Below, piece by piece: positions 1 to 59,060 of a stretch of 59,060 nt of DNA. This DNA comes from Rhodothermales bacterium. GTDB lineage: Bacteria; Bacteroidota; Rhodothermia; Rhodothermales; UBA10348. The stretch is from contig JBLFXH010000002.1 in assembly GCA_047611125.1 (NCBI GenBank), forward strand, positions 1 through 59,060, written 5' to 3'. The position numbers were made by a program, and so were the translations under genes. The notes below the pieces were generated by a model that did no database searches, was not told where the DNA came from, and saw only the letters and a list, made by a program, of their open reading frames with translations. Position 1 is the first letter of the stretch, and each line of letters starts with the position of its first letter.

Positions 1-202
1 AGCCCCCAGGCTGAACCTCAATGCTTGCGCGCGTGCCCGCGCCTTCGGCGATGGCTTCCCAGGGGAGGTTGGCGTTGTTAAGATGGTTGCCGTCCTCGAA
101 GGTGTCCACACCGCCGCTGACCAACGGCATCGAGCGGGGCTGACCGGAGCAGGCGGCGACGAGCGGAAGCAGGAAGGCCGTCAGGACTCGGGTCAGATTC
201 AT
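1..202 (-). CDS. Lipoprotein, N-terminal part only (gene runs off the left edge)
   Basis: Not in the ORF track because there is no stop in the window. The reverse complement of 200-202 is ATG and the frame stays open to position 2. It reads MNLTRVLTAFLLPLVAACSGQPRSMPLVSGGVDTFEDGNHLNNANLPWEAIAEG..., a hydrophobic signal peptide ending in a lipobox-like LVAAC. Third positions are GC-rich. Confidence 0.5.
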   Translation of the reverse strand, partial: MNLTRVLTAFLLPLVAACSGQPRSMPLVSGGVDTFEDGNHLNNANLPWEAIAEGAGTRASIEVQPGG

Positions 203-271
203 CAGGGGAACGGAAAGCGGAGTGTGTGGAAATGCGGGTACGGAAGAATGCCCTTCAGGATTCAAGCCGGA

Positions 272-574
272 TCAGAGCATACCCAGTGTTCTCTGAGGAA
301 TCGGAATCAGGTACTCGGGCTTAAACATGTCCTCATGAACGCCAAACTGACCGGTGCCGCGGAAGTCCACGGCAATGAATCCGTCCAGGATGTGCTTGAC
401 CTCGCCAATCCCGTAATACGCCGGACTCGGCCCGTAGTAGACCAACTGACCCTCGCCCAATTCTTTTTCACGGCGAGCTGTTCGGTGGAACGCGGGGATC
501 ACCGGGAGCAGTTCGAGACGGTATGGAAGGGAGATATTGAACATCGGCGCGTGGAACGTTACCCCGAATAGCAA
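272..574 (-). CDS. Hypothetical protein (100 aa, TTG start)
   Basis: Minus-strand ORF with high GC3, lying directly upstream of and co-directional with the lipoprotein gene at 1-202. The overlapping plus-strand ORF 83-571 translates to Arg/Gly-rich nonsense. I recognised no family. Confidence 0.4.
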   Translation of the reverse strand: MLFGVTFHAPMFNISLPYRLELLPVIPAFHRTARREKELGEGQLVYYGPSPAYYGIGEVKHILDGFIAVDFRGTGQFGVHEDMFKPEYLIPIPQRTLGML

Positions 575-645
575 GGTTCACGCCAACCTCGGTGACCTTT
601 TTGAGTCGCCCGTGACTTACACCCCCGGCCCCGCATCGCAGCTAC

Positions 646-1386
646 ATGGAATACAAGGATAAGATCGTAGACAAACAGGTTGGTCGGAATTCGGATCTGT
701 ACGCCCGGTCAATTGCTGCGCTTGCGACCCCGGAAGAGCGCTACCCCCATCTGCGGATACTCGTCAGCATCATCGAGCAGGCGCATCCGGAATGGAATCA
801 GGCTCCGCATAAGGACCGTCAGGTAGCCAACATCGTCTTCAAGATGTCCCGGGCTGCAATTGGTGTCGAGGAGGTGGCTGAAATCGTGCGACTGCGCGAT
901 GCGGAGCGTGGCTACGGGCCGATCCAGGAAGATGACCGACCCGGCAAGAGTCGGAACACCGAATCATCGGAGGGTGACGATAGGGTTTCGAACAGCAAAT
1001 CTGACGCCGCCAACGCCGCCAAGGTTGAGGCCCTGGCTGAGGCTGAGGCTGAGGCTGAGGCAGGCAAGGCAAAGGACGATCCGTCCGGCGAGGAGAAAGA
1101 GGCACCTCGCAGTAGCGCGCGCAAGCGTCCAGCTGCCAAGAAGGCCGAGGCAACCAGCGATGATGCCGCCAAGGCCGAGGACAAACCTGCAGAGGCGGCC
1201 GGTGATGCCTCAGGCGAAAAGCCTGAAGCGGAAACGAAGAAAGCGGCCAAGTCTGTCAAAGCAGCGAAGCCTGTCAAAGCAGCCAAGCCTGAAAAGGCCT
1301 CCAAGGCACCTGCCAAGCCTAGGAAGGCCGCCAAGTCTTCAAAGTCCGACAAGGTGGCCCCGTCTGACAAGTCAGGCGACGCCTAG
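646..1386 (+). CDS. DUF4290-like N-terminal domain fused to an Ala/Lys/Pro/Glu-rich histone H1-like tail
   Basis: The N-terminus (MEYKDKIVDKQVGRN...TPEERYPHLRILVSIIEQAHPEW) resembles Bacteroidota DUF4290 proteins. From about aa 100 the sequence is low complexity (EAEAEAEA, AAKSVKAAKPVKAAKPEKASKAPAKPRKAAKSSK). Confidence 0.55.
   Translation: MEYKDKIVDKQVGRNSDLYARSIAALATPEERYPHLRILVSIIEQAHPEWNQAPHKDRQVANIVFKMSRAAIGVEEVAEIVRLRDAERGYGPIQEDDRPGKSRNTESSEGDDRVSNSKSDAANAAKVEALAEAEAEAEAGKAKDDPSGEEKEAPRSSARKRPAAKKAEATSDDAAKAEDKPAEAAGDASGEKPEAETKKAAKSVKAAKPVKAAKPEKASKAPAKPRKAAKSSKSDKVAPSDKSGDA
1036..1059 (+). repeat. Hexanucleotide microsatellite (gctgag)x4 inside the CDS, encoding (AE)n
   Basis: Direct reading gives gctgag gctgag gctgag gctgag. 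The repeat is in frame, so copy-number change would not break the ORF. Confidence 0.8.
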
Positions 1387-1418
1387 ATAGACTGGCGCCG
1401 GACTTTACTGGGACTGGT

Positions 1419-1964
1419 TTAGGACCCGACGCGTCCAGGGTTTTGCTTGATGAACTGCGCCCAACCGGAGTACTTCGCTCCTGTTGACTTCGCCCCGCGG
1501 TGCGCGTGACAGAGGCTGACGGCCAACGCGTCTGAGGCGTCCAGACCCATTTTGGGGTCCTTCTCGGTGACCGATAGCATGGATCGGACCATGAACCACA
1601 CCTGCTGCTTGGAGGCGTTTCCGTTCCCGGTAACGGACTTTTTGACCTCCTTCGGCGTGTATTCGATGACGGGAATGTCGCGCGCCAGGGCCGCCAACAT
1701 GGCCGCGGCCTGAGCCCGTCCGAGCTTCAACATGGACTGGGCGTTGTTGCCATAAATGGGCATCTCAACAGCGCAGACATCCGGCAGGCAACGGTCGATT
1801 ACGGCAAGTAATCTATCATGGATCTGTTTGAGGCGCAGCTGATGGGAATCGGTCGCATCCAAGGTCAGCACACCGTACTCAATCAGAGTCTCGCTTCCCC
1901 CACTGGTTTCAATGACTCCGAAGCCGGTGACGCGGGAGCCGGGGTCAACGCCCAGGACAATCAT
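1419..1964 (-). CDS. ruvC: Crossover junction endodeoxyribonuclease RuvC
   Basis: MIVLGVDPGSRVTGFGVIE... with the typical RuvC length (181 aa) and acidic catalytic positions. The gene abuts the yebC-family stop. Confidence 0.93.
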   Translation of the reverse strand: MIVLGVDPGSRVTGFGVIETSGGSETLIEYGVLTLDATDSHQLRLKQIHDRLLAVIDRCLPDVCAVEMPIYGNNAQSMLKLGRAQAAAMLAALARDIPVIEYTPKEVKKSVTGNGNASKQQVWFMVRSMLSVTEKDPKMGLDASDALAVSLCHAHRGAKSTGAKYSGWAQFIKQNPGRVGS

Positions 1965-2711
1965 CTAACCGAGTAACGCAACGAGTTCTTCGTCGAACTC
2001 CAGCGTTGAATTGACGGTCTGAACGTCTTGGTGCTCTTCCATTTTTTCTAGCAGCGCGGCCACCTTTTGTGCCTCATCCAAGGGAAGCGTTTTGGTCATG
2101 GTTGGAATGCGCTGCAGATCGGCCTGCTCAACAGGGATACCCGCCTCCTCAAGGGCAGACTGGACCGCGCCGTAGGCCTCGACCGGCGTCGTGACGATGA
2201 AGTGGTCCTCCTCCTGCACCATGTCCTCGGCCCCAGCATCGGCTACGAGCTCGAAAAGCTCCATCTCGTCCTGGCCCTCGGCCTTAATCTCAAAGATTCC
2301 CTTTCGGTCGAAAAGGAATTGGACCGAACCGGTGGTGCCCAGTTGTCCGCCCGCTTTCGAGAACATTGCCCTCAGGTCAGCCACTGTACGGTTCGTGTTG
2401 TCGGTCAGGGCATCCACAAAGACCGCGATTCCATGGGGGGCATAGCCCTCATAGGCCGTCTCCTCATAGTCCGCACCCTCGATTTCGCCGGTACCACGCT
2501 TGATGGCCCGCGTGATGTTGGCCTTCGGCATGTTTTCTGCCTTGGCCTTGTCCACACAAACGGACAGGCGCGCATTCATACCCGGGTCACCCCCGCCTTC
2601 GCGCGAGGCAACCATGATGTCCCGGGTGATCCTGGCCCAAGATTTAGAGCGACGATGGTCGGTTACGGCCTTCTGGCGCTTGATCGTGGACCATTTACTG
2701 TGGCCTGACAT
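1965..2711 (-). CDS. YebC/PmpR family DNA-binding transcriptional regulator
   Basis: MSGHSKWSTIKRQKAVTDHRRSK... is the hallmark N-terminus. It is 248 aa and lies upstream of ruvC, as in many bacteria. Confidence 0.93.
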   Translation of the reverse strand: MSGHSKWSTIKRQKAVTDHRRSKSWARITRDIMVASREGGGDPGMNARLSVCVDKAKAENMPKANITRAIKRGTGEIEGADYEETAYEGYAPHGIAVFVDALTDNTNRTVADLRAMFSKAGGQLGTTGSVQFLFDRKGIFEIKAEGQDEMELFELVADAGAEDMVQEEDHFIVTTPVEAYGAVQSALEEAGIPVEQADLQRIPTMTKTLPLDEAQKVAALLEKMEEHQDVQTVNSTLEFDEELVALLG

Positions 2712-2751
2712 ACCTGATGCGTTGGTGTTCGGGGTGGTCTAAACTTAAGAG

Positions 2752-3780
2752 ATGGAAGCCGACGATATTCAGTGGATGCGGCGCGCTCTGGAACTCGCGA
2801 GCCGGGGTGGACGGGCGGTTAGGCCCAATCCTCAGGTGGGATGCATTGTGGTAGGGGCGGCGGGTGAAGTCCTGGGTGCAGGATGGCATCAGCAGTTTGG
2901 CGGACCTCATGCGGAGGTCATGGCTCTCACGGACCTGGAAGGTCTGGACCTGTCTCAGGCGACTATCTACGTCACCCTAGAGCCCTGCAGTCACCAAGGC
3001 AAGACACCTCCCTGTGCTGATTTGCTCGTGAGGCGCGGCCTCGGCACTGTAGTGGTTGGCACCTTGGATCCGAATCCCTTAGTCTCAGGCGAGGGTATTC
3101 GGCGCTTGCGCGACGCCGGCGTTTTGGTGCGGGCCGGATGCTTGGATGAGGAATGCCGGGCCGCCAACGCGGGGTTCTTCTGCCGGATGTTGACTGGGCG
3201 TCCCCACACCACCCTCAAGATTGCCCAGTCGTTGGACGGCTACGCGGCCCCAAGAGCCGGTTCATCCCAGTGGATCACGGGAGAGGCCTCGCGCAAGCGG
3301 GTCCACGCCATGCGGGCTGAGGCCGATGCTGTGCTCACCGGAACGGGGACGGTTCTGGCCGACGATCCCAGTTTGACGGTCCGTCACGTGGAAGGACCGA
3401 ATCCGCTCAGGCTTGTTCTGGATCGGCGAGGCGTCTTGCCGGTTAGCGCACGTGTATTGAGCGATGGAGGCCGAACCACGGTTATTCGTGGCCCTGTGGT
3501 CGATGACCGGATAGATCTTTGCGCTGCCCTCACTGCATTGCCGGCGGAAATTCTCTATCTGCTGGTAGAGTCCGGCCCCCGTCTATCCAGTTTCATGCTC
3601 TCGCGCGGCTTGGTGGACGAACTCCACGTCTTCACGGCGCCGGTTCTCCTGGGTGGAGGGCGACGTTCCTTCGATGATCCGGCTAGGGAAACGTTGGCGG
3701 ATGCCCTGCGTGCCACGGCCGTTGACTACGAGCGGGTTGGTCAGGACATGTTGACCCGCATCACTATTAAGGCGCTGTAG
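2752..3780 (+). CDS. ribD: Bifunctional riboflavin biosynthesis protein RibD (pyrimidine deaminase / uracil reductase)
   Basis: Deaminase zinc motifs HAEVMAL and PCSHQGKTPPC are present, followed by a C-terminal reductase domain (KIAQSLDG...). Confidence 0.92.
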   Translation: MEADDIQWMRRALELASRGGRAVRPNPQVGCIVVGAAGEVLGAGWHQQFGGPHAEVMALTDLEGLDLSQATIYVTLEPCSHQGKTPPCADLLVRRGLGTVVVGTLDPNPLVSGEGIRRLRDAGVLVRAGCLDEECRAANAGFFCRMLTGRPHTTLKIAQSLDGYAAPRAGSSQWITGEASRKRVHAMRAEADAVLTGTGTVLADDPSLTVRHVEGPNPLRLVLDRRGVLPVSARVLSDGGRTTVIRGPVVDDRIDLCAALTALPAEILYLLVESGPRLSSFMLSRGLVDELHVFTAPVLLGGGRRSFDDPARETLADALRATAVDYERVGQDMLTRITIKAL

Positions 3781-3784
3781 GACT

Positions 3785-4441
3785 GTGTTTACGGGAATCA
3801 TTGAAACAGTAGGCCGCGTGTCGGACGTGACTCCCCAAGGCGGTGGCGTCCGCTTTCGCGTTGAATCGCCCTTCGCCTCGGAGTTGCGCGTGGACGAGAG
3901 CGTTTCTGTAAACGGAGTCTGCCAGACGGTAGTCTCGTGCGACGCTCGCGGATTTGAGGTTCAGGCCATTGAGGAGACACTCGCCAAGACGAATCTGGGT
4001 ACCCTCAAGGCGGGCTCGGGCGTAAATCTCGAGCGCGCCATGCAGATCGGTGGCCGTCTGGATGGGCACCTCGTGCAAGGGCACGTGGATGCCACCGGTA
4101 CTGTCCTGGAAATCGAGACGCTGGAAACGAGTTGGCTATACACGATTGAGTTCGAGGACCGTTTTCGGTCCTACGTGATTCCGGTCGGATCCGTGTGTCT
4201 AAACGGCATCAGTCTCACGGTGGCGCGCCTGGATGGGAATCGGTTGACCGTGGCCATCATCCCGCACACGTTCAAGAACACGACCGTCTCCGGTTGGAAG
4301 GTGGGAACTCCCATCAACATGGAATTCGACATGGTGGGCAAATATGTGGTGGGCTTTCTGGAAAACCAGAAGCCAGAAAACCAGAAGGCCGTACCGGGCG
4401 CCGGGATGACCGGGTCGTGGCTGCGCGAGCAGGGGTTCTAA
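3785..4441 (+). CDS. ribE: Riboflavin synthase (alpha chain)
   Basis: GTG start giving MFTGIIETVGRV..., with the duplicated lumazine-binding repeat (second repeat GHLVQGHVDATG). 218 aa. Confidence 0.92.
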   Translation: MFTGIIETVGRVSDVTPQGGGVRFRVESPFASELRVDESVSVNGVCQTVVSCDARGFEVQAIEETLAKTNLGTLKAGSGVNLERAMQIGGRLDGHLVQGHVDATGTVLEIETLETSWLYTIEFEDRFRSYVIPVGSVCLNGISLTVARLDGNRLTVAIIPHTFKNTTVSGWKVGTPINMEFDMVGKYVVGFLENQKPENQKAVPGAGMTGSWLREQGF

Positions 4442-4547
4442 CCTTCTGCCATTTTGTCACGATTCCCCGAACCCGTTTCGAGGAGGGACGTTATAGCGCG
4501 CAGGCCCCACGTTGAGAAGGGCCGCTGCCCAAAGAAAATCCCACCTG

Positions 4548-5978
4548 ATGCAGAATCTGCTCACTGATATTCCTGTCCTCGACGGCGCCGAGGATCTAGA
4601 CGCACCCAAAACAGCGGGACCCGAGGTCAGCGGTCGCAAGACGGTCTATCTGGAGACGTACGGCTGCCAGATGAATGTGTCCGATTCCGAGATCGTGGCG
4701 TCTGTGTTGCGCAACGCCGGATTCGGTCTCACGCACAACGAGGCTGAAGCGGACATCATTCTGCTCAACACCTGTGCCATCCGGGAGAACGCCGAACAGA
4801 AGGTGCGCCGCCGTCTGGACGCGCTACGTGCCGACAAGCGTCGGAACCGGCCTGAGCTCAAGCTGGGGGTCCTCGGCTGCATGGCCGAGCGACTCCGTCA
4901 CAAGTTGCTTGAACAGGAAAAACTGGTTGATCTCGTGGTAGGCCCCGATGCTTACCGCGACATTCCAAGGCTCCTGGATGAGTCGGCGGAATCCGGCCAG
5001 GCTGCGGTCAATGTTCAGCTGTCTCGGGAGGAAACCTACGCCGACATCGCCCCCGTTCGGTACGACACCAACGGGGTCTCGGCCTTCGTCAGCATCATGC
5101 GCGGCTGCGACAATATGTGCGCCTTCTGCGTGGTGCCGTTTACCCGGGGCCGCGAGCGGAGCCGTCCGGTTGCTAGCATTCTGGGCGAATGCCGCGAGTT
5201 GGTCGATGGCGGCTTCAAGGAAGTCACCGTGCTGGGTCAGAACGTCAACTCGTACCGGTATGACGACAACGGAGCGGCCGTCAGCTTCGCCGAACTGCTG
5301 CATCGCATCAGCCTGATCAGCCCGGAACTCCGGATCCGCTATTCTACCAGCCATCCGAAGGACTGCTCAGACGATTTGCTCCACGTGCACGCAGAGCGCG
5401 AGAACGTCTGCAACTACATCCACCTGCCCGTGCAGCACGGAAATACGGATGTGCTTCAGCGCATGAAACGGACGTATACCCGGGACGAATACCTGTCGCT
5501 CGTGGAACGGGCCAGGAAGATTGTCCCCGGCGTCTCGTTCTCAACAGACATGATCGCTGGCTTCTGTGACGAGAGCGAGGAAGAACACCAGGACACGCTG
5601 AGTCTGATGGAGACGGTGCGTTACGACCACGCCTACATGTTCATGTACAGCGAACGCCCGGACACGTATGCCGCCCGCAAGTACGTGGACAACGTCCCTG
5701 AGAACGTCAAGAAGAGACGGCTGAGCGAGATCATTCACTTGCAGAGCCGGATCTCGGGCGAAAACAACCGGCTTGATATCGGGACAGAGCACGTGGTGCT
5801 GATTGAGGGCACCAGCCGGCGAAGCGAGGACCAGCTGAAAGGGCGGACCGATACCAACAAGGTGGTCGTATTTGACCGGGCCGCATCACTTGCCAAGGGA
5901 GACTACGCGAGGGTTGTCATCGAGGATTGTACATCCGCCACGCTCATGGGCCGCGTGCTGACCCCAGTGGTGGCCTAG
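4548..5978 (+). CDS. miaB: tRNA-2-methylthio-N6-dimethylallyladenosine synthase MiaB
   Basis: The UPF0004 N-domain ([15 protein letters not shown]), the radical-SAM cluster [11 protein letters not shown] and a C-terminal TRAM domain are all present. The ORF is open from a TTG at 4512; the ATG at 4548 (MQNLLTD) is the more likely start. Confidence 0.92.
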
Positions 5979-5979
5979 G

Positions 5980-7209
5980 ATGGATCGCGTCTCACTACAG
6001 GAACGATTCGGCATCATCGGCCGGTCCGAGGCTATTCGGCATGTGATCGACCGGGTGCGCCAGGTGGCCAAGACGGAGATCACAATCCTGGTCCAGGGTG
6101 AGAGTGGAACCGGGAAGGAGCTGATTGCGCAGGCGCTCCACCAGCTCTCTGAGCGGCGTCATAAGAAGCTCCAGATCGTCAATTGTGGTGCCATCCCGGA
6201 AGGCCTGATTGAGTCAGAACTTTTTGGAGCCGAGAAGGGCGCATACACAGGCTCTGTGGATCGCCGCGCCGGCTATTTCGAAGAGGCATCAGGGGGGACC
6301 ATCTTCCTGGACGAAATTGGAGAGATGCCGCTGACGGCGCAGGTTCGACTCCTTCGCGTCCTCGAAAATGGAGAGTTCAGCCGCGTGGGCAGCTCCAAGG
6401 TTCTCAAGGCGGACGTTCGCGTATTGGCGGCCACCAACAAGGATCTGGGCCGCGAAGTGCAGGCCGGCCGGTTCCGGGAGGACCTCTACTACCGCCTCTC
6501 CACTGTGATTATTCGCGTTCCTCCGCTTCGCGAGCGCAAGGAGGACATCCTTCAGCTGTTCGAGCATTTCCAGCACCGGTTCGCTCAGCAATACAACACC
6601 AGTTCGAACCAACTCAGTGATGAAGCGCGGCGTCTGCTGCTGAGGTATCGGTGGCCCGGGAATATCCGCGAGCTCCGCAATGTGGCGGAGCAGAGCGCTG
6701 TCCTTCTTGAGGGCGATGCCATCAGCGAAACAGAGTTGCGCTCTTTTCTCAGAGGGGTTTCGGTCGGACAGGACGGACTGATACCGGTGGTCTCGCCCGG
6801 GTCCGGCGAGAAGGAGCCGGACCGAGAGCGCGAACTCATCTACCGTGCATTACTCGAGATTCGCCTCGAAATGCGCGGCCTGAAAGACCAGATGTCTGCG
6901 CTCTTGGGGACGTTCCAGGGCAGTTCGAGCAAGGCCATGGTGGTGCACCGGGACTCGATTCGCCGCGAGAGTCAGGAAATGGTCGAGGACATTCCGTTCG
7001 AGATCGAGAACGATGCCGATCAGGATGCCAGTCGGTACGATGTCGATCCGCGGGACGAGCCGCTGCCTTCCCTCGAGGATGCCGAACGAAAGCTGATCGC
7101 CGAGGCTCTGGAGCGATTCGAGGGCAACCGTCGGCAAACGGCCAAGGCGATGGGTATCTCAGAGCGCACGCTGTACCGCAAGATCAAGGAGTTCGAGGAT
7201 GTTGAGTAG
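5980..7209 (+). CDS. Sigma-54-dependent transcriptional activator (AAA+ plus Fis-type HTH, no N-terminal sensory domain)
   Basis: Walker A GESGTGKE, a sigma-54 contact loop [15 protein letters not shown] (GAFTGA variant), GNIRELRN, and a C-terminal [23 protein letters not shown]. The AAA+ core begins about 12 aa after the start. Confidence 0.88.
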
Positions 7210-7726
7210 CCCGCGGCCTGGAATTCGATGGGGCAGCCACCTTCTTCTGGTGGCCATCTGCCTGACCCCGGTGTCGTGCTGGTTCTACAGCTTCAGCGGA
7301 GCCACCATCCCCAGCCACCTGTCCACCGTGGCTATTCCGCTTGCTGATGACCGGACGGTCAGCACCGTTTCTGGCCTGGACGAGCGCTTGACCCAGCTGT
7401 TCATCGAACGATTCGTGGGTCAAACCCGTCTGTCGCTGAGCACTTCGCAGCAAGAGGCGGACGTGGTTCTGCGCTCCACCATCCAGAATTATCAGAACCA
7501 GCCCACCTCTGTAGGCGGTGACGAAAGGGCCACTCGCAACCGGGTGACCATCTCGGTGAATGTGGTTTACTTGGATTCGAAGCGGAATCAGGAAATTCTC
7601 TCGCGGACGTTCTCCGGGTTCGAGGAGTACGACCCACTCGACCCGGACCTCGAGGAGGAGGCCGCGCTCGCGGCGCTGGAAAAAATAGCGGATGACGTCT
7701 TCACGGCGGCCACCTCCAACTGGTAG
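7199..7726 (+). CDS. lptE: LPS-assembly lipoprotein LptE
   Basis: Signal peptide then ...VSCWFYSFSGATIP, a central NRVTISVNVVY and a C-terminal ...DDVFTAATSNW. This matches the Bacteroidota LptE pattern (C-x-YxFxG, RLxISVxV, terminal W). The start overlaps the activator stop. Confidence 0.78.
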   Translation: MLSSPRPGIRWGSHLLLVAICLTPVSCWFYSFSGATIPSHLSTVAIPLADDRTVSTVSGLDERLTQLFIERFVGQTRLSLSTSQQEADVVLRSTIQNYQNQPTSVGGDERATRNRVTISVNVVYLDSKRNQEILSRTFSGFEEYDPLDPDLEEEAALAALEKIADDVFTAATSNW

Positions 7727-9228
7727 TGGCCACGCTCTACGCGATTGCCCTGGGCGTGATTACGCTCTATGGACTCAATCATTTCTGGTTGTCTTGGCGA
7801 TTTGCGCGGACCCGGAGTCTGATTGACGGCCCGGTCCCGGAGTACTGCCCGGCCGCAGAGCCCAAAGAATGGCCTATGGTCACGGTCCAGATCCCGCTCT
7901 ACAACGAAGCCCTGGTGGCCGATCGGGTGATTGCGGCCTGTGCGCGTCTGGACTATCCCAAGGGCAAGCTCGAGATCCAGGTACTCGACGACTCGACCGA
8001 TGAAACGGTCAGAGTCACAGCGGACGCGGTCCGCTTCTGGCGCCGGCAGGGGATCAACATGGTGCACCTGCATCGGACGCACCGGCGTGGTTACAAGGCG
8101 GGGGCCCTGGCAGACGGACTCCGGGTGGCTCGCGGCCAGTTCATTGCCATGTTCGATGCCGATTTCGTTCCACCACGCAATTTCTTGCGGACGCTCATAG
8201 GACGGTTTCAGACGGACGAGGTGGGTCTGGTTCAGGCTCGCTGGGGGCACCTGAATGACGGCGCAGGTCTCCTGACTCGCCTCCAGGGATTTGGCCTGGA
8301 TGCTCATTTTGCTATGGAGCAGGAATCGAGAACCGCCTCCGGCTACCCAGCGGGGTTCAACGGAACGGCCGGTATCTGGCGACGGGCCTGTATCGACGAC
8401 GCGGGCGGCTGGAGTTCGGACACCCTCACCGAAGACCTGGATCTGAGCTACCGAGCACAATTGAAAGGCTGGCGCATGGTCTACGTCACCGACTTGGTCG
8501 TTCCAGCCGAGTTGCCTGTGGAGATGGGCGGATTCCGAGCGCAGCAGCATCGATGGACCAAGGGTGCCGTCCAGACCGCCATGAAGCTGGCTGGATCCGT
8601 GGCCCGAACTGATCAGTCGCTCGGATTTCGCACCCAGGGGCTCATTCATCTCACTGCGAATGCAGGCTTCCCTTTTGTCTTCACTGTGGCGCTTCTGCAC
8701 GCCCCACTGGCCTACCAGACGGCATTGGGCACCGGACCGGGCGAGGCGTACTTCGCGCTCCTGGGGGTGGGTATCGCGGGTTTCGGCGGATTCTTTGCTG
8801 CGCATCTGACCGCCCAAAGGGCCCTCTATCCCGACTGGGGGCGACGGATGTGGAGGTTTCCCATTCTGCTCGCCGCCTCGCTCGGGATGGCCCTTTCGAA
8901 TACGCTGGCTGTGATGGAGGCGCTGGCCCGGAAGTCCTCGCCCTTCGTTCGGACTCCCAAGTTCAACAGCGTCGATACGTCCGAGGCCTCAGCCTGGTGG
9001 CGCTCCTCCTATGCCGGGTCCAGCCTGAAGCCCGCCGTTTTCCTGGAGGCGCTGATGGCCCTGTACACCACCGCAGGATTGGCCGTTTTGATCTCTTCGG
9101 GTGCTTGGGGAGCCGTCCCCTTCCAACTGGTGTTCGCTCTCGGATTCTGGCTGGTATTCGGTTTTTCGGTCCGGGACGCGGGCCTGACGCGCCGAGCGCT
9201 TCCTCTACGCAGTCGAGCGGCCAAATAA
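7726..9228 (+). CDS. Processive family-2 glycosyltransferase, cellulose-synthase/CslA-like, multi-pass membrane
   Basis: VTVQIPLYNE, LDDSTD, FDADF (DxD), TEDLDLS (TED) and QQHRW (QxxRW) are present, with TM helices at both ends. The GTG start overlaps the lptE stop by 1 nt. Confidence 0.85.
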   Translation: MATLYAIALGVITLYGLNHFWLSWRFARTRSLIDGPVPEYCPAAEPKEWPMVTVQIPLYNEALVADRVIAACARLDYPKGKLEIQVLDDSTDETVRVTADAVRFWRRQGINMVHLHRTHRRGYKAGALADGLRVARGQFIAMFDADFVPPRNFLRTLIGRFQTDEVGLVQARWGHLNDGAGLLTRLQGFGLDAHFAMEQESRTASGYPAGFNGTAGIWRRACIDDAGGWSSDTLTEDLDLSYRAQLKGWRMVYVTDLVVPAELPVEMGGFRAQQHRWTKGAVQTAMKLAGSVARTDQSLGFRTQGLIHLTANAGFPFVFTVALLHAPLAYQTALGTGPGEAYFALLGVGIAGFGGFFAAHLTAQRALYPDWGRRMWRFPILLAASLGMALSNTLAVMEALARKSSPFVRTPKFNSVDTSEASAWWRSSYAGSSLKPAVFLEALMALYTTAGLAVLISSGAWGAVPFQLVFALGFWLVFGFSVRDAGLTRRALPLRSRAAK

Positions 9229-9256
9229 ACGTATCTTACCCGTAGTATTCTCAGGA

Positions 9257-9853
9257 ATGACGGACTCGATGGCAAGACCAGATCTACGTGAACTAACCGA
9301 ATGGCTCGAGGAGGGGCGGGCTGCCGAGGTAGTTGCTGCACTCACCGGGCCTGTTGCCGAAGAACCCGGCCACGTGGCCTGCATCGTGGTTCTGGCGCGT
9401 GCGCTCGAGGCCTCGAGCAGACCCCTTGAGGCGCTTGCCCGCTGGAGGGCTGCGTATGCCCTCTGTCCGGACAGCCCGGTAGTTCGGGATGAGTTGCGCC
9501 GGCTTGCTGCGTCAGTGGCCTGCCAGGCGGCCGCCGGAACTCGAACGAGTCGCGCCCTGGAAGCCGCGGACGAGTCGCTTCGCAATGACGAGCCGTATCA
9601 CGAATTGGACGAGTTGATCAAAGAGTTGGAGACCGCGCGCATCATCCCGGATCCCAAAGTCGAGCCCGTCGACTCGTCCCGGCTGGCGCCCGATGTTGAG
9701 GATGTTGTTTCCGAAACCCTTGCCAAGATCTACGCGAACCAGAAGTATTACGAGGAAGCGGCCAAGGTCTACGATAAGCTGGCCGTCCAGCAGAAAGACC
9801 GGAAGGAGGAGTTCAACCAGAAGGCTTCCGACATCCGCCAACGGGCGTTCTAG
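9257..9853 (+). CDS. Hypothetical protein with TPR-like helical ends
   Basis: High GC3 in this frame. A helical N-terminal region, an acidic middle and a C-terminal ETLAKIYANQKYYEEAAKVYDKLAV (TPR-like). No family assignment. Confidence 0.55.
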   Translation: MTDSMARPDLRELTEWLEEGRAAEVVAALTGPVAEEPGHVACIVVLARALEASSRPLEALARWRAAYALCPDSPVVRDELRRLAASVACQAAAGTRTSRALEAADESLRNDEPYHELDELIKELETARIIPDPKVEPVDSSRLAPDVEDVVSETLAKIYANQKYYEEAAKVYDKLAVQQKDRKEEFNQKASDIRQRAF

Positions 9854-9855
9854 CC

Positions 9856-11040
9856 GTGAGTCGCTGGACGCGTCTCTTTGATGGGTCAGGTCCACGGCAG
9901 GTTGCGGGGATCATGTCAGGTACCTCGCTGGATGGCATCGACGTGGCCATCGTCACGCTCGCTGGTAGCGGCCGCCGGATGGAGGTCCGCGTAGACGCCA
10001 CGGGCTCAACGAACTTTCCACCACTGTTAGCCGCCGAGCTGCGGCACGCCGCCGAGGATGCCTCTTATCCAGTGGACAGTTTTACACTGCTAGGCCCGCG
10101 GTTGGCGCAAGTTTACGCAGAGTCCATCCGTCATGTCTGTGGGGTCAGCGGGATAGACCTGAAGCAGATCAACCTGGTGGGTTGCCACGGTCAGACCATC
10201 CGGCACCAGCCGGAGCCTCGACCCTACGGTGGCGGAAAAACCGCCGGCACCCTACAGATGGGAAGTGGTTCGGTCCTTTCTGCCCTGTTGAATATTCCCG
10301 TGGTCTCTGACTTCCGCGACTCAGATGTGGCGCTCGGCGGCCAAGGGGCGCCGTTGGTGCCTTATCTGGATTATGTCCTCTTGTCGTCGCCCACCGAAAA
10401 TCGGGTCGCCCTGAATCTCGGCGGTATTGCCAATCTCACGGCGCTCAAGGCCGGTGGCAGTCTGGCCGAAGTCACAGCCTTCGACACAGGTCCAGCCAAC
10501 ATGGTGATGGATGCGCTGGCGGCACGGCTGCTCAAGGAGCCGTTTGATCGAGACGGACAGGCGGCATCTCAAGGCCGGGTTCTACCCTCCGTGCTGGAGC
10601 GGGCATTGGGACATCCATACTTCCAGCGGAGCCCACCTAAATCCGCAGGTCGACAATCGGGTGAGGCCGGTTTCGGGTCGCATTTTGCAGCCCAGTTCCT
10701 GGAGTGGGGAGTCGGCGAATCGACGCCGAACCTGCTGGCTACGGCCGCGCAATTGACAGTGGAGTCAATTGGCAGTGCCATCGATCGATTCGTTCCGTTC
10801 GCGCCAGACCAGATTGTGGCTTCGGGAGGGGGGACTCGGAATCGATTCCTGATGCAGCGTCTCTGTGAGCGACTCGGCAAGGTCTCCGCATCCGATGAAT
10901 TTGGCGTCGACTCGCACTACAAAGAGGCCCTGGCCTTCGCGGTGTTGGCACATGAGGCGGTTAACGGAGTTGAGACAGGCATGCCAAGCGTGACGGGAGC
11001 TTCCCGGTCCACAGTTCTTGGCTCTATTTCCTGGCCCTGA
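9856..11040 (+). CDS. anmK: Anhydro-N-acetylmuramic acid kinase
   Basis: GIMSGTSLDGIDVAIV N-terminal motif, an ASKHA-type fold pattern and 394 aa. Confidence 0.9.
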   Translation: MSRWTRLFDGSGPRQVAGIMSGTSLDGIDVAIVTLAGSGRRMEVRVDATGSTNFPPLLAAELRHAAEDASYPVDSFTLLGPRLAQVYAESIRHVCGVSGIDLKQINLVGCHGQTIRHQPEPRPYGGGKTAGTLQMGSGSVLSALLNIPVVSDFRDSDVALGGQGAPLVPYLDYVLLSSPTENRVALNLGGIANLTALKAGGSLAEVTAFDTGPANMVMDALAARLLKEPFDRDGQAASQGRVLPSVLERALGHPYFQRSPPKSAGRQSGEAGFGSHFAAQFLEWGVGESTPNLLATAAQLTVESIGSAIDRFVPFAPDQIVASGGGTRNRFLMQRLCERLGKVSASDEFGVDSHYKEALAFAVLAHEAVNGVETGMPSVTGASRSTVLGSISWP

Positions 11041-11067
11041 TCGGTCGGACGCACCAGCGGTCCCAGT

Positions 11068-12126
11068 ATGTCCCAGCAGTTTACGCCCGTCTCCCATCTC
11101 GGAGAGTTTGGTCTCATTGATCGCATGAGAACCCGTCTGGGGCCGGAAGCATCGCCTGACCTGTTGCTCGGCATTGGCGATGACGCTGCGGTTTACAGGA
11201 TCTCCGAAGACCGGAGCCACGTGGTCACCACCGACGCGCTGGTTGAGGGTGTTCATTTCGATCGGTCCTTTGTGCCGATGGGCCACTTGGGAAGAAAGGC
11301 CATAGCCGTCAACGTCTCGGACGTGGTCGCGATGAATGCCAAGCCGCGCTATGCCACCGTCACACTGGGCATGCCCAGAAACTTGTCGGTAGAAATGGTG
11401 GAAGCGCTGTACGACGGGATGGCGGAGGCCTGCGCGCTTTACGGCCTGGAGATTGTTGGAGGCGATACTACTGCCTCTCCGCAGTTGGTCATTTCAGTCA
11501 CCGTGATTGGCGAGGTCCGGACCGAGGAACTCATCTTTCGCCGCGGTGCGAATGCCGGAGACCTTCTGTGCCTCTCCGGAAATGTGGGAGCTGCCTTCGC
11601 CGGCCTCCAGGTCTTGCTGGATCAGCGAAAACAGATGCAGGAGCTGGGCGAGGCATTCGAACCGAACATCGAGCCCTACCGCTACATCATTGGTCGTCAG
11701 CTCACGCCGATTGCCAGGTTGGATGCGCTGTCCTCATGGCGCGCTAGCGGGATTCGTCCCCGAGCGCTGATCGATGTGTCCGACGGGGTGGCCAGCGAGA
11801 TCCACCATCTCTGCGCGGCCAGCGGATGCGGAGCCATTCTCGAGGCCTCGTCTCTGCCAGTCCACTCCGAGACGGCCGCTGCCGCTGCCGAGCGCATGGC
11901 CGATCTGGACACGTTCGCGCTCTTTGGCGGCGAGGACTACGAGCTGCTGTTTGCCCTGGACCCGGACGACGTCGAAAGCCTGGACGGTGACATGTTCACG
12001 GTCATCGGCCAGTTCACGCCGGCCGACGAAGGCATCGTGGTACGCGGCGAGGACGGCCATGAGATTCCGCTGACTGCGTCAGGCTACAACCACTTTGAGC
12101 CCGGCGGAGACGGAACGACCGAATAG
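11068..12126 (+). CDS. thiL: Thiamine-monophosphate kinase
   Basis: LGEFGLIDRM...GIGDDAAVY...TTDALVEGVHF, with an AIR-synthase-related N/C domain pattern. Confidence 0.9.
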   Translation: MSQQFTPVSHLGEFGLIDRMRTRLGPEASPDLLLGIGDDAAVYRISEDRSHVVTTDALVEGVHFDRSFVPMGHLGRKAIAVNVSDVVAMNAKPRYATVTLGMPRNLSVEMVEALYDGMAEACALYGLEIVGGDTTASPQLVISVTVIGEVRTEELIFRRGANAGDLLCLSGNVGAAFAGLQVLLDQRKQMQELGEAFEPNIEPYRYIIGRQLTPIARLDALSSWRASGIRPRALIDVSDGVASEIHHLCAASGCGAILEASSLPVHSETAAAAAERMADLDTFALFGGEDYELLFALDPDDVESLDGDMFTVIGQFTPADEGIVVRGEDGHEIPLTASGYNHFEPGGDGTTE

Positions 12127-12154
12127 CTTCGGCCGCGGGCGTCTCGCCAGAGCC

Positions 12155-14686
12155 CTAGTCGTCCAAGCTGCACCAGTGGGTCCCATCGGTCCAAGAGGCT
12201 AGCCACGACCGTCTGAGCGCATCTCGTTGGATCGGGTCTCGACCAGAACTGATGAGATCCAGTCCCTGGCCGCCCATTCCAATAGGTGATCCAGGCGGGG
12301 TGGTAGATCGAGGCGCCTGCGCTTCTGCGGCATAGTCACGAAGGAAGTAGCGCTCCAGTTCAGCCAAGGCGTGCCCGCGATGGGCCTGGTCCTCGTAGCT
12401 GTTGCCGGGGTTGTCGGCCAGCCAGTCTGCGACTTCCTGGAGGTGGGCCCAAAGGCGGTCCCGCACTCCTGGAGCGGCACGACGGTCAGACGCCGCGGCC
12501 ACCAGCGCGTCGGTCCAGACGGTCCTCGTGATGCGCTGGATCTCGCTCGAGTAAGAATCCGGAGAGGTCTCCGAATCCCAGACATACTCAGAGACTTGGG
12601 CAAGCACGTCACTGAGGCTGGGCATCGAGCCGTCGGCGTCGGCTTGGTACATCAGGCGCGCCATGCGCTCCCTGGCAAGGATCTGGCTGAATACAGCATT
12701 GGCCCCAACCTCAGCCGGCACATAAGGGTCAAACAGAGGAGCGGAGTAGCTGGCGAAAAGCTCGCGGTTCGAGCCGTAGCCTGGAGGTCTCGGCGGAATG
12801 CGATTGCGGAATGCTTCGGGCAGGCCCAGCGTGGCCGGGCTCACCGACCGAAGAAGTGCTTGCAGAGCACGCCGTTGCTCCCTCGGTGGCACAGGCGTCG
12901 GCAGGGTGCGCAGGTCTCCACGGAGGGCGTAGTCATACGAGGCCCCTCCGAGCATCTTGGCGGCCGCATCTACTTGGAAGCGGTGATGGAGGTACAGCGG
13001 GACCAGGACTTCCTGAAGCGTTGCCAGCGGCTCGCCCTCACGGACGTTCGAGAGGCCGAACCGGTCCATGGCCACGGCCCGGATTTGAAGCTCGGTCTCC
13101 AGTTGCTCGGCCGGGTTTGAGCCGTTGTCCCAAAGACTGGCTGTGGGGTGGGCTGAACCCGCAGACCGCGCGTCCGAGTCCGTCATGTAGAGAAGCCCTG
13201 CATTGTAGGCGTCGGCCAGAATCCCATCGAGGGCCGCGGACTCGTCCACGCTATCGGGAAAGACCTCGTAGCCGTACTTGATGGTCACCACATCCCACTC
13301 GCCAATGCCCTTGTCGTAGGCGTCATTGAAGTGGAGCATCCCGTCATCGTCTATGGTCACCATCGGCGCCGGGTAGTCCATGACGGATGCTCGGTCATTG
13401 ACAGAGGCCGCAAAATTGTGCGAGATCCCCAGCGTATGGCCGATTTCGTGAGCCGATAGCTGGCGAATACGATCCAGCGACACCTGCAGCATCGGATCCG
13501 GATCCAGGCTTCTGACACCGTCATACGGGGCCAGCAGTCCTTCCATGATGAGGTAGTCCTGACGCACGCGGAGACTACCTAGCAGAACGTGGCCCTTGAT
13601 AATTTCGCCGGTCCGCGGATCGGTGACGCTCGACCCGTAGCTCCAGCCACGTGTGGAGCGGTGCACCCAGTTGATCATGTTGTATCGGACATCCAGCGGG
13701 TCTGCCCCGTCCGGAAGGACCTCAACCTGGAAGGCATTGATGAACCCCGCCTGGTCAAACGCCTGATTCCACCAACGCCCGCCCTCCAGAAGGGCCGTTC
13801 GCACGGGCTCTGGGGTGCCGTTGTCCAAATAGTAGATGATGGGCTCGACCGCCTCTGAGCGCGCGGCTGTCGGGTCCTGCTTTTCCAGCCTATGCCTGCG
13901 AATGAAACGCTTTCGCATGTCAGGCCCGATCGGGCTGGCATAGTCGGCGTAGCTCAGCGAACCATAGCCGCTCCGCGGATCAAACTCGCGCGGTTCGTAC
14001 CCGCTGTCTGGCAGACGAATGAAGCTATGCCGGATGTTCAGAGAGACCGCAGTGGGATCTGCCGCAACGGATCTAACGAACGCACCAGGCCGATCGGTGA
14101 CGAAAGTCAGCCGGCCCTCCATTTCCGTATTGTCGGGGAAGGCCTTCAGGACGCCAGGATTTGGCGCCGACCTGCCCTTGTCCACTTTGTACGCACCTTG
14201 GCTCCGAAGGCGTCCGATCACTCCATGGGCATCGTTGAGGATGAAGTCCGTGGCATCCACCAAGAACCGGTCGCCCGTTCGGGCGGCGGCCGTGAATGAC
14301 CAAATGATGCCTTCGGCGAAAGCCTCGCGGACCGCGGCCACTTCCAGTGGATTGTCCGATTCCGCCCGGTAGCGGAGGTTTGGCGCTACCAGGAGGAGTT
14401 TCCGCCCCACGCGCTCGAACTTGACCACCTTCGATCCGCCAAGTTGATTGCGGTCGAGTCCAATATCATTGGACCCGAGGCCCCGCGCCAGCGCCACGCC
14501 GTAGAGAAACTCCATGTCGGTCGCGGGCACTTCAAGCCAGACCTTGCCTTGGTCATCGTCCCAATAGAGCGGGAAGAAGCCCTCTCGGCGTTCCAACTTT
14601 TCAGTCTTCGATTCAATGGTCGGCAACTCTTGGGCAAGAGCAGGTGCGGCGAGAAAGAGGAGCAGAACAGAGGCAGTCAGGCGCAT
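12155..14686 (-). CDS. Secreted zinc-dependent metalloprotease (DUF5117/DUF4953-type)
   Basis: Signal peptide [19 protein letters not shown] and the HExxH motif [13 protein letters not shown] followed by SVMDYP. The 843-aa size is typical of this Bacteroidota family. Confidence 0.85.
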
Positions 14687-14787
14687 GGCGGCAAAGAGAT
14701 TGATGCGGCTAGGAATCTACGCGCTCACACGCCCTCAACCCCAAATTCCCCGAGCCTTAACGATCTGGAGGGCATATTGGCCGTTGA

Positions 14788-16356
<1,569 letters not shown>

Positions 16357-16370
16357 ACCTTTTCGGAGCC

Positions 16371-16790
16371 ATGGCCGACAATCTGAACGTTGAAATCGTC
16401 TCGCCCGCAGGGCGTGTGTTCCGCGGCGACGCCAAGGGACTCATTGCTCCCGGCGTTGAGGGATCCTTCGAGGTCCTGAAGGGCCACGCGCCGCTGATCG
16501 CGGCGTTTGAGGTCGGAACGCTGACCATCCGCAATCTGACCGGGGACTCTATCGCGTTTGTCACCGGCGGCGGCTTCGTGGAAGTGTTGAACAACCACGT
16601 CACTGTCTTGGCCGAGTCAGCGGAGCCGTTGGATAAGATTGACGTGGACCGCGCCAAGGCCGCTGAGGCCCGTGCGCTTGAGCGGTTGGCACAGTCTACC
16701 TCTGAGGAAGACAAGAAGGCCGCGGCGGCAGCGCTCGAGCGCGCCAGAAACCGCCTGCGCGCGGGAATGAGCGCGATCGGGAAGAAGTAG
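16371..16790 (+). CDS. atpC: F0F1 ATP synthase subunit epsilon
   Basis: 139 aa, immediately after atpD. LNVEIVSP...GDA... beta-sandwich followed by a C-terminal helical hairpin. Confidence 0.9.
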   Translation: MADNLNVEIVSPAGRVFRGDAKGLIAPGVEGSFEVLKGHAPLIAAFEVGTLTIRNLTGDSIAFVTGGGFVEVLNNHVTVLAESAEPLDKIDVDRAKAAEARALERLAQSTSEEDKKAAAAALERARNRLRAGMSAIGKK

Positions 16791-17746
16791 TGCCTCGGCA
16801 CCGTGCGCTTTCCTGGCTCGCGCTGTTTGCGATAGTCGGATGCGATACGGGCGTTTATCCTCGGGTTGAGGGTGACTTTGATTATTCCCTCTACGGTGTA
16901 CTGAATCCGCGCGCGGATACTCAGGCTGTAGTCGTGATTCCGATCGAGGCCACGTTGGAGGCACTTAGCCACTCGAGATCGGTCACGGTCACGATTTCCG
17001 ACGATCACGGCGAAACCCACGTTCTGACGGACTCCTTAGTAGTCAAAGAGATGGGTCCGGTGAATGTGTACTGGAGCGAATTCCGGGCGGAATACGGTGC
17101 GCTCTATACGGTGACGGCCGCCGACCCCGAAAGCCACCGGCTGTCCTCGGCCGTGGTCCGCGTGCCACCCTTTACCGGCGTGGTCCTGGCGGATCCGGTA
17201 TTTGAGTTTGGAGTCAGCCAGGAGATCGTTCTGGACGGGGGGCTGGAGCGCCTCAACTTTACTGAGGTGGTCTACGAGATTACTGCGCGGCTCCCAGCGG
17301 CGTGGCGGGTCTATCCAGTGCTGGTTCCGGGCGCCTCGGAGCCCGTGCCGGTGCAACCGCCGGCTTCGGACAGCCTCGTCATACAGAACCTTCAGGTCCC
17401 GATTTCCTACGTGAATCGCGAGCTCTACAGCGGTTCAGACTGGCGAATCAAGGTCAACTACACGCAAGATCTGCTTGAGATAATCAGGCGACTCCGACGG
17501 CGTGGACGCATGGACGCGACGTTTGGAGTCCAGCTTCGTGGCATCAACTTCAGCGCTGTCGCGGCAAACGAGGAGTGGGCGCCGCCCGGGAATGCGTTCA
17601 TTAAGGACGAACTCATTCAACCCGGGACGTTGTCCAACGTCACGAACGGGTTCGGCTTTATCGGCGCGGGATACACTATCCGGCACTCGTATCGACTTTC
17701 GGACGAGCTCTTGACGAGGATTGGCTTCCGTCGGCCGGCGCGCTAG
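16790..17746 (+). CDS. DUF4249-like lipoprotein
   Basis: GTG start overlapping the atpC stop. Signal peptide with lipobox AIVGC, and a C-terminal NVTNGFGFIGAGY reminiscent of DUF4249 proteins. Confidence 0.5.
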   Translation: MPRHRALSWLALFAIVGCDTGVYPRVEGDFDYSLYGVLNPRADTQAVVVIPIEATLEALSHSRSVTVTISDDHGETHVLTDSLVVKEMGPVNVYWSEFRAEYGALYTVTAADPESHRLSSAVVRVPPFTGVVLADPVFEFGVSQEIVLDGGLERLNFTEVVYEITARLPAAWRVYPVLVPGASEPVPVQPPASDSLVIQNLQVPISYVNRELYSGSDWRIKVNYTQDLLEIIRRLRRRGRMDATFGVQLRGINFSAVAANEEWAPPGNAFIKDELIQPGTLSNVTNGFGFIGAGYTIRHSYRLSDELLTRIGFRRPAR

Positions 17747-17759
17747 CAAGGGCGCACCT

Positions 17760-17903
17760 CTACCGCTTCTTTTCCCAGATCGCTCCTGCCACGATTCCAA
17801 CCGGGACCCACATCAGCAGCGACCCCAGCAGCAGGCCGAGAGCTGTGCCTCCGGCAATTCCCAAGGCGATTCGACTTCCGGTTCGTTCGGTGAAAGAGCT
17901 CAT
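17760..17903 (-). CDS. Small hydrophobic membrane protein (47 aa), below the ORF-track size cut-off
   Basis: Hand translation of the minus strand gives MSSFTERTGSRIALGIAGGTALGLLLGSLLMWVPVGIVAGAIWEKKR*. It has Gly-rich TM segment(s), a basic C-terminus, and ATG and TAG in frame. Confidence 0.4.
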   Translation of the reverse strand: MSSFTERTGSRIALGIAGGTALGLLLGSLLMWVPVGIVAGAIWEKKR

Positions 17904-17978
17904 ATGGGCCTGTAGATTTAGGGGGGCTTGGGTAGTCTACGGAAGGGCACCCCGTGGGATGCAGTGCTATCTTGGGGA

Positions 17979-19148
17979 ATGACATTGATTGACGAACTCC
18001 CCACCCCCGCTGTTCTGGTTGAGCGCTCTCGCCTGCAGCACAACATCACTCGGATGCAGGCGCTGGCCGACGCACAGGATGTTGCCCTCCGCCCTCACAC
18101 CAAGACGCACAAGTCCGTCCAGTTGGCCCGGTGGCAGCAGGAAGCCGGGGCTAGCGGCCTGACGGTAGCCAAGGTTGGCGAGGCCGAGGTTCTGGTGGAC
18201 GCAGGTTTCGAGGACATTCGTCTTGCGTACCCGATCGTGAGCGAGGACAAACTGGAGCGCCTCCAGGGCCTCGCTGGTCGAGCCCGCATCACTTTCTGTG
18301 TGGATACGATCGAGGCGGCGCGACTGGCCTCCGAGTACTACCACAAAGCTGGACTCATCGCCGAAGTGATGGTGGAAGTGGACGTGGGCTACGGGCGATG
18401 CGGAGTCTACTGGAATGACGACGACTCCATCCAATTCGTCCGAGACCTTGCCGCATTGCCAGGTATCCATATGGCGGGAATTCTGACGCACGCGGGGCAC
18501 AGCTACGACGGCCCGAAGGACGCGGATGAGTCCAAGGAGCAGGCGCTCCGCCGCGTCATGGCAGAGGAGCGGGACAACATGCTGGCCTTTGCGGCGGCGC
18601 TGGGTCGAGCAGGCCTCGCAAGCCCAGACTCCTTCGAGGTGTCCGTTGGCTCCACGCCCTCACTGCGGTACTTCGAGAACGCCGAACTCGGCGGCTTCCG
18701 GGTGACAGAGATCCGTCCCGGGAATTACGTCTTTCACGACGCCATCCAGGAGTCACTGGGCGTGTGTACCTGGGATCAGTGCGCGCTGACCGTCAATGCA
18801 ACAGTCATCAGCCGCCATCGGAATGACGATGGCAGTGAACGGGTCTTCCTGGACGCCGGTAAGAAGGTCTTCACCTCAGACCGCGTCCCATCTACGGGCG
18901 AACTCGGCGTGATACTCTACAACCCGCGTGTCATGGAGCCCCTGCCGCACGCACACCTGCATGCCGCCTCCGAGGAGCACGGATGGGTGTCCATTCCCGG
19001 TGGAGCCACCCTGCTCGTTGGAGATCAAGTCCGCGTAGTGCCTGCCCACGCCTGTGTGGTAGTAAACATGCTAGACGTCTTCCACATCGTGGACGGAGAC
19101 GAGGTCGTGGACACGTGGGAAGTCAGCAGTCGCGGCCGCGTGAACTAG
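17979..19148 (+). CDS. D-TA family PLP-dependent enzyme (D-threonine aldolase / D-serine dehydratase-like, alanine-racemase fold)
   Basis: [17 protein letters not shown]...LRPHTKTHK (PLP-lysine motif) with a C-terminal DSD1-type domain. The ORF is open from 17928; the ATG at 17979 ([10 protein letters not shown]) is the likely start. Confidence 0.8.
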
Positions 19149-20182
19149 TCTGGGCGTCCGTCAGCGAAGAGGTCCACGGGCTTGCCGGGCAGCTTCCCAA
19201 AACGCCGGTACGCGTTTGTGGTAGCGATCCGTCCACGCGATGTCCGCTCTATAAGCCCCTCCTGGATCAGGTAGGGCTCGTACACCTCCTCCAGGGTCCC
19301 AGCGTCCTCGCCCACCGAAACGGCCAGATTCGATAGCCCGGTTGGCCCGCCATCGAACTTCTCGATGAGTGTGGTCAGGATGCGAACATCCATTTCATCC
19401 AGCCCGGTCGGATCCACATTCAGCGCATTGAGAGCGCGATCCGCAATCGCGGAGGTCACCCGGCCATCGCCTTCGACTTCGGCAAAGTCTCGCGCGCGGC
19501 GCAGCAGCCGGTTGGCGATTCGGGGAGTACCACGACTCCGACGCGCAATCTCGCGGGCGCCATCGGATGAAATCCCCACACCCAGCAGGCCTGCTGAGCG
19601 CTCGACGATACGGTGAAGCAGGTCCGCCGAGTAGTAGTCATACCGGAAGTCAATTCCGAACCGCGCCCGGAGCGGGGCCGTGAGTAGCCCTTTTCTGGTG
19701 GTCGCGCCGACCAGGGTAAACGGCGGGAGCTGAATCTTTACGCTGCGGGCGTTCGGGCCCTGATCGATCAGAATGTCGATGTGGTAGTCCTCCATCGCCG
19801 CATAGAGGTATTCCTCGACGACGGGTGCCAGCCTGTGGATCTCATCGATGAACAGGACCTCGCCCTCGGTCAGATTGGTGAGGAGGCCAGCGATTGAGGC
19901 GGGCTTATCCAGCACCGGGCCGGAAGTGGTCTTGATCTTCCCGCCCATTTCCTCGGCAATGATGTATGCCAGAGTGGTCTTTCCCAGACCGGGTGGGCCA
20001 GACAGGAGGACGTGGTCCAGGGCCTCTCCACGGCCTCGCGCCGCGCTGATAAAGACCCGGAGATTGTCCTTGATCTTCTGCTGCCCAATGAACTCGTCCA
20101 GACTCTTTGGACGGAGAGCCTTCTCGGGGTCCTCGTCCCCACGAATGGGTGCGTTGTCCAGCTCTCCGGTGCGTTCGCTCAT
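19145..20182 (-). CDS. ruvB: Holliday junction branch migration DNA helicase RuvB
   Basis: [12 protein letters not shown], Walker [18 protein letters not shown] and the [13 protein letters not shown] sensor region. Confidence 0.96.
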
Positions 20183-20277
20183 ATACGCGAAATTGGGGCC
20201 TTCAGGCCGATTTGATGCCGGCCTTCAAGAGCGAGCGTCGGTTGACAAACGGGGCCCTTCCACCTAGGTTGGCAGCC

Positions 20278-20859
20278 ATGTTTGCTGTCGATAACATACT
20301 GATTTCCGATGACCTGATAGCGGCCCCGTTCGCCTGCAATCTGGGTGCATGTCACGGCGCGTGCTGCGTAGTCGGGGACTCTGGAGCACCGCTTGAAGAG
20401 GACGAACTGGACGCCATCGAGGAGGCCTTGGAAATAGTCGGTCACACCCTTCGTCCGGAGGCCAGAGCCGTTATCGCCGAGAAGGGACCCTGGGAAGAAA
20501 CTGCTCCAGGTTACTATGCCACAACGTGTGTGGGTGACGCCGAGTGCGTCTTCGTGACCTACGAAGGGCCTGTCGCTAAGTGCTCTATTCAGCAGGCGCA
20601 CAACGAAGGGAAACTGGATTTCCCCAAGCCTATCTCCTGCCATCTGTATCCGATCCGGGTCGAAGAGTTGGGCGACTACGAGACACTGAACTACGAACGG
20701 GCTCCGATCTGCAAGACCGGTGTCAAGCACGGAAAAAAGACAGGCACCCTGCTCCCGAATTTCCTCAAGGAGCCGTTGGTACGGAAGTACGGCGAGGAGT
20801 GGTATGCATTATTTGCCGATGCGTGTCGAGAGCGGCACCGGATCCTCCAGGGCGAGTAG
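20278..20859 (+). CDS. DUF3109 family protein (Cys-rich)
   Basis: MFAVDNILISDDLIAAPFACNLGACHGACCVVGDSGAPLEEDE is the typical DUF3109 N-terminus. The ORF-track start at 20107 would overlap ruvB, so the ATG at 20278 is preferred. Confidence 0.8.
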   Translation: MFAVDNILISDDLIAAPFACNLGACHGACCVVGDSGAPLEEDELDAIEEALEIVGHTLRPEARAVIAEKGPWEETAPGYYATTCVGDAECVFVTYEGPVAKCSIQQAHNEGKLDFPKPISCHLYPIRVEELGDYETLNYERAPICKTGVKHGKKTGTLLPNFLKEPLVRKYGEEWYALFADACRERHRILQGE

Positions 20860-20898
20860 AAGCTTCAGATTAACCAGTCATAGGCTGCCCGAAACCAC

Positions 20899-22383
20899 AT
20901 GCTGAATCTCCAACAGAAACTGTCGCAGCAGCAGAAGCTGTCTCCGCAGCAGATCCAGTATATCAAGTTGCTTCAGCTCCCGACGCTGGCGCTCGAGCAA
21001 CGGATCAAGTCGGAGATGGAGGGCAATCCGCTTCTGGAGGAAGGGCTGGACGAAGAGGAAGAGCAGCAGGAGCGGGCGGAATCCAAGGAGGAAACCAGTA
21101 ATCAGGAGGATGAGCCCAAGGCGGATACCGACGATTACAACTGGGACGAGCTCCTGCCGGACGCCGACGAGCTGTACGGGCACAAGGCGCGGGTAGACAA
21201 CACTGACGAGGAGGAGCGTCGTGAGATTCCCATGGAAGCCGGTGTCTCCATGGCGGAGCACCTCAAGGATCAACTGGCATTCCTGGGCCTGACCGAGGAG
21301 CAGGAGTTGGTAGCCGAGCAGATTATCGGATCCGTGGATGAGGACGGCTACTTGCGTCGAGGGTTGGAGAGCATCATCGACGATGTGGCTTTCAACTACG
21401 GCGTACTGTTAGAGGAGGATGAGGTCGAGGCCATCCTGAAGCGGGTCCAGACTTTGGAGCCCCTCGGAATAGCCTCCCGCGATCTGCGCGAGTGTCTCAT
21501 GGTCCAGATCGAGGCCATGCCGCCCGAGACCCCCGGCAAGGGAGCGGCTTTTCGGATGCTGGAGAAGACGTACAAGGAGTTCACAATGAAGCACTTCGAC
21601 CATATCAAGCGGAAGCTTGATATCGGGCCCGGAGAGCTGAAGGAGGCCTTCGACCTAGTCCAGCGGCTCAATCCCAAGCCCGGCGAAGGGGATTTTACTG
21701 CCGCACAGAACTACATCACCCCGGACTTCACCGTCCGGTATGAGGAGGGCGGCGACGACTTTCTGATTAGCCTGAACAGCGGGAATACGCCGGAACTACG
21801 GGTCTCGAAGGAGTATCGTCAGATGCTGGAGCAGATCAGCACTGAGAAGAAGCGCGGCTCGGATAGCTCGGCGTTCGATTCCGACACGCGCAACTTCCTG
21901 AAGACCAAGCTGGAGTCGGCCAAGTGGTTCATCAACTCCATTCACCAGCGTCGCAACACGATGCTCAAGGTGATGGAGGCCATCGTCCAAATCCAGGGCG
22001 ACTTCTTCCGTTTGGGCCATGGCCACTTGCGGCCAATGATCCTCAAGGACATCGCCGAGATCATCCACATGGACATCTCGACGGTGAGTCGTGTGGTCAA
22101 CGGGAAGTACGTCCAGTGTGACTTCGGTGTGTACGAGTTGAAGTACTTCTTCTCCGAGGGCCTTTCGACCGATAGTGGGGAGGAGATCTCTAACAAGGAG
22201 GTCAAAGCTATCATCGAGGAGATCATCGGCAACGAGAACAAGCAGAAGCCGCTGTCCGATCAGAAGATTGCCACGATGCTGGAGGGCAAAGGCTTCCAGA
22301 TTGCCAGGCGTACCGTCACCAAATATCGCGAGCAGCTAGGCGTCCCCGTGGCGCGGCTTCGCAAGCAGATCGTCCTCTCCTGA
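20899..22383 (+). CDS. rpoN: RNA polymerase sigma-54 factor
   Basis: Region I MLNLQQKLSQQQKLSPQQIQYIKLLQLP, an acidic region II, and the RpoN box ARRTVTKYREQLGV. Confidence 0.96.
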   Translation: MLNLQQKLSQQQKLSPQQIQYIKLLQLPTLALEQRIKSEMEGNPLLEEGLDEEEEQQERAESKEETSNQEDEPKADTDDYNWDELLPDADELYGHKARVDNTDEEERREIPMEAGVSMAEHLKDQLAFLGLTEEQELVAEQIIGSVDEDGYLRRGLESIIDDVAFNYGVLLEEDEVEAILKRVQTLEPLGIASRDLRECLMVQIEAMPPETPGKGAAFRMLEKTYKEFTMKHFDHIKRKLDIGPGELKEAFDLVQRLNPKPGEGDFTAAQNYITPDFTVRYEEGGDDFLISLNSGNTPELRVSKEYRQMLEQISTEKKRGSDSSAFDSDTRNFLKTKLESAKWFINSIHQRRNTMLKVMEAIVQIQGDFFRLGHGHLRPMILKDIAEIIHMDISTVSRVVNGKYVQCDFGVYELKYFFSEGLSTDSGEEISNKEVKAIIEEIIGNENKQKPLSDQKIATMLEGKGFQIARRTVTKYREQLGVPVARLRKQIVLS

Positions 22384-22388
22384 GCGCA

Positions 22389-23882
22389 ATGTCAACGGAA
22401 GCCTATTTCGATCGCTACCGCCGCAACATTGTCGGCCACGACCTGGAGTTTGAAACTCCGTATGGGCGAAAGCCCCTGATCTACGCGGACTGGATTGCGT
22501 CCGGCCGTCTGTATGGGCCGATAGAGGACCGGATGGCGAATACGTTCGGTCCCTACGTGGGCAATACCCACTCCGAGTCCAGCGTGACCGGGACTTCGAT
22601 GACCAGGGCCTACCACGAGGCGCGCGCCATCATCAAACGGCACGTCAACGCCGGGCCGAATGACGTGATCATTGCCGCTGGAAGCGGGATGACGGGGGTG
22701 ATAAACAAGCTCCAGCGCATCCTCGGGCTCCGCGCACCAGAGCGCCTGATGGATCAGATTCGCGTTCCTGAGGCGGAACGGTCCGTGGTCTTCCTTACCC
22801 ACATGGAGCACCATTCCAACCAGACTTCCTGGTTGGAGACCATTGCCGATGTCGAGTGGGTCCCGCCGATGCCGAATGGCGAGTGTTGTCTCGAGACGCT
22901 GGAGGCCGCGGTCAAGAAATTCGGGGATCGTCCCAAGATTGGATCCTTTACGGCCTGCTCAAACGTGACAGGCGTGCGGACGCCCTACCACAAGATGGCC
23001 AAGGTGATGCACGAACACGGCGGCCTGTGTTTCATCGACTTCGCTGCCTCCGCACCGTACGACCCCATCGACATGCACCCAGCCGACGAGGCCGAACGCC
23101 TCGATGCTGTGTTCTTGTCGCCCCACAAGTTTTTGGGCGGCCCTGGCTCAGCTGGCGTAATGGTGTTCGATGCCGCGCTGGACAACAACCGCGTGCCCGA
23201 CAATCCCGGAGGAGGGACGGTCGATTGGACCAACCCCTGGGGCGAGCACCGCTTCGTGGACAACATTGAGGACCGCGAGGATGGAGGGACGCCAGGCTTT
23301 CTGCAGACCATGCGGGCAGCGCTGGCCATTCGCCTGAAGGAGGAGATTGGATGCGACGCCATCCACAAGCGGGAGCAGGAGCTACTGGCGAGGGCTTTCG
23401 AGGGCATGGGGCAGATCCCTGGACTTGTGATGCTGGCGGACCATCTGCGCGACCGGTTGGGCGTGATCTCTTTCTATATGGAAGGCATCCACTACAACCT
23501 GATAGTGAAGCTGCTCAATGACCGCTACGGAGTGCAGGTCCGTGGTGGCTGCTCGTGTGCCGGCACCTACGGGCACTACCTGCTCCACGTAGACCCTGAC
23601 CACTCACACAGTATCACGGACCGGATCAACGCAGGAGACCTGTCGGCGAAGCCGGGCTGGGTCCGGTTGTCGCTGCATCCTACGATGACGGACGATGACC
23701 TTGAGACGGTTATCGGTGCGCTGGGTGATATCGCCCGGAACGCCAAGGAGTGGGAGGCAGACTACCGGTACCAACTGCAGACCAACGAGTTTGTGCACCT
23801 GAACGAGCAGCCGCTGGCGGTGGAAGGGTGGTTTGATTTGAGCGTGGAGGCCGACCGACTAACGCATGAAGCGGACTCTTAG
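22389..23882 (+). CDS. Aminotransferase class V-fold PLP-dependent enzyme (cysteine-desulfurase-like, function unknown)
   Basis: THMEHHSN, the PLP-lysine context SPHKFLGGPG and the late motif VRGGCSCAG. 497 aa. Confidence 0.75.
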   Translation: MSTEAYFDRYRRNIVGHDLEFETPYGRKPLIYADWIASGRLYGPIEDRMANTFGPYVGNTHSESSVTGTSMTRAYHEARAIIKRHVNAGPNDVIIAAGSGMTGVINKLQRILGLRAPERLMDQIRVPEAERSVVFLTHMEHHSNQTSWLETIADVEWVPPMPNGECCLETLEAAVKKFGDRPKIGSFTACSNVTGVRTPYHKMAKVMHEHGGLCFIDFAASAPYDPIDMHPADEAERLDAVFLSPHKFLGGPGSAGVMVFDAALDNNRVPDNPGGGTVDWTNPWGEHRFVDNIEDREDGGTPGFLQTMRAALAIRLKEEIGCDAIHKREQELLARAFEGMGQIPGLVMLADHLRDRLGVISFYMEGIHYNLIVKLLNDRYGVQVRGGCSCAGTYGHYLLHVDPDHSHSITDRINAGDLSAKPGWVRLSLHPTMTDDDLETVIGALGDIARNAKEWEADYRYQLQTNEFVHLNEQPLAVEGWFDLSVEADRLTHEADS

Positions 23883-24013
23883 TGCTGCCCTGGGTTTTCT
23901 CTGCTCCTGCAGCCCTGAGCCGCAGAATCATGATCTTGTCCACGCAGATTCACCGACGACGCTTGAGTAGTCGGTAAATCTGTCGCTTGTGCGGTCCATC
24001 GATATGGTAGAGG

Positions 24014-24172
24014 GTGACTAGTTATTCATTGCACAGATTGGCCAGGCAATCAATCGCCACCTACCTCCGGTACTTCAATGAGGAGCGCGGGCACTCGACT
24101 CATGGGCACCGAACCCCGACGACGCATTCTATAACTACAAGGCGCTGCCTCAAGCAGCGTGAACCCACCGCA
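24014..24172 (+). pseudogene. Relic of the C-terminus of an IS3-family (rve integrase-domain) transposase, frameshifted
   Basis: ...ARQSIATYLRYFNEERGHSTHGHRTP matches the conserved IS3 OrfB end (yI.yYN.eR.Hs.lg..tP). The expected continuation P(D)DAFYNYKALPQAA* is in another frame. An in-frame stop lies immediately upstream at 24008, and no catalytic DDE region is present. Confidence 0.5.
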
Positions 24173-24396
24173 GGAGCCCTGTCCAGATTAGCCCGACCGT
24201 TTCTCATTGCGAGACCGCCCTTGGAGATCCTGTCTCAATTCGGGGCACGACTGGCCGCGGGCTCGTCCGATCCTACGGACATCGGGCGGTCGGGCCGGGG
24301 AAAACCGCATTCGAATGAAGTTGGTCGCATCCAGGCCAAAAGTGCCCTGGATACCCCGCTAGCCCCCTTCGGGCCGGGTTCGCGGCGTCATTAATG

Positions 24397-24435
24397 CGCC
24401 CCTGGGTGAAGTCAATGTCGCCCAGGGGCGTTTTT
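24397..24435 (+). terminator. Rho-independent terminator
   Basis: Perfect 10-bp stem cgcccctggg (24397-24406) / cccaggggcg (24421-24430), a 14-nt loop, then TTTTT (24431-24435). Confidence 0.65.
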
Positions 24436-24450
24436 GGCACGGTGTTCGCT
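24435..24450 (+). promoter_or_regulatory. Sigma-54-type -24/-12 promoter-like element
   Basis: TGGCAC-GGTGT-TCGCT against the consensus TGGCAC-N5-TTGCW. GG and GC have the correct spacing. It lies 35 nt upstream of the GTG (44 nt upstream of the ATG) of the orphan ORF. Confidence 0.35.
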
Positions 24451-24485
24451 ACTCCGTCAAGCGTAACGCATTAACGCTTCCAACG

Positions 24486-24749
24486 GTGTACGACATGGCT
24501 TCCGCTTCCCTCGCCCCCAACAGTTCTTCCCTCGCCATGCTGTTCAACCTGTACATGCAGGGTCAGATCAGCGAACGGGTCTGGAAGCGCATGATGCGCC
24601 TCATGGACTCAGCGAAGACCACCAAGACCGAACGCATGGCACTGGCGCGGTACGTCCGTGACGTCTGCGAAGAGACTGGTGCCGCTTCCCTCAACATGCC
24701 CCGCGTCAAGGAACTCGGCGACATGCTGACCCACGTAAGACATTCCTAA
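24486..24749 (+). CDS. Orphan small helical protein (87 aa; alternative ATG at 24495)
   Basis: The codon third positions are GC-rich like bona fide genes here. The ORF is bracketed by an upstream terminator/promoter-like element and a downstream strong terminator. No family recognised. Confidence 0.5.
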   Translation: MYDMASASLAPNSSSLAMLFNLYMQGQISERVWKRMMRLMDSAKTTKTERMALARYVRDVCEETGAASLNMPRVKELGDMLTHVRHS

Positions 24750-24843
24750 TCGTCGAATCTGGCATCTCTACACACTACCTCCTCCTGTGTGTTTCGATCG
24801 TTCCGTAACGGTGGGTGATACGGACGATTTCGCCTTCGACGTT

Positions 24844-24886
24844 GAAGCCGGGTGCTTTTGGAAGCAGCACCCGGCTTCTTTTTTTT
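24844..24886 (+). terminator. Rho-independent terminator
   Basis: Perfect 13-bp stem gaagccgggtgct (24844-24856) / agcacccggcttc (24866-24878) followed by T8 (24879-24886). The T-run overlaps the stop of the convergent minus-strand gene. Confidence 0.8.
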
Positions 24887-25712
24887 ATCCGGTAATCGCC
24901 TCGGGCTGATCACCGTCCTCGTAGAGGGCCACCTGGCTTCCCATCCATCCCACAGAGATGAAAGATCGCCCCAGCAGCACCACCTGCTGGAGAAGGAACA
25001 GGCCGAATGAGGCGCCCATTGACATCTCGAGTTCAGTGGGCAGCAGAAGCAGGAGCAGGCTGGGTACGAACCAGACTAGATAGACCCCGTGCGCGGCCCA
25101 TCTGCGCAATCCGCGCCGAAAGCCCATCTTCGCGCTCTCGACCACGGACGAATCGCTCGAGACCAGAGCAATGCGGGCATAGTCCAGCGTCAGATCGATG
25201 GCGGCCATGCCGGTCAGCCAGACAGCCGGTACGGCTACGAAGACCGTCCAGAATTGAATGACCTCGCTAGAAAGCGTCAGCGCGAATACGATGGCTACTC
25301 CGGCCACGATTCCGGTCCAGATGCCCATCGGCACCAGAAACAGGCCGGTCAGTCCCAGGCTCTTCCAGAAGTAGCGATCCACGCCGGACCAGAACGAACG
25401 GGCCCCGCCTTGTCTCAGCGCCTGAGGCAGGCCGACGCCAGCGGCCGAAGACCACAGGAAGAGGATAAGTGTGGCAATCATCAGCAGTCCAAAGACCGAG
25501 GCGAAGGCGCCCGCAAGAGCTTCCGGAATGTCCGCCAGCAAAGCGATATCGATTTCCTCGAAGCCGGCGGCGCCAAAGGTGGTAGTGAGCGCGGCGCCGA
25601 TCGGCGTGGCAATGAGGTAGCCGAGCACGGCGTGCACGGAAAACAGCAGAACGGCCAGCCAGGGCTTCGCCCGGATCGCACCCATTCCTGCCTTCAGGTA
25701 TGAAATAGTCAT
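24885..25712 (-). CDS. Multi-pass integral membrane protein, unknown function
   Basis: 275 aa with about 6 hydrophobic helices. It starts 2 nt after the stop of the upstream M1 peptidase gene, so the two are likely co-transcribed. Confidence 0.6.
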   Translation of the reverse strand: MTISYLKAGMGAIRAKPWLAVLLFSVHAVLGYLIATPIGAALTTTFGAAGFEEIDIALLADIPEALAGAFASVFGLLMIATLILFLWSSAAGVGLPQALRQGGARSFWSGVDRYFWKSLGLTGLFLVPMGIWTGIVAGVAIVFALTLSSEVIQFWTVFVAVPAVWLTGMAAIDLTLDYARIALVSSDSSVVESAKMGFRRGLRRWAAHGVYLVWFVPSLLLLLLPTELEMSMGASFGLFLLQQVVLLGRSFISVGWMGSQVALYEDGDQPEAITG

Positions 25713-25714
25713 CT

Positions 25715-27757
25715 TTAGAAGAGGGCAGAAATGAGGAGGGCCAACTGCTGGAATCGGACGGCAAACTTGCGCCGCTCCGTCGATCCGGGGCTGACCGGCT
25801 GGACGGCGCGGCGGTTATTCAGTCGATTGATGTCCAGCATCAGGATGCCCTCCGGGTCTACGAAGGCTGCCGCCAGTCGCTCATCGCCACTCGCCTTGAA
25901 CTCCTTCCACTGATCCTTGCCGTCCCACGGCATATCACGATGGGTGCCGTCCGCAAACTCGAGTCTCAGGACTGTCGGCATGGTCCCGTCATGGACACGC
26001 TGCACAACAACGCGGTGGTTGTACAGCGCATCCAGGCTGTCAGGAATAGACCGATCTCGCGTGGACGTCATCTCGTCAATCCGGTAATCCAGAACAGCAG
26101 TCCCGTAGACGTACTGCTGATAGAACCAGTCCAGATCCTGCCCCGAGACGTCTTCCATGGTCTGCTGGAGATCGCGCGTGGTGGGGTGCCGGAAGCGCCA
26201 CTGGCTGTAGTAGGTCCGCAGGAAGGTGCGCATGGTATCCCAGCCCAGGTACCCTTCCAGCGTGTTCATCACCGTGGCCGGCTTGCTGTAGGAGTTCTTC
26301 GAATAGTCAGCAGCGAACTCGTATTCCCAGGTGCGGGTGAAGAGCGCCCCGCGGGAAGGGTTGAGCTTGGTGTAGCCCAGGCGTTGCATTGCGCGATCGC
26401 CTAGCGGGAGTCCGGGAATATCGATGGCTGACCCAGGGCCGTAGGCATCGTCCATGATGCGCGATTCTAGGTAAGAGGTCATGCCCTCGTCCAGCCACGC
26501 CTCCTCGAATTCGTTGGAGGCCAGGAGGCCATAGAAGTACTGGTGCCCGAACTCGTGGATGGTAACTAGCTCAGGGAAACGCGCCCATGACGGCATCATG
26601 TAGGCGGTGCCGGACGTGATCAGTGTTGGGTATTCCATCCCGTTGGCGCCGCCGAAGCCATCCACCACGGTCAGGCTGGTGTAGGGATATTCACCCACCC
26701 AGTCATCAAAGCGCTCCAAGGCGGCGATGGCAGAATCAATGTGCCGGCGCTTCTGGCTCTCCGTGTCGTGATCCGGGCGAAGCAGGAGTCTGATCTGGAC
26801 ATGGCGCCAGGTCTCTTCGTGAACCCGGTAGTTCTCGTAGGCCGTCCAGGCAAAGTCGTGAACGTCATCCGCCCGATAGCGCAGGGTCTTGACGCCGTTC
26901 TCGGTGGCCTCCTCGGTCCGAACACCCGATGCACCGACCACAAAGGATTCTGGGACCCGCATGGTCACGTCATAGGTGCCGAAGTCCGCGTAGAACTCGG
27001 AGTTGGCGTGGAACTGATGGGCATTCCACTTGCCGGTCGGGGCATCCGCAGGGACGTAGCGCTGGCCCGGGATTTCGTAGACGGCAATCTTCGGAAACCA
27101 CTGCGCGACCATGAAGAACGGATCGCCCTGATCATCCTCCGTAAATCCGGTGCGTGCCACGACTCGTGGCATCACGCTTTCGAAGTTCATATCCAGGGCG
27201 ATGGTCTCGCCTGGCAGGACGGGACTGGGAAGCCGCACCGCCATGACTGTTCGGTCGTCGCGGTTGCTGTCGTCTGGCTGGATGAATCGCATATCGGCCG
27301 TCAGGTCTACAGGCTGACCAGAGTAGGGCAGGATTCCTCCGAGGTCTCCGCGCGCGTCGCCGGCAATTGAGAGGCGCTCAACAGTGATGCCACCCCATTT
27401 GTCGTCTTGGTCGGTGGAATTACCTCTGTGGGCTCCGCCGCTCTCAACCTGAAACGTGGACCCTGGAGAGAACGCGTTTAGGTAAAGGTGGAATTGGAGT
27501 TCATCCACCGGGGTATCTCCCGGGTTTCTCCAGGTGAGTCGCTGCGTGCCGGAGACCGTTCGTGCCTCCGGGTCCAGTGTCGCATCGATTTGGTAGGCCA
27601 CCCGCCGTTCGGACAGCGGGACGTCTGAAGTGGTTGCGCGTTGCGCCGAGGCGGGAGTCGCGGACAGGACTACCACGGCCGCCAGGGTCGCGGCCAGTGT
27701 CGTCCCAGAAGAGAGCGGAAACCGCGGCGTCCGTGCTCGGAAGAAGGGGTAGAACAT
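25715..27757 (-). CDS. M1 family metallopeptidase (secreted)
   Basis: HEFGHQYFYG...(18)...WLDEGMTSY gluzincin motif, with signal peptide ...AAVVVLSATPASAQ after the ATG at 27757. The ORF is open to 27805. Confidence 0.88.
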   Translation of the reverse strand: MFYPFFRARTPRFPLSSGTTLAATLAAVVVLSATPASAQRATTSDVPLSERRVAYQIDATLDPEARTVSGTQRLTWRNPGDTPVDELQFHLYLNAFSPGSTFQVESGGAHRGNSTDQDDKWGGITVERLSIAGDARGDLGGILPYSGQPVDLTADMRFIQPDDSNRDDRTVMAVRLPSPVLPGETIALDMNFESVMPRVVARTGFTEDDQGDPFFMVAQWFPKIAVYEIPGQRYVPADAPTGKWNAHQFHANSEFYADFGTYDVTMRVPESFVVGASGVRTEEATENGVKTLRYRADDVHDFAWTAYENYRVHEETWRHVQIRLLLRPDHDTESQKRRHIDSAIAALERFDDWVGEYPYTSLTVVDGFGGANGMEYPTLITSGTAYMMPSWARFPELVTIHEFGHQYFYGLLASNEFEEAWLDEGMTSYLESRIMDDAYGPGSAIDIPGLPLGDRAMQRLGYTKLNPSRGALFTRTWEYEFAADYSKNSYSKPATVMNTLEGYLGWDTMRTFLRTYYSQWRFRHPTTRDLQQTMEDVSGQDLDWFYQQYVYGTAVLDYRIDEMTSTRDRSIPDSLDALYNHRVVVQRVHDGTMPTVLRLEFADGTHRDMPWDGKDQWKEFKASGDERLAAAFVDPEGILMLDINRLNNRRAVQPVSPGSTERRKFAVRFQQLALLISALF

Positions 27758-27823
27758 TTGAGGGGGCGTGCTATTACGGTTTAGTCTACAAAAAACACCC
27801 TCCACTCACCCGTAACCGCTCCG

Positions 27824-28708
27824 ATGATCCGCGGTGATTTTGTCGAACTTTGTGAGGTGGGCCCACGCGATGGGTTCCAATTCGAGTCGGTGCCTATACG
27901 GACCCGATTCAAGGAGGATGCGATTCGTCGCCTTCTGGCTGCGGGACTGAGGCGGCTCCAGGCCACCTCTTTCGTACACCCCAAGCGCGTGCCGCAGATG
28001 GCGGACGCGGAAGAGCTCTTGGCCGCACTGGGCCAGCGAGCGGAGATTTCAGCGCTCGCGTTGAATCTCCGCGGAGTAGACCGTGCCATCGAGTCCGGGG
28101 TGACCACCGTCGATCTGTCGATTGCCCTCAATCAGCAGCATGCCGCAGACAACGCCAACTCCACCGTCGAAGCCGGCGTGGAGGCAGCCTCAGTGATGAT
28201 TGCTAGAGCGAAGGGCGCCGGGCTTCAGGTACAACTTGGACTGCAGACGGTCTGGGGCTACGCCCAGCCTGACGACACGCCCCTCGGCCTGATCGACGCC
28301 GTCGTCGAACAGTTGGCCGGCGTGGGACTGGAATCTCTGTCTTTGGCTGATTCGACCGGAATGGCATCCCCTGACAGCATCGTTCAGATAGTGGACCGGG
28401 TCCGGGAGCGGGCGGGGGAAACGCCAATCGTCCTGCACCTGCACGACACCCGTGGTGTCGGACTCGCGAACGTCTCGGCCGCCCTGAAGGCCGGAGTGCG
28501 GCGATTCGACACGTCGCTTGGCGGCCTAGGCGGCTGTCCTTTCATTCCCGGAGCGACAGGCAATGTGGCCACCGAGGACGTGGCGTATCTATGCGAGCGG
28601 CTCGGCTACGAAACGGGCATTGATATCGCGGCCGTGGCGGCCGTCTCCCGGGACGTGGAGACCCTGGTCGGGCACCCGCTGTCCGGCAGAATGTACCGGC
28701 TCATCTAA
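27824..28708 (+). CDS. Hydroxymethylglutaryl-CoA lyase
   Basis: EVGPRDGFQ, TSFVHPKRVPQMAD, LHLHDTRGVGLANV and GGCPF motifs of the HMGL-like family. Confidence 0.85.
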   Translation: MIRGDFVELCEVGPRDGFQFESVPIRTRFKEDAIRRLLAAGLRRLQATSFVHPKRVPQMADAEELLAALGQRAEISALALNLRGVDRAIESGVTTVDLSIALNQQHAADNANSTVEAGVEAASVMIARAKGAGLQVQLGLQTVWGYAQPDDTPLGLIDAVVEQLAGVGLESLSLADSTGMASPDSIVQIVDRVRERAGETPIVLHLHDTRGVGLANVSAALKAGVRRFDTSLGGLGGCPFIPGATGNVATEDVAYLCERLGYETGIDIAAVAAVSRDVETLVGHPLSGRMYRLI

Positions 28709-28775
28709 GGTTGCGGTTGACCTAGTCCGCTGCCGCGGGCGGCCTCAGTCCGCAAACGCCCCCTCGGCCTCAGTC

Positions 28776-31628
28776 TTAGTCCTGATATGACTCGATGGGA
28801 GGGCACGTGCAGATAAGCGTCCGGTCCCCTTGAGCATCATTCACGCGCCGAACCGAAGGCCAGAACTTGTGCTCCCTGGTCCATGGTGCAGGATAGGCGG
28901 CCTTCTCGCGCGAATACGGATGGTTCCAGTCGTTGCTGAGTACCATTCCAGCGGTATGAGGGGCGTTGCGCAGTGGGTTGTCCTCCGCGTCGGCGATACC
29001 CAGTTCCACCTCTTGAACCTCGGCACGAATGGCAATCATCGCATCGCAGAATCGGTCCAGTTCGGCCTTGGACTCGGACTCGGTGGGCTCGACCATGACC
29101 GTGCCGACAACCGGCCAGGACATGGTTGGCGCATGGTATCCGTAGTCCATCAATCGCTTAGCCACGTCCACCTCGGTAAGCGTGGTCTTCTGACGCAGAT
29201 GCCGGAGGTCAAGAATGAATTCGTGCGCCACGCGGCCTGACTTGCCAGTGAAGAGCACATCGTAGTGGCCATCCAGGCGCTTGGCCATGTAGTTGGCGTT
29301 GAGGATCGCTGCCTCCGAAGAGCGCTTGAGTCCTGGCTGGCCCAGCATCGCGATGTACGCCCAGGAGATTACCAGAACGCCCGCGCTGCCAAACGGCGCC
29401 GAGGCAACGGCCCCGATGGCATGGCTGCCGCCGGTCTTGATCAGCGGGTGGCCCGGCATGAACGGCGCCAGATGCGGCGCAGCACAGATTGGTCCGATGC
29501 CGGGTCCGCCACCACCGTGTGGGATGGCAAAGGTTTTGTGCAGGTTGAGGTGGCAGACGTCCGCTCCGAAATCGCCTGGCCGGCAAAGCCCGACCTGCGC
29601 ATTCATGTTCGCGCCATCCATGTAGACCTGCCCGCTGTGTTCGTGGATGATGCCACAGATATCGCGGATTCCCGTCTCAAATACCCCATGGGTAGAGGGG
29701 TAGGTAATCATTAAGGCAGCCAGCGAGTCGGCATTGGCAGCGGCCTTGCTGCGCAGGTCTTCGATATCCACGTTGCCGTGATCGTCGCAGTTCACCACGA
29801 CCACTTTCATTCCTGCCAAGACTGCGCTGGCCGGGTTGGTGCCGTGCGCGGAGCTGGGGATCAGACAAACATTCCGGTGTCCCTCGTTTCGCGACGCATG
29901 AAACGCCCGAATGGTGAGTAGCCCGGTGTATTCGCCTGCAGCACCGCTGTTGGGCTGAAGCGAGACAGCGGGAAGCCCGGTGATTTCGCCCAGCCATGCT
30001 TCCAAATCAGAGACAATCTTCTGATAACCGGGCACCTGCTCGAGCGGTGCAAAGGGATGAATGGCGTTCAGTCCTGACCACGTGATCGGCATGAGCTCCG
30101 CGGCAGCGTTGAGCTTCATGGTGCACGAGCCCAGCGGGATCATGCTTGTGGTCAGCGAAAGGTCGCGGGATGAGAGGCGCTGCATGTAGCGCATCATGTC
30201 CGTCTCCGAGTGGCTGGAATTGAAGACTGGATGCTCCAGGTAGGCTGTAGTCCGCGGCTTGGCGCCGGCGTAGCCAGACTCCAGCGTGCCCGTGAATGCC
30301 TTGAGATCCGTGCGTGCGTCCACCAACACCTGGACCAGCGTTTCGAGCTCGGCCTCGGTGACAGCCTCGTCCAAAGCCACACCGACTGACCCATCCTCAA
30401 AATACCGGAGGTTCATCCTGGCCTGCTTGGCCCGCAGCCGAACAGCAGTCAAGTCCAGACCATCCAGTCGGAGAGTCTCGAAGTAGTCGTCGAATCGTGG
30501 CGTCACGCCATGCTCACGCAGCGCGGCAGCGAGGACGCGTGTAGCATCGTGGATCCGGGTGGCGATGGCCTTCAGTCCAGCCGGACCGTGGTACACGGCG
30601 TACATGCTGGCTGCCACGGCAAGCAGCACCTGCGCGGTGCAGATATTCGAGGTGGCCTTGTCGCGGCGGATGTGTTGCTCGCGCGTCTGAAGCGCCATGC
30701 GAAGCGCGGGGTTGCCATCGGCGTCCACCGTGACTCCGATGATCCGGCCGGGAACGGCACGCTTGAACGTATTGTGCGTGGCGAAGAATGCCGCGTGCGG
30801 GCCGCCATAGCCCATCGGCACCCCAAATCGCTGACTGGTGCCCACAACGACGTCCGCTCCGAATTGGCCGGGTGCCTCAAGGATTGTCAGGGAGAGGAGA
30901 TCGGCAGCGACCACCACGTAACCGCCTCCTGCGTGAACGGCATCGCAAAGCCCCTGGTAATCACGAACCTGGCCGTCGGTGGTCGGATACTGGACAAGTA
31001 CCCCAAACACAGCATCCTCCATCTGGAAGCTGTGGTAGTCTCCAACCACCACGTTGATGCCCAGCGGCTCCGCCCGGGTCTGCACCACATCAATGGTCTG
31101 TGGGTGGCAGGCATCATCCACAAAAAATGTCTCGCGCCCCCGGGTCTTCCGGTGAAGCATCGTCATAGCCTCGGCCGCTGCGGTACCCTCGTCCAGCAGC
31201 GAGGCGTTCGCGATCTCAAGCCCCGTAAGGTCACTGACCAGCGTCTGAAAATTCAGCAGCGCCTCCAGGCGGCCCTGGGCAATCTCGGCCTGATAGGGCG
31301 TGTACTGTGTGTACCAGTTCGGATTCTCCAGAATGCCCCGCTGAATCACCGGAGGCGTCAGGGTGGCGTGGTAGCCCATCCCGATATAGGAGCGGAATTG
31401 CTGATTGGTGTCCGCAATGTCCCGGATATGCGCGAGCAACTCGTGCTCTGTGAGTGCGGCCGGTAGGTCCAACTCACCCTTCAATCGGATGCCGGCCGGA
31501 ATGGTCTGACCGACCAGTTCATCCATCGACTCGACACCGACAAGCGCCAACATGTCGCGGACATCTGATTCAGATGGGCCAATGTGGCGGTCGGAAAAAC
31601 GATCCGTGTGTTTCAGGTCGACGGTCAT
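28776..31628 (-). CDS. gcvP: Glycine dehydrogenase (aminomethyl-transferring), single-chain P protein
   Basis: [20 protein letters not shown] start and the PLP-lysine motif [16 protein letters not shown]. About 950 aa. The ORF is open to 31703, but the ATG at 31628 fits the family N-terminus. Confidence 0.95.
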
Positions 31629-31733
31629 CAGAACTCCTGGTTTCCCCGTTGCCCGGGGCGTGCGGTGATCGAAGGGAATAGCAACTAGATGGGGATGAAC
31701 CAACCTTGTCTCAATCGGAGCCGGGCAAGCTGT

Positions 31734-32564
31734 TCAGTTTTCGTGGAAAGCGTTCGGGTTCGCGTCGGTTTCCTCTTCGTTGAGATCCTCGGCGTTACGC
31801 AGCGTCTCCAGCGCGGAGGCGGCCGCGAGCTGCTCTGCCTGTTTCTTGCTCTTGCCCAGGCCAGAACCTTCTGGGTTTCCCTGGACCAGGACTTGGACGG
31901 TGAACCGGCGATTGTGACTGGGTCCGGCGACCTCTTCAGTCCTATAGAGGGGTTGTGGCCAGCCACGTGCTTGGGCGAATTCCAGAAGCAGACTCTTGTG
32001 GTTGTCTTCCCGCTCCATGAGCGCGTCCAGATCCTGAGTGAGGAGCATCCGGTCAACGATGAACTTGCGGGCCGCGTCGGATCCCTGATCCAGGTAAAGC
32101 GCTCCGATGAGGGCCTCGAAGGAGTCGGCCATGACACTCGTCAGCTTCTGCGCCTGGCCTTGAAGTCGGAGGTTGTCCGAAATCACGACGAGCTCGTCTA
32201 GCCCAAGTCGTCGGCCGTGCGTGGCCAGGGCCTCTCCATTAACCAACTTGGATCGCAGTCTGGTCAGGAATCCCTCGTCTTCATTGGGATAGTTTTGGTA
32301 CAGGTACTCCGCCGTAACCGCCCCGAGAATGGCGTCCCCCAAAAACTCCAGGCGCTCGTTGGAATCGATGGCGGAGCCCGGTCGACCGCGGAGAACGGAC
32401 CGGTGCCGCATGGCGTGTTCGTATAGCGACGGATCGCCAACCGGGTGGTTGGTGATCTGGGCCACTACCGCAGTATCTAGTGCTGCGGCATCCGGAACGG
32501 CCTCTTCCAGAGGGAGCGGTGCAGTGCGGGAAAGCCAGCCACGGATTCGATCAATCGGGGTCAT
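31734..32564 (-). CDS. rnc: Ribonuclease III
   Basis: Signature ERLEFLGDAILG and a C-terminal dsRBD (GPSHNRRFTVQV...GKSKKQAEQLAA). It carries an N-terminal extension of about 40 aa and an acidic C-terminal tail. Confidence 0.92.
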   Translation of the reverse strand: MTPIDRIRGWLSRTAPLPLEEAVPDAAALDTAVVAQITNHPVGDPSLYEHAMRHRSVLRGRPGSAIDSNERLEFLGDAILGAVTAEYLYQNYPNEDEGFLTRLRSKLVNGEALATHGRRLGLDELVVISDNLRLQGQAQKLTSVMADSFEALIGALYLDQGSDAARKFIVDRMLLTQDLDALMEREDNHKSLLLEFAQARGWPQPLYRTEEVAGPSHNRRFTVQVLVQGNPEGSGLGKSKKQAEQLAAASALETLRNAEDLNEEETDANPNAFHEN

Positions 32565-32574
32565 TCGTTCTCCG

Positions 32575-33468
32575 CTAGGGACTCGCTGACAGGAAGTGGT
32601 CTACCGTTTGGGCCACTCGCGCGCCAAGCGCCGCGCTTATGGTGTCATCGGCAATACCCTCGATAAGGATCACCAGGACATAGGGCGAACCTGTCGCGGG
32701 AAATACCACGGCCGTGTCATGGTGAATGGCGGTGATCTGCCCCGTCTTGTGGGCGATTCGGGTTCCAGCGGGAAGTCCCGCCGGGATCATCTCGTTGAAT
32801 TGCTGCCGGGTAAGGATGTCCAACATCTGCGCGTCCGCCTCAGGATTGACCGCGCGGCCATCCAGAAGAGCCAGCATCAGTGTGGCCAGATCGGAGGACG
32901 TGGTTCGATTCGAAAGGCCCTGCTCGAAGGCCTTGAGATCCTCGACCCCTCGGAGGGTCTTCATCTGTGTGGTCCCGAGTCGCTCGCTGGTGGCCTGAAC
33001 GGCCTCGGCACCCACGAAGTCGATCAGGATATTGGTAGCCAAGTTGGACGATACCGTGATCATGCTTTCAACCAGATCTAGGATGGCCATCCTGGACCCT
33101 AGATGCTGGTAGATCTCGTCATCCGAGTCATCACCAATGGCAAACGCGGACCCGTCAACAATGGATCGAAAGCGGTTCTCGATCAGAAGTGAGTCGTTCG
33201 GGTTGACGGTGCCGACGTCGGTTTGCCGAAAGACCTCAATCATGACCGGCACCTTCATCGTGCTGGCCGCGTGATAGAGGCGAGCGCCCTGCATGTCCAG
33301 GGCTAAACCGCGCTCGGGCTCCCGAATGGAGACCGCAACAACGGCCTCTGGCTCGGAAGCGACAACCTGCTCAATCCGCCGTCCAAGTTCTTCCATATCC
33401 GGGGGATCAGTGCACCCGGCCAAGACCGTCAAGGCAAAAGCGCACCCAATGAGAAGCAGTGTGCGCAT
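32575..33468 (-). CDS. Class A beta-lactamase-fold serine hydrolase (periplasmic)
   Basis: Signal/lipoprotein N-terminus (LAGC), SxxK = STMK, SxN = SSN, KTG = HKTG. Confidence 0.8.
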   Translation of the reverse strand: MRTLLLIGCAFALTVLAGCTDPPDMEELGRRIEQVVASEPEAVVAVSIREPERGLALDMQGARLYHAASTMKVPVMIEVFRQTDVGTVNPNDSLLIENRFRSIVDGSAFAIGDDSDDEIYQHLGSRMAILDLVESMITVSSNLATNILIDFVGAEAVQATSERLGTTQMKTLRGVEDLKAFEQGLSNRTTSSDLATLMLALLDGRAVNPEADAQMLDILTRQQFNEMIPAGLPAGTRIAHKTGQITAIHHDTAVVFPATGSPYVLVILIEGIADDTISAALGARVAQTVDHFLSASP

Positions 33469-33545
33469 CTTGGAAACGGGCTTTGAGATAGTCGACCTCT
33501 GCCATTGGTGAGGCCCAAGTTACGTCGCTCCGCTGTCTTTGCTGT

Positions 33546-35075
33546 TCAGGCGCCGTCTGCGTCTTTCAAAACTCGAGACACCGCGCGAACGCTGGACTCT
33601 ACGTCACTAAACGATGCGATTCGGACTGCCGGAGCAGAGAGCGTGCGATCGGCATCAGGACTGCCGAGAACACACAACACCGTCGGGACCGTGCGCAGCA
33701 CAGACTCTGAAAAGGCGTGCTGCCAAGGGAGGAGCCCGAAGGCGTGCCATGCGGCTGGCTTCACCACGAGGGCCAGGACGGCAGTACCGGCTGCTGCCAC
33801 GCGCTCCAAAATCGTCATGATCTCTGTTTTCGTCGTGTCCGGCCCCACTTCGCATAGGACAAATCGGTCCGAGGCCTCCGCCAGAATCGAGGCCGTGTCT
33901 GCGCGGGTCGGATCGGGATAGTCCGTATGCGGACGGATCACGATCAAGGGGATTTGCTGACTGCCTGAGAGAACGGCGCGAAGATTTCCGGTGACCTCGA
34001 TTGCCTTGGAGGCCACCGCTTGGGACAGTTCAGGACCGTCAGGCCGGGATGCGTCGCGAAGTGCCGCGGCCTTGGTCTTCATTGACCAAACGCGTTCAAA
34101 CGCCTCCTGGACAAGCCACTCGCTTAAATGCCCGCCCCTCACGGCCGAGAGAATGGAGGCGAGGGCGACTTCCGGGTGCGAGACATCCAACAGTACGTCG
34201 ACACCTGCCGCGATCAACTCGGGAGCACGTGCACTGACCTCCTCGCCTGCTGCACCCATGAGAAGGCTGTCCGACACCACCACCCCGCGAAATCCGAGTT
34301 CATCGCGAAGCAGACCACGCAGAATCGGTGCGGAGAAGGTGGCCGGCGCCCCGGAAGGGTCAAGGGACGGGTAGGCCACATGGGCGGTCATGATAGCGTC
34401 AACGCCAGCCTCGATGGCCGCGCGAAAGGGTATCAGTTCGACCTCATCAAGCTGGGCCCTGGTCTTCGAGACCGTCGGGAGGGCATCGTGCGAATCGGTG
34501 TCCGTCTCACCATGTCCGGGGAAGTGTTTGGCGGTGCTGAGACCTCCTCCCGCCCTGCAGCCCTCTATGAATTCCGTCACCAAGCGGGCGCACTCCGCCG
34601 GATGCGTGGAGAACGCACGCGTGGAGATAATGGGGTTGACAGGATTAGAGTGGACGTCGGCCACGGGCGCAAATAGCCAGCGGACCCCGGCCGATCCAGC
34701 CTCTTCCGCGGTGACTCGCGCGGCCTGGCTGGCGTAATCCTGTCCTACCGCTCCAGCCGGCCCATCAGCGTGACCAAACGCCATCGCGTGGGGAAATACT
34801 GTAGCGCCGGCCAGTTGCTGACCCGCGCCTCGTTCCAGGTCCGACGCAAACAGCAGCGGCGTTGGCGAGAGATCCTGCAATCGGGCCAGAGCAGCCGGCG
34901 TAGCGTCGTACGTACCTCGGAAGATCACGAATCCTCCGACAGGCACCGACTCAAGAAGGCGGGCGGCTCTTTCGACATCATCCGCCACGGCAACGGCTGG
35001 GGGCATATTTGAGCCCAAGCGGGGCATCAGGAGCTGGGCTGCTCGCTCTCGCAGGGATTCTGGTTTCTCAATCAT
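33546..35075 (-). CDS. Glycoside hydrolase family 3 protein (NagZ-like beta-N-acetylhexosaminidase with extra C-terminal domain)
   Basis: KHFPGHGETDTDSH and VVSDSLLMGA motifs. It is 509 aa, against about 340 aa for a minimal NagZ. The start overlaps the nadD stop (ATGA). Confidence 0.82.
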   Translation of the reverse strand: MIEKPESLRERAAQLLMPRLGSNMPPAVAVADDVERAARLLESVPVGGFVIFRGTYDATPAALARLQDLSPTPLLFASDLERGAGQQLAGATVFPHAMAFGHADGPAGAVGQDYASQAARVTAEEAGSAGVRWLFAPVADVHSNPVNPIISTRAFSTHPAECARLVTEFIEGCRAGGGLSTAKHFPGHGETDTDSHDALPTVSKTRAQLDEVELIPFRAAIEAGVDAIMTAHVAYPSLDPSGAPATFSAPILRGLLRDELGFRGVVVSDSLLMGAAGEEVSARAPELIAAGVDVLLDVSHPEVALASILSAVRGGHLSEWLVQEAFERVWSMKTKAAALRDASRPDGPELSQAVASKAIEVTGNLRAVLSGSQQIPLIVIRPHTDYPDPTRADTASILAEASDRFVLCEVGPDTTKTEIMTILERVAAAGTAVLALVVKPAAWHAFGLLPWQHAFSESVLRTVPTVLCVLGSPDADRTLSAPAVRIASFSDVESSVRAVSRVLKDADGA

Positions 35076-35662
35076 GCCGGCAGTACGTACAGTTCATGGG
35101 CTCGGATGTAATCCAAAACGTCCTTGCTCACCAGGCCGGCCACCGGCTCGGCCGTTCTCAGCCGCCGGCGAATCTCGGTGGACGAAATGTCCAGTCTAGG
35201 GGAGGGGATAACGGTAGCCGATCGACTGCCAGCAGGGCCTGCTCCTGTTTCCGTTTCCGCCGCGCCGCGGGGGTAAACCGCCACACGTGCCAGGCTGAGA
35301 ATGCGTTCGGGCTCTCGCCAGAGGTCGAAGGACTGCCAACTGTCTTCGCCAATCAGCAGGTGGAGATCCCAGTCCGGATGATCTGCGGCTAGCAATGCCA
35401 CCGTGTCCACAGTAAATGAGGGTGGTGGACGCCCAATCTCAAGGTCGGATACCACGAAGGCCGGGTGGTCTGCCGAACAGAGACTAGTCATGGCCAGCCG
35501 GTGAGCGGCGGAAACCTGTGCTGCAGCGTCCTTCAAGGGAGACTGTCTGGCTGGCATCCAGATCAGCCTCGATAGTCCCAGCGCCTCAACGGCCTGCTCG
35601 GCGATTACCCTATGCCCCAGGTGCGGAGGGTTGAACGTGCCACCAAAAAGTCCGACGCGCAT
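35072..35662 (-). CDS. nadD: Nicotinate-nucleotide adenylyltransferase
   Basis: MRVGLFGGTFNPPHLGH and the C-terminal ISSTEIR motif. Confidence 0.92.
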   Translation of the reverse strand: MRVGLFGGTFNPPHLGHRVIAEQAVEALGLSRLIWMPARQSPLKDAAAQVSAAHRLAMTSLCSADHPAFVVSDLEIGRPPPSFTVDTVALLAADHPDWDLHLLIGEDSWQSFDLWREPERILSLARVAVYPRGAAETETGAGPAGSRSATVIPSPRLDISSTEIRRRLRTAEPVAGLVSKDVLDYIRAHELYVLPA

Positions 35663-35687
35663 GGGCTGGAGCAGGCTGAAAGCGTGC

Positions 35688-36491
35688 TTACTCCTGCTGG
35701 CTTTGCAGGTTTTCCAGACGCTCGGCCGCGGTGCGGTAAACTTCCTCAGCCTCCTTGATCAGCGGGCTATCGGGAAAGATCTGAATCAGTCTGTCATACA
35801 TCTCGACGGCCAGCTCAAGGCGCTCGGGGCGCCGATCCGCAATGCTTTGGTCCGCGAAGAGCACGTACGCCCGCGATGCGGCAACCAGGGCGTCGTCGGC
35901 CCATTCTGTGTCGTAGTAGTCGTCGAACACGGACTCAAAGGTGAGCGCCGCCGCTTCGGCGTAGCCTCGCAACTGATACTGGTTGCCCGCGGCGTAGCGC
36001 TTGCGAGCCAGTTTGCCGCGGAGTTCCTCAATGCGCTCCTGTCCATCGAAGAACACGGGGTGATTGGGATACCGATTCATGAAGAGCTCGAACTGGGTGA
36101 TGGCCCGCTCTGTGTCGGTTTGATCCAGTTCGAATCGAGGAGACCTGTCGTAATAGGTCATCGCCAATTCGTACGCGGCATCAGGTACCCGCGGATCCGC
36201 TCTGTAGATCTGGGTGAACCGGGTGAACTCGTTGGCGGCAAGGAGATAGTCCTTGTTCGAACGGTACGACCGGGCCAGATTCAACTGAGCGTCTGCCGCC
36301 CATTCGTGGGTTCGGCCAAAGTCAAAGACCCCCTGAAAGAACTCTGCGGCGCGCTCATAGTCGCCGGCTTCCATGCGGACGAGGCCCTTGTTGAACGCGT
36401 CCTCAGGCCCGTCATAGGATAGACGACCGGATCCGGCACAACCGGCCAGAATCAGCAAGAGGAGAAACGGGATGACGCGTTGGATCATCAA
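35688..36491 (-). CDS. bamD: Outer membrane protein assembly factor BamD
   Basis: Lipoprotein signal LILAGC followed by TPR-like repeats with the typical BamD/YfiO pattern. 267 aa. Confidence 0.8.
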   Translation of the reverse strand: MMIQRVIPFLLLLILAGCAGSGRLSYDGPEDAFNKGLVRMEAGDYERAAEFFQGVFDFGRTHEWAADAQLNLARSYRSNKDYLLAANEFTRFTQIYRADPRVPDAAYELAMTYYDRSPRFELDQTDTERAITQFELFMNRYPNHPVFFDGQERIEELRGKLARKRYAAGNQYQLRGYAEAAALTFESVFDDYYDTEWADDALVAASRAYVLFADQSIADRRPERLELAVEMYDRLIQIFPDSPLIKEAEEVYRTAAERLENLQSQQE

Positions 36492-36640
36492 TGGAAACCA
36501 GGATTTCGGTGATACAGGCCCATGAAACGAGGGGCTGATCCCGATTAGTACAATGGCCGTGCTTTATCGGCAGCGGAATCGAACCCGATCGGACTAATTT
36601 CAGTTCCGAATGGTGAGCGTCATTGCAAGAGGAAGGTGTA

Positions 36641-38065
36641 TTACCGCATCAGCTCAAGTCTACCGTCCCGGTACCGATGGTAGTACATCTGTCGGTTGAC
36701 TTGTCCTCCTCCGAAGAGGAGGCGAACACCGAGGCCCTCAAATGCTGGAGCGCCCAGTAGTCGAGCTCGAACCGCAAGGGGGTCCTCTGACTCGACAGTG
36801 GACGCCAGATAACGCCCAAGGTCATAGCCCACTATGCTGAGTCGACCCGGGCTCACGCCTGTCATCGAACGGTAGCGTCGCGTGAAGGGCTGGGCCGCAT
36901 CTGAGGTGCGGTCGAAGTAGAAATCATTCGAATAGGTGACGCCGAAACGGGATGCCTCCGCTCGCATGGGGAGGTCGTGCCACTCGGCATTGCCGAGCAC
37001 ACGGAGTCGCTTTTGTTCGCTGGCGGTCAGCAGGCCATTTAGCCCATCCAACAGGGCTCCGGCAAGCTGGTCCGCGGCTGATCCGGAGAGAGGGGCGTAG
37101 ATCCCCCGGACTGCGCGCAGGGAATCGGCCGGAATGTGGTCTCCGATCGAGAACCAGGAGCGCGTGTCCGGAAGCATTTGGACAAACCGTACCGTCGCTC
37201 CTAGCAGACGGGCCTCATCCGCAAACGCATTGCCCATAACACCGGAGATTCCGTGCTCATCATGCTCGGCCACGACGCCTAAATCCCGAAGCCTGAGACC
37301 ATTGACTGCAAAGCGGGCCATGAGGCGCCCACGCATCTCGATGGTAGGGTTGGCCTGAAAGGACATTAGGCGGTCGCGCGAGACCTCTTCGTCGGTGGCA
37401 AGGGGTGCCACAAAAACAACCTCTAGTCGCTCGGCCTCGGCTGCCGCCGCCCGAGCTTGGTCGCTGAACAGCGCCCCAAAGACGGTGTGCGCGCCTGCTT
37501 CAACCGCACTGGCCACCGCTCCCTCGGACCCAAGCTCCCCGATATCCCGAAAGACCATGCGAACGGGCCGACCTTCTCTGCGCGCGTTGTGGTCATCTAC
37601 CGCCATTCGGAATCCGTTGAACAGCGACTGACTGGCAGAGGCTTCCACGTCGTCCAGCGAGAGGATCACGCCAATGGTCACCGGACTGTTAGACGTGACC
37701 TGAATAGCATCGGATGCGAGCTTGCGAGTTCGCTGGGCCTCCGAGATGTATCGGCTCGACTGGTAGACCCGCCGGAAGGTGTCGAAGGTCTCAATAGCGC
37801 GCTGATACGCGCCAGCTCGGTACAGGGCGCGGCCTTCCATCAGCGCAGCCGCTGTTGTCAGAGTATGCAGTTGGTACGCACTCGCCACGCGGGAGAATTG
37901 GCCAGCGGCATTCGTATAGTCTCCAGACTCGAACGTGGACAGGGCCTGATCGAAGAGCGTCTGGGCTTCGGGCAGTTCACTGACCCGCGGATCCAGTTGC
38001 TGAGCGGAGACCGAGGTAGCCGATAGCAGGATTCCTGCGAGTAGAAGAGGGAGGAGTCGTCTCAT
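36641..38065 (-). CDS. Secreted TPR plus type-1 periplasmic-binding-fold protein (LivK/LpoA-like)
   Basis: The ATG at 38065 overlaps the guaA stop (ATGA) and gives signal peptide [23 protein letters not shown]-terminal TPR-like helices are followed by a PBP1-like region (VTIGVILSL...). The ORF-track start at 38233 would overlap guaA. Confidence 0.55.
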
Positions 38066-39627
38066 TCCCATTCGATCGTGGCCGGCGGCTTGGAACTGAT
38101 GTCGTAGACGCAGCGGTTGATTCCCCTGATCTCGTTCACAATCCGGTTTGAAACGTGGCCCAGAAACTCGTGGGGCAGGTGGGCCCAATCGGCAGTCATG
38201 CCATCCACGCTGGTCACCGCGCGGAGGCCGCACACGTTTTCGTACGTACGCTCATCGCCCATGACTCCGACTGTGCGAATGGGCAGTAGCACGGCGAAGG
38301 CCTGCCAGACCTCATCGTACAGATTATAATTCCGAAGCTCCTCGATGAAGACGGCGTCGGCCAGCTGAAGGGTGGCCACGTCCTCGCGCGTCACTGCGCC
38401 AAGGATTCTGATGCCCAGGCCCGGACCCGGAAACGGATGCCGGCCAATGATGGACTGCGGGACTTCCAGCAGTTTACCGATGACGCGGACTTCGTCTTTG
38501 AACAACTCGCGGAAGGGCTCGAGGACCTCCAGGTCCATATCGTCCGGCAGGCCACCCACGTTGTGGTGACTCTTGATAGTGGCCGACGGTCCCTTGAAGG
38601 AGATGCTCTCGATCACATCCGGATACAGCGTGCCCTGAGCCAGGAACCGCGGCTTGATCCCGCTTCGGTTGATCACGGACTCGGTGGCTTCGTCGAAGAC
38701 CTCGACGAACGTGTTTCCGATGATGTGTCGCTTCTTCTCGGGGTCAGTCACTCCGGCTAGGCGATCCAGAAACAGATCCGAAGCGTCGACAGCCTCAAGG
38801 CGGATCTGATAGTGGCCGCGGAAGGTCTCTTGAACCTGCTCCCATTCGCCGAGCCGTAGCAGGCCGTTGTTGACGAAAATGCACGTCAACTGGTCCCCGA
38901 TGGCCCGGTGCAGCAGAACGGCCGCCACAGACGAGTCGACGCCTCCCGAGAGACCCAGGATGACATGGTCGTCACCTACCGTACGGCGGATTTCCTCTGT
39001 CTTCTCGTCGATGAACGATGCGGCAGACCAATCTCCCTTACACCCACAGATTCCATGGGTGAAGTTCTTCAGGATGGTCGCGCCGTGCAGCGTGTGGACC
39101 ACTTCGGGGTGGAATTGGACGCCGTAGAGGGGGCGTCCCGCCACTTTAACCGCAGCAACGGGGGCGTTTTCGGTCTTGGCAATAACCTGGAAACTCTCCG
39201 GCAGGCGTGTCAGATGATCGCCGTGACTCATCCAGACCGTAGTATCGGCTGGAAGACCTTCGAGCAGCGTCGAGGGATCGAGGACATCAAGACGTGCGCG
39301 TCCGAATTCGCGCCGGTCAGCTCGGGCCACGGAGCCACCCGATACGTGCGCCATGACCTGCAGGCCATAGCAAATGCCGAGAACCGGGACTGGTCCATTC
39401 GGCCCCTTCAAATCCAGCACGGCCGGGTCAAGCGGGGGGGCGCCATCGTCGTAAACTGACGAGGGACCGCCAGAGAGAATGATTCCCGTGGGCTCGAGCG
39501 CCGCGATCTCAGCCGTTGGCGTGGTGCAGGCGTAGATCTCCGAATACACGCCAGACTCCCGGACGCGTCGGGCAATCAACTGGGTGTACTGCGACCCGAA
39601 ATCCAGAATGACGATTCGTTGGTGCAT
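38062..39627 (-). CDS. guaA: Glutamine-hydrolyzing GMP synthase
   Basis: GATase catalytic GICYGLQ, the ATP-PPase P-loop [10 protein letters not shown] and the C-terminal ...PPATIEWE. Confidence 0.97.
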
Positions 39628-39630
39628 TCC

Positions 39631-40014
39631 TCAGCCGGTCATTGCGGCGTAAGCCTCGGCAGACAACAGGCCGTCCAACTCGGACGCATCACCGATGGCA
39701 ATCTTGATCATCCAGCCTTTACCGTACGGATCGTCGTTGACCAGTTCAGGGCTGTCTTCCAGGGCAGCGTTGGCTTCCGAGACGGTACCTGAGATGGGCA
39801 TAAACAGTTCGGAAACTGTCTTGACGGCCTCGACCGTGCCGAAGACGTCATCCTTGTCCACGTCATTGCCGATCGTGTCGATGTCCACGTACACGATGTC
39901 GCCGAGCTCGTTCTGGGCGAAATCTGTGATGCCCACCGTCACCGAGGAGCCGTCTTCGGAGACGCGTATCCACTCGTGGTCTTTGGTGTAGCTGAGTTCC
40001 GCAGGGAATTTCAT
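39631..40014 (-). CDS. gcvH: Glycine cleavage system protein H
   Basis: YTKDHEWI..., lipoyl-lysine context [13 protein letters not shown]. 127 aa. Confidence 0.95.
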
Positions 40015-40018
40015 TCGA

Positions 40019-41371
40019 TCAGACAGGTTTCAATTCAAAAGTCTCAAGGAAGCGGGTATCGAAATCGCCCGCGCGGAATTTCTCGTCTTTCAAGAGCTGA
40101 ATGTGGAAGGGAATCGTGGTATGCACGCCCTCGATCACAAACTCTTCCAGAGCCCGAAGTGCCTTCCGGATGGCCAGGTCACGCGTCTTGCCTCTGACGA
40201 TCAGTTTGGCAATCATCGAATCATAAAACGGGGGGACGACATAGCCGGCGTAGACGTGCGTGTCTACCCGAACACCGTGTCCGCCAGGCGCATGGAAAGC
40301 CGTGATTTTCCCGGGAGACGGCGAGAACGCCTTGAATGGATTCTCGGCATTGATGCGACACTCGATGGCGTGTCCGTCCATCGGCGGCGTCTCGGAGATG
40401 ATGCTCTCTCCCATGGCGACGCGAATCTGATACTGGATCAGGTCACAGTCCGTCACTTCTTCGGTGACCGGGTGTTCTACCTGGATCCGGGTATTCATTT
40501 CCATGAAGTAGAAGTTCTTGTCCGCGTCCACAAGGAACTCAACCGTACCAGCACCCTCGTAGTTCACTGCCTCGGAGCCCTTGATCGCGGCTTCTCCCAT
40601 GCGGCGACGCAGGTCCTCATCCACAATCGGGCTGGGTGCCTCCTCGAGAAGTTTCTGGTGACGACGTTGGATAGAGCACTCCCGCTCGCCAAAGTGAATG
40701 ACCTTGCCGCGCCCATCGCCCAGTACCTGGATCTCGACGTGGCGAGGGCCCGTCACAAACTTCTCGATATAGACTTCGCCATTGCCGAAGGCCGCCTCGG
40801 CCTCGTTCGATGCCATGGTATAGGAAGCCTCGAAGTCTTCCGCAGCCGTCACCATGCGCATACCTTTGCCACCGCCGCCGGCGCTGGCTTTGACGATGAC
40901 GGGGTAGCCGATTCCCTCTGCAATCTTCTTGGCCTCACCGATATCGTTGACAACGCCGTCAGATCCGGGAACGACCGGCACGCCAGCGGCGCGCATCGTG
41001 TCCTTGGCAAGGCTCTTGTCACCCATCATCCGAATAGTCTCCGGGGATGGACCGATGAACTTGATCTGGTGATCCTCGCAGATGGCGCTGAAGTCAGCGT
41101 TCTCGGCCAGGAAACCATATCCCGGATGGATGGCGTCTGCCCCGGTGACCTCGGCCGCGGCCAGAATTCGGTCGAACCGAAGATAGCTGTCCCGACTGGC
41201 CGGGGGGCCAATGCAGACGGCCTCGTCCGCGAACCGAACATGCAGGGAATCTCGGTCTGCCGTGGAATACACGGCCACCGTCTTGATTCCCATTTCGTGG
41301 CAGGTCCGGATAATGCGAAGGGCAATCTCGCCCCGGTTCGCAATGAGAACCTTGTTGATCTGTCTAAACAT
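40019..41371 (-). CDS. accC: Acetyl-CoA carboxylase biotin carboxylase subunit
   Basis: [14 protein letters not shown], the ATP-grasp GGGGKGMR and [14 protein letters not shown]. Confidence 0.97.
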
Positions 41372-41385
41372 GCCGGACCGGTTGG

Positions 41386-41880
41386 TCAGCTGGGATCGAT
41401 GAGGTACAGCGGCTGGTCGAATTCGACCGCCTGCGCATTATCCACAAGGATCTCGGTGATGGTGCCACTGACTTCACACTCAATCTCGTTCATCAGCTTC
41501 ATGGCCTCGATGATGCAGAGTATGTCGCCAGGTTTGACGCGGTCACCAACAGCGACGTAGTCGTCAGAGTCGGGAGAGGGCGCGCGATAGAAGGTCCCGA
41601 CAATGGGAGCGCGGATGGGCTCGCTGGCCGGGGCCGCCGGAGCAGCTGGAGGCGGAGCCGCGGGCATTGACGGCAGCGCCGCAGGTGCCTGCATGGGCGC
41701 ACCCATGGGCATGGCCTGCTGCGGCATCGGGTAGGGGTAGGGTTGAGGGGCCTGCTGGACCATGATGGTCGGGGCAGACTTGCGCACGACGAGCTTGAAG
41801 TCTTCGTCGTGTATTTCAACCTCGGCCACGCCGCTGTCGGCAACGACCTGGAGAAGCTCCCGGATGCGATCGATATCCAT
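41386..41880 (-). CDS. accB: Acetyl-CoA carboxylase biotin carboxyl carrier protein
   Basis: A Pro/Ala-rich linker and the biotinyl motif [12 protein letters not shown]. Confidence 0.95.
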
Positions 41881-41900
41881 CAGAGGTGGGTCTTCGGCGA

Positions 41901-42470
41901 TCAGGTGGTCGAGACACGAGTGACATAATCACCCTTGTCTGTGGTGACCTTGACCGTATCGCCTTCGTTGATGAAAAGGGGTACGAGGACAACTGCGCCG
42001 CTTTCGAGCGTTGCAGGCTTGGTCGCGCCCTGAGCGGTGTCACCCTTGAGACCGGGGTCGGTCTGGGTAACCACCAACTCCACGCTGGTCGGAATCTCGG
42101 TAGTCAGGGCTTGTTCGGTCTCGGAATGGAACAGTATCTCAAGCGTGCCGCCCTCCTTGATAAACTCGCGGCCCGGGACGCTTTCTTCTGGCAGAGATAG
42201 CTGCTCGTAGGTCTCCAGATTCATGAAATGGAGACCCAAGTCGTCCTGGTACAGATACTGGTAGGTGCGCCGCTCGATGCGCGCCGTCTCCATTTTCTCT
42301 CCGGCACGGAACGTGTTGTCCACGATCTTGCCGCTTCTGACATTTCTCAGCTTGGAGCGGACGAATGCCCCGCCCTTGCCGGGCTTAACGTGCTGGAATT
42401 CAATGATAGACCATAGGTCACCATTCCAGATCAAAGTCAGTCCGTTTCGGAAGTCGCTGGTAGAGGCCAT
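41901..42470 (-). CDS. efp: Elongation factor P
   Basis: [19 protein letters not shown] loop. 189 aa. Confidence 0.96.
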
Positions 42471-42546
42471 TCACTCGGAGAGTCGTTTCGCGCAAAGACA
42501 TCTAAGGTAGCCCGCTTGGGCTGATTCAGTCAATCAGTCGCGGTCC

Positions 42547-44262
42547 TCAGCGTCTGAATTCCCGGACAAGAGCGTCGATTGAGGCATCGCTCAAGGAGCC
42601 ATCGGAGCTTCCAGGTTGGGCATCGCTTTTCCCGCCTCCCCCGGCCTTTGGTGGCGCCGCTTGGCCCGCCCGCTGCTCCGGGGCTGCTGGCTGAGCCGGC
42701 GGGGCCGCCCGCTGCGCCGAGGAGCTACCCCGCCGGCTCGCTGACGGAGCGCCAGTAGCCGGATTCCCCGCTCGCGCTCGCAATCGGTCTTCGATCTCCG
42801 ATATCCATGATGTCCGGGAGTCCTTGCCTCCCGCGGGTGCGCTCTTCTTCGGCCGATGAGCCATGTTGCTTCCTGATTTTTGGGGAGCCTGCGCCTGGGT
42901 GGACCGGGCGCGGCTGGTCACGGGGCTGGTTTCAAATGCCACCCGCTTGATGTTCAGCAGGTGTAGCGGCGAGATGTTGTCGCTGGTAATTGAGCCGCCG
43001 ACGGTGCCAGGCCCCAGAGTCATGGCGGGAAAGAGCCTCGTGGTAAGGCCGACAGAGCCCAGCGCCGAGACAGAGTTCACCACGATGCGCATCGCAGGTT
43101 TTTGGATGGCGAAGGCCTCAATAATGCGCTCGTTGGTGGCGTGAATGGCGAGCGTGTGCCCCATGCCGCCGTACATCAGTACTTCCATGCACCGATCACA
43201 GCCAGCTTCCCATCCATCAACGGTATACAGCGTCAGAATAGGAGAGAGCGTCTCTCGGGACAGCGGGTCGGCAGATCCTACGACCGTTGATTCAGCAACC
43301 AGGGCGCGCGTCCCCCTCGGGACACGGAATCCACTCATTTCCGCGATGGCTTCGGGAGACTTGCCGACCTGCTCAATATTCAGGGACCCGTTCACAACGA
43401 CGGCCGCCTCAAGCAGGGGCCGTTCCTTGGCCGTTACCAGATGAGCTCCTGCGGCTCGCAGCCCCTCCAGTAGCGCTTTCTTGACGGGCAGGTCGCAGAC
43501 AATGCTTCGCTCCGTGGAGCAAAGCGTGCCCCAGTCAAAACTGGCGCCATAGACAAGGTCTTTCGCAGCCTTGGCTACGTCAGCGCTCCGGTCTACGTAG
43601 GCCGGCACGTTTCCCGACCCGACCCCGTAGGCCGGCTTTCCCTTGGAATAGGCCGCTTTTACCATGGCCGAACCTCCGGTTGCCAGAATCAGGTCAACCT
43701 CAGGGTCTTCCAGCAGCGCTTGCGTTCCGGCTAGGCTGACCTCAGTCATGCAGGCAAACAGGCCCTTTGGTGCGCCCGCCTTGTGGGCGGCTTGGGCTAC
43801 CACGTCCAACGCTGCTGCGGTGCAATTCTTGGCCCGCGGGTGCGGGCTCATCACAACAGCACATCTGGACTTTGCCGCAATGATGGCCTTATACATGGCC
43901 GTCGATGTGGGATTGGTCGAGGGGACCAAGGCCGCTACAACCCCCATCGGGCTGGCGACCTCCCAAATAGTATCGTTCTCCAGTTTCCGAATTACGCCGA
44001 CCGTGCGCATGCCCTCCATTCGCTCATGCAGGGTTTCTGTGGCGAAGAGATTCTTGGCCTTCTTGCTTTCCGGTCGCCCAAAGCCGGTTTCCTCGTGCGC
44101 CATCTTTCCTAACCGATCAGCCTGCGACGCGCCGGCCCGCACCATGGCCCCCACAATCCGATCGACCGCAACCTGGTCGAGCTTCTTTGCCTCGTGCGCG
44201 GCGGTGCGCGCAGCGCGCAGCAGTTGGCGGGCTTCCTGTATAGAGCGAAGATCTGAATCCAT
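42547..44262 (-). CDS. Aldehyde dehydrogenase family protein (acylating, EutE/PduP-like) with a 127-aa low-complexity C-terminal extension
   Basis: The ATG at 44262 (MDSDLRSIQEARQLL...) begins an ALDH core of about 444 aa, with a candidate catalytic-Cys region WGTLCSTERS. A P/A/G/S/R-rich tail follows, ending ...SLSDASIDALVREFRR. Confidence 0.75.
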   Translation of the reverse strand: MDSDLRSIQEARQLLRAARTAAHEAKKLDQVAVDRIVGAMVRAGASQADRLGKMAHEETGFGRPESKKAKNLFATETLHERMEGMRTVGVIRKLENDTIWEVASPMGVVAALVPSTNPTSTAMYKAIIAAKSRCAVVMSPHPRAKNCTAAALDVVAQAAHKAGAPKGLFACMTEVSLAGTQALLEDPEVDLILATGGSAMVKAAYSKGKPAYGVGSGNVPAYVDRSADVAKAAKDLVYGASFDWGTLCSTERSIVCDLPVKKALLEGLRAAGAHLVTAKERPLLEAAVVVNGSLNIEQVGKSPEAIAEMSGFRVPRGTRALVAESTVVGSADPLSRETLSPILTLYTVDGWEAGCDRCMEVLMYGGMGHTLAIHATNERIIEAFAIQKPAMRIVVNSVSALGSVGLTTRLFPAMTLGPGTVGGSITSDNISPLHLLNIKRVAFETSPVTSRARSTQAQAPQKSGSNMAHRPKKSAPAGGKDSRTSWISEIEDRLRARAGNPATGAPSASRRGSSSAQRAAPPAQPAAPEQRAGQAAPPKAGGGGKSDAQPGSSDGSLSDASIDALVREFRR

Positions 44263-44374
44263 GTCCGAAATATGATGGGAGGATCGGGACCAATCAAGGG
44301 GCAATCACACAAGCCCGAATCATCCGACTAACACAAATCGGACACAATTACCCGTACTCCCTTCTTGCCGGGAC

Positions 44375-45064
44375 ATGCTTCCAACTGACTCCCGTGCGAG
44401 ACCGATGTACACCCACCAAGCCCTCCAACCCATGCGACTTGCAGATCGCGGTATTGACGAATATACCCTGGCGGCCTATTTGGCCGGCAGATTGTCATCC
44501 GCCAGGCGAAACGAGATAGCGGAATTCCTACGTTCAAACGAGGATGCCCGGGACCTACTCTACGCCGCCAACCAACTGATGGAATCGGAAGGCGACCGGC
44601 GCGACTCTTCGAGGCCACTTCTTTCGTCGGTGACAATCCCACCCCGACGCAAGCCGGTGCTAACAGCAAGCCGGCGACTCGGCGTCCTCCTGTGGACGTC
44701 TATTGTCCTGGTTTGCCTGACCGCGTTCACGACCACGGTTGTTGTGGCGTTCAGATCTGGCGTTGATCGCGGACTGGCAGAAGTAGCGGCCGGGTCTGTG
44801 GACCCATCTCGGATGATTGCGTTGCAGGGGCCGTTTGTGGCGCTGAACTGGACGAGCATCAAGGATGCGGCGCGATACCAGATCGTGGTTTGGGATGACG
44901 AAACGGCCGGCGTGGTGGGTCAGGTCAACTCTGACGTGCCCACGCTGGACTTTGAGGGCATCGCCGGATTTATGAGTGACGATGCTGTGCGCCGGGTCTG
45001 GATAGATGCCTTCGACGCCGAAGGACGACTGCTGGAGCGCTCGCGCTCGCTGCTGCTTCAATAA
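44375..45064 (+). CDS. Single-pass membrane protein, anti-sigma-factor-like N-terminus plus periplasmic beta-rich domain
   Basis: IDEYTLAAYLAGRLSSARRNEIAEFLRSNEDARDLL resembles anti-sigma N-domains but lacks the Cys/His ligands. There is a TM helix LGVLLWTSIVLVCLTAFTTTVVVAF and a C-terminal ARYQIVVWD FN3/Ig-like pattern. The start is uncertain (ATG at 44375, 44405 or 44432). Confidence 0.4.
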   Translation: MLPTDSRARPMYTHQALQPMRLADRGIDEYTLAAYLAGRLSSARRNEIAEFLRSNEDARDLLYAANQLMESEGDRRDSSRPLLSSVTIPPRRKPVLTASRRLGVLLWTSIVLVCLTAFTTTVVVAFRSGVDRGLAEVAAGSVDPSRMIALQGPFVALNWTSIKDAARYQIVVWDDETAGVVGQVNSDVPTLDFEGIAGFMSDDAVRRVWIDAFDAEGRLLERSRSLLLQ

Positions 45065-45093
45065 GGCCCCGTCAGCTGGGCTAGGGCTAAAAC

Positions 45094-45128
45094 AAAAAGC
45101 GCCGCTCCTGAGGGAGGAGCGACGCTTT
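45094..45128. terminator. Bidirectional rho-independent terminator between convergent genes
   Basis: AAAAA, an 11-bp stem gcgccgctcct / aggagcgacgc with one mismatch, a 5-nt loop, then TTT. The U-tract is better for the minus-strand transcript. Confidence 0.6.
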
Positions 45129-45161
45129 GAGAGTAACGAGCCGAGAGAAGGAGCCGGAGGC

Positions 45162-47045
45162 CTAGCCATCGCTGGAGTCAATTCCGATCCTGCCGGTGTG
45201 GCGCGCGTTTCGCCCATACATGGGCCACTTGCCACCCGCGAGTCCCGCAGAGCCGGTCTTGAGACCGAAGAGGTGCCCGTTTCGTCCGGCGACGAGTAGC
45301 GTGCCCTCTCGGTTGATGGTCACAGGGCCATCAGCCTCTGTGTTCAGCTGGTACTCCCAGTTTGGGGTACCGTTGGTGTTGATGCCCATCACCTTACGTC
45401 CAGACACAAAGTGAATGACCCCGTTGGTGTCGATGGCGGGCATTCCCACATCGTCGGTCACAAACTTGTAGCGGAGGCGAGGCGTCAGCGCATCGGCCGT
45501 CTCGTTGAGGGCGAAGAGGCCGGTCTCTGTCCCGGCATAGATGGTTCCACTCCCATCAATGATGGGTCCGGAGACCTTCGTGCCGCCCAGTGCATAGTGC
45601 CAGAGGCGCGATCCGTCGAAGCCGCTGTAGGCGTACAGGCAGCCGTCATCGGCCATCACGTAGACCAGCGCCTCGGTGGAGCTCCGAATCTCGCCGGTGG
45701 GCAGTTCTACGGTGAGCTGGATCTCGGCGAGTGCCATCGGAGCGCGGGCCGCCCCGCCACCACAGGTACCGGATCCGCGGATGATTGACTGCCAGAGCAG
45801 CGTTCCCATCCGATCATATCCCGACAAGCGGCCCTGCGAGTCAGCAACAATCACGGTGTGGTCGCGGGTAATCACCGGAGCTTCTACGATCGAGCCGTCC
45901 GCGACCTTGACCGGGCTAGACCAGGCTGATAGGCCGTTAAAGGAGTTGACGGCGTGGAGATTGCCGAACGTGTCACCGAAGTACAACACGCCGTCTACGC
46001 CCATGGCCGGAGAGGATCGCAGCGGCGCTGAGCTGTTGTAGGGTACAGCCCACAGGTCGTTGCCCTCTGAGGTGAAGCCCCAGAGGCGCCCATCCTCACT
46101 GGTGACGAAGACGTCCTCGTTATTGCCGACCACCGGGGTCGAGCGAATCGGACCCTTCGTCTCACGCTGCCAGCGCAATTCGCCGTTGTTATTGAAGGCG
46201 TAGAGGGTGTTGTTCGACGAGCCCACGTAGATGTCGTCATTGAAACCGACAGCTACCGAACCCCTGACATCGCCAGAGAGCCCGGTGCCTCGGAATGCCA
46301 GCGTGCCAGGGCCGTCCTGGCCAGTGGGGTCGTCGCCATTGACGATTACTGAAATGGGACCGTTGAGGAGGAATACGCCTGCGCCACTGTACGCTTTGAT
46401 CTCAATCACGTGCGGTCCGCTCGTGAACTGCGATGTGTCCCAGTCAAAGGCGTAGGCGTTGCCGGCCACCGGAGTCGTGGTCGTGTAGAAGGCGATACCG
46501 TCGATCACCAGATCAACGCGAGTAACCGGAGGCTGGCCAGATCCTGCTTCCGCCAGAACGCGAACCGTACCAGAAACCACCTGCCCATCCTCGGGCTCAA
46601 GTATGTGGAGGAACGGCCCATCTCCTGCGCTGACGTTCTCAACGTCCACAAAGATGGGTGCCGAGATGCCGCGCGCCTCAAAGCGATCAAAGGCCACCGC
46701 TTCCATGCGGTGCGGACCGTCGGCCAGTTCGAAGGTGTTCAAGCGCAGGGCGTAGCGTGACCCGTCCCACTCTGCCTCACCAATGCGCGCGCCGTCCATC
46801 TGGACGTTGACGAAAGAGATGAAGTTCTCATCCCCAAGGGCAGTAGCATTGACAGCGATGACGGTGTTGGCACCCGTGAGAGTGGAGCCGTCAAAGGGAC
46901 GGTCCATCTGCACGCTTGGCGCGCGCTCATCGAAGGCCTCTCCAAAGATGTCGCATCCCGACACGAGAAGAGAAAGAAGGAGAATGCACATCAGCCCGCC
47001 ATTGCGGGTTGCGGTATTCATCATGGTAAGTGTGCTGCGCTTCAT
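45162..47045 (-). CDS. Lipoprotein with two Ig-like domains and a PQQ-like/BamB-like beta-propeller
   Basis: Lipobox LLVSGC, two Ig-like modules of about 100 aa (...GPHRMEAVAFD..., ...GPHVIEIKAY...) and repeated propeller blades (LYAFNNNGELRW, LWGFTSEGNDLW, CLYAYSGFDGSRLW). The C-terminal GKWPMYGRNARHTG is typical of this family. Confidence 0.7.
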   Translation of the reverse strand: MKRSTLTMMNTATRNGGLMCILLLSLLVSGCDIFGEAFDERAPSVQMDRPFDGSTLTGANTVIAVNATALGDENFISFVNVQMDGARIGEAEWDGSRYALRLNTFELADGPHRMEAVAFDRFEARGISAPIFVDVENVSAGDGPFLHILEPEDGQVVSGTVRVLAEAGSGQPPVTRVDLVIDGIAFYTTTTPVAGNAYAFDWDTSQFTSGPHVIEIKAYSGAGVFLLNGPISVIVNGDDPTGQDGPGTLAFRGTGLSGDVRGSVAVGFNDDIYVGSSNNTLYAFNNNGELRWQRETKGPIRSTPVVGNNEDVFVTSEDGRLWGFTSEGNDLWAVPYNSSAPLRSSPAMGVDGVLYFGDTFGNLHAVNSFNGLSAWSSPVKVADGSIVEAPVITRDHTVIVADSQGRLSGYDRMGTLLWQSIIRGSGTCGGGAARAPMALAEIQLTVELPTGEIRSSTEALVYVMADDGCLYAYSGFDGSRLWHYALGGTKVSGPIIDGSGTIYAGTETGLFALNETADALTPRLRYKFVTDDVGMPAIDTNGVIHFVSGRKVMGINTNGTPNWEYQLNTEADGPVTINREGTLLVAGRNGHLFGLKTGSAGLAGGKWPMYGRNARHTGRIGIDSSDG

Positions 47046-47566
47046 GGCAAGAGTTGGATTGTCTCCGGGTGGAATCGGACGTCACTGTGATCCGGTGAGG
47101 CCGCGGTGCGGTCGGGAATCATGTCATCAAGGTTCGGGCCAATCTCGTTTCGATTATGGCTAATCGTCCAAATCAGATCAAAAACGATGATGTCTGTCAA
47201 GAGATCGAGGTGCTGAAGGCCGGTACGCAATCATTGTGAGACCGAGAGTGAGCAGGCCAGGGCGGCCGTCTGCAAGAGTCTCTGCAAGCACCCTGCCGTT
47301 CTCTCTTTGATAGTGTGTCCCCTATAGGTAAGGAGTCGAACGTCCCACCCGGAATGACCGCCTTCTACAAGGTTGTCGGGCATCAGGACTTCAGAATTCC
47401 CAGCATCCGCCGATCCAATCCATTGCATGCGGCCTCCAATCTGGGGACCGTAGTGTCGATACCGATCTCAAACAGGGATTGGGCTAACCGATATCAAGGC
47501 AATGAATAGAGCCAAATCACACGAAATGACCTGTTTTCGCCGATCCGAAAGGACTCCGCGAATCTC

Positions 47567-47582
47567 GGCATACCGTTTGATG
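47567..47582 (+). promoter_or_regulatory. Candidate -24/-12-like element GGCAT-N5-TTGATG, 47 nt upstream of the first EPS-locus ATG
   Basis: Direct reading. It shares its pattern and exact distance to the ATG with the element at 54388-54403. The -12 reads TTGA rather than the consensus TTGC. Confidence 0.25.
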
Positions 47583-47629
47583 AAGGAGATTCCGGCTCCA
47601 AGCTCCATCGAATTCTCTGCCTGCTCATT

Positions 47630-48886
47630 ATGAAAGACACGCCTGCAAGCATGTCCGCATTCGCCGCAATGCTCTCTTCCGGTATCGATCCAATCGATGA
47701 GGAATGGGGCGGACTCTACCGCGGAGGTGCATACCTCGCCTTCGGACGCGCCGCTACCGGCCGCGGCCTCCTAACACTGCGCTATGCGCACACTGGTGTT
47801 CAGGGTGGCGAGCGCTGCCTGTTTATCGCATCGGATCGTCCCAAGGACCTGGTTATCCAGGCCGCCTCAATCGGGTTCGACCTGAAGCAGGCGCAACAGG
47901 ATAGCCTGATCCGCCTGATGCGGATTCCGCCGATGATGAATCCCCAGGCAATGGGCGATGACTCGGTGGCTAAGGCCCTCTGGGATCTCGTGACCATTAT
48001 CCGGAAGCAGCGTCCAGACCGCCTGGTCATCAACGACTTCATGCCGTTCGTGATGTTCAGGTCTTTCGACCGCTTCCGCATGGAGTTCATCCGGATGCTG
48101 GAGCAGATTGACTCCCTTGACACCACTGTGGTTGTTGCGCTGCCGGAGCCGGCCAACCCCCAGTCCCGGCGCGTGATTGACTTCATGGCAGGCCAAATGA
48201 CTGGCGCCGTGCATATCGAGTCGGCCGACGAGGAACTGTCGAGCACAGAGCGTCGCCTCACGCTCATCCCACACATTGGCCAGATCAAGCGGCAGGTTGT
48301 CCGCCATTGGGATCTCGCCGAGATTGTTATGACGCCGGGACAGGCGCCCCCGATTACCGAGGTTGTTCGCGAGAGCCCGCCGGTTGTCCCAGCTGCCCGC
48401 AAGTTTCCGCACGTTGCCCCTGATATGACGGCACCGGCACCGGCACCGGCAGCGCCGGCGCCCGAGAAGGAAGACGCACTCGAGCGCTATTCAGACCGCG
48501 GTCCCTTCCGCGATCGCCTCCAGAACTTCTTCGTCAACCGGGAGGACGAGAACAGTCCCTTCCTCCTGTTGGCCATGCGCATGGACCAGACCTCTGAGTC
48601 CGGTCCGGTAGACTTCGAATTCATTATCGACCTGGTGGCAGACAGCCTTCGCCCTCAGGACGACATGCTCATCAGCGCGATCAACGAACGCCTCGTTGTG
48701 CTGCTTGCTGAGAGCAAGCCTGAGGAAGCCCAGGGCTTCTTCGCTAGGCTGAAAAACCGACTGCGCGCAGACGCACCCAAGCAGGCAGATTATCTACTGC
48801 ATGCCGTGTCTGCGATCGTGGTGCCCGACGGCCGTCCATTTCAAAGTGCAGATGAGTTTCTCACTTATGCGATGGATGAGGCCTAA
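47630..48886 (+). CDS. KaiC/RecA-like domain (degenerate Walker A) fused to a degenerate GGDEF domain retaining an RxxD I-site; predicted c-di-GMP receptor/regulator
   Basis: The N-domain SGIDPIDEEWGGLYRGGAYLAFGRAATGRGLLTL...CLFIASD...RLVINDF follows the COG0467 KaiC/RadA pattern, but GxxGxGKT is replaced by GRAATGRG. A Pro/Ala linker (APAPAPAAPAP) follows. In the C-domain ...FLLLAMRMD...SLRPQDDMLISAINERLVVLLAES...AVSAIVV... aligns to GGDEF domains, with RPQD five residues before AINER in the GG(D/E)EF position. Confidence 0.7.
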   Translation: MKDTPASMSAFAAMLSSGIDPIDEEWGGLYRGGAYLAFGRAATGRGLLTLRYAHTGVQGGERCLFIASDRPKDLVIQAASIGFDLKQAQQDSLIRLMRIPPMMNPQAMGDDSVAKALWDLVTIIRKQRPDRLVINDFMPFVMFRSFDRFRMEFIRMLEQIDSLDTTVVVALPEPANPQSRRVIDFMAGQMTGAVHIESADEELSSTERRLTLIPHIGQIKRQVVRHWDLAEIVMTPGQAPPITEVVRESPPVVPAARKFPHVAPDMTAPAPAPAAPAPEKEDALERYSDRGPFRDRLQNFFVNREDENSPFLLLAMRMDQTSESGPVDFEFIIDLVADSLRPQDDMLISAINERLVVLLAESKPEEAQGFFARLKNRLRADAPKQADYLLHAVSAIVVPDGRPFQSADEFLTYAMDEA

Positions 48887-48901
48887 TCCCGACCCAACGC
48901 C

Positions 48902-51900
48902 ATGACCTCATACAGGTACCTATTTGCCAGTCTGGTCGCCGCGATTATCGTGGCGACCATGCCTGTTTCTCTATACGCCCAGGATGTTGCGGCCCAGGCG
49001 AGAGCGGAAGCTGCCATTGAGCAGGGGCGCTATGATGAGGCCGTCACCATTCTCGATACGGTCATCCAACCCGGGAGCATCGATACCCGAGCCTTGCTCC
49101 TGAGGGCGAAGGCTCATCGTTTGATGGGGGACGAGCCATCAGCTGAAACCGACTTCCGTGCGGTTCTCGAGGTCGACCCCGCCAACCGGGAGGCGCTGGA
49201 CGGACTGCAAGAAATTCGTGGCCAGCGGTCACCCAATACGGGCAACGTGAATAGTCTCCGGCGACTGGTAGAGGCGAACCCAGACAATCTCTCCTTCCAG
49301 ATTCGCTACGCCGACGCCCTCTTCGATGGGCAGTACTACCGGGAGGCAGCCGATCAGTACAACATCTATCTGGATCAGACCCAGGGCACGCCCGATATCG
49401 TCCAGCGCTATCTGATCGCCATCGCCAACTATCAGGGTGACAACTCTTTGGGCGAGTCCGTGGCGACCGAGTACGTGGAGATCTATACCACGGACGACGA
49501 CCTCTGGATGCGTCTGGGCTTCTTTCGCCTCTGGCAGGGCAACTACGCCGGGGCACTCGAGGCTTGCGAACAGTCTCTGCTCTTGAATCCTTCCAATAGG
49601 GAGACACAGGATTGTACGCTTCAGGCCCGCAATCCAGACGTGATTGCACGCTCATCCACGTTCCCAATCGACGTGGCTTTCCGGGAAGTCCGGGCGAACC
49701 CCGATGACGATGCCCGTCGCTACCAGTTGATAGACCTCCTGATAGAGGCCGAGCGCTATTTCGAGGCTCGTCAGCAGTTGGATGTGCTTGCCGATCGCCG
49801 CGGCGGCGAAGCGCAATGGAAGAGCCGTGACCAGGCCGTGACGCGAGGCCTTGCCGCCTCTCCGCAGCCATTGTCAACGTTCCCGATTGACGTCAAGACG
49901 CGGGAGTTGATGGCCAAGCCGAGCAAGGACGAAACACGCTTTGAGCTAGTTGATCTGCTTGTAACGGATGATCGCTACTTCGAGGCTCGTCAGAATCTGG
50001 AGTACCTGCGTTCCGACCACAGAAACACTGATCGCTGGAAGACGCGTTGGGCTACGGTCTCAACCGCTCTAGCAAGGTTGGATGACGGCGGCCGGTCCCG
50101 CTTGTCAACCGACACTATCGATGTGCTGACCCGCCAGCTAATGTCGAATCCAAGTCAGGACGACAAACGCTTTGAACTGGTCGGTCTCCTACTGGAGAAT
50201 CGCCGGTACAACGAGGGCGATCAGAATCTTGACTACCTGGCCCCGCGTCATCGCCGGACCAACCAGTGGCGCCGACTCAATCAGCGCGCCGAGGCAGGGT
50301 TGCGCTCATTGGAACGCCGAGGCCGAGCCCCTGCGGTCCAGGAGTTCATCGTGGATCGTCTGTATCGCGAGCTGAGGTCCACTCCGAACGATGACGAGAA
50401 GCGATTCCGTCTAGTTACCGAGCTGATCAAGTACAACCGATTCGCAGAGGGTTGGGACCAGCTGAGGACCCTCCAGGCCGCACATGGCGAGGGCCGGCGC
50501 TGGCTTTCCGCCTTTGTCTCGGTGGATGACGGACTGGTTCGCGCCGGTACGCCCATATTCGCGATTGACCGTCTAACCTATCGCCTGGCCTTCGACCCTT
50601 CAGACTCGAGCGTTCGGCTCCAACTGGTGGATGCCTTGGCCGAGACCGGCCGCGTCTCCGAGGCGCTCGACATCCTGACCGATGAGCGGTATGCCGACCC
50701 CGGCAATCCCGGATACCAGAATCGACTGCGGACCATCGCAGAGATGCGTCTGGCCATTGCCCAAGAGGGTGTCATGGAACTGGAGGATGTCCTCGTGGCA
50801 AATCCCAGTAACCGGGAAGCACTTAGGGAGATCGCCAATCACTATCTCGTGCTTGGCCGCGATGAGGAAGCCTTCGAGACCTACGCCGCACTGCTGAGTG
50901 TAGAGCCGGGCAATGATGCACTTCGCGCTGACTTTGCCGAGGCCCTGCAGTTTCGCGGCTACTACGACCAGGCGCTGCTCCAGGCGGACTACCTCCTGGA
51001 CCGCCAGCCCGATAACACGGCCTTCCAGCGGCTGTTCGTCCTGGCCTCCATCTCTCAGGGAGATCTGGACCAGTTGGGAGAGGCATACGCTGAGAATCTG
51101 ATGGGCACCACGGGTCAAACTGATCCCGAACTGCTTCTGGTGCTGGCCGAGTACAGACTGCTCCGCGGAGACGTGGAGATGGCCGACAACTATGTTCGCG
51201 CAGCCGATGCGCTGAACGACTCCCGATTTGCCACGCGCATCTCGACGGTCGCTCAGTTGGTGGCCCGCGAGCGCATCCGTTCCGCCGAGGCCGACAGGAT
51301 CGAGCTTCTTAACGCCGCTCGCAGGCTTGCGGCGTCACGCAACTTCAACCAGTCTATTGACGCTTACGAGGACTACTTCGAGGCACAGGGACGCCGCTCG
51401 CGTTCCGAGCTGAAGGAGTTGGCTCAGGTGCATTCGGCTGCCGCCGATTACGTTTCGGCCCTGTCCATTCTTAACGCTCTGCAGGAACTGGCGTGGGAAT
51501 ACGATGTGGCCAAAGAAATTGCCCGCAACCAGTACTACCGGGACGACTACTCCGGCGCTCTCCGGACGCTTGAGGATCTCGCAACCCGCAACCCGCGTGA
51601 CTACGAAGTTCGTTTCCTGCAGGCAGACGCCTACCGGGAATTGGGTCTATTTACGCAGGCCGAGGCGGTATATGCCGACGCCCAGCGTCTGGCCGAGGCC
51701 TCCGAAGCAGTTGGAGAGCGGTCCGCTGCCCTGGACCTCAGCATGCGCCAGAGCCTGGCGCAGAGTGGCGAATGGAAGGGTCTCGAGTTTGCGGGCGTCA
51801 TCGTTCCCGTGGCCGAGGCCGTGTTGGCCCGCGGCGGCGGCACGCGATATGATCGTTGGGCACAAGGCATGCAGACGCATTTGATCATCCCTTGGGGATA

Positions 51901-52768
51901 CGGAACGGTATTCATGGCTGGCGTGAACTCGCACTTTATCGAGGGCACGCGGCAGTTGATTCCCGGCTCGGCAGAAACGGCCGGCCGCGTCAACCAGATT
52001 TTCGCAGCAGGCTATCGTGATCTCACGCCGCCGGAAGTCCAGTACAACCGCGCCTCGTATACGAACAGGCTGTCGGGCCAGGTTGGCATCTTTGACTATG
52101 AAGGCGGCCGGACCGTAGGCTTTGGTGGCATCAGCTACCTGCGCCAGGATCCGGGCGTGTACCGCGGTTCAGTGGGCGTTCGGGTTACCGAAGGTGCCAT
52201 CGATCTCTGGTCACCCGCAGGTGGCGAATACAACCTGCGGCTGACGCAGTTGAACTTCCGCGGTTGGGTGCCCAGCGTGATGCCGGATTCGACTCTGCGT
52301 CTGCACGGCAACGTCTCCTTCAATGTGGTGCGTGACAACTTCGGGACACCCGGCACGACCAACGACACCAATTTCGGGACCAACATCCTGCTTGAGGCCT
52401 CCTACAAAGTGGTGCCCAATACCTGGTTCGGGATGACCTACTACCAGATTGACTACCGCTCCCGGACGGACCTCTACTTCTCGCCGCGCAACTACTCCAG
52501 CTACGACATCTTCCTGGAGCACGAGAAGAACATCCCCTTCAAATCCTACATCCGTATTCGAGGCGCAATGGGCGTCGTAGCCCGCTCCTCGGGCTTCGTA
52601 TCTCGAAGCATCGAAATGGATTGGATCAAGCGGCTAGCCGCCAACTGGACATTCAACATGTCCGGCTCGCTGGGACAGTCCACTCGTTCGCTGGGATCAG
52701 GAGCGACCAGCTTCATCGATCAATACAACACATTCACGTTGTCTGCAGCGCTCTCCTGGACCCTTTAG
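48902..52768 (+). CDS. Outer-membrane exopolysaccharide export protein: long TPR scaffold plus C-terminal beta-barrel (PgaA/PelB/BcsC-like)
   Basis: Signal peptide ...MPVSLYAQD, about 950 aa of TPR-like helical repeats, and a last ~330 aa with alternating beta-strand pattern ending ...FTLSAALSWTL. The gene sits directly upstream of the GT2 synthase. Confidence 0.75.
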   Translation: MTSYRYLFASLVAAIIVATMPVSLYAQDVAAQARAEAAIEQGRYDEAVTILDTVIQPGSIDTRALLLRAKAHRLMGDEPSAETDFRAVLEVDPANREALDGLQEIRGQRSPNTGNVNSLRRLVEANPDNLSFQIRYADALFDGQYYREAADQYNIYLDQTQGTPDIVQRYLIAIANYQGDNSLGESVATEYVEIYTTDDDLWMRLGFFRLWQGNYAGALEACEQSLLLNPSNRETQDCTLQARNPDVIARSSTFPIDVAFREVRANPDDDARRYQLIDLLIEAERYFEARQQLDVLADRRGGEAQWKSRDQAVTRGLAASPQPLSTFPIDVKTRELMAKPSKDETRFELVDLLVTDDRYFEARQNLEYLRSDHRNTDRWKTRWATVSTALARLDDGGRSRLSTDTIDVLTRQLMSNPSQDDKRFELVGLLLENRRYNEGDQNLDYLAPRHRRTNQWRRLNQRAEAGLRSLERRGRAPAVQEFIVDRLYRELRSTPNDDEKRFRLVTELIKYNRFAEGWDQLRTLQAAHGEGRRWLSAFVSVDDGLVRAGTPIFAIDRLTYRLAFDPSDSSVRLQLVDALAETGRVSEALDILTDERYADPGNPGYQNRLRTIAEMRLAIAQEGVMELEDVLVANPSNREALREIANHYLVLGRDEEAFETYAALLSVEPGNDALRADFAEALQFRGYYDQALLQADYLLDRQPDNTAFQRLFVLASISQGDLDQLGEAYAENLMGTTGQTDPELLLVLAEYRLLRGDVEMADNYVRAADALNDSRFATRISTVAQLVARERIRSAEADRIELLNAARRLAASRNFNQSIDAYEDYFEAQGRRSRSELKELAQVHSAAADYVSALSILNALQELAWEYDVAKEIARNQYYRDDYSGALRTLEDLATRNPRDYEVRFLQADAYRELGLFTQAEAVYADAQRLAEASEAVGERSAALDLSMRQSLAQSGEWKGLEFAGVIVPVAEAVLARGGGTRYDRWAQGMQTHLIIPWGYGTVFMAGVNSHFIEGTRQLIPGSAETAGRVNQIFAAGYRDLTPPEVQYNRASYTNRLSGQVGIFDYEGGRTVGFGGISYLRQDPGVYRGSVGVRVTEGAIDLWSPAGGEYNLRLTQLNFRGWVPSVMPDSTLRLHGNVSFNVVRDNFGTPGTTNDTNFGTNILLEASYKVVPNTWFGMTYYQIDYRSRTDLYFSPRNYSSYDIFLEHEKNIPFKSYIRIRGAMGVVARSSGFVSRSIEMDWIKRLAANWTFNMSGSLGQSTRSLGSGATSFIDQYNTFTLSAALSWTL
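49655..50765 (+). repeat. Five tandem divergent 71-79-aa protein repeats inside the TPR scaffold gene
   Basis: Units begin STFPIDVAFREVRANPDDDARRYQLIDLL.., STFPIDVKTRELMAKPSKDETRFELVDLL.., STDTIDVLTRQLMSNPSQDDKRFELVGLL.., FIVDRLYRELRSTPNDDEKRFRLVTEL.., IFAIDRLTYRLAFDPSDSSVRLQLVDAL... The nucleotide periods are 219, 231, 237 and 213. Confidence 0.8.
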
Positions 52769-52798
52769 GGGCATCCCGGTAGCCAAACTGGTATAACC

Positions 52799-54289
52799 AT
52801 GGCCGACGAAACGAAAAACGAAAACCCGCCGGTAACTGCGCCGCCTGCCCAGAGAGATGAATCTCTGAGCCGCACGCAGTTCCAGCCCGTACGCAGTGCC
52901 GACGAGGGCATGCTTGGGCCGCGTGAGAACGAATCAGTTCTGGTGAGGCGCATCCTCATCTACGGATTCCTCTCGCTCGTCCTCTTCGGGATCATTTGGT
53001 TCTTTATGGAGGATCCAGGCGGATACCTGTCACGCTGGACCAATAGGCCGGTATCACTCTCTTGGAAAGGCCTGATTGTGTACTCGTCCATCGTGGCACT
53101 GGTGCTCTTCCTGGTGATCCTTCTGTTCCGGTACTTGAGCCTGATGAACATGGCGTACCTGAACACTACCAAGCACACCATTGAAGAGGGGCACGACCCC
53201 AACTTTCTGCCGCCGGTGTCCATCATTGTGCCGGCCTTCAATGAAGGCAAGCTGCTCCACTCAACGGTGGCCTCTCTGCTCGAGATGGACTATCCGCACT
53301 ACGAAATCCTGCTGGTGGATGACGGCTCAACCGATGACACCCGTCAGGTAGCCCGCGATCTGGTTGGGATCTACAGGCAGGGTACGGTCGAAGTGCGTCT
53401 GGTCGAGAAGTCCAATGGTGGCAAGGCCACAGCACTGAACGCCGGAATCCAGGTATCCCGTTATGACTACGTCCTGAATGTGGACGGCGATTCACAGCTT
53501 TCGCCCGATACCCTCCGGAAGACCATACGTCACTTTGTGGATCCGCGTCTCGGCGCCATCGCCGGGAACGTGAAGGTTCTCAACCGGGACAACGTCTGGA
53601 CGACCCTGCAGGCGCTAGAGTACGTGGAGGGCCTGAACATGGCCCGTTCCGCACAGTCCATCGTCAAGCTCGTGAACATCATCCCAGGTCCGCTGGGTCT
53701 GTTTCGCAAGCAGGCTATCGTGGATGCTGGCTGGTACAGCTCCGATACGTTCGCTGAGGATGCTGACATCACGCTGAAGATCATCCGTGCTGGATGGCGC
53801 GTGGAGTACGAGCCCGATGCCAAGTCCTACACGGAGGCGCCGGACAAAATTGTGGATCTGCTGAAGCAGCGGTACCGCTGGACGCGTGGAATCATCCAGG
53901 CCGTCCGCAAGCACCGCGATCTCTTCTTCAATCCCACAATCAACTTCGGTGGAACGATTGTGATGTGGTCGATGGCCTTTGAGGCCCTCATCTGGCCCAT
54001 CATGAACATCTTCGCCAACGCCTACTTCATTTTCATCGCGTTGGTCTTCGACATGAGTTACTACCTGGTCTATTGGTGGCTCAGTCTGACCATCCTGGAT
54101 CTCATTGCAGCGCTGTACTGCGTTGCTGTTGAGAAGGAAGAGGCACGTCTGGTCTTCTACTCGCTCTTCTATCGGCTCTTCTTCATCCTCATTGTGGACG
54201 TCTGTAAGACCTTCGCAACTGTCGAGGAATTCCTCGGCATCGGCATGAGCTGGGGCAAGCTGGAGCGCATCGGAAGCGGCTCGAAATAA
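52799..54289 (+). CDS. Processive GT2 exopolysaccharide synthase, PgaC/IcaA-like (poly-beta-1,6-GlcNAc synthase-like)
   Basis: VSIIVPAFNE, LVDDGSTDDT, NGGKATALNAG, NVDGDS (DxD), GAIAGNVKVLNR, FAEDADIT and QRYRWTRG (QxxRW) are present. There are 2 N-terminal and about 3-4 C-terminal TM helices. The central region aligns by eye to IcaA. Confidence 0.85.
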   Translation: MADETKNENPPVTAPPAQRDESLSRTQFQPVRSADEGMLGPRENESVLVRRILIYGFLSLVLFGIIWFFMEDPGGYLSRWTNRPVSLSWKGLIVYSSIVALVLFLVILLFRYLSLMNMAYLNTTKHTIEEGHDPNFLPPVSIIVPAFNEGKLLHSTVASLLEMDYPHYEILLVDDGSTDDTRQVARDLVGIYRQGTVEVRLVEKSNGGKATALNAGIQVSRYDYVLNVDGDSQLSPDTLRKTIRHFVDPRLGAIAGNVKVLNRDNVWTTLQALEYVEGLNMARSAQSIVKLVNIIPGPLGLFRKQAIVDAGWYSSDTFAEDADITLKIIRAGWRVEYEPDAKSYTEAPDKIVDLLKQRYRWTRGIIQAVRKHRDLFFNPTINFGGTIVMWSMAFEALIWPIMNIFANAYFIFIALVFDMSYYLVYWWLSLTILDLIAALYCVAVEKEEARLVFYSLFYRLFFILIVDVCKTFATVEEFLGIGMSWGKLERIGSGSK

Positions 54290-54387
54290 CAGAGAACGGG
54301 ATCTCAAAATGATCCCAGTTGCAAAATGAGACTGATTTTCAACTACAAAGTGCTCCAAACGGCTCAAAAAGGCCGGTCACCATTTTG

Positions 54388-54403
54388 GGCACAGTGCTTG
54401 ATG
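54388..54403 (+). promoter_or_regulatory. Candidate -24/-12-like element GGCAC-N5-TTGATG, 47 nt upstream of the ATG at 54451
   Basis: Direct reading inside the AT-richer 161-nt gap after the synthase gene. It has the same pattern and spacing as 47567-47582. Confidence 0.25.
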
Positions 54404-54450
54404 ATTGTCAGTCGAATTGAAACCCAAGTGCGCCCAAAGGTGCTACCAAC

Positions 54451-54882
54451 ATGGAACTAGTCCCGATTCTCTCGACAATCATCCTCGTAGGAACAATTGC
54501 CACGTTCATTCTCGCCGTGGCCGCCTACATCCTTTACAAGATTCGTGAGGGCAAAGCCCGTGAGTCGCACCAGCAGACCGGATACATGCAGCAGGAGCCG
54601 CACGTTCTGGTTGCTCCCGACCGCGGCCAGCAGCCCATGATCCAGCAGACGGCTCCGGCCCCTGCGTCGATGTACCAGCCGGCCCCTGGCCAGCAGGCTC
54701 AGCGTCAGCAGCTGCAGGCTCCTCAGCAGCAGGGTCAGAATCCCAATTCTCTCTTCTGGGAGTACACCGACGAAGGCTTCGTTCCGGTGAACCCGCAGCA
54801 GGAGCAGGTCCAGCCGCAACAGCAGCAGGCACCTCAGTCCCCGCAGCAGCCCCAGCAGGACGAAGGATACGCCTGGCTCTAG
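54451..54882 (+). CDS. Single-pass membrane protein with Gln/Pro-rich low-complexity tail
   Basis: TM helix LVPILSTIILVGTIATFILAVAAYILY followed by KIREGKAR (positive-inside rule, so the tail is predicted cytoplasmic). The tail is about 105 aa and dominated by Q and P (QQAQRQQLQAPQQQGQ..., QQEQVQPQQQQAPQSPQQPQQ), ending DEGYAWL. Confidence 0.6.
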   Translation: MELVPILSTIILVGTIATFILAVAAYILYKIREGKARESHQQTGYMQQEPHVLVAPDRGQQPMIQQTAPAPASMYQPAPGQQAQRQQLQAPQQQGQNPNSLFWEYTDEGFVPVNPQQEQVQPQQQQAPQSPQQPQQDEGYAWL

Positions 54883-54926
54883 GCTCTACCACTCCGTAAT
54901 CCACCTCCACCCCGACCACCGATACG

Positions 54927-57233
54927 ATGGCACTGCCTCGACTCGAAAGGATTAACACGCTCTGGTTCGTGACGCTCGGCGTCACCGCCTTGGCCGCCGC
55001 GATCCTGGTGTACATCCTCCTGCTGGAGTCCGCCCTGGGCGCCTTCAGCATCAAGGATGCCTCACCACTGGCGATTGGCGAGACGTCAAAGCCGAGCGTG
55101 GCACTCCTACAGAGTGACTACACTAAGCAGGTCCATCGTGAGCTGAACCTCCGCGACACCACGACCACGTGGGTTGACGAGACCCTTCTTTCATGGCGCG
55201 AGTTTCTCATCGAGAAAGAGCGTAAGATTTCCTTCAAAGACATCAGCGACCGTGAGCTGGAAGAAGGATCTCTGGAAGACTACGACGTCCTGATTCTGCC
55301 TTCTGTGAGGGCGATGTCAGATGTCCAGATCCAGCGTATCAAGGAGTTCATGCAGCGCGGTGGTAGTGTTCTGGCCACCTGGACCCCGGGCGTTTACCGT
55401 CCCGACGGATCCTGGCGTGGATGGAGCTTTGTGGAAGAGGCATTCGGATTGGAGTTCCAGGGATTCGTGGAGCGTGGCGTCGGTAACTATCGCGTCTACA
55501 CAGACACCTTCCCAGGCCACACGCCGGCCGGTATCTACTTCCCCGAGTACCTCGCAGACAACGAAGTCTCTGACCCCTTCGACGGGACTAGTTCCAGAGA
55601 CTTTGTTTTCCGCGAGACCCAGAGAAGTGAGGCGCGCTCGTCTGACTTCCCGCCGCTCCGCACCTACGAGTGGAACGACACACTGGGCACGCAACCGCCG
55701 ACCCGCGACTATGCTCGCGCCGAAATCGTGAACGCTCCTATGCGTAACACGTCGGGCGAGCTGACCTATCAGGACGCTGTCAAAGTGACCTACTTCACCT
55801 GGATTGGTGGAGACCCGACGGCCGAGATTCCCTATCCCCGGACGAACGCCGGTATCCGACGCTTCACACTTCGCGGTAACACGCCGCTGACGGCCAACGT
55901 GCCTTCGGGCTATCGCGTCAAGATTCAGGTCTACAACCCGGGCGTCAAGGTTCGGGTCACTGAGCCCGAGCGGACGCAGTCGGGCGGCTTCTGGTATGAC
56001 TTTGCCACCGATGACCTGGTGAGCACTGACGCTGTCGATGCCACAACAGGTGTCGCCTACGGCACCTATGGCGAAGGCCGCTTTGTCTACCTGGGCTTCC
56101 AGCGCAACGCCATGGGCGTCGGGCCGGATGATACAGAAGACTGGCTCCAGCTCGGCAAGGTGTTCGCCAACATGATGAACTACCTGCGCCGCAAGCCGGT
56201 GATCTGGGTTCATGACTGGCCGTATCCCTACAAGTCAGCCGGCATGATGACCGGTGTCGCCGAAGACAACACCCAGGCATTGGGACCAGTCGTCGAGATG
56301 CTGGAAAACGAAAATTTCCCCGGCACGTTCTTCGTGCAGCCGGAAAACTCCCAGGGCCAGTCGGCCCTCGTCAGTCGGATGTACGATCTGGGTGATGTCG
56401 GCGTCTACGACACGCTTCGGACCCGCAGTGACGGATCAACGGCTGTTCAGGCGCAACGTCTGCAGCGCCTACGCATTTCCTTGGAAGGTCTGGCCGGTGG
56501 CCGCCCGATCAAGGGATATCGCTCCACCGAGCGAGGCATGCTCAGCAACGAGACCATGGGTGGTCTGGTGGACGCTGGCGTCTATACCTACTTCATGCCT
56601 GACTCAATCGGTCGTCGTACGACGCCGAAGGTGATGGGCGAGCCCTTCGAGTCCCTCACCCGTATTGGCGTGACCACTCGGAGCGACAAAGATATTCTGG
56701 GTGGCGATGCCACCATCTCGATGGACTTGGCCTCAAGCCTGATTCAGGACGGCATCCGCCGGGCTGAATATGAAGGTGGCCTGTTCAATATGGTCTACTC
56801 TGGTGAGCTGTTGGGTCAGAACGTCGGCGTCCTCAGGGGCGTGGCAAGGACCCTGAAGAGTGGCAACTTCTGGAACGCCTCCGGCGACCAGATTGCCCAC
56901 TGGTGGAGGCTCCATGAGGGACTGAATGCTGACGTTGAGCAGCGGGGTCCATCTCGGATTTTCGTCCGGGTGTCGAATGACAACGGAGACATCGCGCAGA
57001 ACGCCTCCATCAGCATCGCGCTGGGACGCTCTGTCGAGTCTGTAAATATCCGCCCAGAGCTGATCAACATCTTTAAGGTGTTCGGCGAAGGAGAGGACAT
57101 TCCGTCCTACGAACTGCACGAGAACGGCACTGTGCTCGTGATGCCCATCACCGAGCTGAAGCCGCAGCAGTACCGGATCTTCCACATTGACCTCATCGGC
57201 CCTGAGACCGATCCGTTCCGCCAGGACCGCTAG
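54927..57233 (+). CDS. Membrane-anchored periplasmic protein: GATase1-like/GH42M-like motif plus CE4 (NodB)-like region with non-canonical catalytic motifs
   Basis: N-terminal TM LWFVTLGVTALAAAILVYILLL, then DYDVLILPSVRAMSDVQIQRIKEFMQRGGSVLATW. The later MMTGVAEDN...FPGTFFV...LGDVGVYDTL...KGYRSTERG lines up with the CE4 motifs TFDDG / ATFF / GHExGxH / RPPYG, but without the His pair. Paralogous to the next gene. Confidence 0.5.
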   Translation: MALPRLERINTLWFVTLGVTALAAAILVYILLLESALGAFSIKDASPLAIGETSKPSVALLQSDYTKQVHRELNLRDTTTTWVDETLLSWREFLIEKERKISFKDISDRELEEGSLEDYDVLILPSVRAMSDVQIQRIKEFMQRGGSVLATWTPGVYRPDGSWRGWSFVEEAFGLEFQGFVERGVGNYRVYTDTFPGHTPAGIYFPEYLADNEVSDPFDGTSSRDFVFRETQRSEARSSDFPPLRTYEWNDTLGTQPPTRDYARAEIVNAPMRNTSGELTYQDAVKVTYFTWIGGDPTAEIPYPRTNAGIRRFTLRGNTPLTANVPSGYRVKIQVYNPGVKVRVTEPERTQSGGFWYDFATDDLVSTDAVDATTGVAYGTYGEGRFVYLGFQRNAMGVGPDDTEDWLQLGKVFANMMNYLRRKPVIWVHDWPYPYKSAGMMTGVAEDNTQALGPVVEMLENENFPGTFFVQPENSQGQSALVSRMYDLGDVGVYDTLRTRSDGSTAVQAQRLQRLRISLEGLAGGRPIKGYRSTERGMLSNETMGGLVDAGVYTYFMPDSIGRRTTPKVMGEPFESLTRIGVTTRSDKDILGGDATISMDLASSLIQDGIRRAEYEGGLFNMVYSGELLGQNVGVLRGVARTLKSGNFWNASGDQIAHWWRLHEGLNADVEQRGPSRIFVRVSNDNGDIAQNASISIALGRSVESVNIRPELINIFKVFGEGEDIPSYELHENGTVLVMPITELKPQQYRIFHIDLIGPETDPFRQDR

Positions 57234-57237
57234 AACT

Positions 57238-59060
57238 ATGACAGAGATCAAACACATCGTGCGTCTCCTCACTCTGGCTGTCATCATTGTAGCTGGACTG
57301 GGGATCACCCGCAACGCAAGCGCGCAGGCCGTCGACGCGACCCTGACGCTCGCCAAGCCAGCTCCGGGCGTGAGCCACACGGTCGGCAACCTCTGGGACA
57401 ATGACGAGCCCCGCGTGGCTCTACTGGTCTCCGAGCAGGCCAAAGGCATTTCGACGCTGGAGTCCTCCCGCGTCCGGGACGCCGTGTACTTCTGGGAGGT
57501 TTTCCTTCTGGGACTTCAGCTACCGTACGTGACCGTCAACGATTCCGAAGTTGGCAAGGGCCTCAGCCACAAGGACTACGATCTGTTGATCATGCCCGCT
57601 GGCGATGCGCTTTCAGGCCGCCAACGCAAGGAGATTCTGAAATTCGTGGATCGCGGTGGCTCGGTCATCGCCTCCGGTTCGCTGGGTCGATACGACGAGC
57701 GCGGCCGTACGGTGGAAGACTCCTTCTTCTCCGATCTGCTGGGTGCTGAGCTGGTGACGCGAGTCCCACAGCAGCCCTTTGGCCTCCTACACAGTGTAGA
57801 CGGTGCGACTCCAGTAGGCCTCGGAGTTCCTCCCGGATTCCGGTTGAACCTGGCTTCAATGCCCGGTCTCACCGCGGCGCGCCCTGTGACCGGTACCCCG
57901 CTTGGTACTCCCTACTCCTACAGTGGTCGGGACGATGGCCTCTTCTCTGAGCTCTCCCTGATGATGCTCAACAAGAAGGGCGACGGCATGGCACTGTGGA
58001 CCCGCTTTGGTCCTCAGGATGTCTCCCGCGAACGCGCTCATCAGGCCGCCTACCAGCGGATGATGGCCAATGCAATTGCTCTCTTGACCGGCGCCCGCAG
58101 CGTATCGGTTCGTCCTTGGCCCGAGCTCGCACAATCGGCCCTCGCCATAGCGGCGCTGCCGACGGTCGGGATGGCCCCACTACAGTACATGGCTGGCTGG
58201 GAAGAATTCCTGAGTCTGCTACAAACCCAGCGCGTGCCTGCCACCTTCTTCCTGACCACCGACGAAGCCCTTGGCTTTCCCGATCTCGTGGCCGCCATGG
58301 GTCAACTCGGAGAAGTGGCCATCGCCGCCGAGTCAGACAACGTCCTTCTGGGTCAGCCCCTTGAGGTTCAAGCCGGCCGTATGTCCCGCGCAAGCGGATC
58401 CCTCGGCGGTACCCAGGTTGGTCTCTATCCGCCGGGTGGCTACCACGATGGCAACACGCTACGTGCTGCCGTCGAAGGCGGCTACAACTATCTCCTGATG
58501 CCCAACGGGCAGAGCCTTGCGCCAACCGCAGTTCGCTGGTGGGAAGACGTGGACTACCGGGCGCTGCAAGCCTCGGCCACTGAGCAGGTGGATCTCGCAT
58601 TCCTGCGGTCCCGTCGTCGTCAGACTCGCGAGCCGCGTCGTGTGGCGGCCGTCGCGCCGACACCAGCAGTCCTGATGCCCCTGGATAACGGAATGAAGGA
58701 CTATGTCACCCGGTTCCACGAAGTGGAGCGTGCCGGTGGAGTCTACATCCTGCCTTTCCATCCCGAGTCCGAGCGCTCCGGGTCCGCCAAGACCGGCCAA
58801 CTGCGTGACGTGATTGGTCTGGCCCAAGAGCGCGGTACCTGGATGGCCACCGTAAATGAAGTCTTACGCTGGTGGACCCTTCGGAATTCAGTTTCCGTGG
58901 ATGTGGCCGATTCCCATAATGACTACTTCGTGATAGATGTCAACAACCAGGGCGGCGAGGCCATCTCGGGTCTGACACTCGAACTCAGTCTCGGCGACGT
59001 AGGCTTCAACTCGCTCGAAGGTGATCTCACCGGCGACCTCGTAGCCGGCGACTTACCCGG
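57238..59060 (+). CDS. Secreted paralogue of the preceding protein (GATase1-like plus CE4-like), 3' end beyond the window
   Basis: Not in the ORF track because there is no stop. The ATG at 57238 is 4 nt after the previous stop, and hand translation stays open to the window end (607 codons). Signal peptide MTEIKHIVRLLTLAVIIVAGLGITRNASAQ; DYDLLIMPAGDALSGRQRKEILKFVDRGGSVIASG; VPATFFLTTDE...LGEVAIAAESDN...LYPPGGY; ATVNEVLRWW. Confidence 0.6.
   Translation, partial: MTEIKHIVRLLTLAVIIVAGLGITRNASAQAVDATLTLAKPAPGVSHTVGNLWDNDEPRVALLVSEQAKGISTLESSRVRDAVYFWEVFLLGLQLPYVTVNDSEVGKGLSHKDYDLLIMPAGDALSGRQRKEILKFVDRGGSVIASGSLGRYDERGRTVEDSFFSDLLGAELVTRVPQQPFGLLHSVDGATPVGLGVPPGFRLNLASMPGLTAARPVTGTPLGTPYSYSGRDDGLFSELSLMMLNKKGDGMALWTRFGPQDVSRERAHQAAYQRMMANAIALLTGARSVSVRPWPELAQSALAIAALPTVGMAPLQYMAGWEEFLSLLQTQRVPATFFLTTDEALGFPDLVAAMGQLGEVAIAAESDNVLLGQPLEVQAGRMSRASGSLGGTQVGLYPPGGYHDGNTLRAAVEGGYNYLLMPNGQSLAPTAVRWWEDVDYRALQASATEQVDLAFLRSRRRQTREPRRVAAVAPTPAVLMPLDNGMKDYVTRFHEVERAGGVYILPFHPESERSGSAKTGQLRDVIGLAQERGTWMATVNEVLRWWTLRNSVSVDVADSHNDYFVIDVNNQGGEAISGLTLELSLGDVGFNSLEGDLTGDLVAGDLP

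Follow-up and report, generated by a model that had tools for sequence, protein, structure and literature searches.

A conserved six-gene locus of Rhodothermales and Ignavibacteria, probably encoding a synthase-dependent exopolysaccharide secretion machine

The described systems closest to the locus reported here are PgaABCD/IcaADBC, Pel, NfrAB-YbcH and the type II cellulose (Bcs) system of E. coli. PgaB combines a CE4 domain, with an Asp-His-His site, and a C-terminal GH153 domain, and PgaD has two transmembrane (TM) helices. Pel has a GT4 synthase (PelF) with PelG and PelE, a membrane-bound receptor with a GAF domain, PelD, which binds c-di-GMP, and a periplasmic protein, PelA, which carries a GH166 hydrolase domain and whose CE4 site is active. 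NfrAB-YbcH is a c-di-GMP-activated GT2 system with the TPR/beta-barrel protein NfrA, and its NfrB carries its own MshEN c-di-GMP domain. In the cellulose system, the N-terminal domain of BcsE is a degenerate RecA/KaiC-like one; BcsE also carries a GGDEF* I-site, and the small protein BcsF serves as its tether (PMC7439463).

We analyzed a stretch of 59,060 nucleotides from a Rhodothermales bacterium, hereafter the window, in which six genes (g1 to g6) occupy positions 47630-59060. They are probably a conserved operon encoding an as yet uncharacterized type of synthase-dependent machinery for exopolysaccharide secretion, whose most likely task is to make a sugar polymer and export it for use in biofilms. 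Such a reading fits the preliminary description of the locus, in which the gene set was assigned to synthase-dependent exopolysaccharide systems but not to pga, pel, bcs or ica. The same description knew of no characterized system of this type, and our literature search likewise found no paper describing it.

Organization and conservation of the locus

The ORF list and the translations place six co-directional genes on the + strand. As originally reported, they follow a 584-bp AT-richer spacer (47046-47629), with a GC content of 0.54 compared with about 0.60 in the genes. The features of the locus are:

47567..47579, + strand: sigma-54-like -24/-12 element, GGCATACCGTTTG, 63 nt upstream of the g1 ATG
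47630..48886, + strand: g1, 418 aa, cytoplasmic, KaiC/RecA-like plus degenerate GGDEF-like domains
48902..52768, + strand: g2, 1288 aa, secreted TPR protein with a proposed C-terminal outer-membrane beta-barrel porin
52799..54289, + strand: g3, 496 aa, inner-membrane processive GT2 synthase, PgaC/IcaA-like
54388..54400, + strand: sigma-54-like -24/-12 element, GGCACAGTGCTTG, 63 nt upstream of the g4 ATG
54451..54882, + strand: g4, 143 aa, single-pass membrane protein with a Q/P-rich cytoplasmic tail
54927..57233, + strand: g5, 768 aa, membrane-anchored periplasmic protein, GH42M/GATase1-like plus CE4/NodB-fold plus beta-sandwich domains
57238..59060 and past the window edge, + strand: g6, 607 aa present, secreted paralogue of g5

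The six genes are a real operon, complete except for about 22 codons of g6 lost at the window edge. The locus had been expected to continue past 59060, but in relatives g6 (629-640 aa) is the last gene and is followed by convergent genes.

Dozens of genomes from two phyla keep the order g1-g2-g3-g4-g5(-g6); they belong to the Rhodothermales and the Ignavibacteria, among the latter Ignavibacterium album and Melioribacter roseus. An arrangement repeated in so many genomes of two phyla is not due to chance, and the conservation of gene order across relatives, proposed earlier as a check, was thus borne out. A relative of g5 is present at 231 genome loci. Departures from this order were also found: Rhodocaloribacter litoris retains g1 with g2-g6 not adjacent to it, and in some Rhodothermales g1-g2 are separated from g3-g6. 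The locus appears to have been vertically inherited across the two phyla.

The neighborhood of the operon is itself conserved, syntenic and core-like, with genes for a PQQ_2 beta-propeller protein and an aldehyde dehydrogenase and, in relatives, for EF-P, AccBC and GuaA.

The synthase, its small neighbor and the putative porin

The g3 product matches Glyco_tranf_2_3 in Pfam (2e-33), and its best NCBIfam match is PgaC_IcaA (5e-58). Its score of 197 bits lies below the curated cut-off of 422.3 bits for the PgaC/IcaA equivalog (TIGR03937), and g3 was therefore rejected as a member of that equivalog. Identity to E. coli PgaC is 31% over 260 aa (3e-40) and to BcsA 22%; the NodC family is matched at 4.5e-36 and MdoH weakly. 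Overall, g3 is closest to PgaC/IcaA and then to NodC. The D, DxD, ED and QxxRW motifs are present as DDGSTD174, DGD229, ED320 and QRYRW357, and TM segments are found at aa 52-70 and 92-110, with three or four more after aa 398. These GT-A motifs and flanking TM helices are those of a processive membrane GT2 polysaccharide synthase of the kind represented by PgaC, IcaA, NodC, BcsA and HAS. The claim that only the synthase has a clear characterized homologue was upheld: comparisons with PgaA, PgaB, PgaD, BcsB, BcsC, BcsF and NfrA gave nothing beyond weak TPR matches.

In every case g3 is followed by g4, in the window after a spacer of 161 bp. The g4 product has a single N-terminal TM helix (aa 10-28) and a positive-inside tail, rich in Q and P, that contains the conserved motif FWEYTDEGFV and ends in W. 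The helix, MEL[VI]PILSTIILV..AYILYK[IV]RE, hardly differs between Rhodothermales and Ignavibacteria. Searches with g4 gave no family match and no similarity to PgaD or BcsF. By analogy with these two proteins, we propose that g4 may be a partner or tether of the synthase.

The g2 product starts with a hydrophobic segment ending in LYA-QD (signal peptide) and matches many TPR families, a weak PGA_TPR_OMP match being confined to the TPR part. Its C-terminal domain of 334 aa (aa 955-1288, nt 51764-52765) matches neither E. coli porins nor any PDB chain in sequence. Composition and beta-periodicity are nevertheless like those of the PgaA, BcsC and NfrA barrels, with a beta/alpha moment ratio of 1.15, compared with 1.12-1.18 in these barrels and 0.88-0.95 in TPR regions. 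On the basis of these sequence properties, we propose that the domain is an outer-membrane beta-barrel porin.

The core-like, syntenic neighborhood and the apparent vertical inheritance across two phyla could also suit a role in the cell envelope, in which g3 would make an envelope glycan (a periplasmic glucan, a lipid-linked glycan or an outer-membrane-anchored polymer) and g2, g5 and g6 would serve envelope biogenesis. Indeed, QxxRW GT2 enzymes also make osmoregulated glucans, and MdoH is among the weak matches of g3. We consider this very improbable, because the combination of a multi-TM QxxRW GT2 enzyme and a TPR-plus-porin protein longer than 1100 aa is the hallmark of secreted-polymer systems (Pga, Bcs, Pel, Alg and Nfr), and the best GT2 matches of g3 are secreted-polymer synthases.

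The CE4-fold paralogues and the comparison with Pga, Pel and Nfr

The g5 product is made up of a TM segment (aa 11-37), a GH42M/GATase1-like alpha/beta domain with a beta insert (58-420), a CE4/NodB-fold barrel (425-665, nt 56199-56921) and a beta-sandwich (666-757). In its AF2 model (pLDDT 83.7, pTM 0.75), aa 425-665 have the NodB (beta/alpha) barrel fold. Foldseek matched the model to 3rxz (5.8e-10, TM-score on target 0.69), 1z7a and 3cl6 (PuuE), as well as to GH42 beta-galactosidases (about 1e-7) and many CE4 deacetylases (about 1e-6). Protein searches with g5 returned only hypothetical proteins labeled as Rhodothermales or Bacteroidota, to which genome scans added Ignavibacteria. In the g6 product a signal peptide is followed by GH42M-like and CE4-like domains, the Polysacc_deac_1 score being 22.7 bits, just below the cut-off of 23.1; its orthologues, 623-648 aa long, are likewise encoded by the last gene of the operon. 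BLASTP supports the paralogy of g5 and g6 (4e-13 and 1e-9).

These proteins had been taken for two paralogous CE4-like periplasmic polymer modifiers. The paralogy and the CE4 fold hold, but the Asp-Asp and His-X3-His motifs are missing family-wide: TFDD (motif 1, supplying the catalytic base and the metal Asp) and H(S/T)xxH (motif 2, supplying the two metal His residues), which make up the Asp-His-His site, are absent from g5, g6 and their Ignavibacteria homologues, and neither motif is conserved in the family. At the TFDD position g5 reads MMTGVAED and g6 IAALPTVG, and at the HxxxH position they read GVYDTLR and IAAESDN, respectively; a YPPGG (MT3-like) motif in g6 is the only CE4 motif left. 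Since the catalytic and metal motifs are missing, a deacetylase role is doubtful, and g5 and g6 are probably not canonical deacetylases.

The same residues bear on whether the locus is a divergent pga (PNAG) operon, in which g3 would be PgaC, g2 PgaA, g4 PgaD and g5/g6 active PgaB-like deacetylases, the product being a partially deacetylated poly-beta-1,6-GlcNAc. PgaC is the closest characterized homologue of g3, the two sharing the D/DxD/ED/QxxRW motifs and a 2+3-like arrangement of TM segments, and PgaC_IcaA is the family that g3 matches best. Moreover, a TPR protein with a putative C-terminal porin, a small membrane protein directly after the synthase (g4 at the PgaD position) and periplasmic CE4-fold proteins are all there. 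However, g3 falls short of the equivalog cut-off (197 vs 422 bits), and no similarity to PgaA, PgaD or PgaB could be detected in g2, g4, g5 or g6, the probability assigned by hhalign to the g5 family against PgaB being 1.4%. In addition, g4 has one TM helix where PgaD has two, the Asp-His-His site of PgaB is missing in both g5 and g6, a GH153-like domain was not detected, the gene order is different, and the extra KaiC/GGDEF-like protein g1 has no pga counterpart. A divergent pga operon is therefore improbable.

The uncharacterized type of machine that we favor also shares features with Pel: a degenerate-GGDEF I-site receptor (PelD compared with g1, a putative receptor whose C-terminal domains include weak PelD_GGDEF matches), a very long TPR-plus-porin protein (PelB compared with g2, with its putative porin) and a multidomain periplasmic protein with alpha/beta, CE4 and beta-sandwich parts (PelA compared with g5). 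Unlike Pel, it has a membrane GT2 in place of PelF with PelG and PelE, and no PelC; the membrane location and GAF domain of PelD and the active CE4 site and GH166 domain of PelA are further differences. With NfrAB-YbcH it has in common a GT2 enzyme, a TPR/outer-membrane protein and a periplasmic accessory protein, but g3 matches NfrB only at E 1e-3, and similarity to NfrA or YbcH does not go beyond TPR.

The g1 protein, promoter-like elements and a proposed pathway

In the g1 product, aa 13-228 form a KaiC/RecA-like domain and aa 283-416 a degenerate GGDEF-like one, joined by a Pro-rich, disordered linker (236-279). The first domain matches KaiC in Pfam (PF06745, 1.6e-15) and in the PDB (1e-19), and the AF2 model (pLDDT 83.8) shows a RecA-like fold, aligned by Foldseek to KaiC (7s65, 5e-14) with an rmsd of 2.8 over 219 columns. 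A canonical Walker A (GxxxxGK[ST]) and the catalytic Glu are absent: Walker A is degenerate in the window protein (GRAATGRG), the pattern G-R-A-[AS]-[ST]-G-R-G being found there and in all 48 aligned g1 sequences, and the KaiC EE position reads S-D. The domain is probably ATPase-dead. The Ignavibacterium album orthologue retains a canonical Walker A, GERKTGKT.

The C-terminal domain has a beta-alpha-beta-beta-alpha-beta-alpha topology in the AF2 model (aa 283-416). Its Pfam matches are all below threshold (GGDEF_2 in 19 of 23 members, weakly in the window protein; GGDEF in 12; PelD_GGDEF in 5), and hhalign aligns it colinearly with the GGDEF domains of E. coli DgcT/Z/C over 138 columns (E 0.0016, low probability). 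KaiC matches filled the Foldseek list for the g1 model, which gave no separate score for this domain. In a search of 1.84 billion representatives, all matches listed (150 of 160) share the family's own architecture. The active-site GG[DE]EF is lost. R341-P-Q-D344 occupies the I-site position, and after five further residues the GGDEF position reads A-I-N-E-R. All 48 aligned sequences have D344, and at least 90% of them have R341. This RxxD is conserved in Rhodothermales only, since Ignavibacteria orthologues read D/E-K-K-D-K. The replacement of the arginine means that c-di-GMP sensing is not family-wide; in Rhodothermales, judging from the motif, the domain probably senses c-di-GMP. The nucleotide-second-messenger receptor of the preliminary description is no more than plausible, the RxxD being absent in Ignavibacteria.

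Like BcsE, g1 has a RecA/KaiC-like N-terminal fold, a degraded Walker A and a catalytically dead GGDEF-like domain with an RxxD I-site, and the locus also encodes, in g4, a very small membrane protein that, like BcsF, spans the membrane once and has a cytoplasmic tail. By analogy, we propose that g1 may be a BcsE-like sensor or scaffold. The resemblance is architectural only: hhalign detected no homology between the g1 family and E. coli BcsE (GIL domain; E 0.19-0.24), a disordered linker takes the place of the REC* domain, and the RxxD is not conserved in Ignavibacteria orthologues. The system also differs from Bcs in having a PgaC-like synthase instead of BcsA, with no PilZ domain, and no BcsB, BcsQ, BcsR or BcsG.

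The lack of the RxxD arginine in Ignavibacteria and the below-threshold GGDEF similarity would agree with an exopolysaccharide machine in which g1 is not a c-di-GMP receptor but a nucleotide-independent scaffold or an ATP-binding KaiC-like regulator, its GGDEF-like domain serving only for protein contacts. The canonical Walker A of I. album suggests an ATP-dependent ancestor, and g1 persists in R. litoris without adjacent synthase genes. We find this reading rather unlikely, given the conservation of R341 and D344 in the alignment, the I-site spacing of the RxxD from the GGDEF-equivalent turn and the binding of c-di-GMP by the same design in BcsE (PMC7439463).

Upstream of g1, 45 of 54 loci, from both Rhodothermales and Ignavibacteria, have the sequence GGCA[CT]-N5-TTG at a constant distance from the gene, against a background of 0.047 per 400 nt; in the alignment of this region the GGCA..TTTG columns are invariant and the rest is 51% identical. 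The element columns are also invariant in the g3-g4 spacer, where 27 Rhodothermales loci carry the motif 59-76 nt ahead of g4 (background 0.014 per 250 nt) and Ignavibacteria lack it. Taken by itself, the window shows no significant excess of the motif (3 matches vs 2.4 expected). Relative to the sigma-54 criterion of GG at -24, GC at -12 and TGGCAC-N5-TTGC spacing, the -12 C is variable. The window contains a sigma-54 activator gene, indicating that the host uses sigma-54. From these sequence patterns, transcription of the operon appears to start at two sigma-54-type promoters, before g1 and before g4. Neither the conserved elements nor the BcsE/BcsF-like design of g1 and g4 had been pointed out in the earlier account.

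In the pathway that we propose, g3 would polymerize sugar from a UDP-sugar in the inner membrane and thread the polymer across. The sugar would most likely be a beta-linked N-acetylhexosamine such as GlcNAc, the only pointer to polymer identity being the 31% identity of g3 to PgaC. Its neighbor g4 would pack against the synthase through the highly conserved TM helix and expose its short conserved motif in the cytoplasmic tail, on which g1, a putative cytoplasmic regulator or scaffold of BcsE-like build, with a RecA/KaiC-like and a catalytically dead GGDEF-like domain, may dock. Membrane-anchored g5 and soluble g6 would more likely bind or escort the polymer, or carry out non-canonical chemistry. 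Finally, g2 would take the polymer through its long TPR array and release it through the C-terminal outer-membrane barrel.

More tentatively, the locus could represent a distinct, ancient exopolysaccharide secretion family common to Rhodothermota and Ignavibacteriota and under sigma-54 control, a possibility to which we give somewhat less than even weight. It would join a PgaC-like GT2 to four accessory families without characterized members: a BcsE-like pseudo-ATPase/pseudo-cyclase sensor, an ultra-conserved single-pass tether, a new porin family and paired pseudo-CE4 periplasmic escorts, the latter with a BcsB-like role instead of polymer modification. If this is true, the BcsE/BcsF regulatory logic would have arisen independently of, or far earlier than, the enterobacterial cellulose system.

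Gene order and limits of the locus

The six co-directional genes at 47630-59060, which we call g1 to g6, very probably represent a conserved operon for polysaccharide synthesis and export. The ORF list and the translations confirmed the coordinates and gene descriptions proposed for them in the preliminary description.

Genes of the candidate operon (ORF calls)
47630-48886, + strand: g1, KaiC/GGDEF-like protein, 418 aa
48902-52768, + strand: g2, TPR protein with a proposed barrel, 1288 aa
52799-54289, + strand: g3, GT2 synthase, 496 aa
54451-54882, + strand: g4, single-pass membrane protein, 143 aa
54927-57233, + strand: g5, CE4-fold protein, 768 aa
57238 to beyond 59060, + strand: g6, paralogue of g5, 607 aa present in the window

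The gaps between these ORFs are short. A 584-bp spacer (47046-47629) precedes g1 and has a GC content of 0.54, compared with about 0.60 in g1-g6. Upstream of it, the minus strand encodes a PQQ_2 beta-propeller protein that carries Big_7 domains, and an aldehyde dehydrogenase; both neighbors are also found at the loci of relatives. An extension of the locus beyond 59060, previously considered probable, was rejected: the g6 proteins of relatives, close and distant, have 623-648 aa, and their genes terminate the row, being followed by convergent genes, such as the oppositely oriented PIG-L family gene in L009 (L-numbers denote loci fetched from related genomes). Only about 22 codons of g6 are thus cut off by the window edge.

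A g5-family profile built from a 16-sequence alignment was scanned against a species-representative genome collection, revealing 231 loci with a g5 relative. The six window proteins were located among the six-frame ORFs from the best 80 of these 231 loci and from those fetched before. Among the mapped loci, the order g1-g2-g3-g4-g5-g6 is kept in nearly all those from Rhodothermales having enough flank, and g1-g2-g3-g4-g5 in Ignavibacteria, including Ignavibacterium album and Melioribacter roseus, with typical E-values of ~1e-40 for g1, ~1e-40 for g2, ~1e-170 for g3, ~1e-13 for g4 and ~1e-85 for g5. Most Ignavibacteria have a single g5/g6-like gene, and a second paralogue is present in some (L046, L049, L059, L073, L076, L080 and L088). 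The gene order, whose conservation in relatives had been proposed as a check on the locus, is thus shared by two phyla.

Departures from this order were also found. In one Rhodothermales lineage, represented by the MAGs L027, L030, L034, L039 and L040, g3-g4-g5-g6 occur without g1-g2 upstream, and in L007, a genome of the same kind, g1 adjoins g2 at a separate place. Rhodocaloribacter litoris (L006, CP076718.1, 10001-12325) has g1 with its sigma-54-like element and no adjoining g2-g6; its g1 directly adjoins a convergent PIG-L family gene, the one that comes after g6 in L009 (21469 onward). Such an arrangement suggests either that g2-g6 were deleted or that g1 has an independent role. Based on the split loci and the solitary g1 of R. 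litoris, the unit behaves like two modules, (g1, g2) and (g3-g6), and g1 can outlive the rest. Additionally, the g2 of L007 is fragmented, probably through assembly frameshifts, and in L035 g3 comes after g1 with no g2 between them.

Putative synthase and export protein, and the periplasmic paralogues

The g3 protein showed strong matches to GT2 families. Its best curated match was PgaC/IcaA (5e-58), followed by NodC, with a PgaC/IcaA score of 197 bits, far below the 422-bit cut-off. Identity to E. coli PgaC reached 31% over the catalytic domain (3e-40) and identity to BcsA 22%, while NfrB was barely similar. The motifs DDGSTD174, DGD229, ED320 and QRYRW357, together with two TM segments at the N-terminus and three or four at the C-terminus, are at the sequence level the signature of a processive, membrane-translocating synthase; a domain search found no PilZ domain in g3. 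PgaC, IcaA and NodC all use UDP-GlcNAc and, since these are the nearest relatives of g3, a beta-linked HexNAc polymer is our best guess for the product, with an even chance, judging from this kinship, that it is a HexNAc polymer at all.

The g2 protein begins with a hydrophobic signal-like segment ending in LYA-QD, followed by about 900 residues of TPR repeats, and its match to the PgaA model covers the TPR part only. For the last 334 residues, a profile search returned no PDB match, and none was found to the barrels of E. coli PgaA, BcsC or NfrA; a database protein search with the C-terminal fragment retrieved two proteins only. These residues contain 12% G, 13.5% aromatics, 21.6% S/T/N and 17% L/A/E, and have a beta/alpha hydrophobic-moment ratio of 1.15. 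In composition and moment ratio they match the PgaA, BcsC and NfrA barrels (ratios of 1.12-1.18), unlike TPR regions (0.88-0.95), and we infer that the C-terminus of g2 forms a barrel. Residues 254-627 of g2 comprise five tandem repeats of ~73-78 aa with the unit FPIDV..R.L...P.DD..RF.LVDLL...RYFEA. Two of them (aa 327-478, window 49880-50335) are missing from the 1136-1144-aa orthologues in L008-L010, so that repeat number differs between lineages.

The paralogy of g5 and g6 was evident from BLASTP matches in the N-terminal domain (4e-13) and in the C-terminal part (1e-9). A conserved N-terminal TM anchor is present in g5, and a signal peptide in g6. The predicted model of g5 (pLDDT 83.7) shows four parts: the TM anchor, an alpha/beta domain of GH42M/GATase1-like type interrupted by a beta-rich insert, a barrel of the NodB/CE4 type (aa 425-665) and a C-terminal beta-sandwich. 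Foldseek matched it to PuuE-type and putative deacetylases (3rxz with 5.8e-10, 1z7a, 3cl6), to domains B and C of GH42 beta-galactosidases (~1e-7) and to many true CE4 enzymes (~1e-6), as well as to the CE4 pseudoenzyme BA3943. Neither CE4 motif 1 (TFDD) nor motif 2 (HxxxH) is found in g5, g6 or the Ignavibacteria homologues, and no Asp or His is conserved at these places; what the family does conserve are the motifs DWP (before strand 1), [PT]DS[IL]xxR and EGGLY, together with a WW pair. For this reason g5 and g6 are unlikely to be canonical metal-dependent deacetylases, and the role of CE4-like polymer modifiers first attributed to them loses ground. A non-canonical catalytic activity is possible. 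We lean slightly towards non-catalytic proteins, and favor a role in which g5 and g6 would bind or escort the polymer between the synthase and the TPR array. In source annotations g5 is almost always a "hypothetical protein", the exceptions being two isolated automatic domain-based names.

The g1 protein, its putative membrane partner and promoter-like elements

Sequence matches and the predicted fold (Foldseek against KaiC, 5e-14) both identify the N-terminal 230 residues of g1 as KaiC/RecA-like. Its Walker A reads G-R-A-A-T-G-R-G, with Arg for Lys and Gly for Thr, and the position of the KaiC catalytic Glu pair is occupied by Ser-Asp; the degenerate P-loop is kept in all 48 aligned g1 sequences. 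Across lineages, Walker A is canonical in Ignavibacterium album (GERKTGKT; L084, 3821-5086), G.RKSGRT in most Ignavibacteria and GRAASGRG in Rhodothermales, a series in which the P-loop lysine and threonine are lost in a graded fashion. In five Ignavibacteria loci (L051, L056, L067, L073 and L088), one or two extra ORFs similar to the KaiC-like domain stand in tandem just upstream of g1; they may encode partners for hetero-oligomeric rings.

A Pro/Gln/Ala-rich linker (aa 236-279, window 48335-48466), predicted to be disordered (pLDDT <50) and varying from ~40 to >300 residues among homologues, leads to a C-terminal domain of 135 residues modeled as beta-alpha-beta-beta-alpha-beta-alpha. Among 23 members, this domain matched GGDEF_2 in 19, GGDEF in 12 and PelD_GGDEF in five, every match being below threshold. 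Set against three GGDEF domains of E. coli, its profile aligned colinearly along 138 of 145 columns (E 0.0016 in one comparison, with a low hhalign probability), and only chance-level matches came from a profile search against the PDB. With the full g1 model, Foldseek gave only KaiC among the matches listed, so the C-domain received no score of its own. A remote-homology search among 1.84 billion representatives matched 160 clusters; in all 150 of those listed the domain is C-terminal within the same architecture, full-length entries have ~400-700 aa and shorter ones look like fragments. These 150 included no bridge to canonical GGDEF proteins.

In the hhalign register the GG[DE]EF turn of g1 reads A-I-N-E-R, which would leave g1 without cyclase activity. 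Five residues upstream of this turn, at the I-site position, lies R341-x-x-D344; all aligned sequences keep the Asp (D344), and at least 90% of them have the Arg (R341). The second-messenger receptor first proposed finds some support here, and that g1 senses c-di-GMP in Rhodothermales seems to us marginally the better reading. In the Ignavibacteria orthologues (L048 and others), (D/E)KKDK replaces the RxxD, and this replacement and the Walker A of I. album both count, as far as sequence can tell, against a universal c-di-GMP role. Names given to g1 in the sources are only generic or automatic ("hypothetical protein", "KaiC/GvpD/RAD55 family RecA-like ATPase", "archaellum biogenesis ATPase FlaH").

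The small g4 protein follows g3 in every mapped locus. Its TM helix, MEL[VI]PILSTIILV[GA]TI[AS]TF[IL]LA[VI][AG]AYILYK[IV]RE, is almost identical in Rhodothermales and Ignavibacteria, and such conservation suggests tight packing against a second membrane protein, with g3 as the simplest candidate. The tail is placed in the cytoplasm because basic residues come after the helix; it is of low complexity and ends in a conserved F[WLM][EK]YT[DS]EG[FY]V motif and a terminal Trp. This motif may serve as a docking site for g1. No similarity of g4 to PgaD or BcsF was found.

Two sigma-54-like -24/-12 elements were recognized in the locus, and the window also encodes a sigma-54 activator.

Promoter-like elements, the sigma-54 activator gene and genes downstream of it
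47567-47579, + strand: sigma-54-like element GGCATACCGTTTG, 63 nt before the g1 ATG
54388-54400, + strand: sigma-54-like element, 63 nt before the g4 ATG
5980-7209: sigma-54 activator gene (Sigma54_activat, AAA lid, HTH_8; no receiver domain)
7726-9228: second membrane GT2, 500 aa
9257-9853: small TPR protein

Both elements read GGCA[CT]-N5-TTG and match the sigma-54 consensus TGGCAC-N5-TTGC save for the -12 C, which is not conserved. Of 54 loci from both phyla, 45 have the element before g1 at a fixed distance, the solitary g1 of R. litoris included (background 0.047 per 400 nt). In the 161-bp g3-g4 spacer, alignment with relatives showed an invariant TTxGGCAC-N5-TTG block in sequence otherwise 55% identical. 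In 27 Rhodothermales loci this element lies 59-76 nt before g4 (background 0.014 per 250 nt); none of the mapped Ignavibacteria loci, where the spacer is short, has it. The activator gene indicates that the host uses sigma-54; being 40 kb off, it cannot be linked to the g1-g6 locus. Sigma-54 promoters before g1 and g4 are rather likely, and the sigma-54 dependence of the operon is a well-supported hypothesis. An Rfam scan of the whole window gave no family at threshold, hence no known riboswitch, c-di-GMP types included. A generic scan for sigma-70 promoters and terminators yielded nothing informative. The activator belongs to a row (4512-9853) of, in order, a MiaB-like radical-SAM gene, the activator, an LptE-like gene, the second membrane GT2 and the small TPR protein.

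Relation to known secretion systems

In its design, g1 resembles the E. coli cellulose-system protein BcsE. The latter has a predicted RecA-like (KaiC-like) N-domain that lost its Walker A and a GGDEF* domain that binds c-di-GMP via RxxD, and it is brought to the membrane by BcsF, a tiny single-pass protein whose gene adjoins its own (PMC7439463). Since hhalign found no sequence homology between g1 and BcsE, we consider that g1 works like BcsE and is not a member of its family. Comparison of g2, g4, g5 and g6 with E. coli PgaA/B/D, BcsB/C/F and NfrA/YbcH by BLASTP and hhalign gave weak TPR matches only. BcsB is built from flavodoxin-like domains, beta-sandwich domains and a TM anchor, and the escort role proposed for g5 and g6 would be comparable to it in logic.

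The whole system works in the manner of synthase-dependent secretion (Pga, Bcs, Pel, Alg, Nfr) and qualifies as a member of none of these systems, in agreement with the non-canonical gene set initially perceived. In particular, g3 is below the PgaC/IcaA cut-off and the locus lacks PgaB and PgaD (Pga), BcsA-PilZ and BcsB (Bcs), the GT4 PelF (Pel) and an NfrB-type receptor (Nfr). Its accessory proteins belong to families without a characterized member. Literature searches found no description of the system, and the main text of a systematic census of synthase-dependent operons makes no mention of Bacteroidetes, Ignavibacteria or Rhodothermus. To our knowledge, nearly all that is known of synthase-dependent secretion (cellulose, PNAG, Pel, alginate, Nfr) comes from Proteobacteria and Firmicutes. 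We regard the full mechanism, as proposed here for g1-g6, as fairly probable; its general logic is unsurprising, though the operon clearly merits experimental work.

Hundreds of genomes of Rhodothermales and Ignavibacteria, obtained from marine, saline, hot-spring, soil and wastewater samples, carry the operon, which may be a main biofilm matrix system in these bacteria. It offers a natural comparison, in which a GT2 synthase would be coupled to an outer-membrane TPR porin via different periplasmic parts. Moreover, g1 would be a second, independent example of a regulator made of a dead RecA-like and a dead GGDEF domain, and g5 and g6 would represent CE4 domains strictly conserved despite the loss of the metal site.

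Follow-up and report, generated by a model that had tools for sequence, protein, structure and literature searches.

A cytoplasmic protein with degenerate KaiC-like and GGDEF-like domains, probably a regulatory subunit of a PNAG-like exopolysaccharide operon in Rhodothermales

Most known cases in which degenerate GGDEF domains control synthase-dependent exopolysaccharide (EPS) systems post-translationally come from Proteobacteria and Firmicutes (PelD, BcsE, and PssE). PelD is a membrane-anchored, GAF-containing protein whose degenerate GGDEF domain serves as an I-site receptor for c-di-GMP. BcsE combines a KaiC-like degenerate N-terminal module with a degenerate GGDEF domain bearing an I-site; both of these also bind proteins, and the N-terminal domain has been proposed to oligomerize (PMC7439463). 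In Listeria, PssE is a further degenerate-GGDEF I-site receptor encoded within an EPS operon (PMC4125290).

We analyzed a gene within a 59,060-nucleotide stretch of Rhodothermales DNA, referred to here in its entirety as the window. An earlier inspection of the letters and open reading frames (the sequence-only reading) had described its product as a KaiC/RecA-like pseudo-ATPase fused to a degenerate GGDEF domain, and as a candidate c-di-GMP receptor heading an EPS operon. The open reading frame was confirmed as real and encodes a protein of 418 residues, hereafter the regulator; an identical database protein, P0001, begins at an alternative start, Met8 (nt 47651). All motifs lie where the sequence-only reading had placed them (Table 1). 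The regulator consists of three parts, namely a KaiC-like N-domain, a Pro/Ala linker, and a GGDEF-fold C-domain, and its full-length AlphaFold model (pLDDT 86) matched KaiC and FlaH structures in Foldseek. The linker includes an (AP)n run at about residues 268-278, read from the translation, and varies in length among homologues, which span 406-726 residues as whole proteins. In this architecture a flexible linker joins a dead KaiC/RecA-like module to an equally dead GGDEF fold, all catalytic residues being gone from both domains. The regulator is an uncharacterized cytoplasmic protein and probably a regulatory subunit of its EPS operon.

Table 1. Positions of the regulator, its domains and motifs, and the adjoining operon genes within the window.
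Feature	Position (nt)	Strand	Residues	Basis or remark
Upstream divergent intergenic region, 584 bp	47046..47629	.		Gene spacing; presumed operon promoter
Regulator ORF	47630..48886	+	418 aa	
KaiC/RecA-like N-domain, degenerate	47663..48325	+	aa 12-232	PF06745, PDB KaiC alignments, Foldseek, pLDDT >90
P-loop remnant GRAATGRG	47744..47767	+	aa 39-46	Aligned on KaiC GTPGTGKT (PDB phmmer)
IASDRPKD	47825..47848	+	aa 66-73	Aligned on KaiC TFEES
Walker B remnant RLVINDF	48020..48040	+	aa 131-137	Aligned on KaiC RVVIDS
Disordered Pro/Ala-rich linker	48326..48475	+	aa 233-282	pLDDT <50 for aa 243-277
Degenerate GGDEF-fold C-domain	48476..48883	+	aa 283-418	AlphaFold/Foldseek; weak Pfam GGDEF_2, GGDEF, PelD_GGDEF matches
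RMD (R317-M-D319), strand beta1, place of DxD metal motif	48578..48586	+	aa 317-319	hhalign register
RPQD, I-site-like RxxD before strand beta2	48650..48661	+	aa 341-344	hhalign register
AINER, beta2-beta3 hairpin, place of GG(D/E)EF	48677..48691	+	aa 350-354	hhalign register
R373, matching third I-site residue R390 of PleD	48746..48748	+	aa 373	hhalign register
TPR protein, secreted	48902..52768	+	1288 aa	TPR Pfam, weak PgaA match, signal-peptide-like N-terminus
GT2 synthase, membrane, PgaC/IcaA-like, QRYRW	52799..54289	+	496 aa	Pfam GT2; NCBIfam PgaC_IcaA E=5e-58
Small single-pass membrane protein	54451..54882	+	143 aa	N-terminal TM helix, Gln/Pro-rich tail
Membrane-anchored protein	54927..57233	+	768 aa	GATase1-like (GH42M/ThuA-like) and CE4 polysaccharide-deacetylase-like domains

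A single-sequence query of genome contigs returned 4 close loci, and an alignment-based metagenome search supplied the diversity of the family. This family exceeds 1300 protein clusters, annotated solely as 'KaiC/RAD55-like ATPase' or 'hypothetical'. Residue conservation was counted across 121 close homologues (the close set), 82 representatives at 50% identity, and 120 Ignavibacteria sequences, while 68 family members were scanned with Pfam.

The N-domain is a member of the KaiC/RecA-like ATPase fold by both profile and structure. The Pfam KaiC model (PF06745) matched residues 16-172 at E=1.6e-15 (57.6 bits, cut-off 26.6) and recognized 68 of 68 family members; Foldseek matches of the N-domain to KaiC/FlaH had E values of about 1e-13. 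The sequence-only reading had pointed to the loss of the Walker A Lys and Thr. Alignment to KaiC agreed and extended the damage to the catalytic Glu and the Walker B Asp. Instead of the GxxxxGK[ST] of an active P-loop, the regulator has Arg (R45) for Lys and Gly (G46) for Thr; S68-D69 replace the catalytic Glu pair, and Asn135 the Walker B Asp. R45 is kept in 118 of 121 close homologues and 62 of 82 representatives, and position 135 is Asn in 97 of 121. Ignavibacteria have Arg (112) or Lys (8) at the R45 position in 120 sequences and retain the Thr (GxxKSGRT), and they alone retain a canonical Walker B FDE (120/120). The catalytic Glu is missing in all clades. Adjacent to its former place, R70/P71/K72/D73 (RPKD) are invariant in the 120 Ignavibacteria sequences and nearly so in the close set.

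For the C-domain, the AlphaFold model of residues 280-418 (pLDDT 89.6, pTM 0.85) gave 27 Foldseek matches against the PDB at E<=1e-3, and the best 49 matches were all GGDEF-domain structures. PelD was the match of highest identity (20-25%), with a TM-score of up to 0.68. As modeled, the C-domain has a GGDEF/nucleotidyl-cyclase-like fold. Pfam GGDEF (PF00990) did not match the regulator, and GGDEF_2 remained below threshold (E=0.0037; 17.9 bits vs a cut-off of 24.5). Over the family, GGDEF_2 matched 57/68 members, GGDEF 9/68 (best E=0.0045), and PelD_GGDEF 6/68. A profile of 25 C-domains retrieved no GGDEF chain from the PDB, and hhalign of the C-domain against PleD and a Geobacter GGDEF domain was not significant (PleD probability 0.5%, E=0.11). 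The GGDEF assignment was decided solely by the fold search. The proposal of a GGDEF domain held for the predicted fold and for the dead active site and failed in the PF00990 scan. The domain is C-terminal in all 139 family representatives (E<=1e-3, from 1.84 billion proteins).

Residues were placed on PleD by combining this non-significant hhalign alignment with the predicted topology. R341/D344 fall on PleD R359/D362, R373 on R390, R317/D319 on D327/D329, and E353/R354 on E370/E371. The topology agrees with this register, as RPQD directly precedes strand 345-349 and AINER occupies the hairpin 350-354. The hallmarks of a diguanylate cyclase are accordingly replaced, with AINER for GG(D/E)EF and R317 for the first metal-binding Asp. 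These substitutions are themselves conserved: R317 is kept in 117 of 121 close homologues and 77 of 82 representatives (R/K in 111 of 120 Ignavibacteria), E353 in 119 of 121, and R354 in 117 of 121 and 74 of 82 (Lys in 89 of 120 Ignavibacteria). The folds of both domains are intact, as expected if the regulator were an active KaiC-like ATPase/autokinase or diguanylate cyclase. That reading is nonetheless highly improbable, with the Walker A Lys/Thr, the catalytic Glu pair, the Walker B Asp, the GG(D/E)EF signature, and the first metal-binding Asp all substituted.

The best-conserved residues of the C-domain are R317, R354, G401, and F404, none of which is an I-site residue. Conserved family-wide are R45 of the P-loop and the basic residues R317 and R354 at the former catalytic site. 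This pattern could be explained if the regulator sensed some other anionic ligand, for example ATP/GTP held unhydrolyzed by the Arg P-loop. The former A-site, with two conserved arginines in place of the metal-binding carboxylates, could alternatively accommodate a nucleotide, an alarmone, or a nucleotide-sugar. Either would couple EPS synthesis to metabolic state. We regard this as rather unlikely. R45 occurs in all clades, with GxxKSGRT, a Walker B FDE, and an occasional Lys in Ignavibacteria, and RecA K72R offers a case in which ATP is bound and not hydrolyzed. R317 and R354 are basic in both clades. The closest Pfam model, GGDEF_2, is annotated by Pfam only as GGDEF-like; it is the domain of PucR/CdaR-type regulators, which are not known to bind c-di-GMP. 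Against such a ligand, the regulator has also lost the Thr of Walker A and the Asp of Walker B, which makes Mg-nucleotide binding doubtful; the residues by which GGDEF domains recognize GTP cannot be made out; and we know of no precedent for an A-site built on an Arg pair.

The c-di-GMP question turns on the I-site. Both register and topology place RPQD at the I-site position, five residues before the GGDEF turn, as the sequence-only reading had stated; they also add an alpha3 Arg that it had missed, R373 on PleD R390. The underlying alignment is non-significant and the topology consistent with it. An RxxD also recurs by chance within the C-domain at R286-D289, so that position counts and not the motif alone. 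In close orthologues R341 is present in 94 of 121 (78%), D344 in 120 of 121, R373 in 103 of 121, and the complete triad R341/D344/R373 in 83 of 121. Orthologues lacking R341 often carry an Arg one helical turn earlier: R337 occurs in 19 of the 27 without R341, a G341 sub-clade, vs 18 of the 94 with it. This swap suggests, at the level of sequence, that an Arg is needed at the I-site surface. Beyond the close set, RxxD is found in only 26 of 82 representatives, R373 in 23, and the full triad in 6. The Ignavibacteria clade, of about 1200 members, has R-L-S-T-D-K/R-K-D in place of RxxD (non-canonical in 120/120), with K/R at the R373 position in 118 of 120. Loss of RxxD among orthologues had been named beforehand as evidence against a receptor role, and it applies in part: the motif holds in the close orthologues and breaks down among representatives and in Ignavibacteria. 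With the I-site triad intact in the regulator, c-di-GMP would be the leading candidate ligand for its own lineage; as the I-site is not family-wide, c-di-GMP sensing, if real, would be lineage-specific. Signs that these organisms make c-di-GMP were not seen: no ORF for a GGDEF cyclase was found in 1.18 Mb (the window and 88 related, partly redundant loci), which is weak negative evidence as such genes may lie elsewhere in the genomes.

Poor conservation of RxxD across the family is also what would be expected of a ligand-independent assembly or scaffold factor, in which the KaiC-like module oligomerizes, the GGDEF fold is a protein-protein module, and the RxxD of this lineage is coincidental or a relic. 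Tethering proteins typically have flexible linkers that vary greatly in length, as this one does, and the N-terminal and degenerate GGDEF domains of BcsE have protein-binding roles (PMC7439463). Strong conservation of pocket residues, including P-loop G39/G44/R45 and the basic R317/R354, speaks against this account. Conserved charged residues in classic ligand pockets argue for a bound anionic ligand over a purely structural role, and we consider a pure scaffold unlikely.

Genomic context connects the regulator to EPS genes. It is followed by a TPR/porin-like protein, a PgaC-like GT2, a small single-pass membrane protein, and a CE4-deacetylase-like protein, separated by short gaps of 15-161 bp. 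The sequence-only reading had taken the GT2 to be adjacent, and the neighbor is in fact the 1288-residue TPR protein. The C-terminal region of this protein (about 290 residues, after a composition shift at about residue 1000) is rich in beta structure and aromatic residues, and a PDB sequence search with it, aimed at PgaA/BcsC barrels, gave no match; the protein is a candidate PgaA/BcsC-like scaffold and porin, the porin part being suggested by composition only. The GT2 contains the QRYRW processivity motif and scores best with PgaC_IcaA (TIGR03937), at 197 bits vs an equivalog cut-off of 422. The 768-residue protein was classified through its family, as CE4 was not detected in the window copy alone. 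Among 24 members, Glyco_hydro_42M matched 24 and Polysacc_deac_1 matched 15 (best 8.5e-10), and a family profile matched PDB polysaccharide and peptidoglycan GlcNAc deacetylases. From these gene products we infer a PNAG-like synthase-dependent EPS secretion system. In the intergenic region upstream of the regulator, sigma-70-like promoter matches were confined to the minus strand, and a search for terminators gave none. No Rfam family, c-di-GMP riboswitches included, was detected in the window or in this upstream region.

Every full operon has the highly conserved small membrane protein directly after the GT2 in its gene order. Its TM helix is almost identical across phyla, and its C-terminus carries the conserved motif FWEYTDEGFVPV...YAWL. 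The regulator had been proposed to replace PgaD-type control of the synthase, which is unlikely given this PgaD/BcsF-like protein. The FWEYTDEGFVPV tail motif was also considered as a docking site for the regulator. This role is unsupported, as locus L092 keeps the motif in full although it has no regulator within 8 kb; docking would be possible if the L092 regulator were encoded elsewhere.

The operon order, with the regulator first, is conserved from Rhodothermales to Ignavibacteria, and the claim that the regulator heads a conserved EPS operon thus extends across two phyla. Co-linearity was seen in relatives at 45-94% identity, in Ignavibacteria, where the regulator is about 25% and the GT2 53-60% identical, and in further complete-genome contigs. 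Exceptions occur. Rhodocaloribacter litoris and locus L089 have the regulator without EPS genes beside it, some genomes retain only the regulator and TPR protein, and at least one locus, L092, has the GT2, small protein, and deacetylase-like protein with neither regulator nor TPR protein nearby. The same PIG-L gene adjoins the solitary regulator in both R. litoris and L089. This, along with the core GT2 operon lacking a regulator in L092, would fit a function unrelated to the EPS genes, with adjacency inherited as FCB-group synteny. We find that improbable in view of the tight co-linearity across two phyla whose regulators are only about 25% identical and whose flanking genes differ completely, as such conservation of an operon normally implies functional coupling.

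Among described systems, BcsE offers a close parallel. BcsE and the regulator are both cytoplasmic, belong to EPS operons, and pair a RecA/KaiC-like N-terminal fold and degenerate Walker A with a C-terminal degenerate GGDEF domain containing RxxD. The BcsE partner BcsF is a small single-pass membrane peptide from the same operon, and the regulator's operon likewise encodes one. Differences are also evident. Only BcsE has a degenerate REC domain between its modules, where the regulator has a disordered linker; BcsE serves enterobacterial type II cellulose secretion, whereas the regulator's system is PNAG-like and without BcsQ/BcsR; the N-domain of the regulator is still recognizable by Pfam as KaiC, unlike that of BcsE; and the regulator family as a whole lacks a conserved I-site. 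Sequence homology to BcsE was rejected (hhalign against E. coli BcsE, probability 0.26%; CBP_BcsE in 2/68 members, E about 0.06 and at least 0.056). With neither CBP_BcsE/GIL sequence nor the tandem of degenerate REC and GGDEF domains, the regulator falls outside the BcsE family. The sequence-only reading's suggestion of a BcsE analogue was borne out for the degenerate KaiC-like module and the I-site-bearing GGDEF domain, both as described for BcsE (PMC7439463), and the resemblance is architectural only.

PelD shares with the regulator a degenerate GGDEF domain and an operon that also codes for a glycosyltransferase and a TPR protein. However, the regulator is soluble with a KaiC-like N-terminal part, lacking the TM helices and GAF domain that precede the GGDEF domain of PelD, and its glycosyltransferase is a PgaC-like GT2 rather than the GT4 PelF. 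As a whole the operon resembles PgaABCD/IcaADBC: a processive PgaC-like GT2 (QxxRW) is followed by a small membrane partner, and there are a periplasmic protein resembling CE4 deacetylases and a TPR protein that may include a porin. Unlike in Pga/Ica, the small protein crosses the membrane once and shows no homology to PgaD, the deacetylase-like protein also carries a GATase1-like domain and a membrane anchor, and the first gene is an extra one, for the cytoplasmic protein with two degenerate domains. Such a gene goes unmentioned in a published survey on the diversity of pga operons (PMC7112194). KaiC and ArlH(FlaH) share the N-domain fold, with a Pfam match above threshold; in contrast to KaiC, the regulator has a single domain rather than a tandem, replaced Walker A Lys/Thr, catalytic Glu, and Walker B Asp, and a GGDEF-like fusion.

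Our preferred reading, to which we assign a probability of roughly 40%, is that the regulator has no catalytic activity and works in the cytoplasm as an adaptor or regulatory subunit of a PNAG-like EPS system, in which a GGDEF-like sensor controls the synthase. The system would comprise the PgaC-like GT2, the small membrane subunit, the CE4 deacetylase-like protein, and the TPR/porin-like exporter. The KaiC-like module may provide oligomerization or docking and may still bind nucleotide or phosphate with the invariant Arg of its P-loop. Ligand sensing would fall to the GGDEF-like module, and its occupancy would control post-translationally how the GT2/small-subunit synthase assembles or how active it is, as with PelD, BcsE, and PssE. 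In favor of this tentative assignment are the dead motifs, the conserved operon, the PNAG-like genes, the position of the I-site triad, and the BcsE/PelD/PssE precedents. Counting against it are an RxxD limited to 26 of 82 representatives and non-canonical in Ignavibacteria, I-site residues that are not the best conserved, loci with only the regulator or without it, the lack of a cyclase in 1.18 Mb and of a riboswitch, and the non-significant register to PleD.

A more specific account is doubtful and would make the regulator an independently evolved BcsE-like subunit of an undescribed FCB-group PNAG-like system. The family sensor would then be the Arg P-loop and/or the R317/R354 pocket, binding a nucleotide-type ligand without metal and gating the synthase, with c-di-GMP binding at the I-site as a secondary gain or retention in part of Rhodothermales.

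We conclude that the regulator is a variant, not described before, on the theme of EPS co-regulators with degenerate GGDEF domains. A literature search on Rhodothermus and Ignavibacteria, covering this architecture, the operon, and censuses of GGDEF proteins, returned nothing relevant, and the five-gene PNAG-like operon defined here is unreported in published pga operon surveys. To the best of our knowledge, c-di-GMP signaling and biofilm matrix synthesis have hardly been studied in either group. The family would carry the principle of degenerate-GGDEF control to Rhodothermales and Ignavibacteria. It also presents a natural experiment, in which a BcsE-type architecture of two pseudo-enzymes occurs without detectable homology and with an I-site that is variably present. 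Comparison of I-site-positive with I-site-negative members could tell whether c-di-GMP control is ancestral or grafted on, and could reveal the ligand of the conserved Arg-P-loop and Arg-pair pockets.

The N-terminal half of the regulator, a protein joining degenerate KaiC-like and GGDEF modules, passed the Pfam KaiC model (E=1.6e-15; 57.6 bits, cut-off 26.6), as expected from the KaiC pattern noted in a sequence-only reading of this DNA. The motifs quoted there (GRAATGRG, RPQD, and AINER) were all found where it had placed them. HMMER alignment to crystallised KaiC paired the Walker A motif GTPGTGKT with GRAATGRG, reproducing the claimed Lys-to-Arg and Thr-to-Gly substitutions. In this alignment, the catalytic Glu pair of KaiC corresponded to S68-D69 and the Walker B Asp to N135. 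The model of the full-length protein (pLDDT 86) contained an N-domain matching KaiC and FlaH structures, followed by a disordered linker (aa 243-277); direct reading of the translation showed an Ala-Pro run in the linker. The start codon is ambiguous (47630 or 47651). An identical database protein (P0001, 411 aa) begins at Met8, and the first 10 residues showed pLDDT <50 and no conservation.

Coordinates of features in the window (G+C ~60%)
Feature	Window position (nt)	Strand	Residues (aa)	Remarks
Housekeeping block	~33500-44300	-		GH3, TPR/periplasmic-binding protein, GMP synthase, biotin carboxylase, BCCP, EF-P, aldehyde-dehydrogenase-like
627-aa protein	45162-47045	-		PQQ/BamB-like beta-propeller, Big_7 Ig-like domains
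Regulator ORF	47630-48886	+		418 codons, read from the window
GRAATGRG			39-46	regulator
RMD			317-319	regulator, direct reading of translation
RPQD	48650-48661	+		regulator
AINER	48677-48691	+		regulator
1288-aa TPR protein	48902-52768	+		many TPRs, signal-peptide-like N-terminus
C-terminal ~290 aa of TPR protein	~51900-52765		~1000-1288	beta/aromatic composition
143-aa protein	54451-54882	+		single-pass membrane protein, Gln/Pro-rich tail
768-aa protein	54927-57233	+		membrane-anchored, last gene of operon
238-aa ORF	56733-57449	-		no Pfam match

GGDEF_2 matched the C-terminal part of the regulator below threshold (E=0.0037). Over 68 family members, Pfam matches were to GGDEF_2 (57), GGDEF (9), and PelD_GGDEF (6), and searching the PDB with the family profile brought up no GGDEF chain. 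For aa 280-418, AlphaFold modelling with 68 homologues gave pLDDT 89.6 and pTM 0.85, and the best 49 Foldseek PDB matches of this model were GGDEF domains without exception, 27 of them at E<=1e-3. The GGDEF assignment stayed sub-threshold by Pfam sequence model, but the predicted structure argues clearly for a GGDEF fold. PelD had the highest sequence identity among the Foldseek matches (20-25%; TM-scores up to 0.68), making it the nearest solved degenerate GGDEF in sequence and structure, with a different N-terminal architecture.

Equivalences to PleD were drawn from topology and a weak alignment rather than an inspected superposition. The hhalign comparison of the C-domain family profile with PleD (sequence verified against PDB chains) and a Geobacter GGDEF was statistically insignificant (prob 0.5%, E=0.11), and the alignment to PleD was the one expected from topology. 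This insignificant alignment placed R341/D344 on R359/D362, the RxxD I-site of PleD, and R373 on R390, the third I-site residue, which the sequence-only reading had missed. It also placed R317/D319 on D327/D329, and E353/R354 on E370/E371 of GGEEF. In the model, RPQD directly precedes strand 345-349, while strand 354-360 comes after a hairpin formed by AINER. As register and topology agree, the earlier description of an altered active site with RxxD at the I-site position holds for the window protein, now as a dead active site beside an I-site-like triad.

A protein database search returned 136 close relatives (E<=1e-3), with identities of 39-100% for the 120 listed. Rhodothermales or Bacteroidota MAGs were the source of all of them, and their annotation never goes beyond 'KaiC/GvpD/RAD55 family ATPase' or 'hypothetical'. 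Scanning metagenomes with the family alignment revealed a second clade, which is 24-30% identical along its whole length and belongs to Ignavibacteria (1210 database proteins at E<=1e-5). Exhaustive phmmer searching of 1.84 billion representatives with the C-domain alone gave 139 matches. Fragments aside, the domain was always C-terminal in proteins of 360-726 aa, and no other architecture occurred among these matches.

Residue conservation in 121 close Rhodothermales orthologues, 82 full-length representatives at 50% identity, and 120 Ignavibacteria sequences
Residue	Close set	Representatives	Ignavibacteria
P-loop R45	118/121	62/82	R 112, K 8
R317	117/121	77/82	R/K 111/120
R354	117/121	74/82	K 89/120
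R341	94/121	26/82	register ambiguous, without canonical RxxD
D344	120/121	52/82	Asp of K-D pair under one register

Conservation of the I-site was well below that of R45, R317, and R354. The sequence-only reading had tied its proposed c-di-GMP receptor to an RxxD conserved among orthologues. The full triad was indeed present in 83 of the 121 close sequences, but RxxD occurred in only 26 of the 82 representatives and the triad in six, and this poor conservation weakens the c-di-GMP hypothesis without refuting it for the window lineage. The I-site region of Ignavibacteria reads as an invariant ...R-L-S-T-D-[KR]-K-D-K..., which is not RxxD under either register; these proteins still carry an Arg and an Asp, and their position 373 is still basic. 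They also retain the Walker A Thr (GxxKSGRT), and their Walker B is canonical (FDE). One coherent Rhodothermales sub-clade has Gly341, but Arg337 one helical turn earlier. Arg337 was present in 19 of 27 sequences lacking R341 versus 18 of 94 others, a pattern among phylogenetically non-independent sequences which hints that Arg337 may compensate. Binding of c-di-GMP at the I-site is a tentative proposal. It is unlikely that the regulator senses a different anionic ligand, whether via the invariant Arg-P-loop or via the Arg pair that, at the former cyclase site, stands in for the metal-binding carboxylates. The catalytic Glu is absent from all clades, and both domains of the regulator retain their folds without any catalytic residue; an active enzyme is highly improbable.

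Intergenic gaps downstream of the regulator are 15, 30, 161, and 44 bp. The gene next to it encodes the TPR protein, whereas the sequence-only reading had placed the GT2 there. The TPR protein is rich in helix formers before ~aa 1000 and ends in ...LSAALSWTL. Its C-terminal part had no PDB sequence match and resembles a PgaA/BcsC-type barrel, a putative porin judged from composition. For the 496-aa GT2, which contains QRYRW, the best NCBIfam model was PgaC/IcaA (E=5e-58, under the equivalog cut-off). The 768-aa protein family combines a GATase1-like (GH42M/ThuA-like) and a CE4 polysaccharide deacetylase domain. Polysacc_deac_1 matched 15 of 24 members (best 8.5e-10) and the family profile matched PDB peptidoglycan and polysaccharide deacetylases; the CE4 domain was unrecognised when the window copy was searched alone. 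Such a fusion of membrane anchor, GATase1-like (GH42M/ThuA/ABC_transp_aux-like), and CE4-like domains is unusual. The 238-aa ORF lies on the opposite strand and overlaps the 3' end of this gene by ~500 bp. Its apparent tblastn conservation is probably just that of the plus-strand gene, in which case it would be a shadow ORF.

By tblastn of window proteins against 88 related loci, the five-gene order was common to Rhodothermales and Ignavibacteria, with GT2 53-60% identical in Ignavibacteria operons while the regulator was only ~25% identical. Complete-genome contigs showed the order too. From this conserved gene content and order we infer a PNAG-like synthase-dependent secretion system headed by the regulator; the operon is like pgaABCD in parts, but not an equivalog. 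The regulator is soluble and its gene co-linear with a synthase-dependent EPS system in two phyla. It is probably a functional part of the EPS machine, and a role unrelated to EPS is improbable.

Homologues of the 143-aa protein occurred at related loci L005-L088, L090, and L092-L094. Its N-terminal transmembrane helix MELVPILSTIILVGTIATFILAVAAYILYKIRE is ~85% identical between Rhodothermales and Ignavibacteria, conserved far beyond every other operon protein. The tail is of low complexity, and the C-terminal end has a conserved motif that reads FWEYTDEGFVPV...AWL in one clade and KFLKYTSEGYV...LKWR in the other. The protein is probably an integral subunit of the synthase, with a short docking motif in its tail. 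Because the operon contains this PgaD/BcsF-like subunit, the idea that the regulator replaces PgaD-type control is unlikely.

Loci with partial gene sets indicate that the operon is modular. L001 (Rhodocaloribacter litoris CP076718, 10001-11326) and L089 (10001-11557) have an intact, RxxD-bearing regulator and lack the TPR, GT2, small-protein, and deacetylase genes. A convergent PIG-L gene directly adjoins the regulator in both; the same gene follows the complete operon in L090, L093, and L094. This looks like a clean deletion of four structural genes sparing the regulator. In L002-L004 and L040 the regulator is followed by a large TPR protein only, then by convergent genes for a multihaem/TPR protein and a DUF5723 protein. 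GlmS is encoded upstream in this set, and L004 also has two polysaccharide deacetylase genes. Regulator and TPR protein may form their own module. L092 (a MAG labelled Acidobacteriota, 8001-11749) encodes GT2, the small membrane protein, and a 632-aa deacetylase-like protein, but the 8 kb around them contain neither a regulator nor a TPR gene. MAGs labelled Bacillota, Clostridiales or Syntrophothermus likewise contain GT2 homologues (~60% identical); these cases could reflect mis-binning or horizontal transfer of a core module.

Most Rhodothermales loci have the divergent 627-aa protein in its place beside the regulator, at 44-92% identity, and Ignavibacteria loci lack it. The upstream housekeeping block also flanks the regulator in L001, L090, and L094 (with GcvH in L001 and L090), so the locus is an old, stable Rhodothermales chromosomal position, not a mobile island.

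Since the R341/D344/R373 triad is intact in the window lineage, c-di-GMP is the leading candidate ligand there. The regulator would act on the synthase post-translationally, as a regulatory or adaptor subunit, and we give this reading, with c-di-GMP as leading candidate, a probability of about 40%. A ligand-independent scaffold is rather unlikely, given slightly more weight than another anionic ligand. Searches for indirect signs of c-di-GMP in these organisms were negative. No riboswitch or other Rfam family was found within the window. The 1.18 Mb of window and loci contained no canonical GGDEF ORF, which counts as a weak negative given the redundancy of the loci and the small share of the genomes that they span.

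The closest analogue in this would-be mode of working is BcsE, whose N-terminal domain is predicted to be RecA-like in fold, matching KaiC in overlay, and has lost an intact Walker A, whose C-terminal degenerate REC-GGDEF module binds c-di-GMP through RxxD, and which is recruited by the small membrane peptide BcsF (PMC7439463). The account of BcsE in the sequence-only reading was therefore accurate. Unlike BcsE, the regulator has no REC module. Membership of the BcsE family was rejected (E. coli BcsE gave prob 0.26% in hhalign with the family profile), and Pfam CBP_BcsE matched just 2 of 68 members (E ~0.06). The BcsE-like architecture appears to have arisen independently. A systematic pga-operon survey (PMC7112194) mentions neither Rhodothermales/Ignavibacteria nor a KaiC-like gene, and our full-text literature search found no description of this domain pairing. 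Overall, the sequence observation was confirmed and its interpretation as a c-di-GMP receptor only partly supported. The regulator is a new, undescribed take on the theme of a degenerate GGDEF co-regulator in an EPS operon. Its family is large, phylogenetically coherent, and testable, and the contrast within it between a variable I-site and Arg pockets that are conserved merits experimental study.
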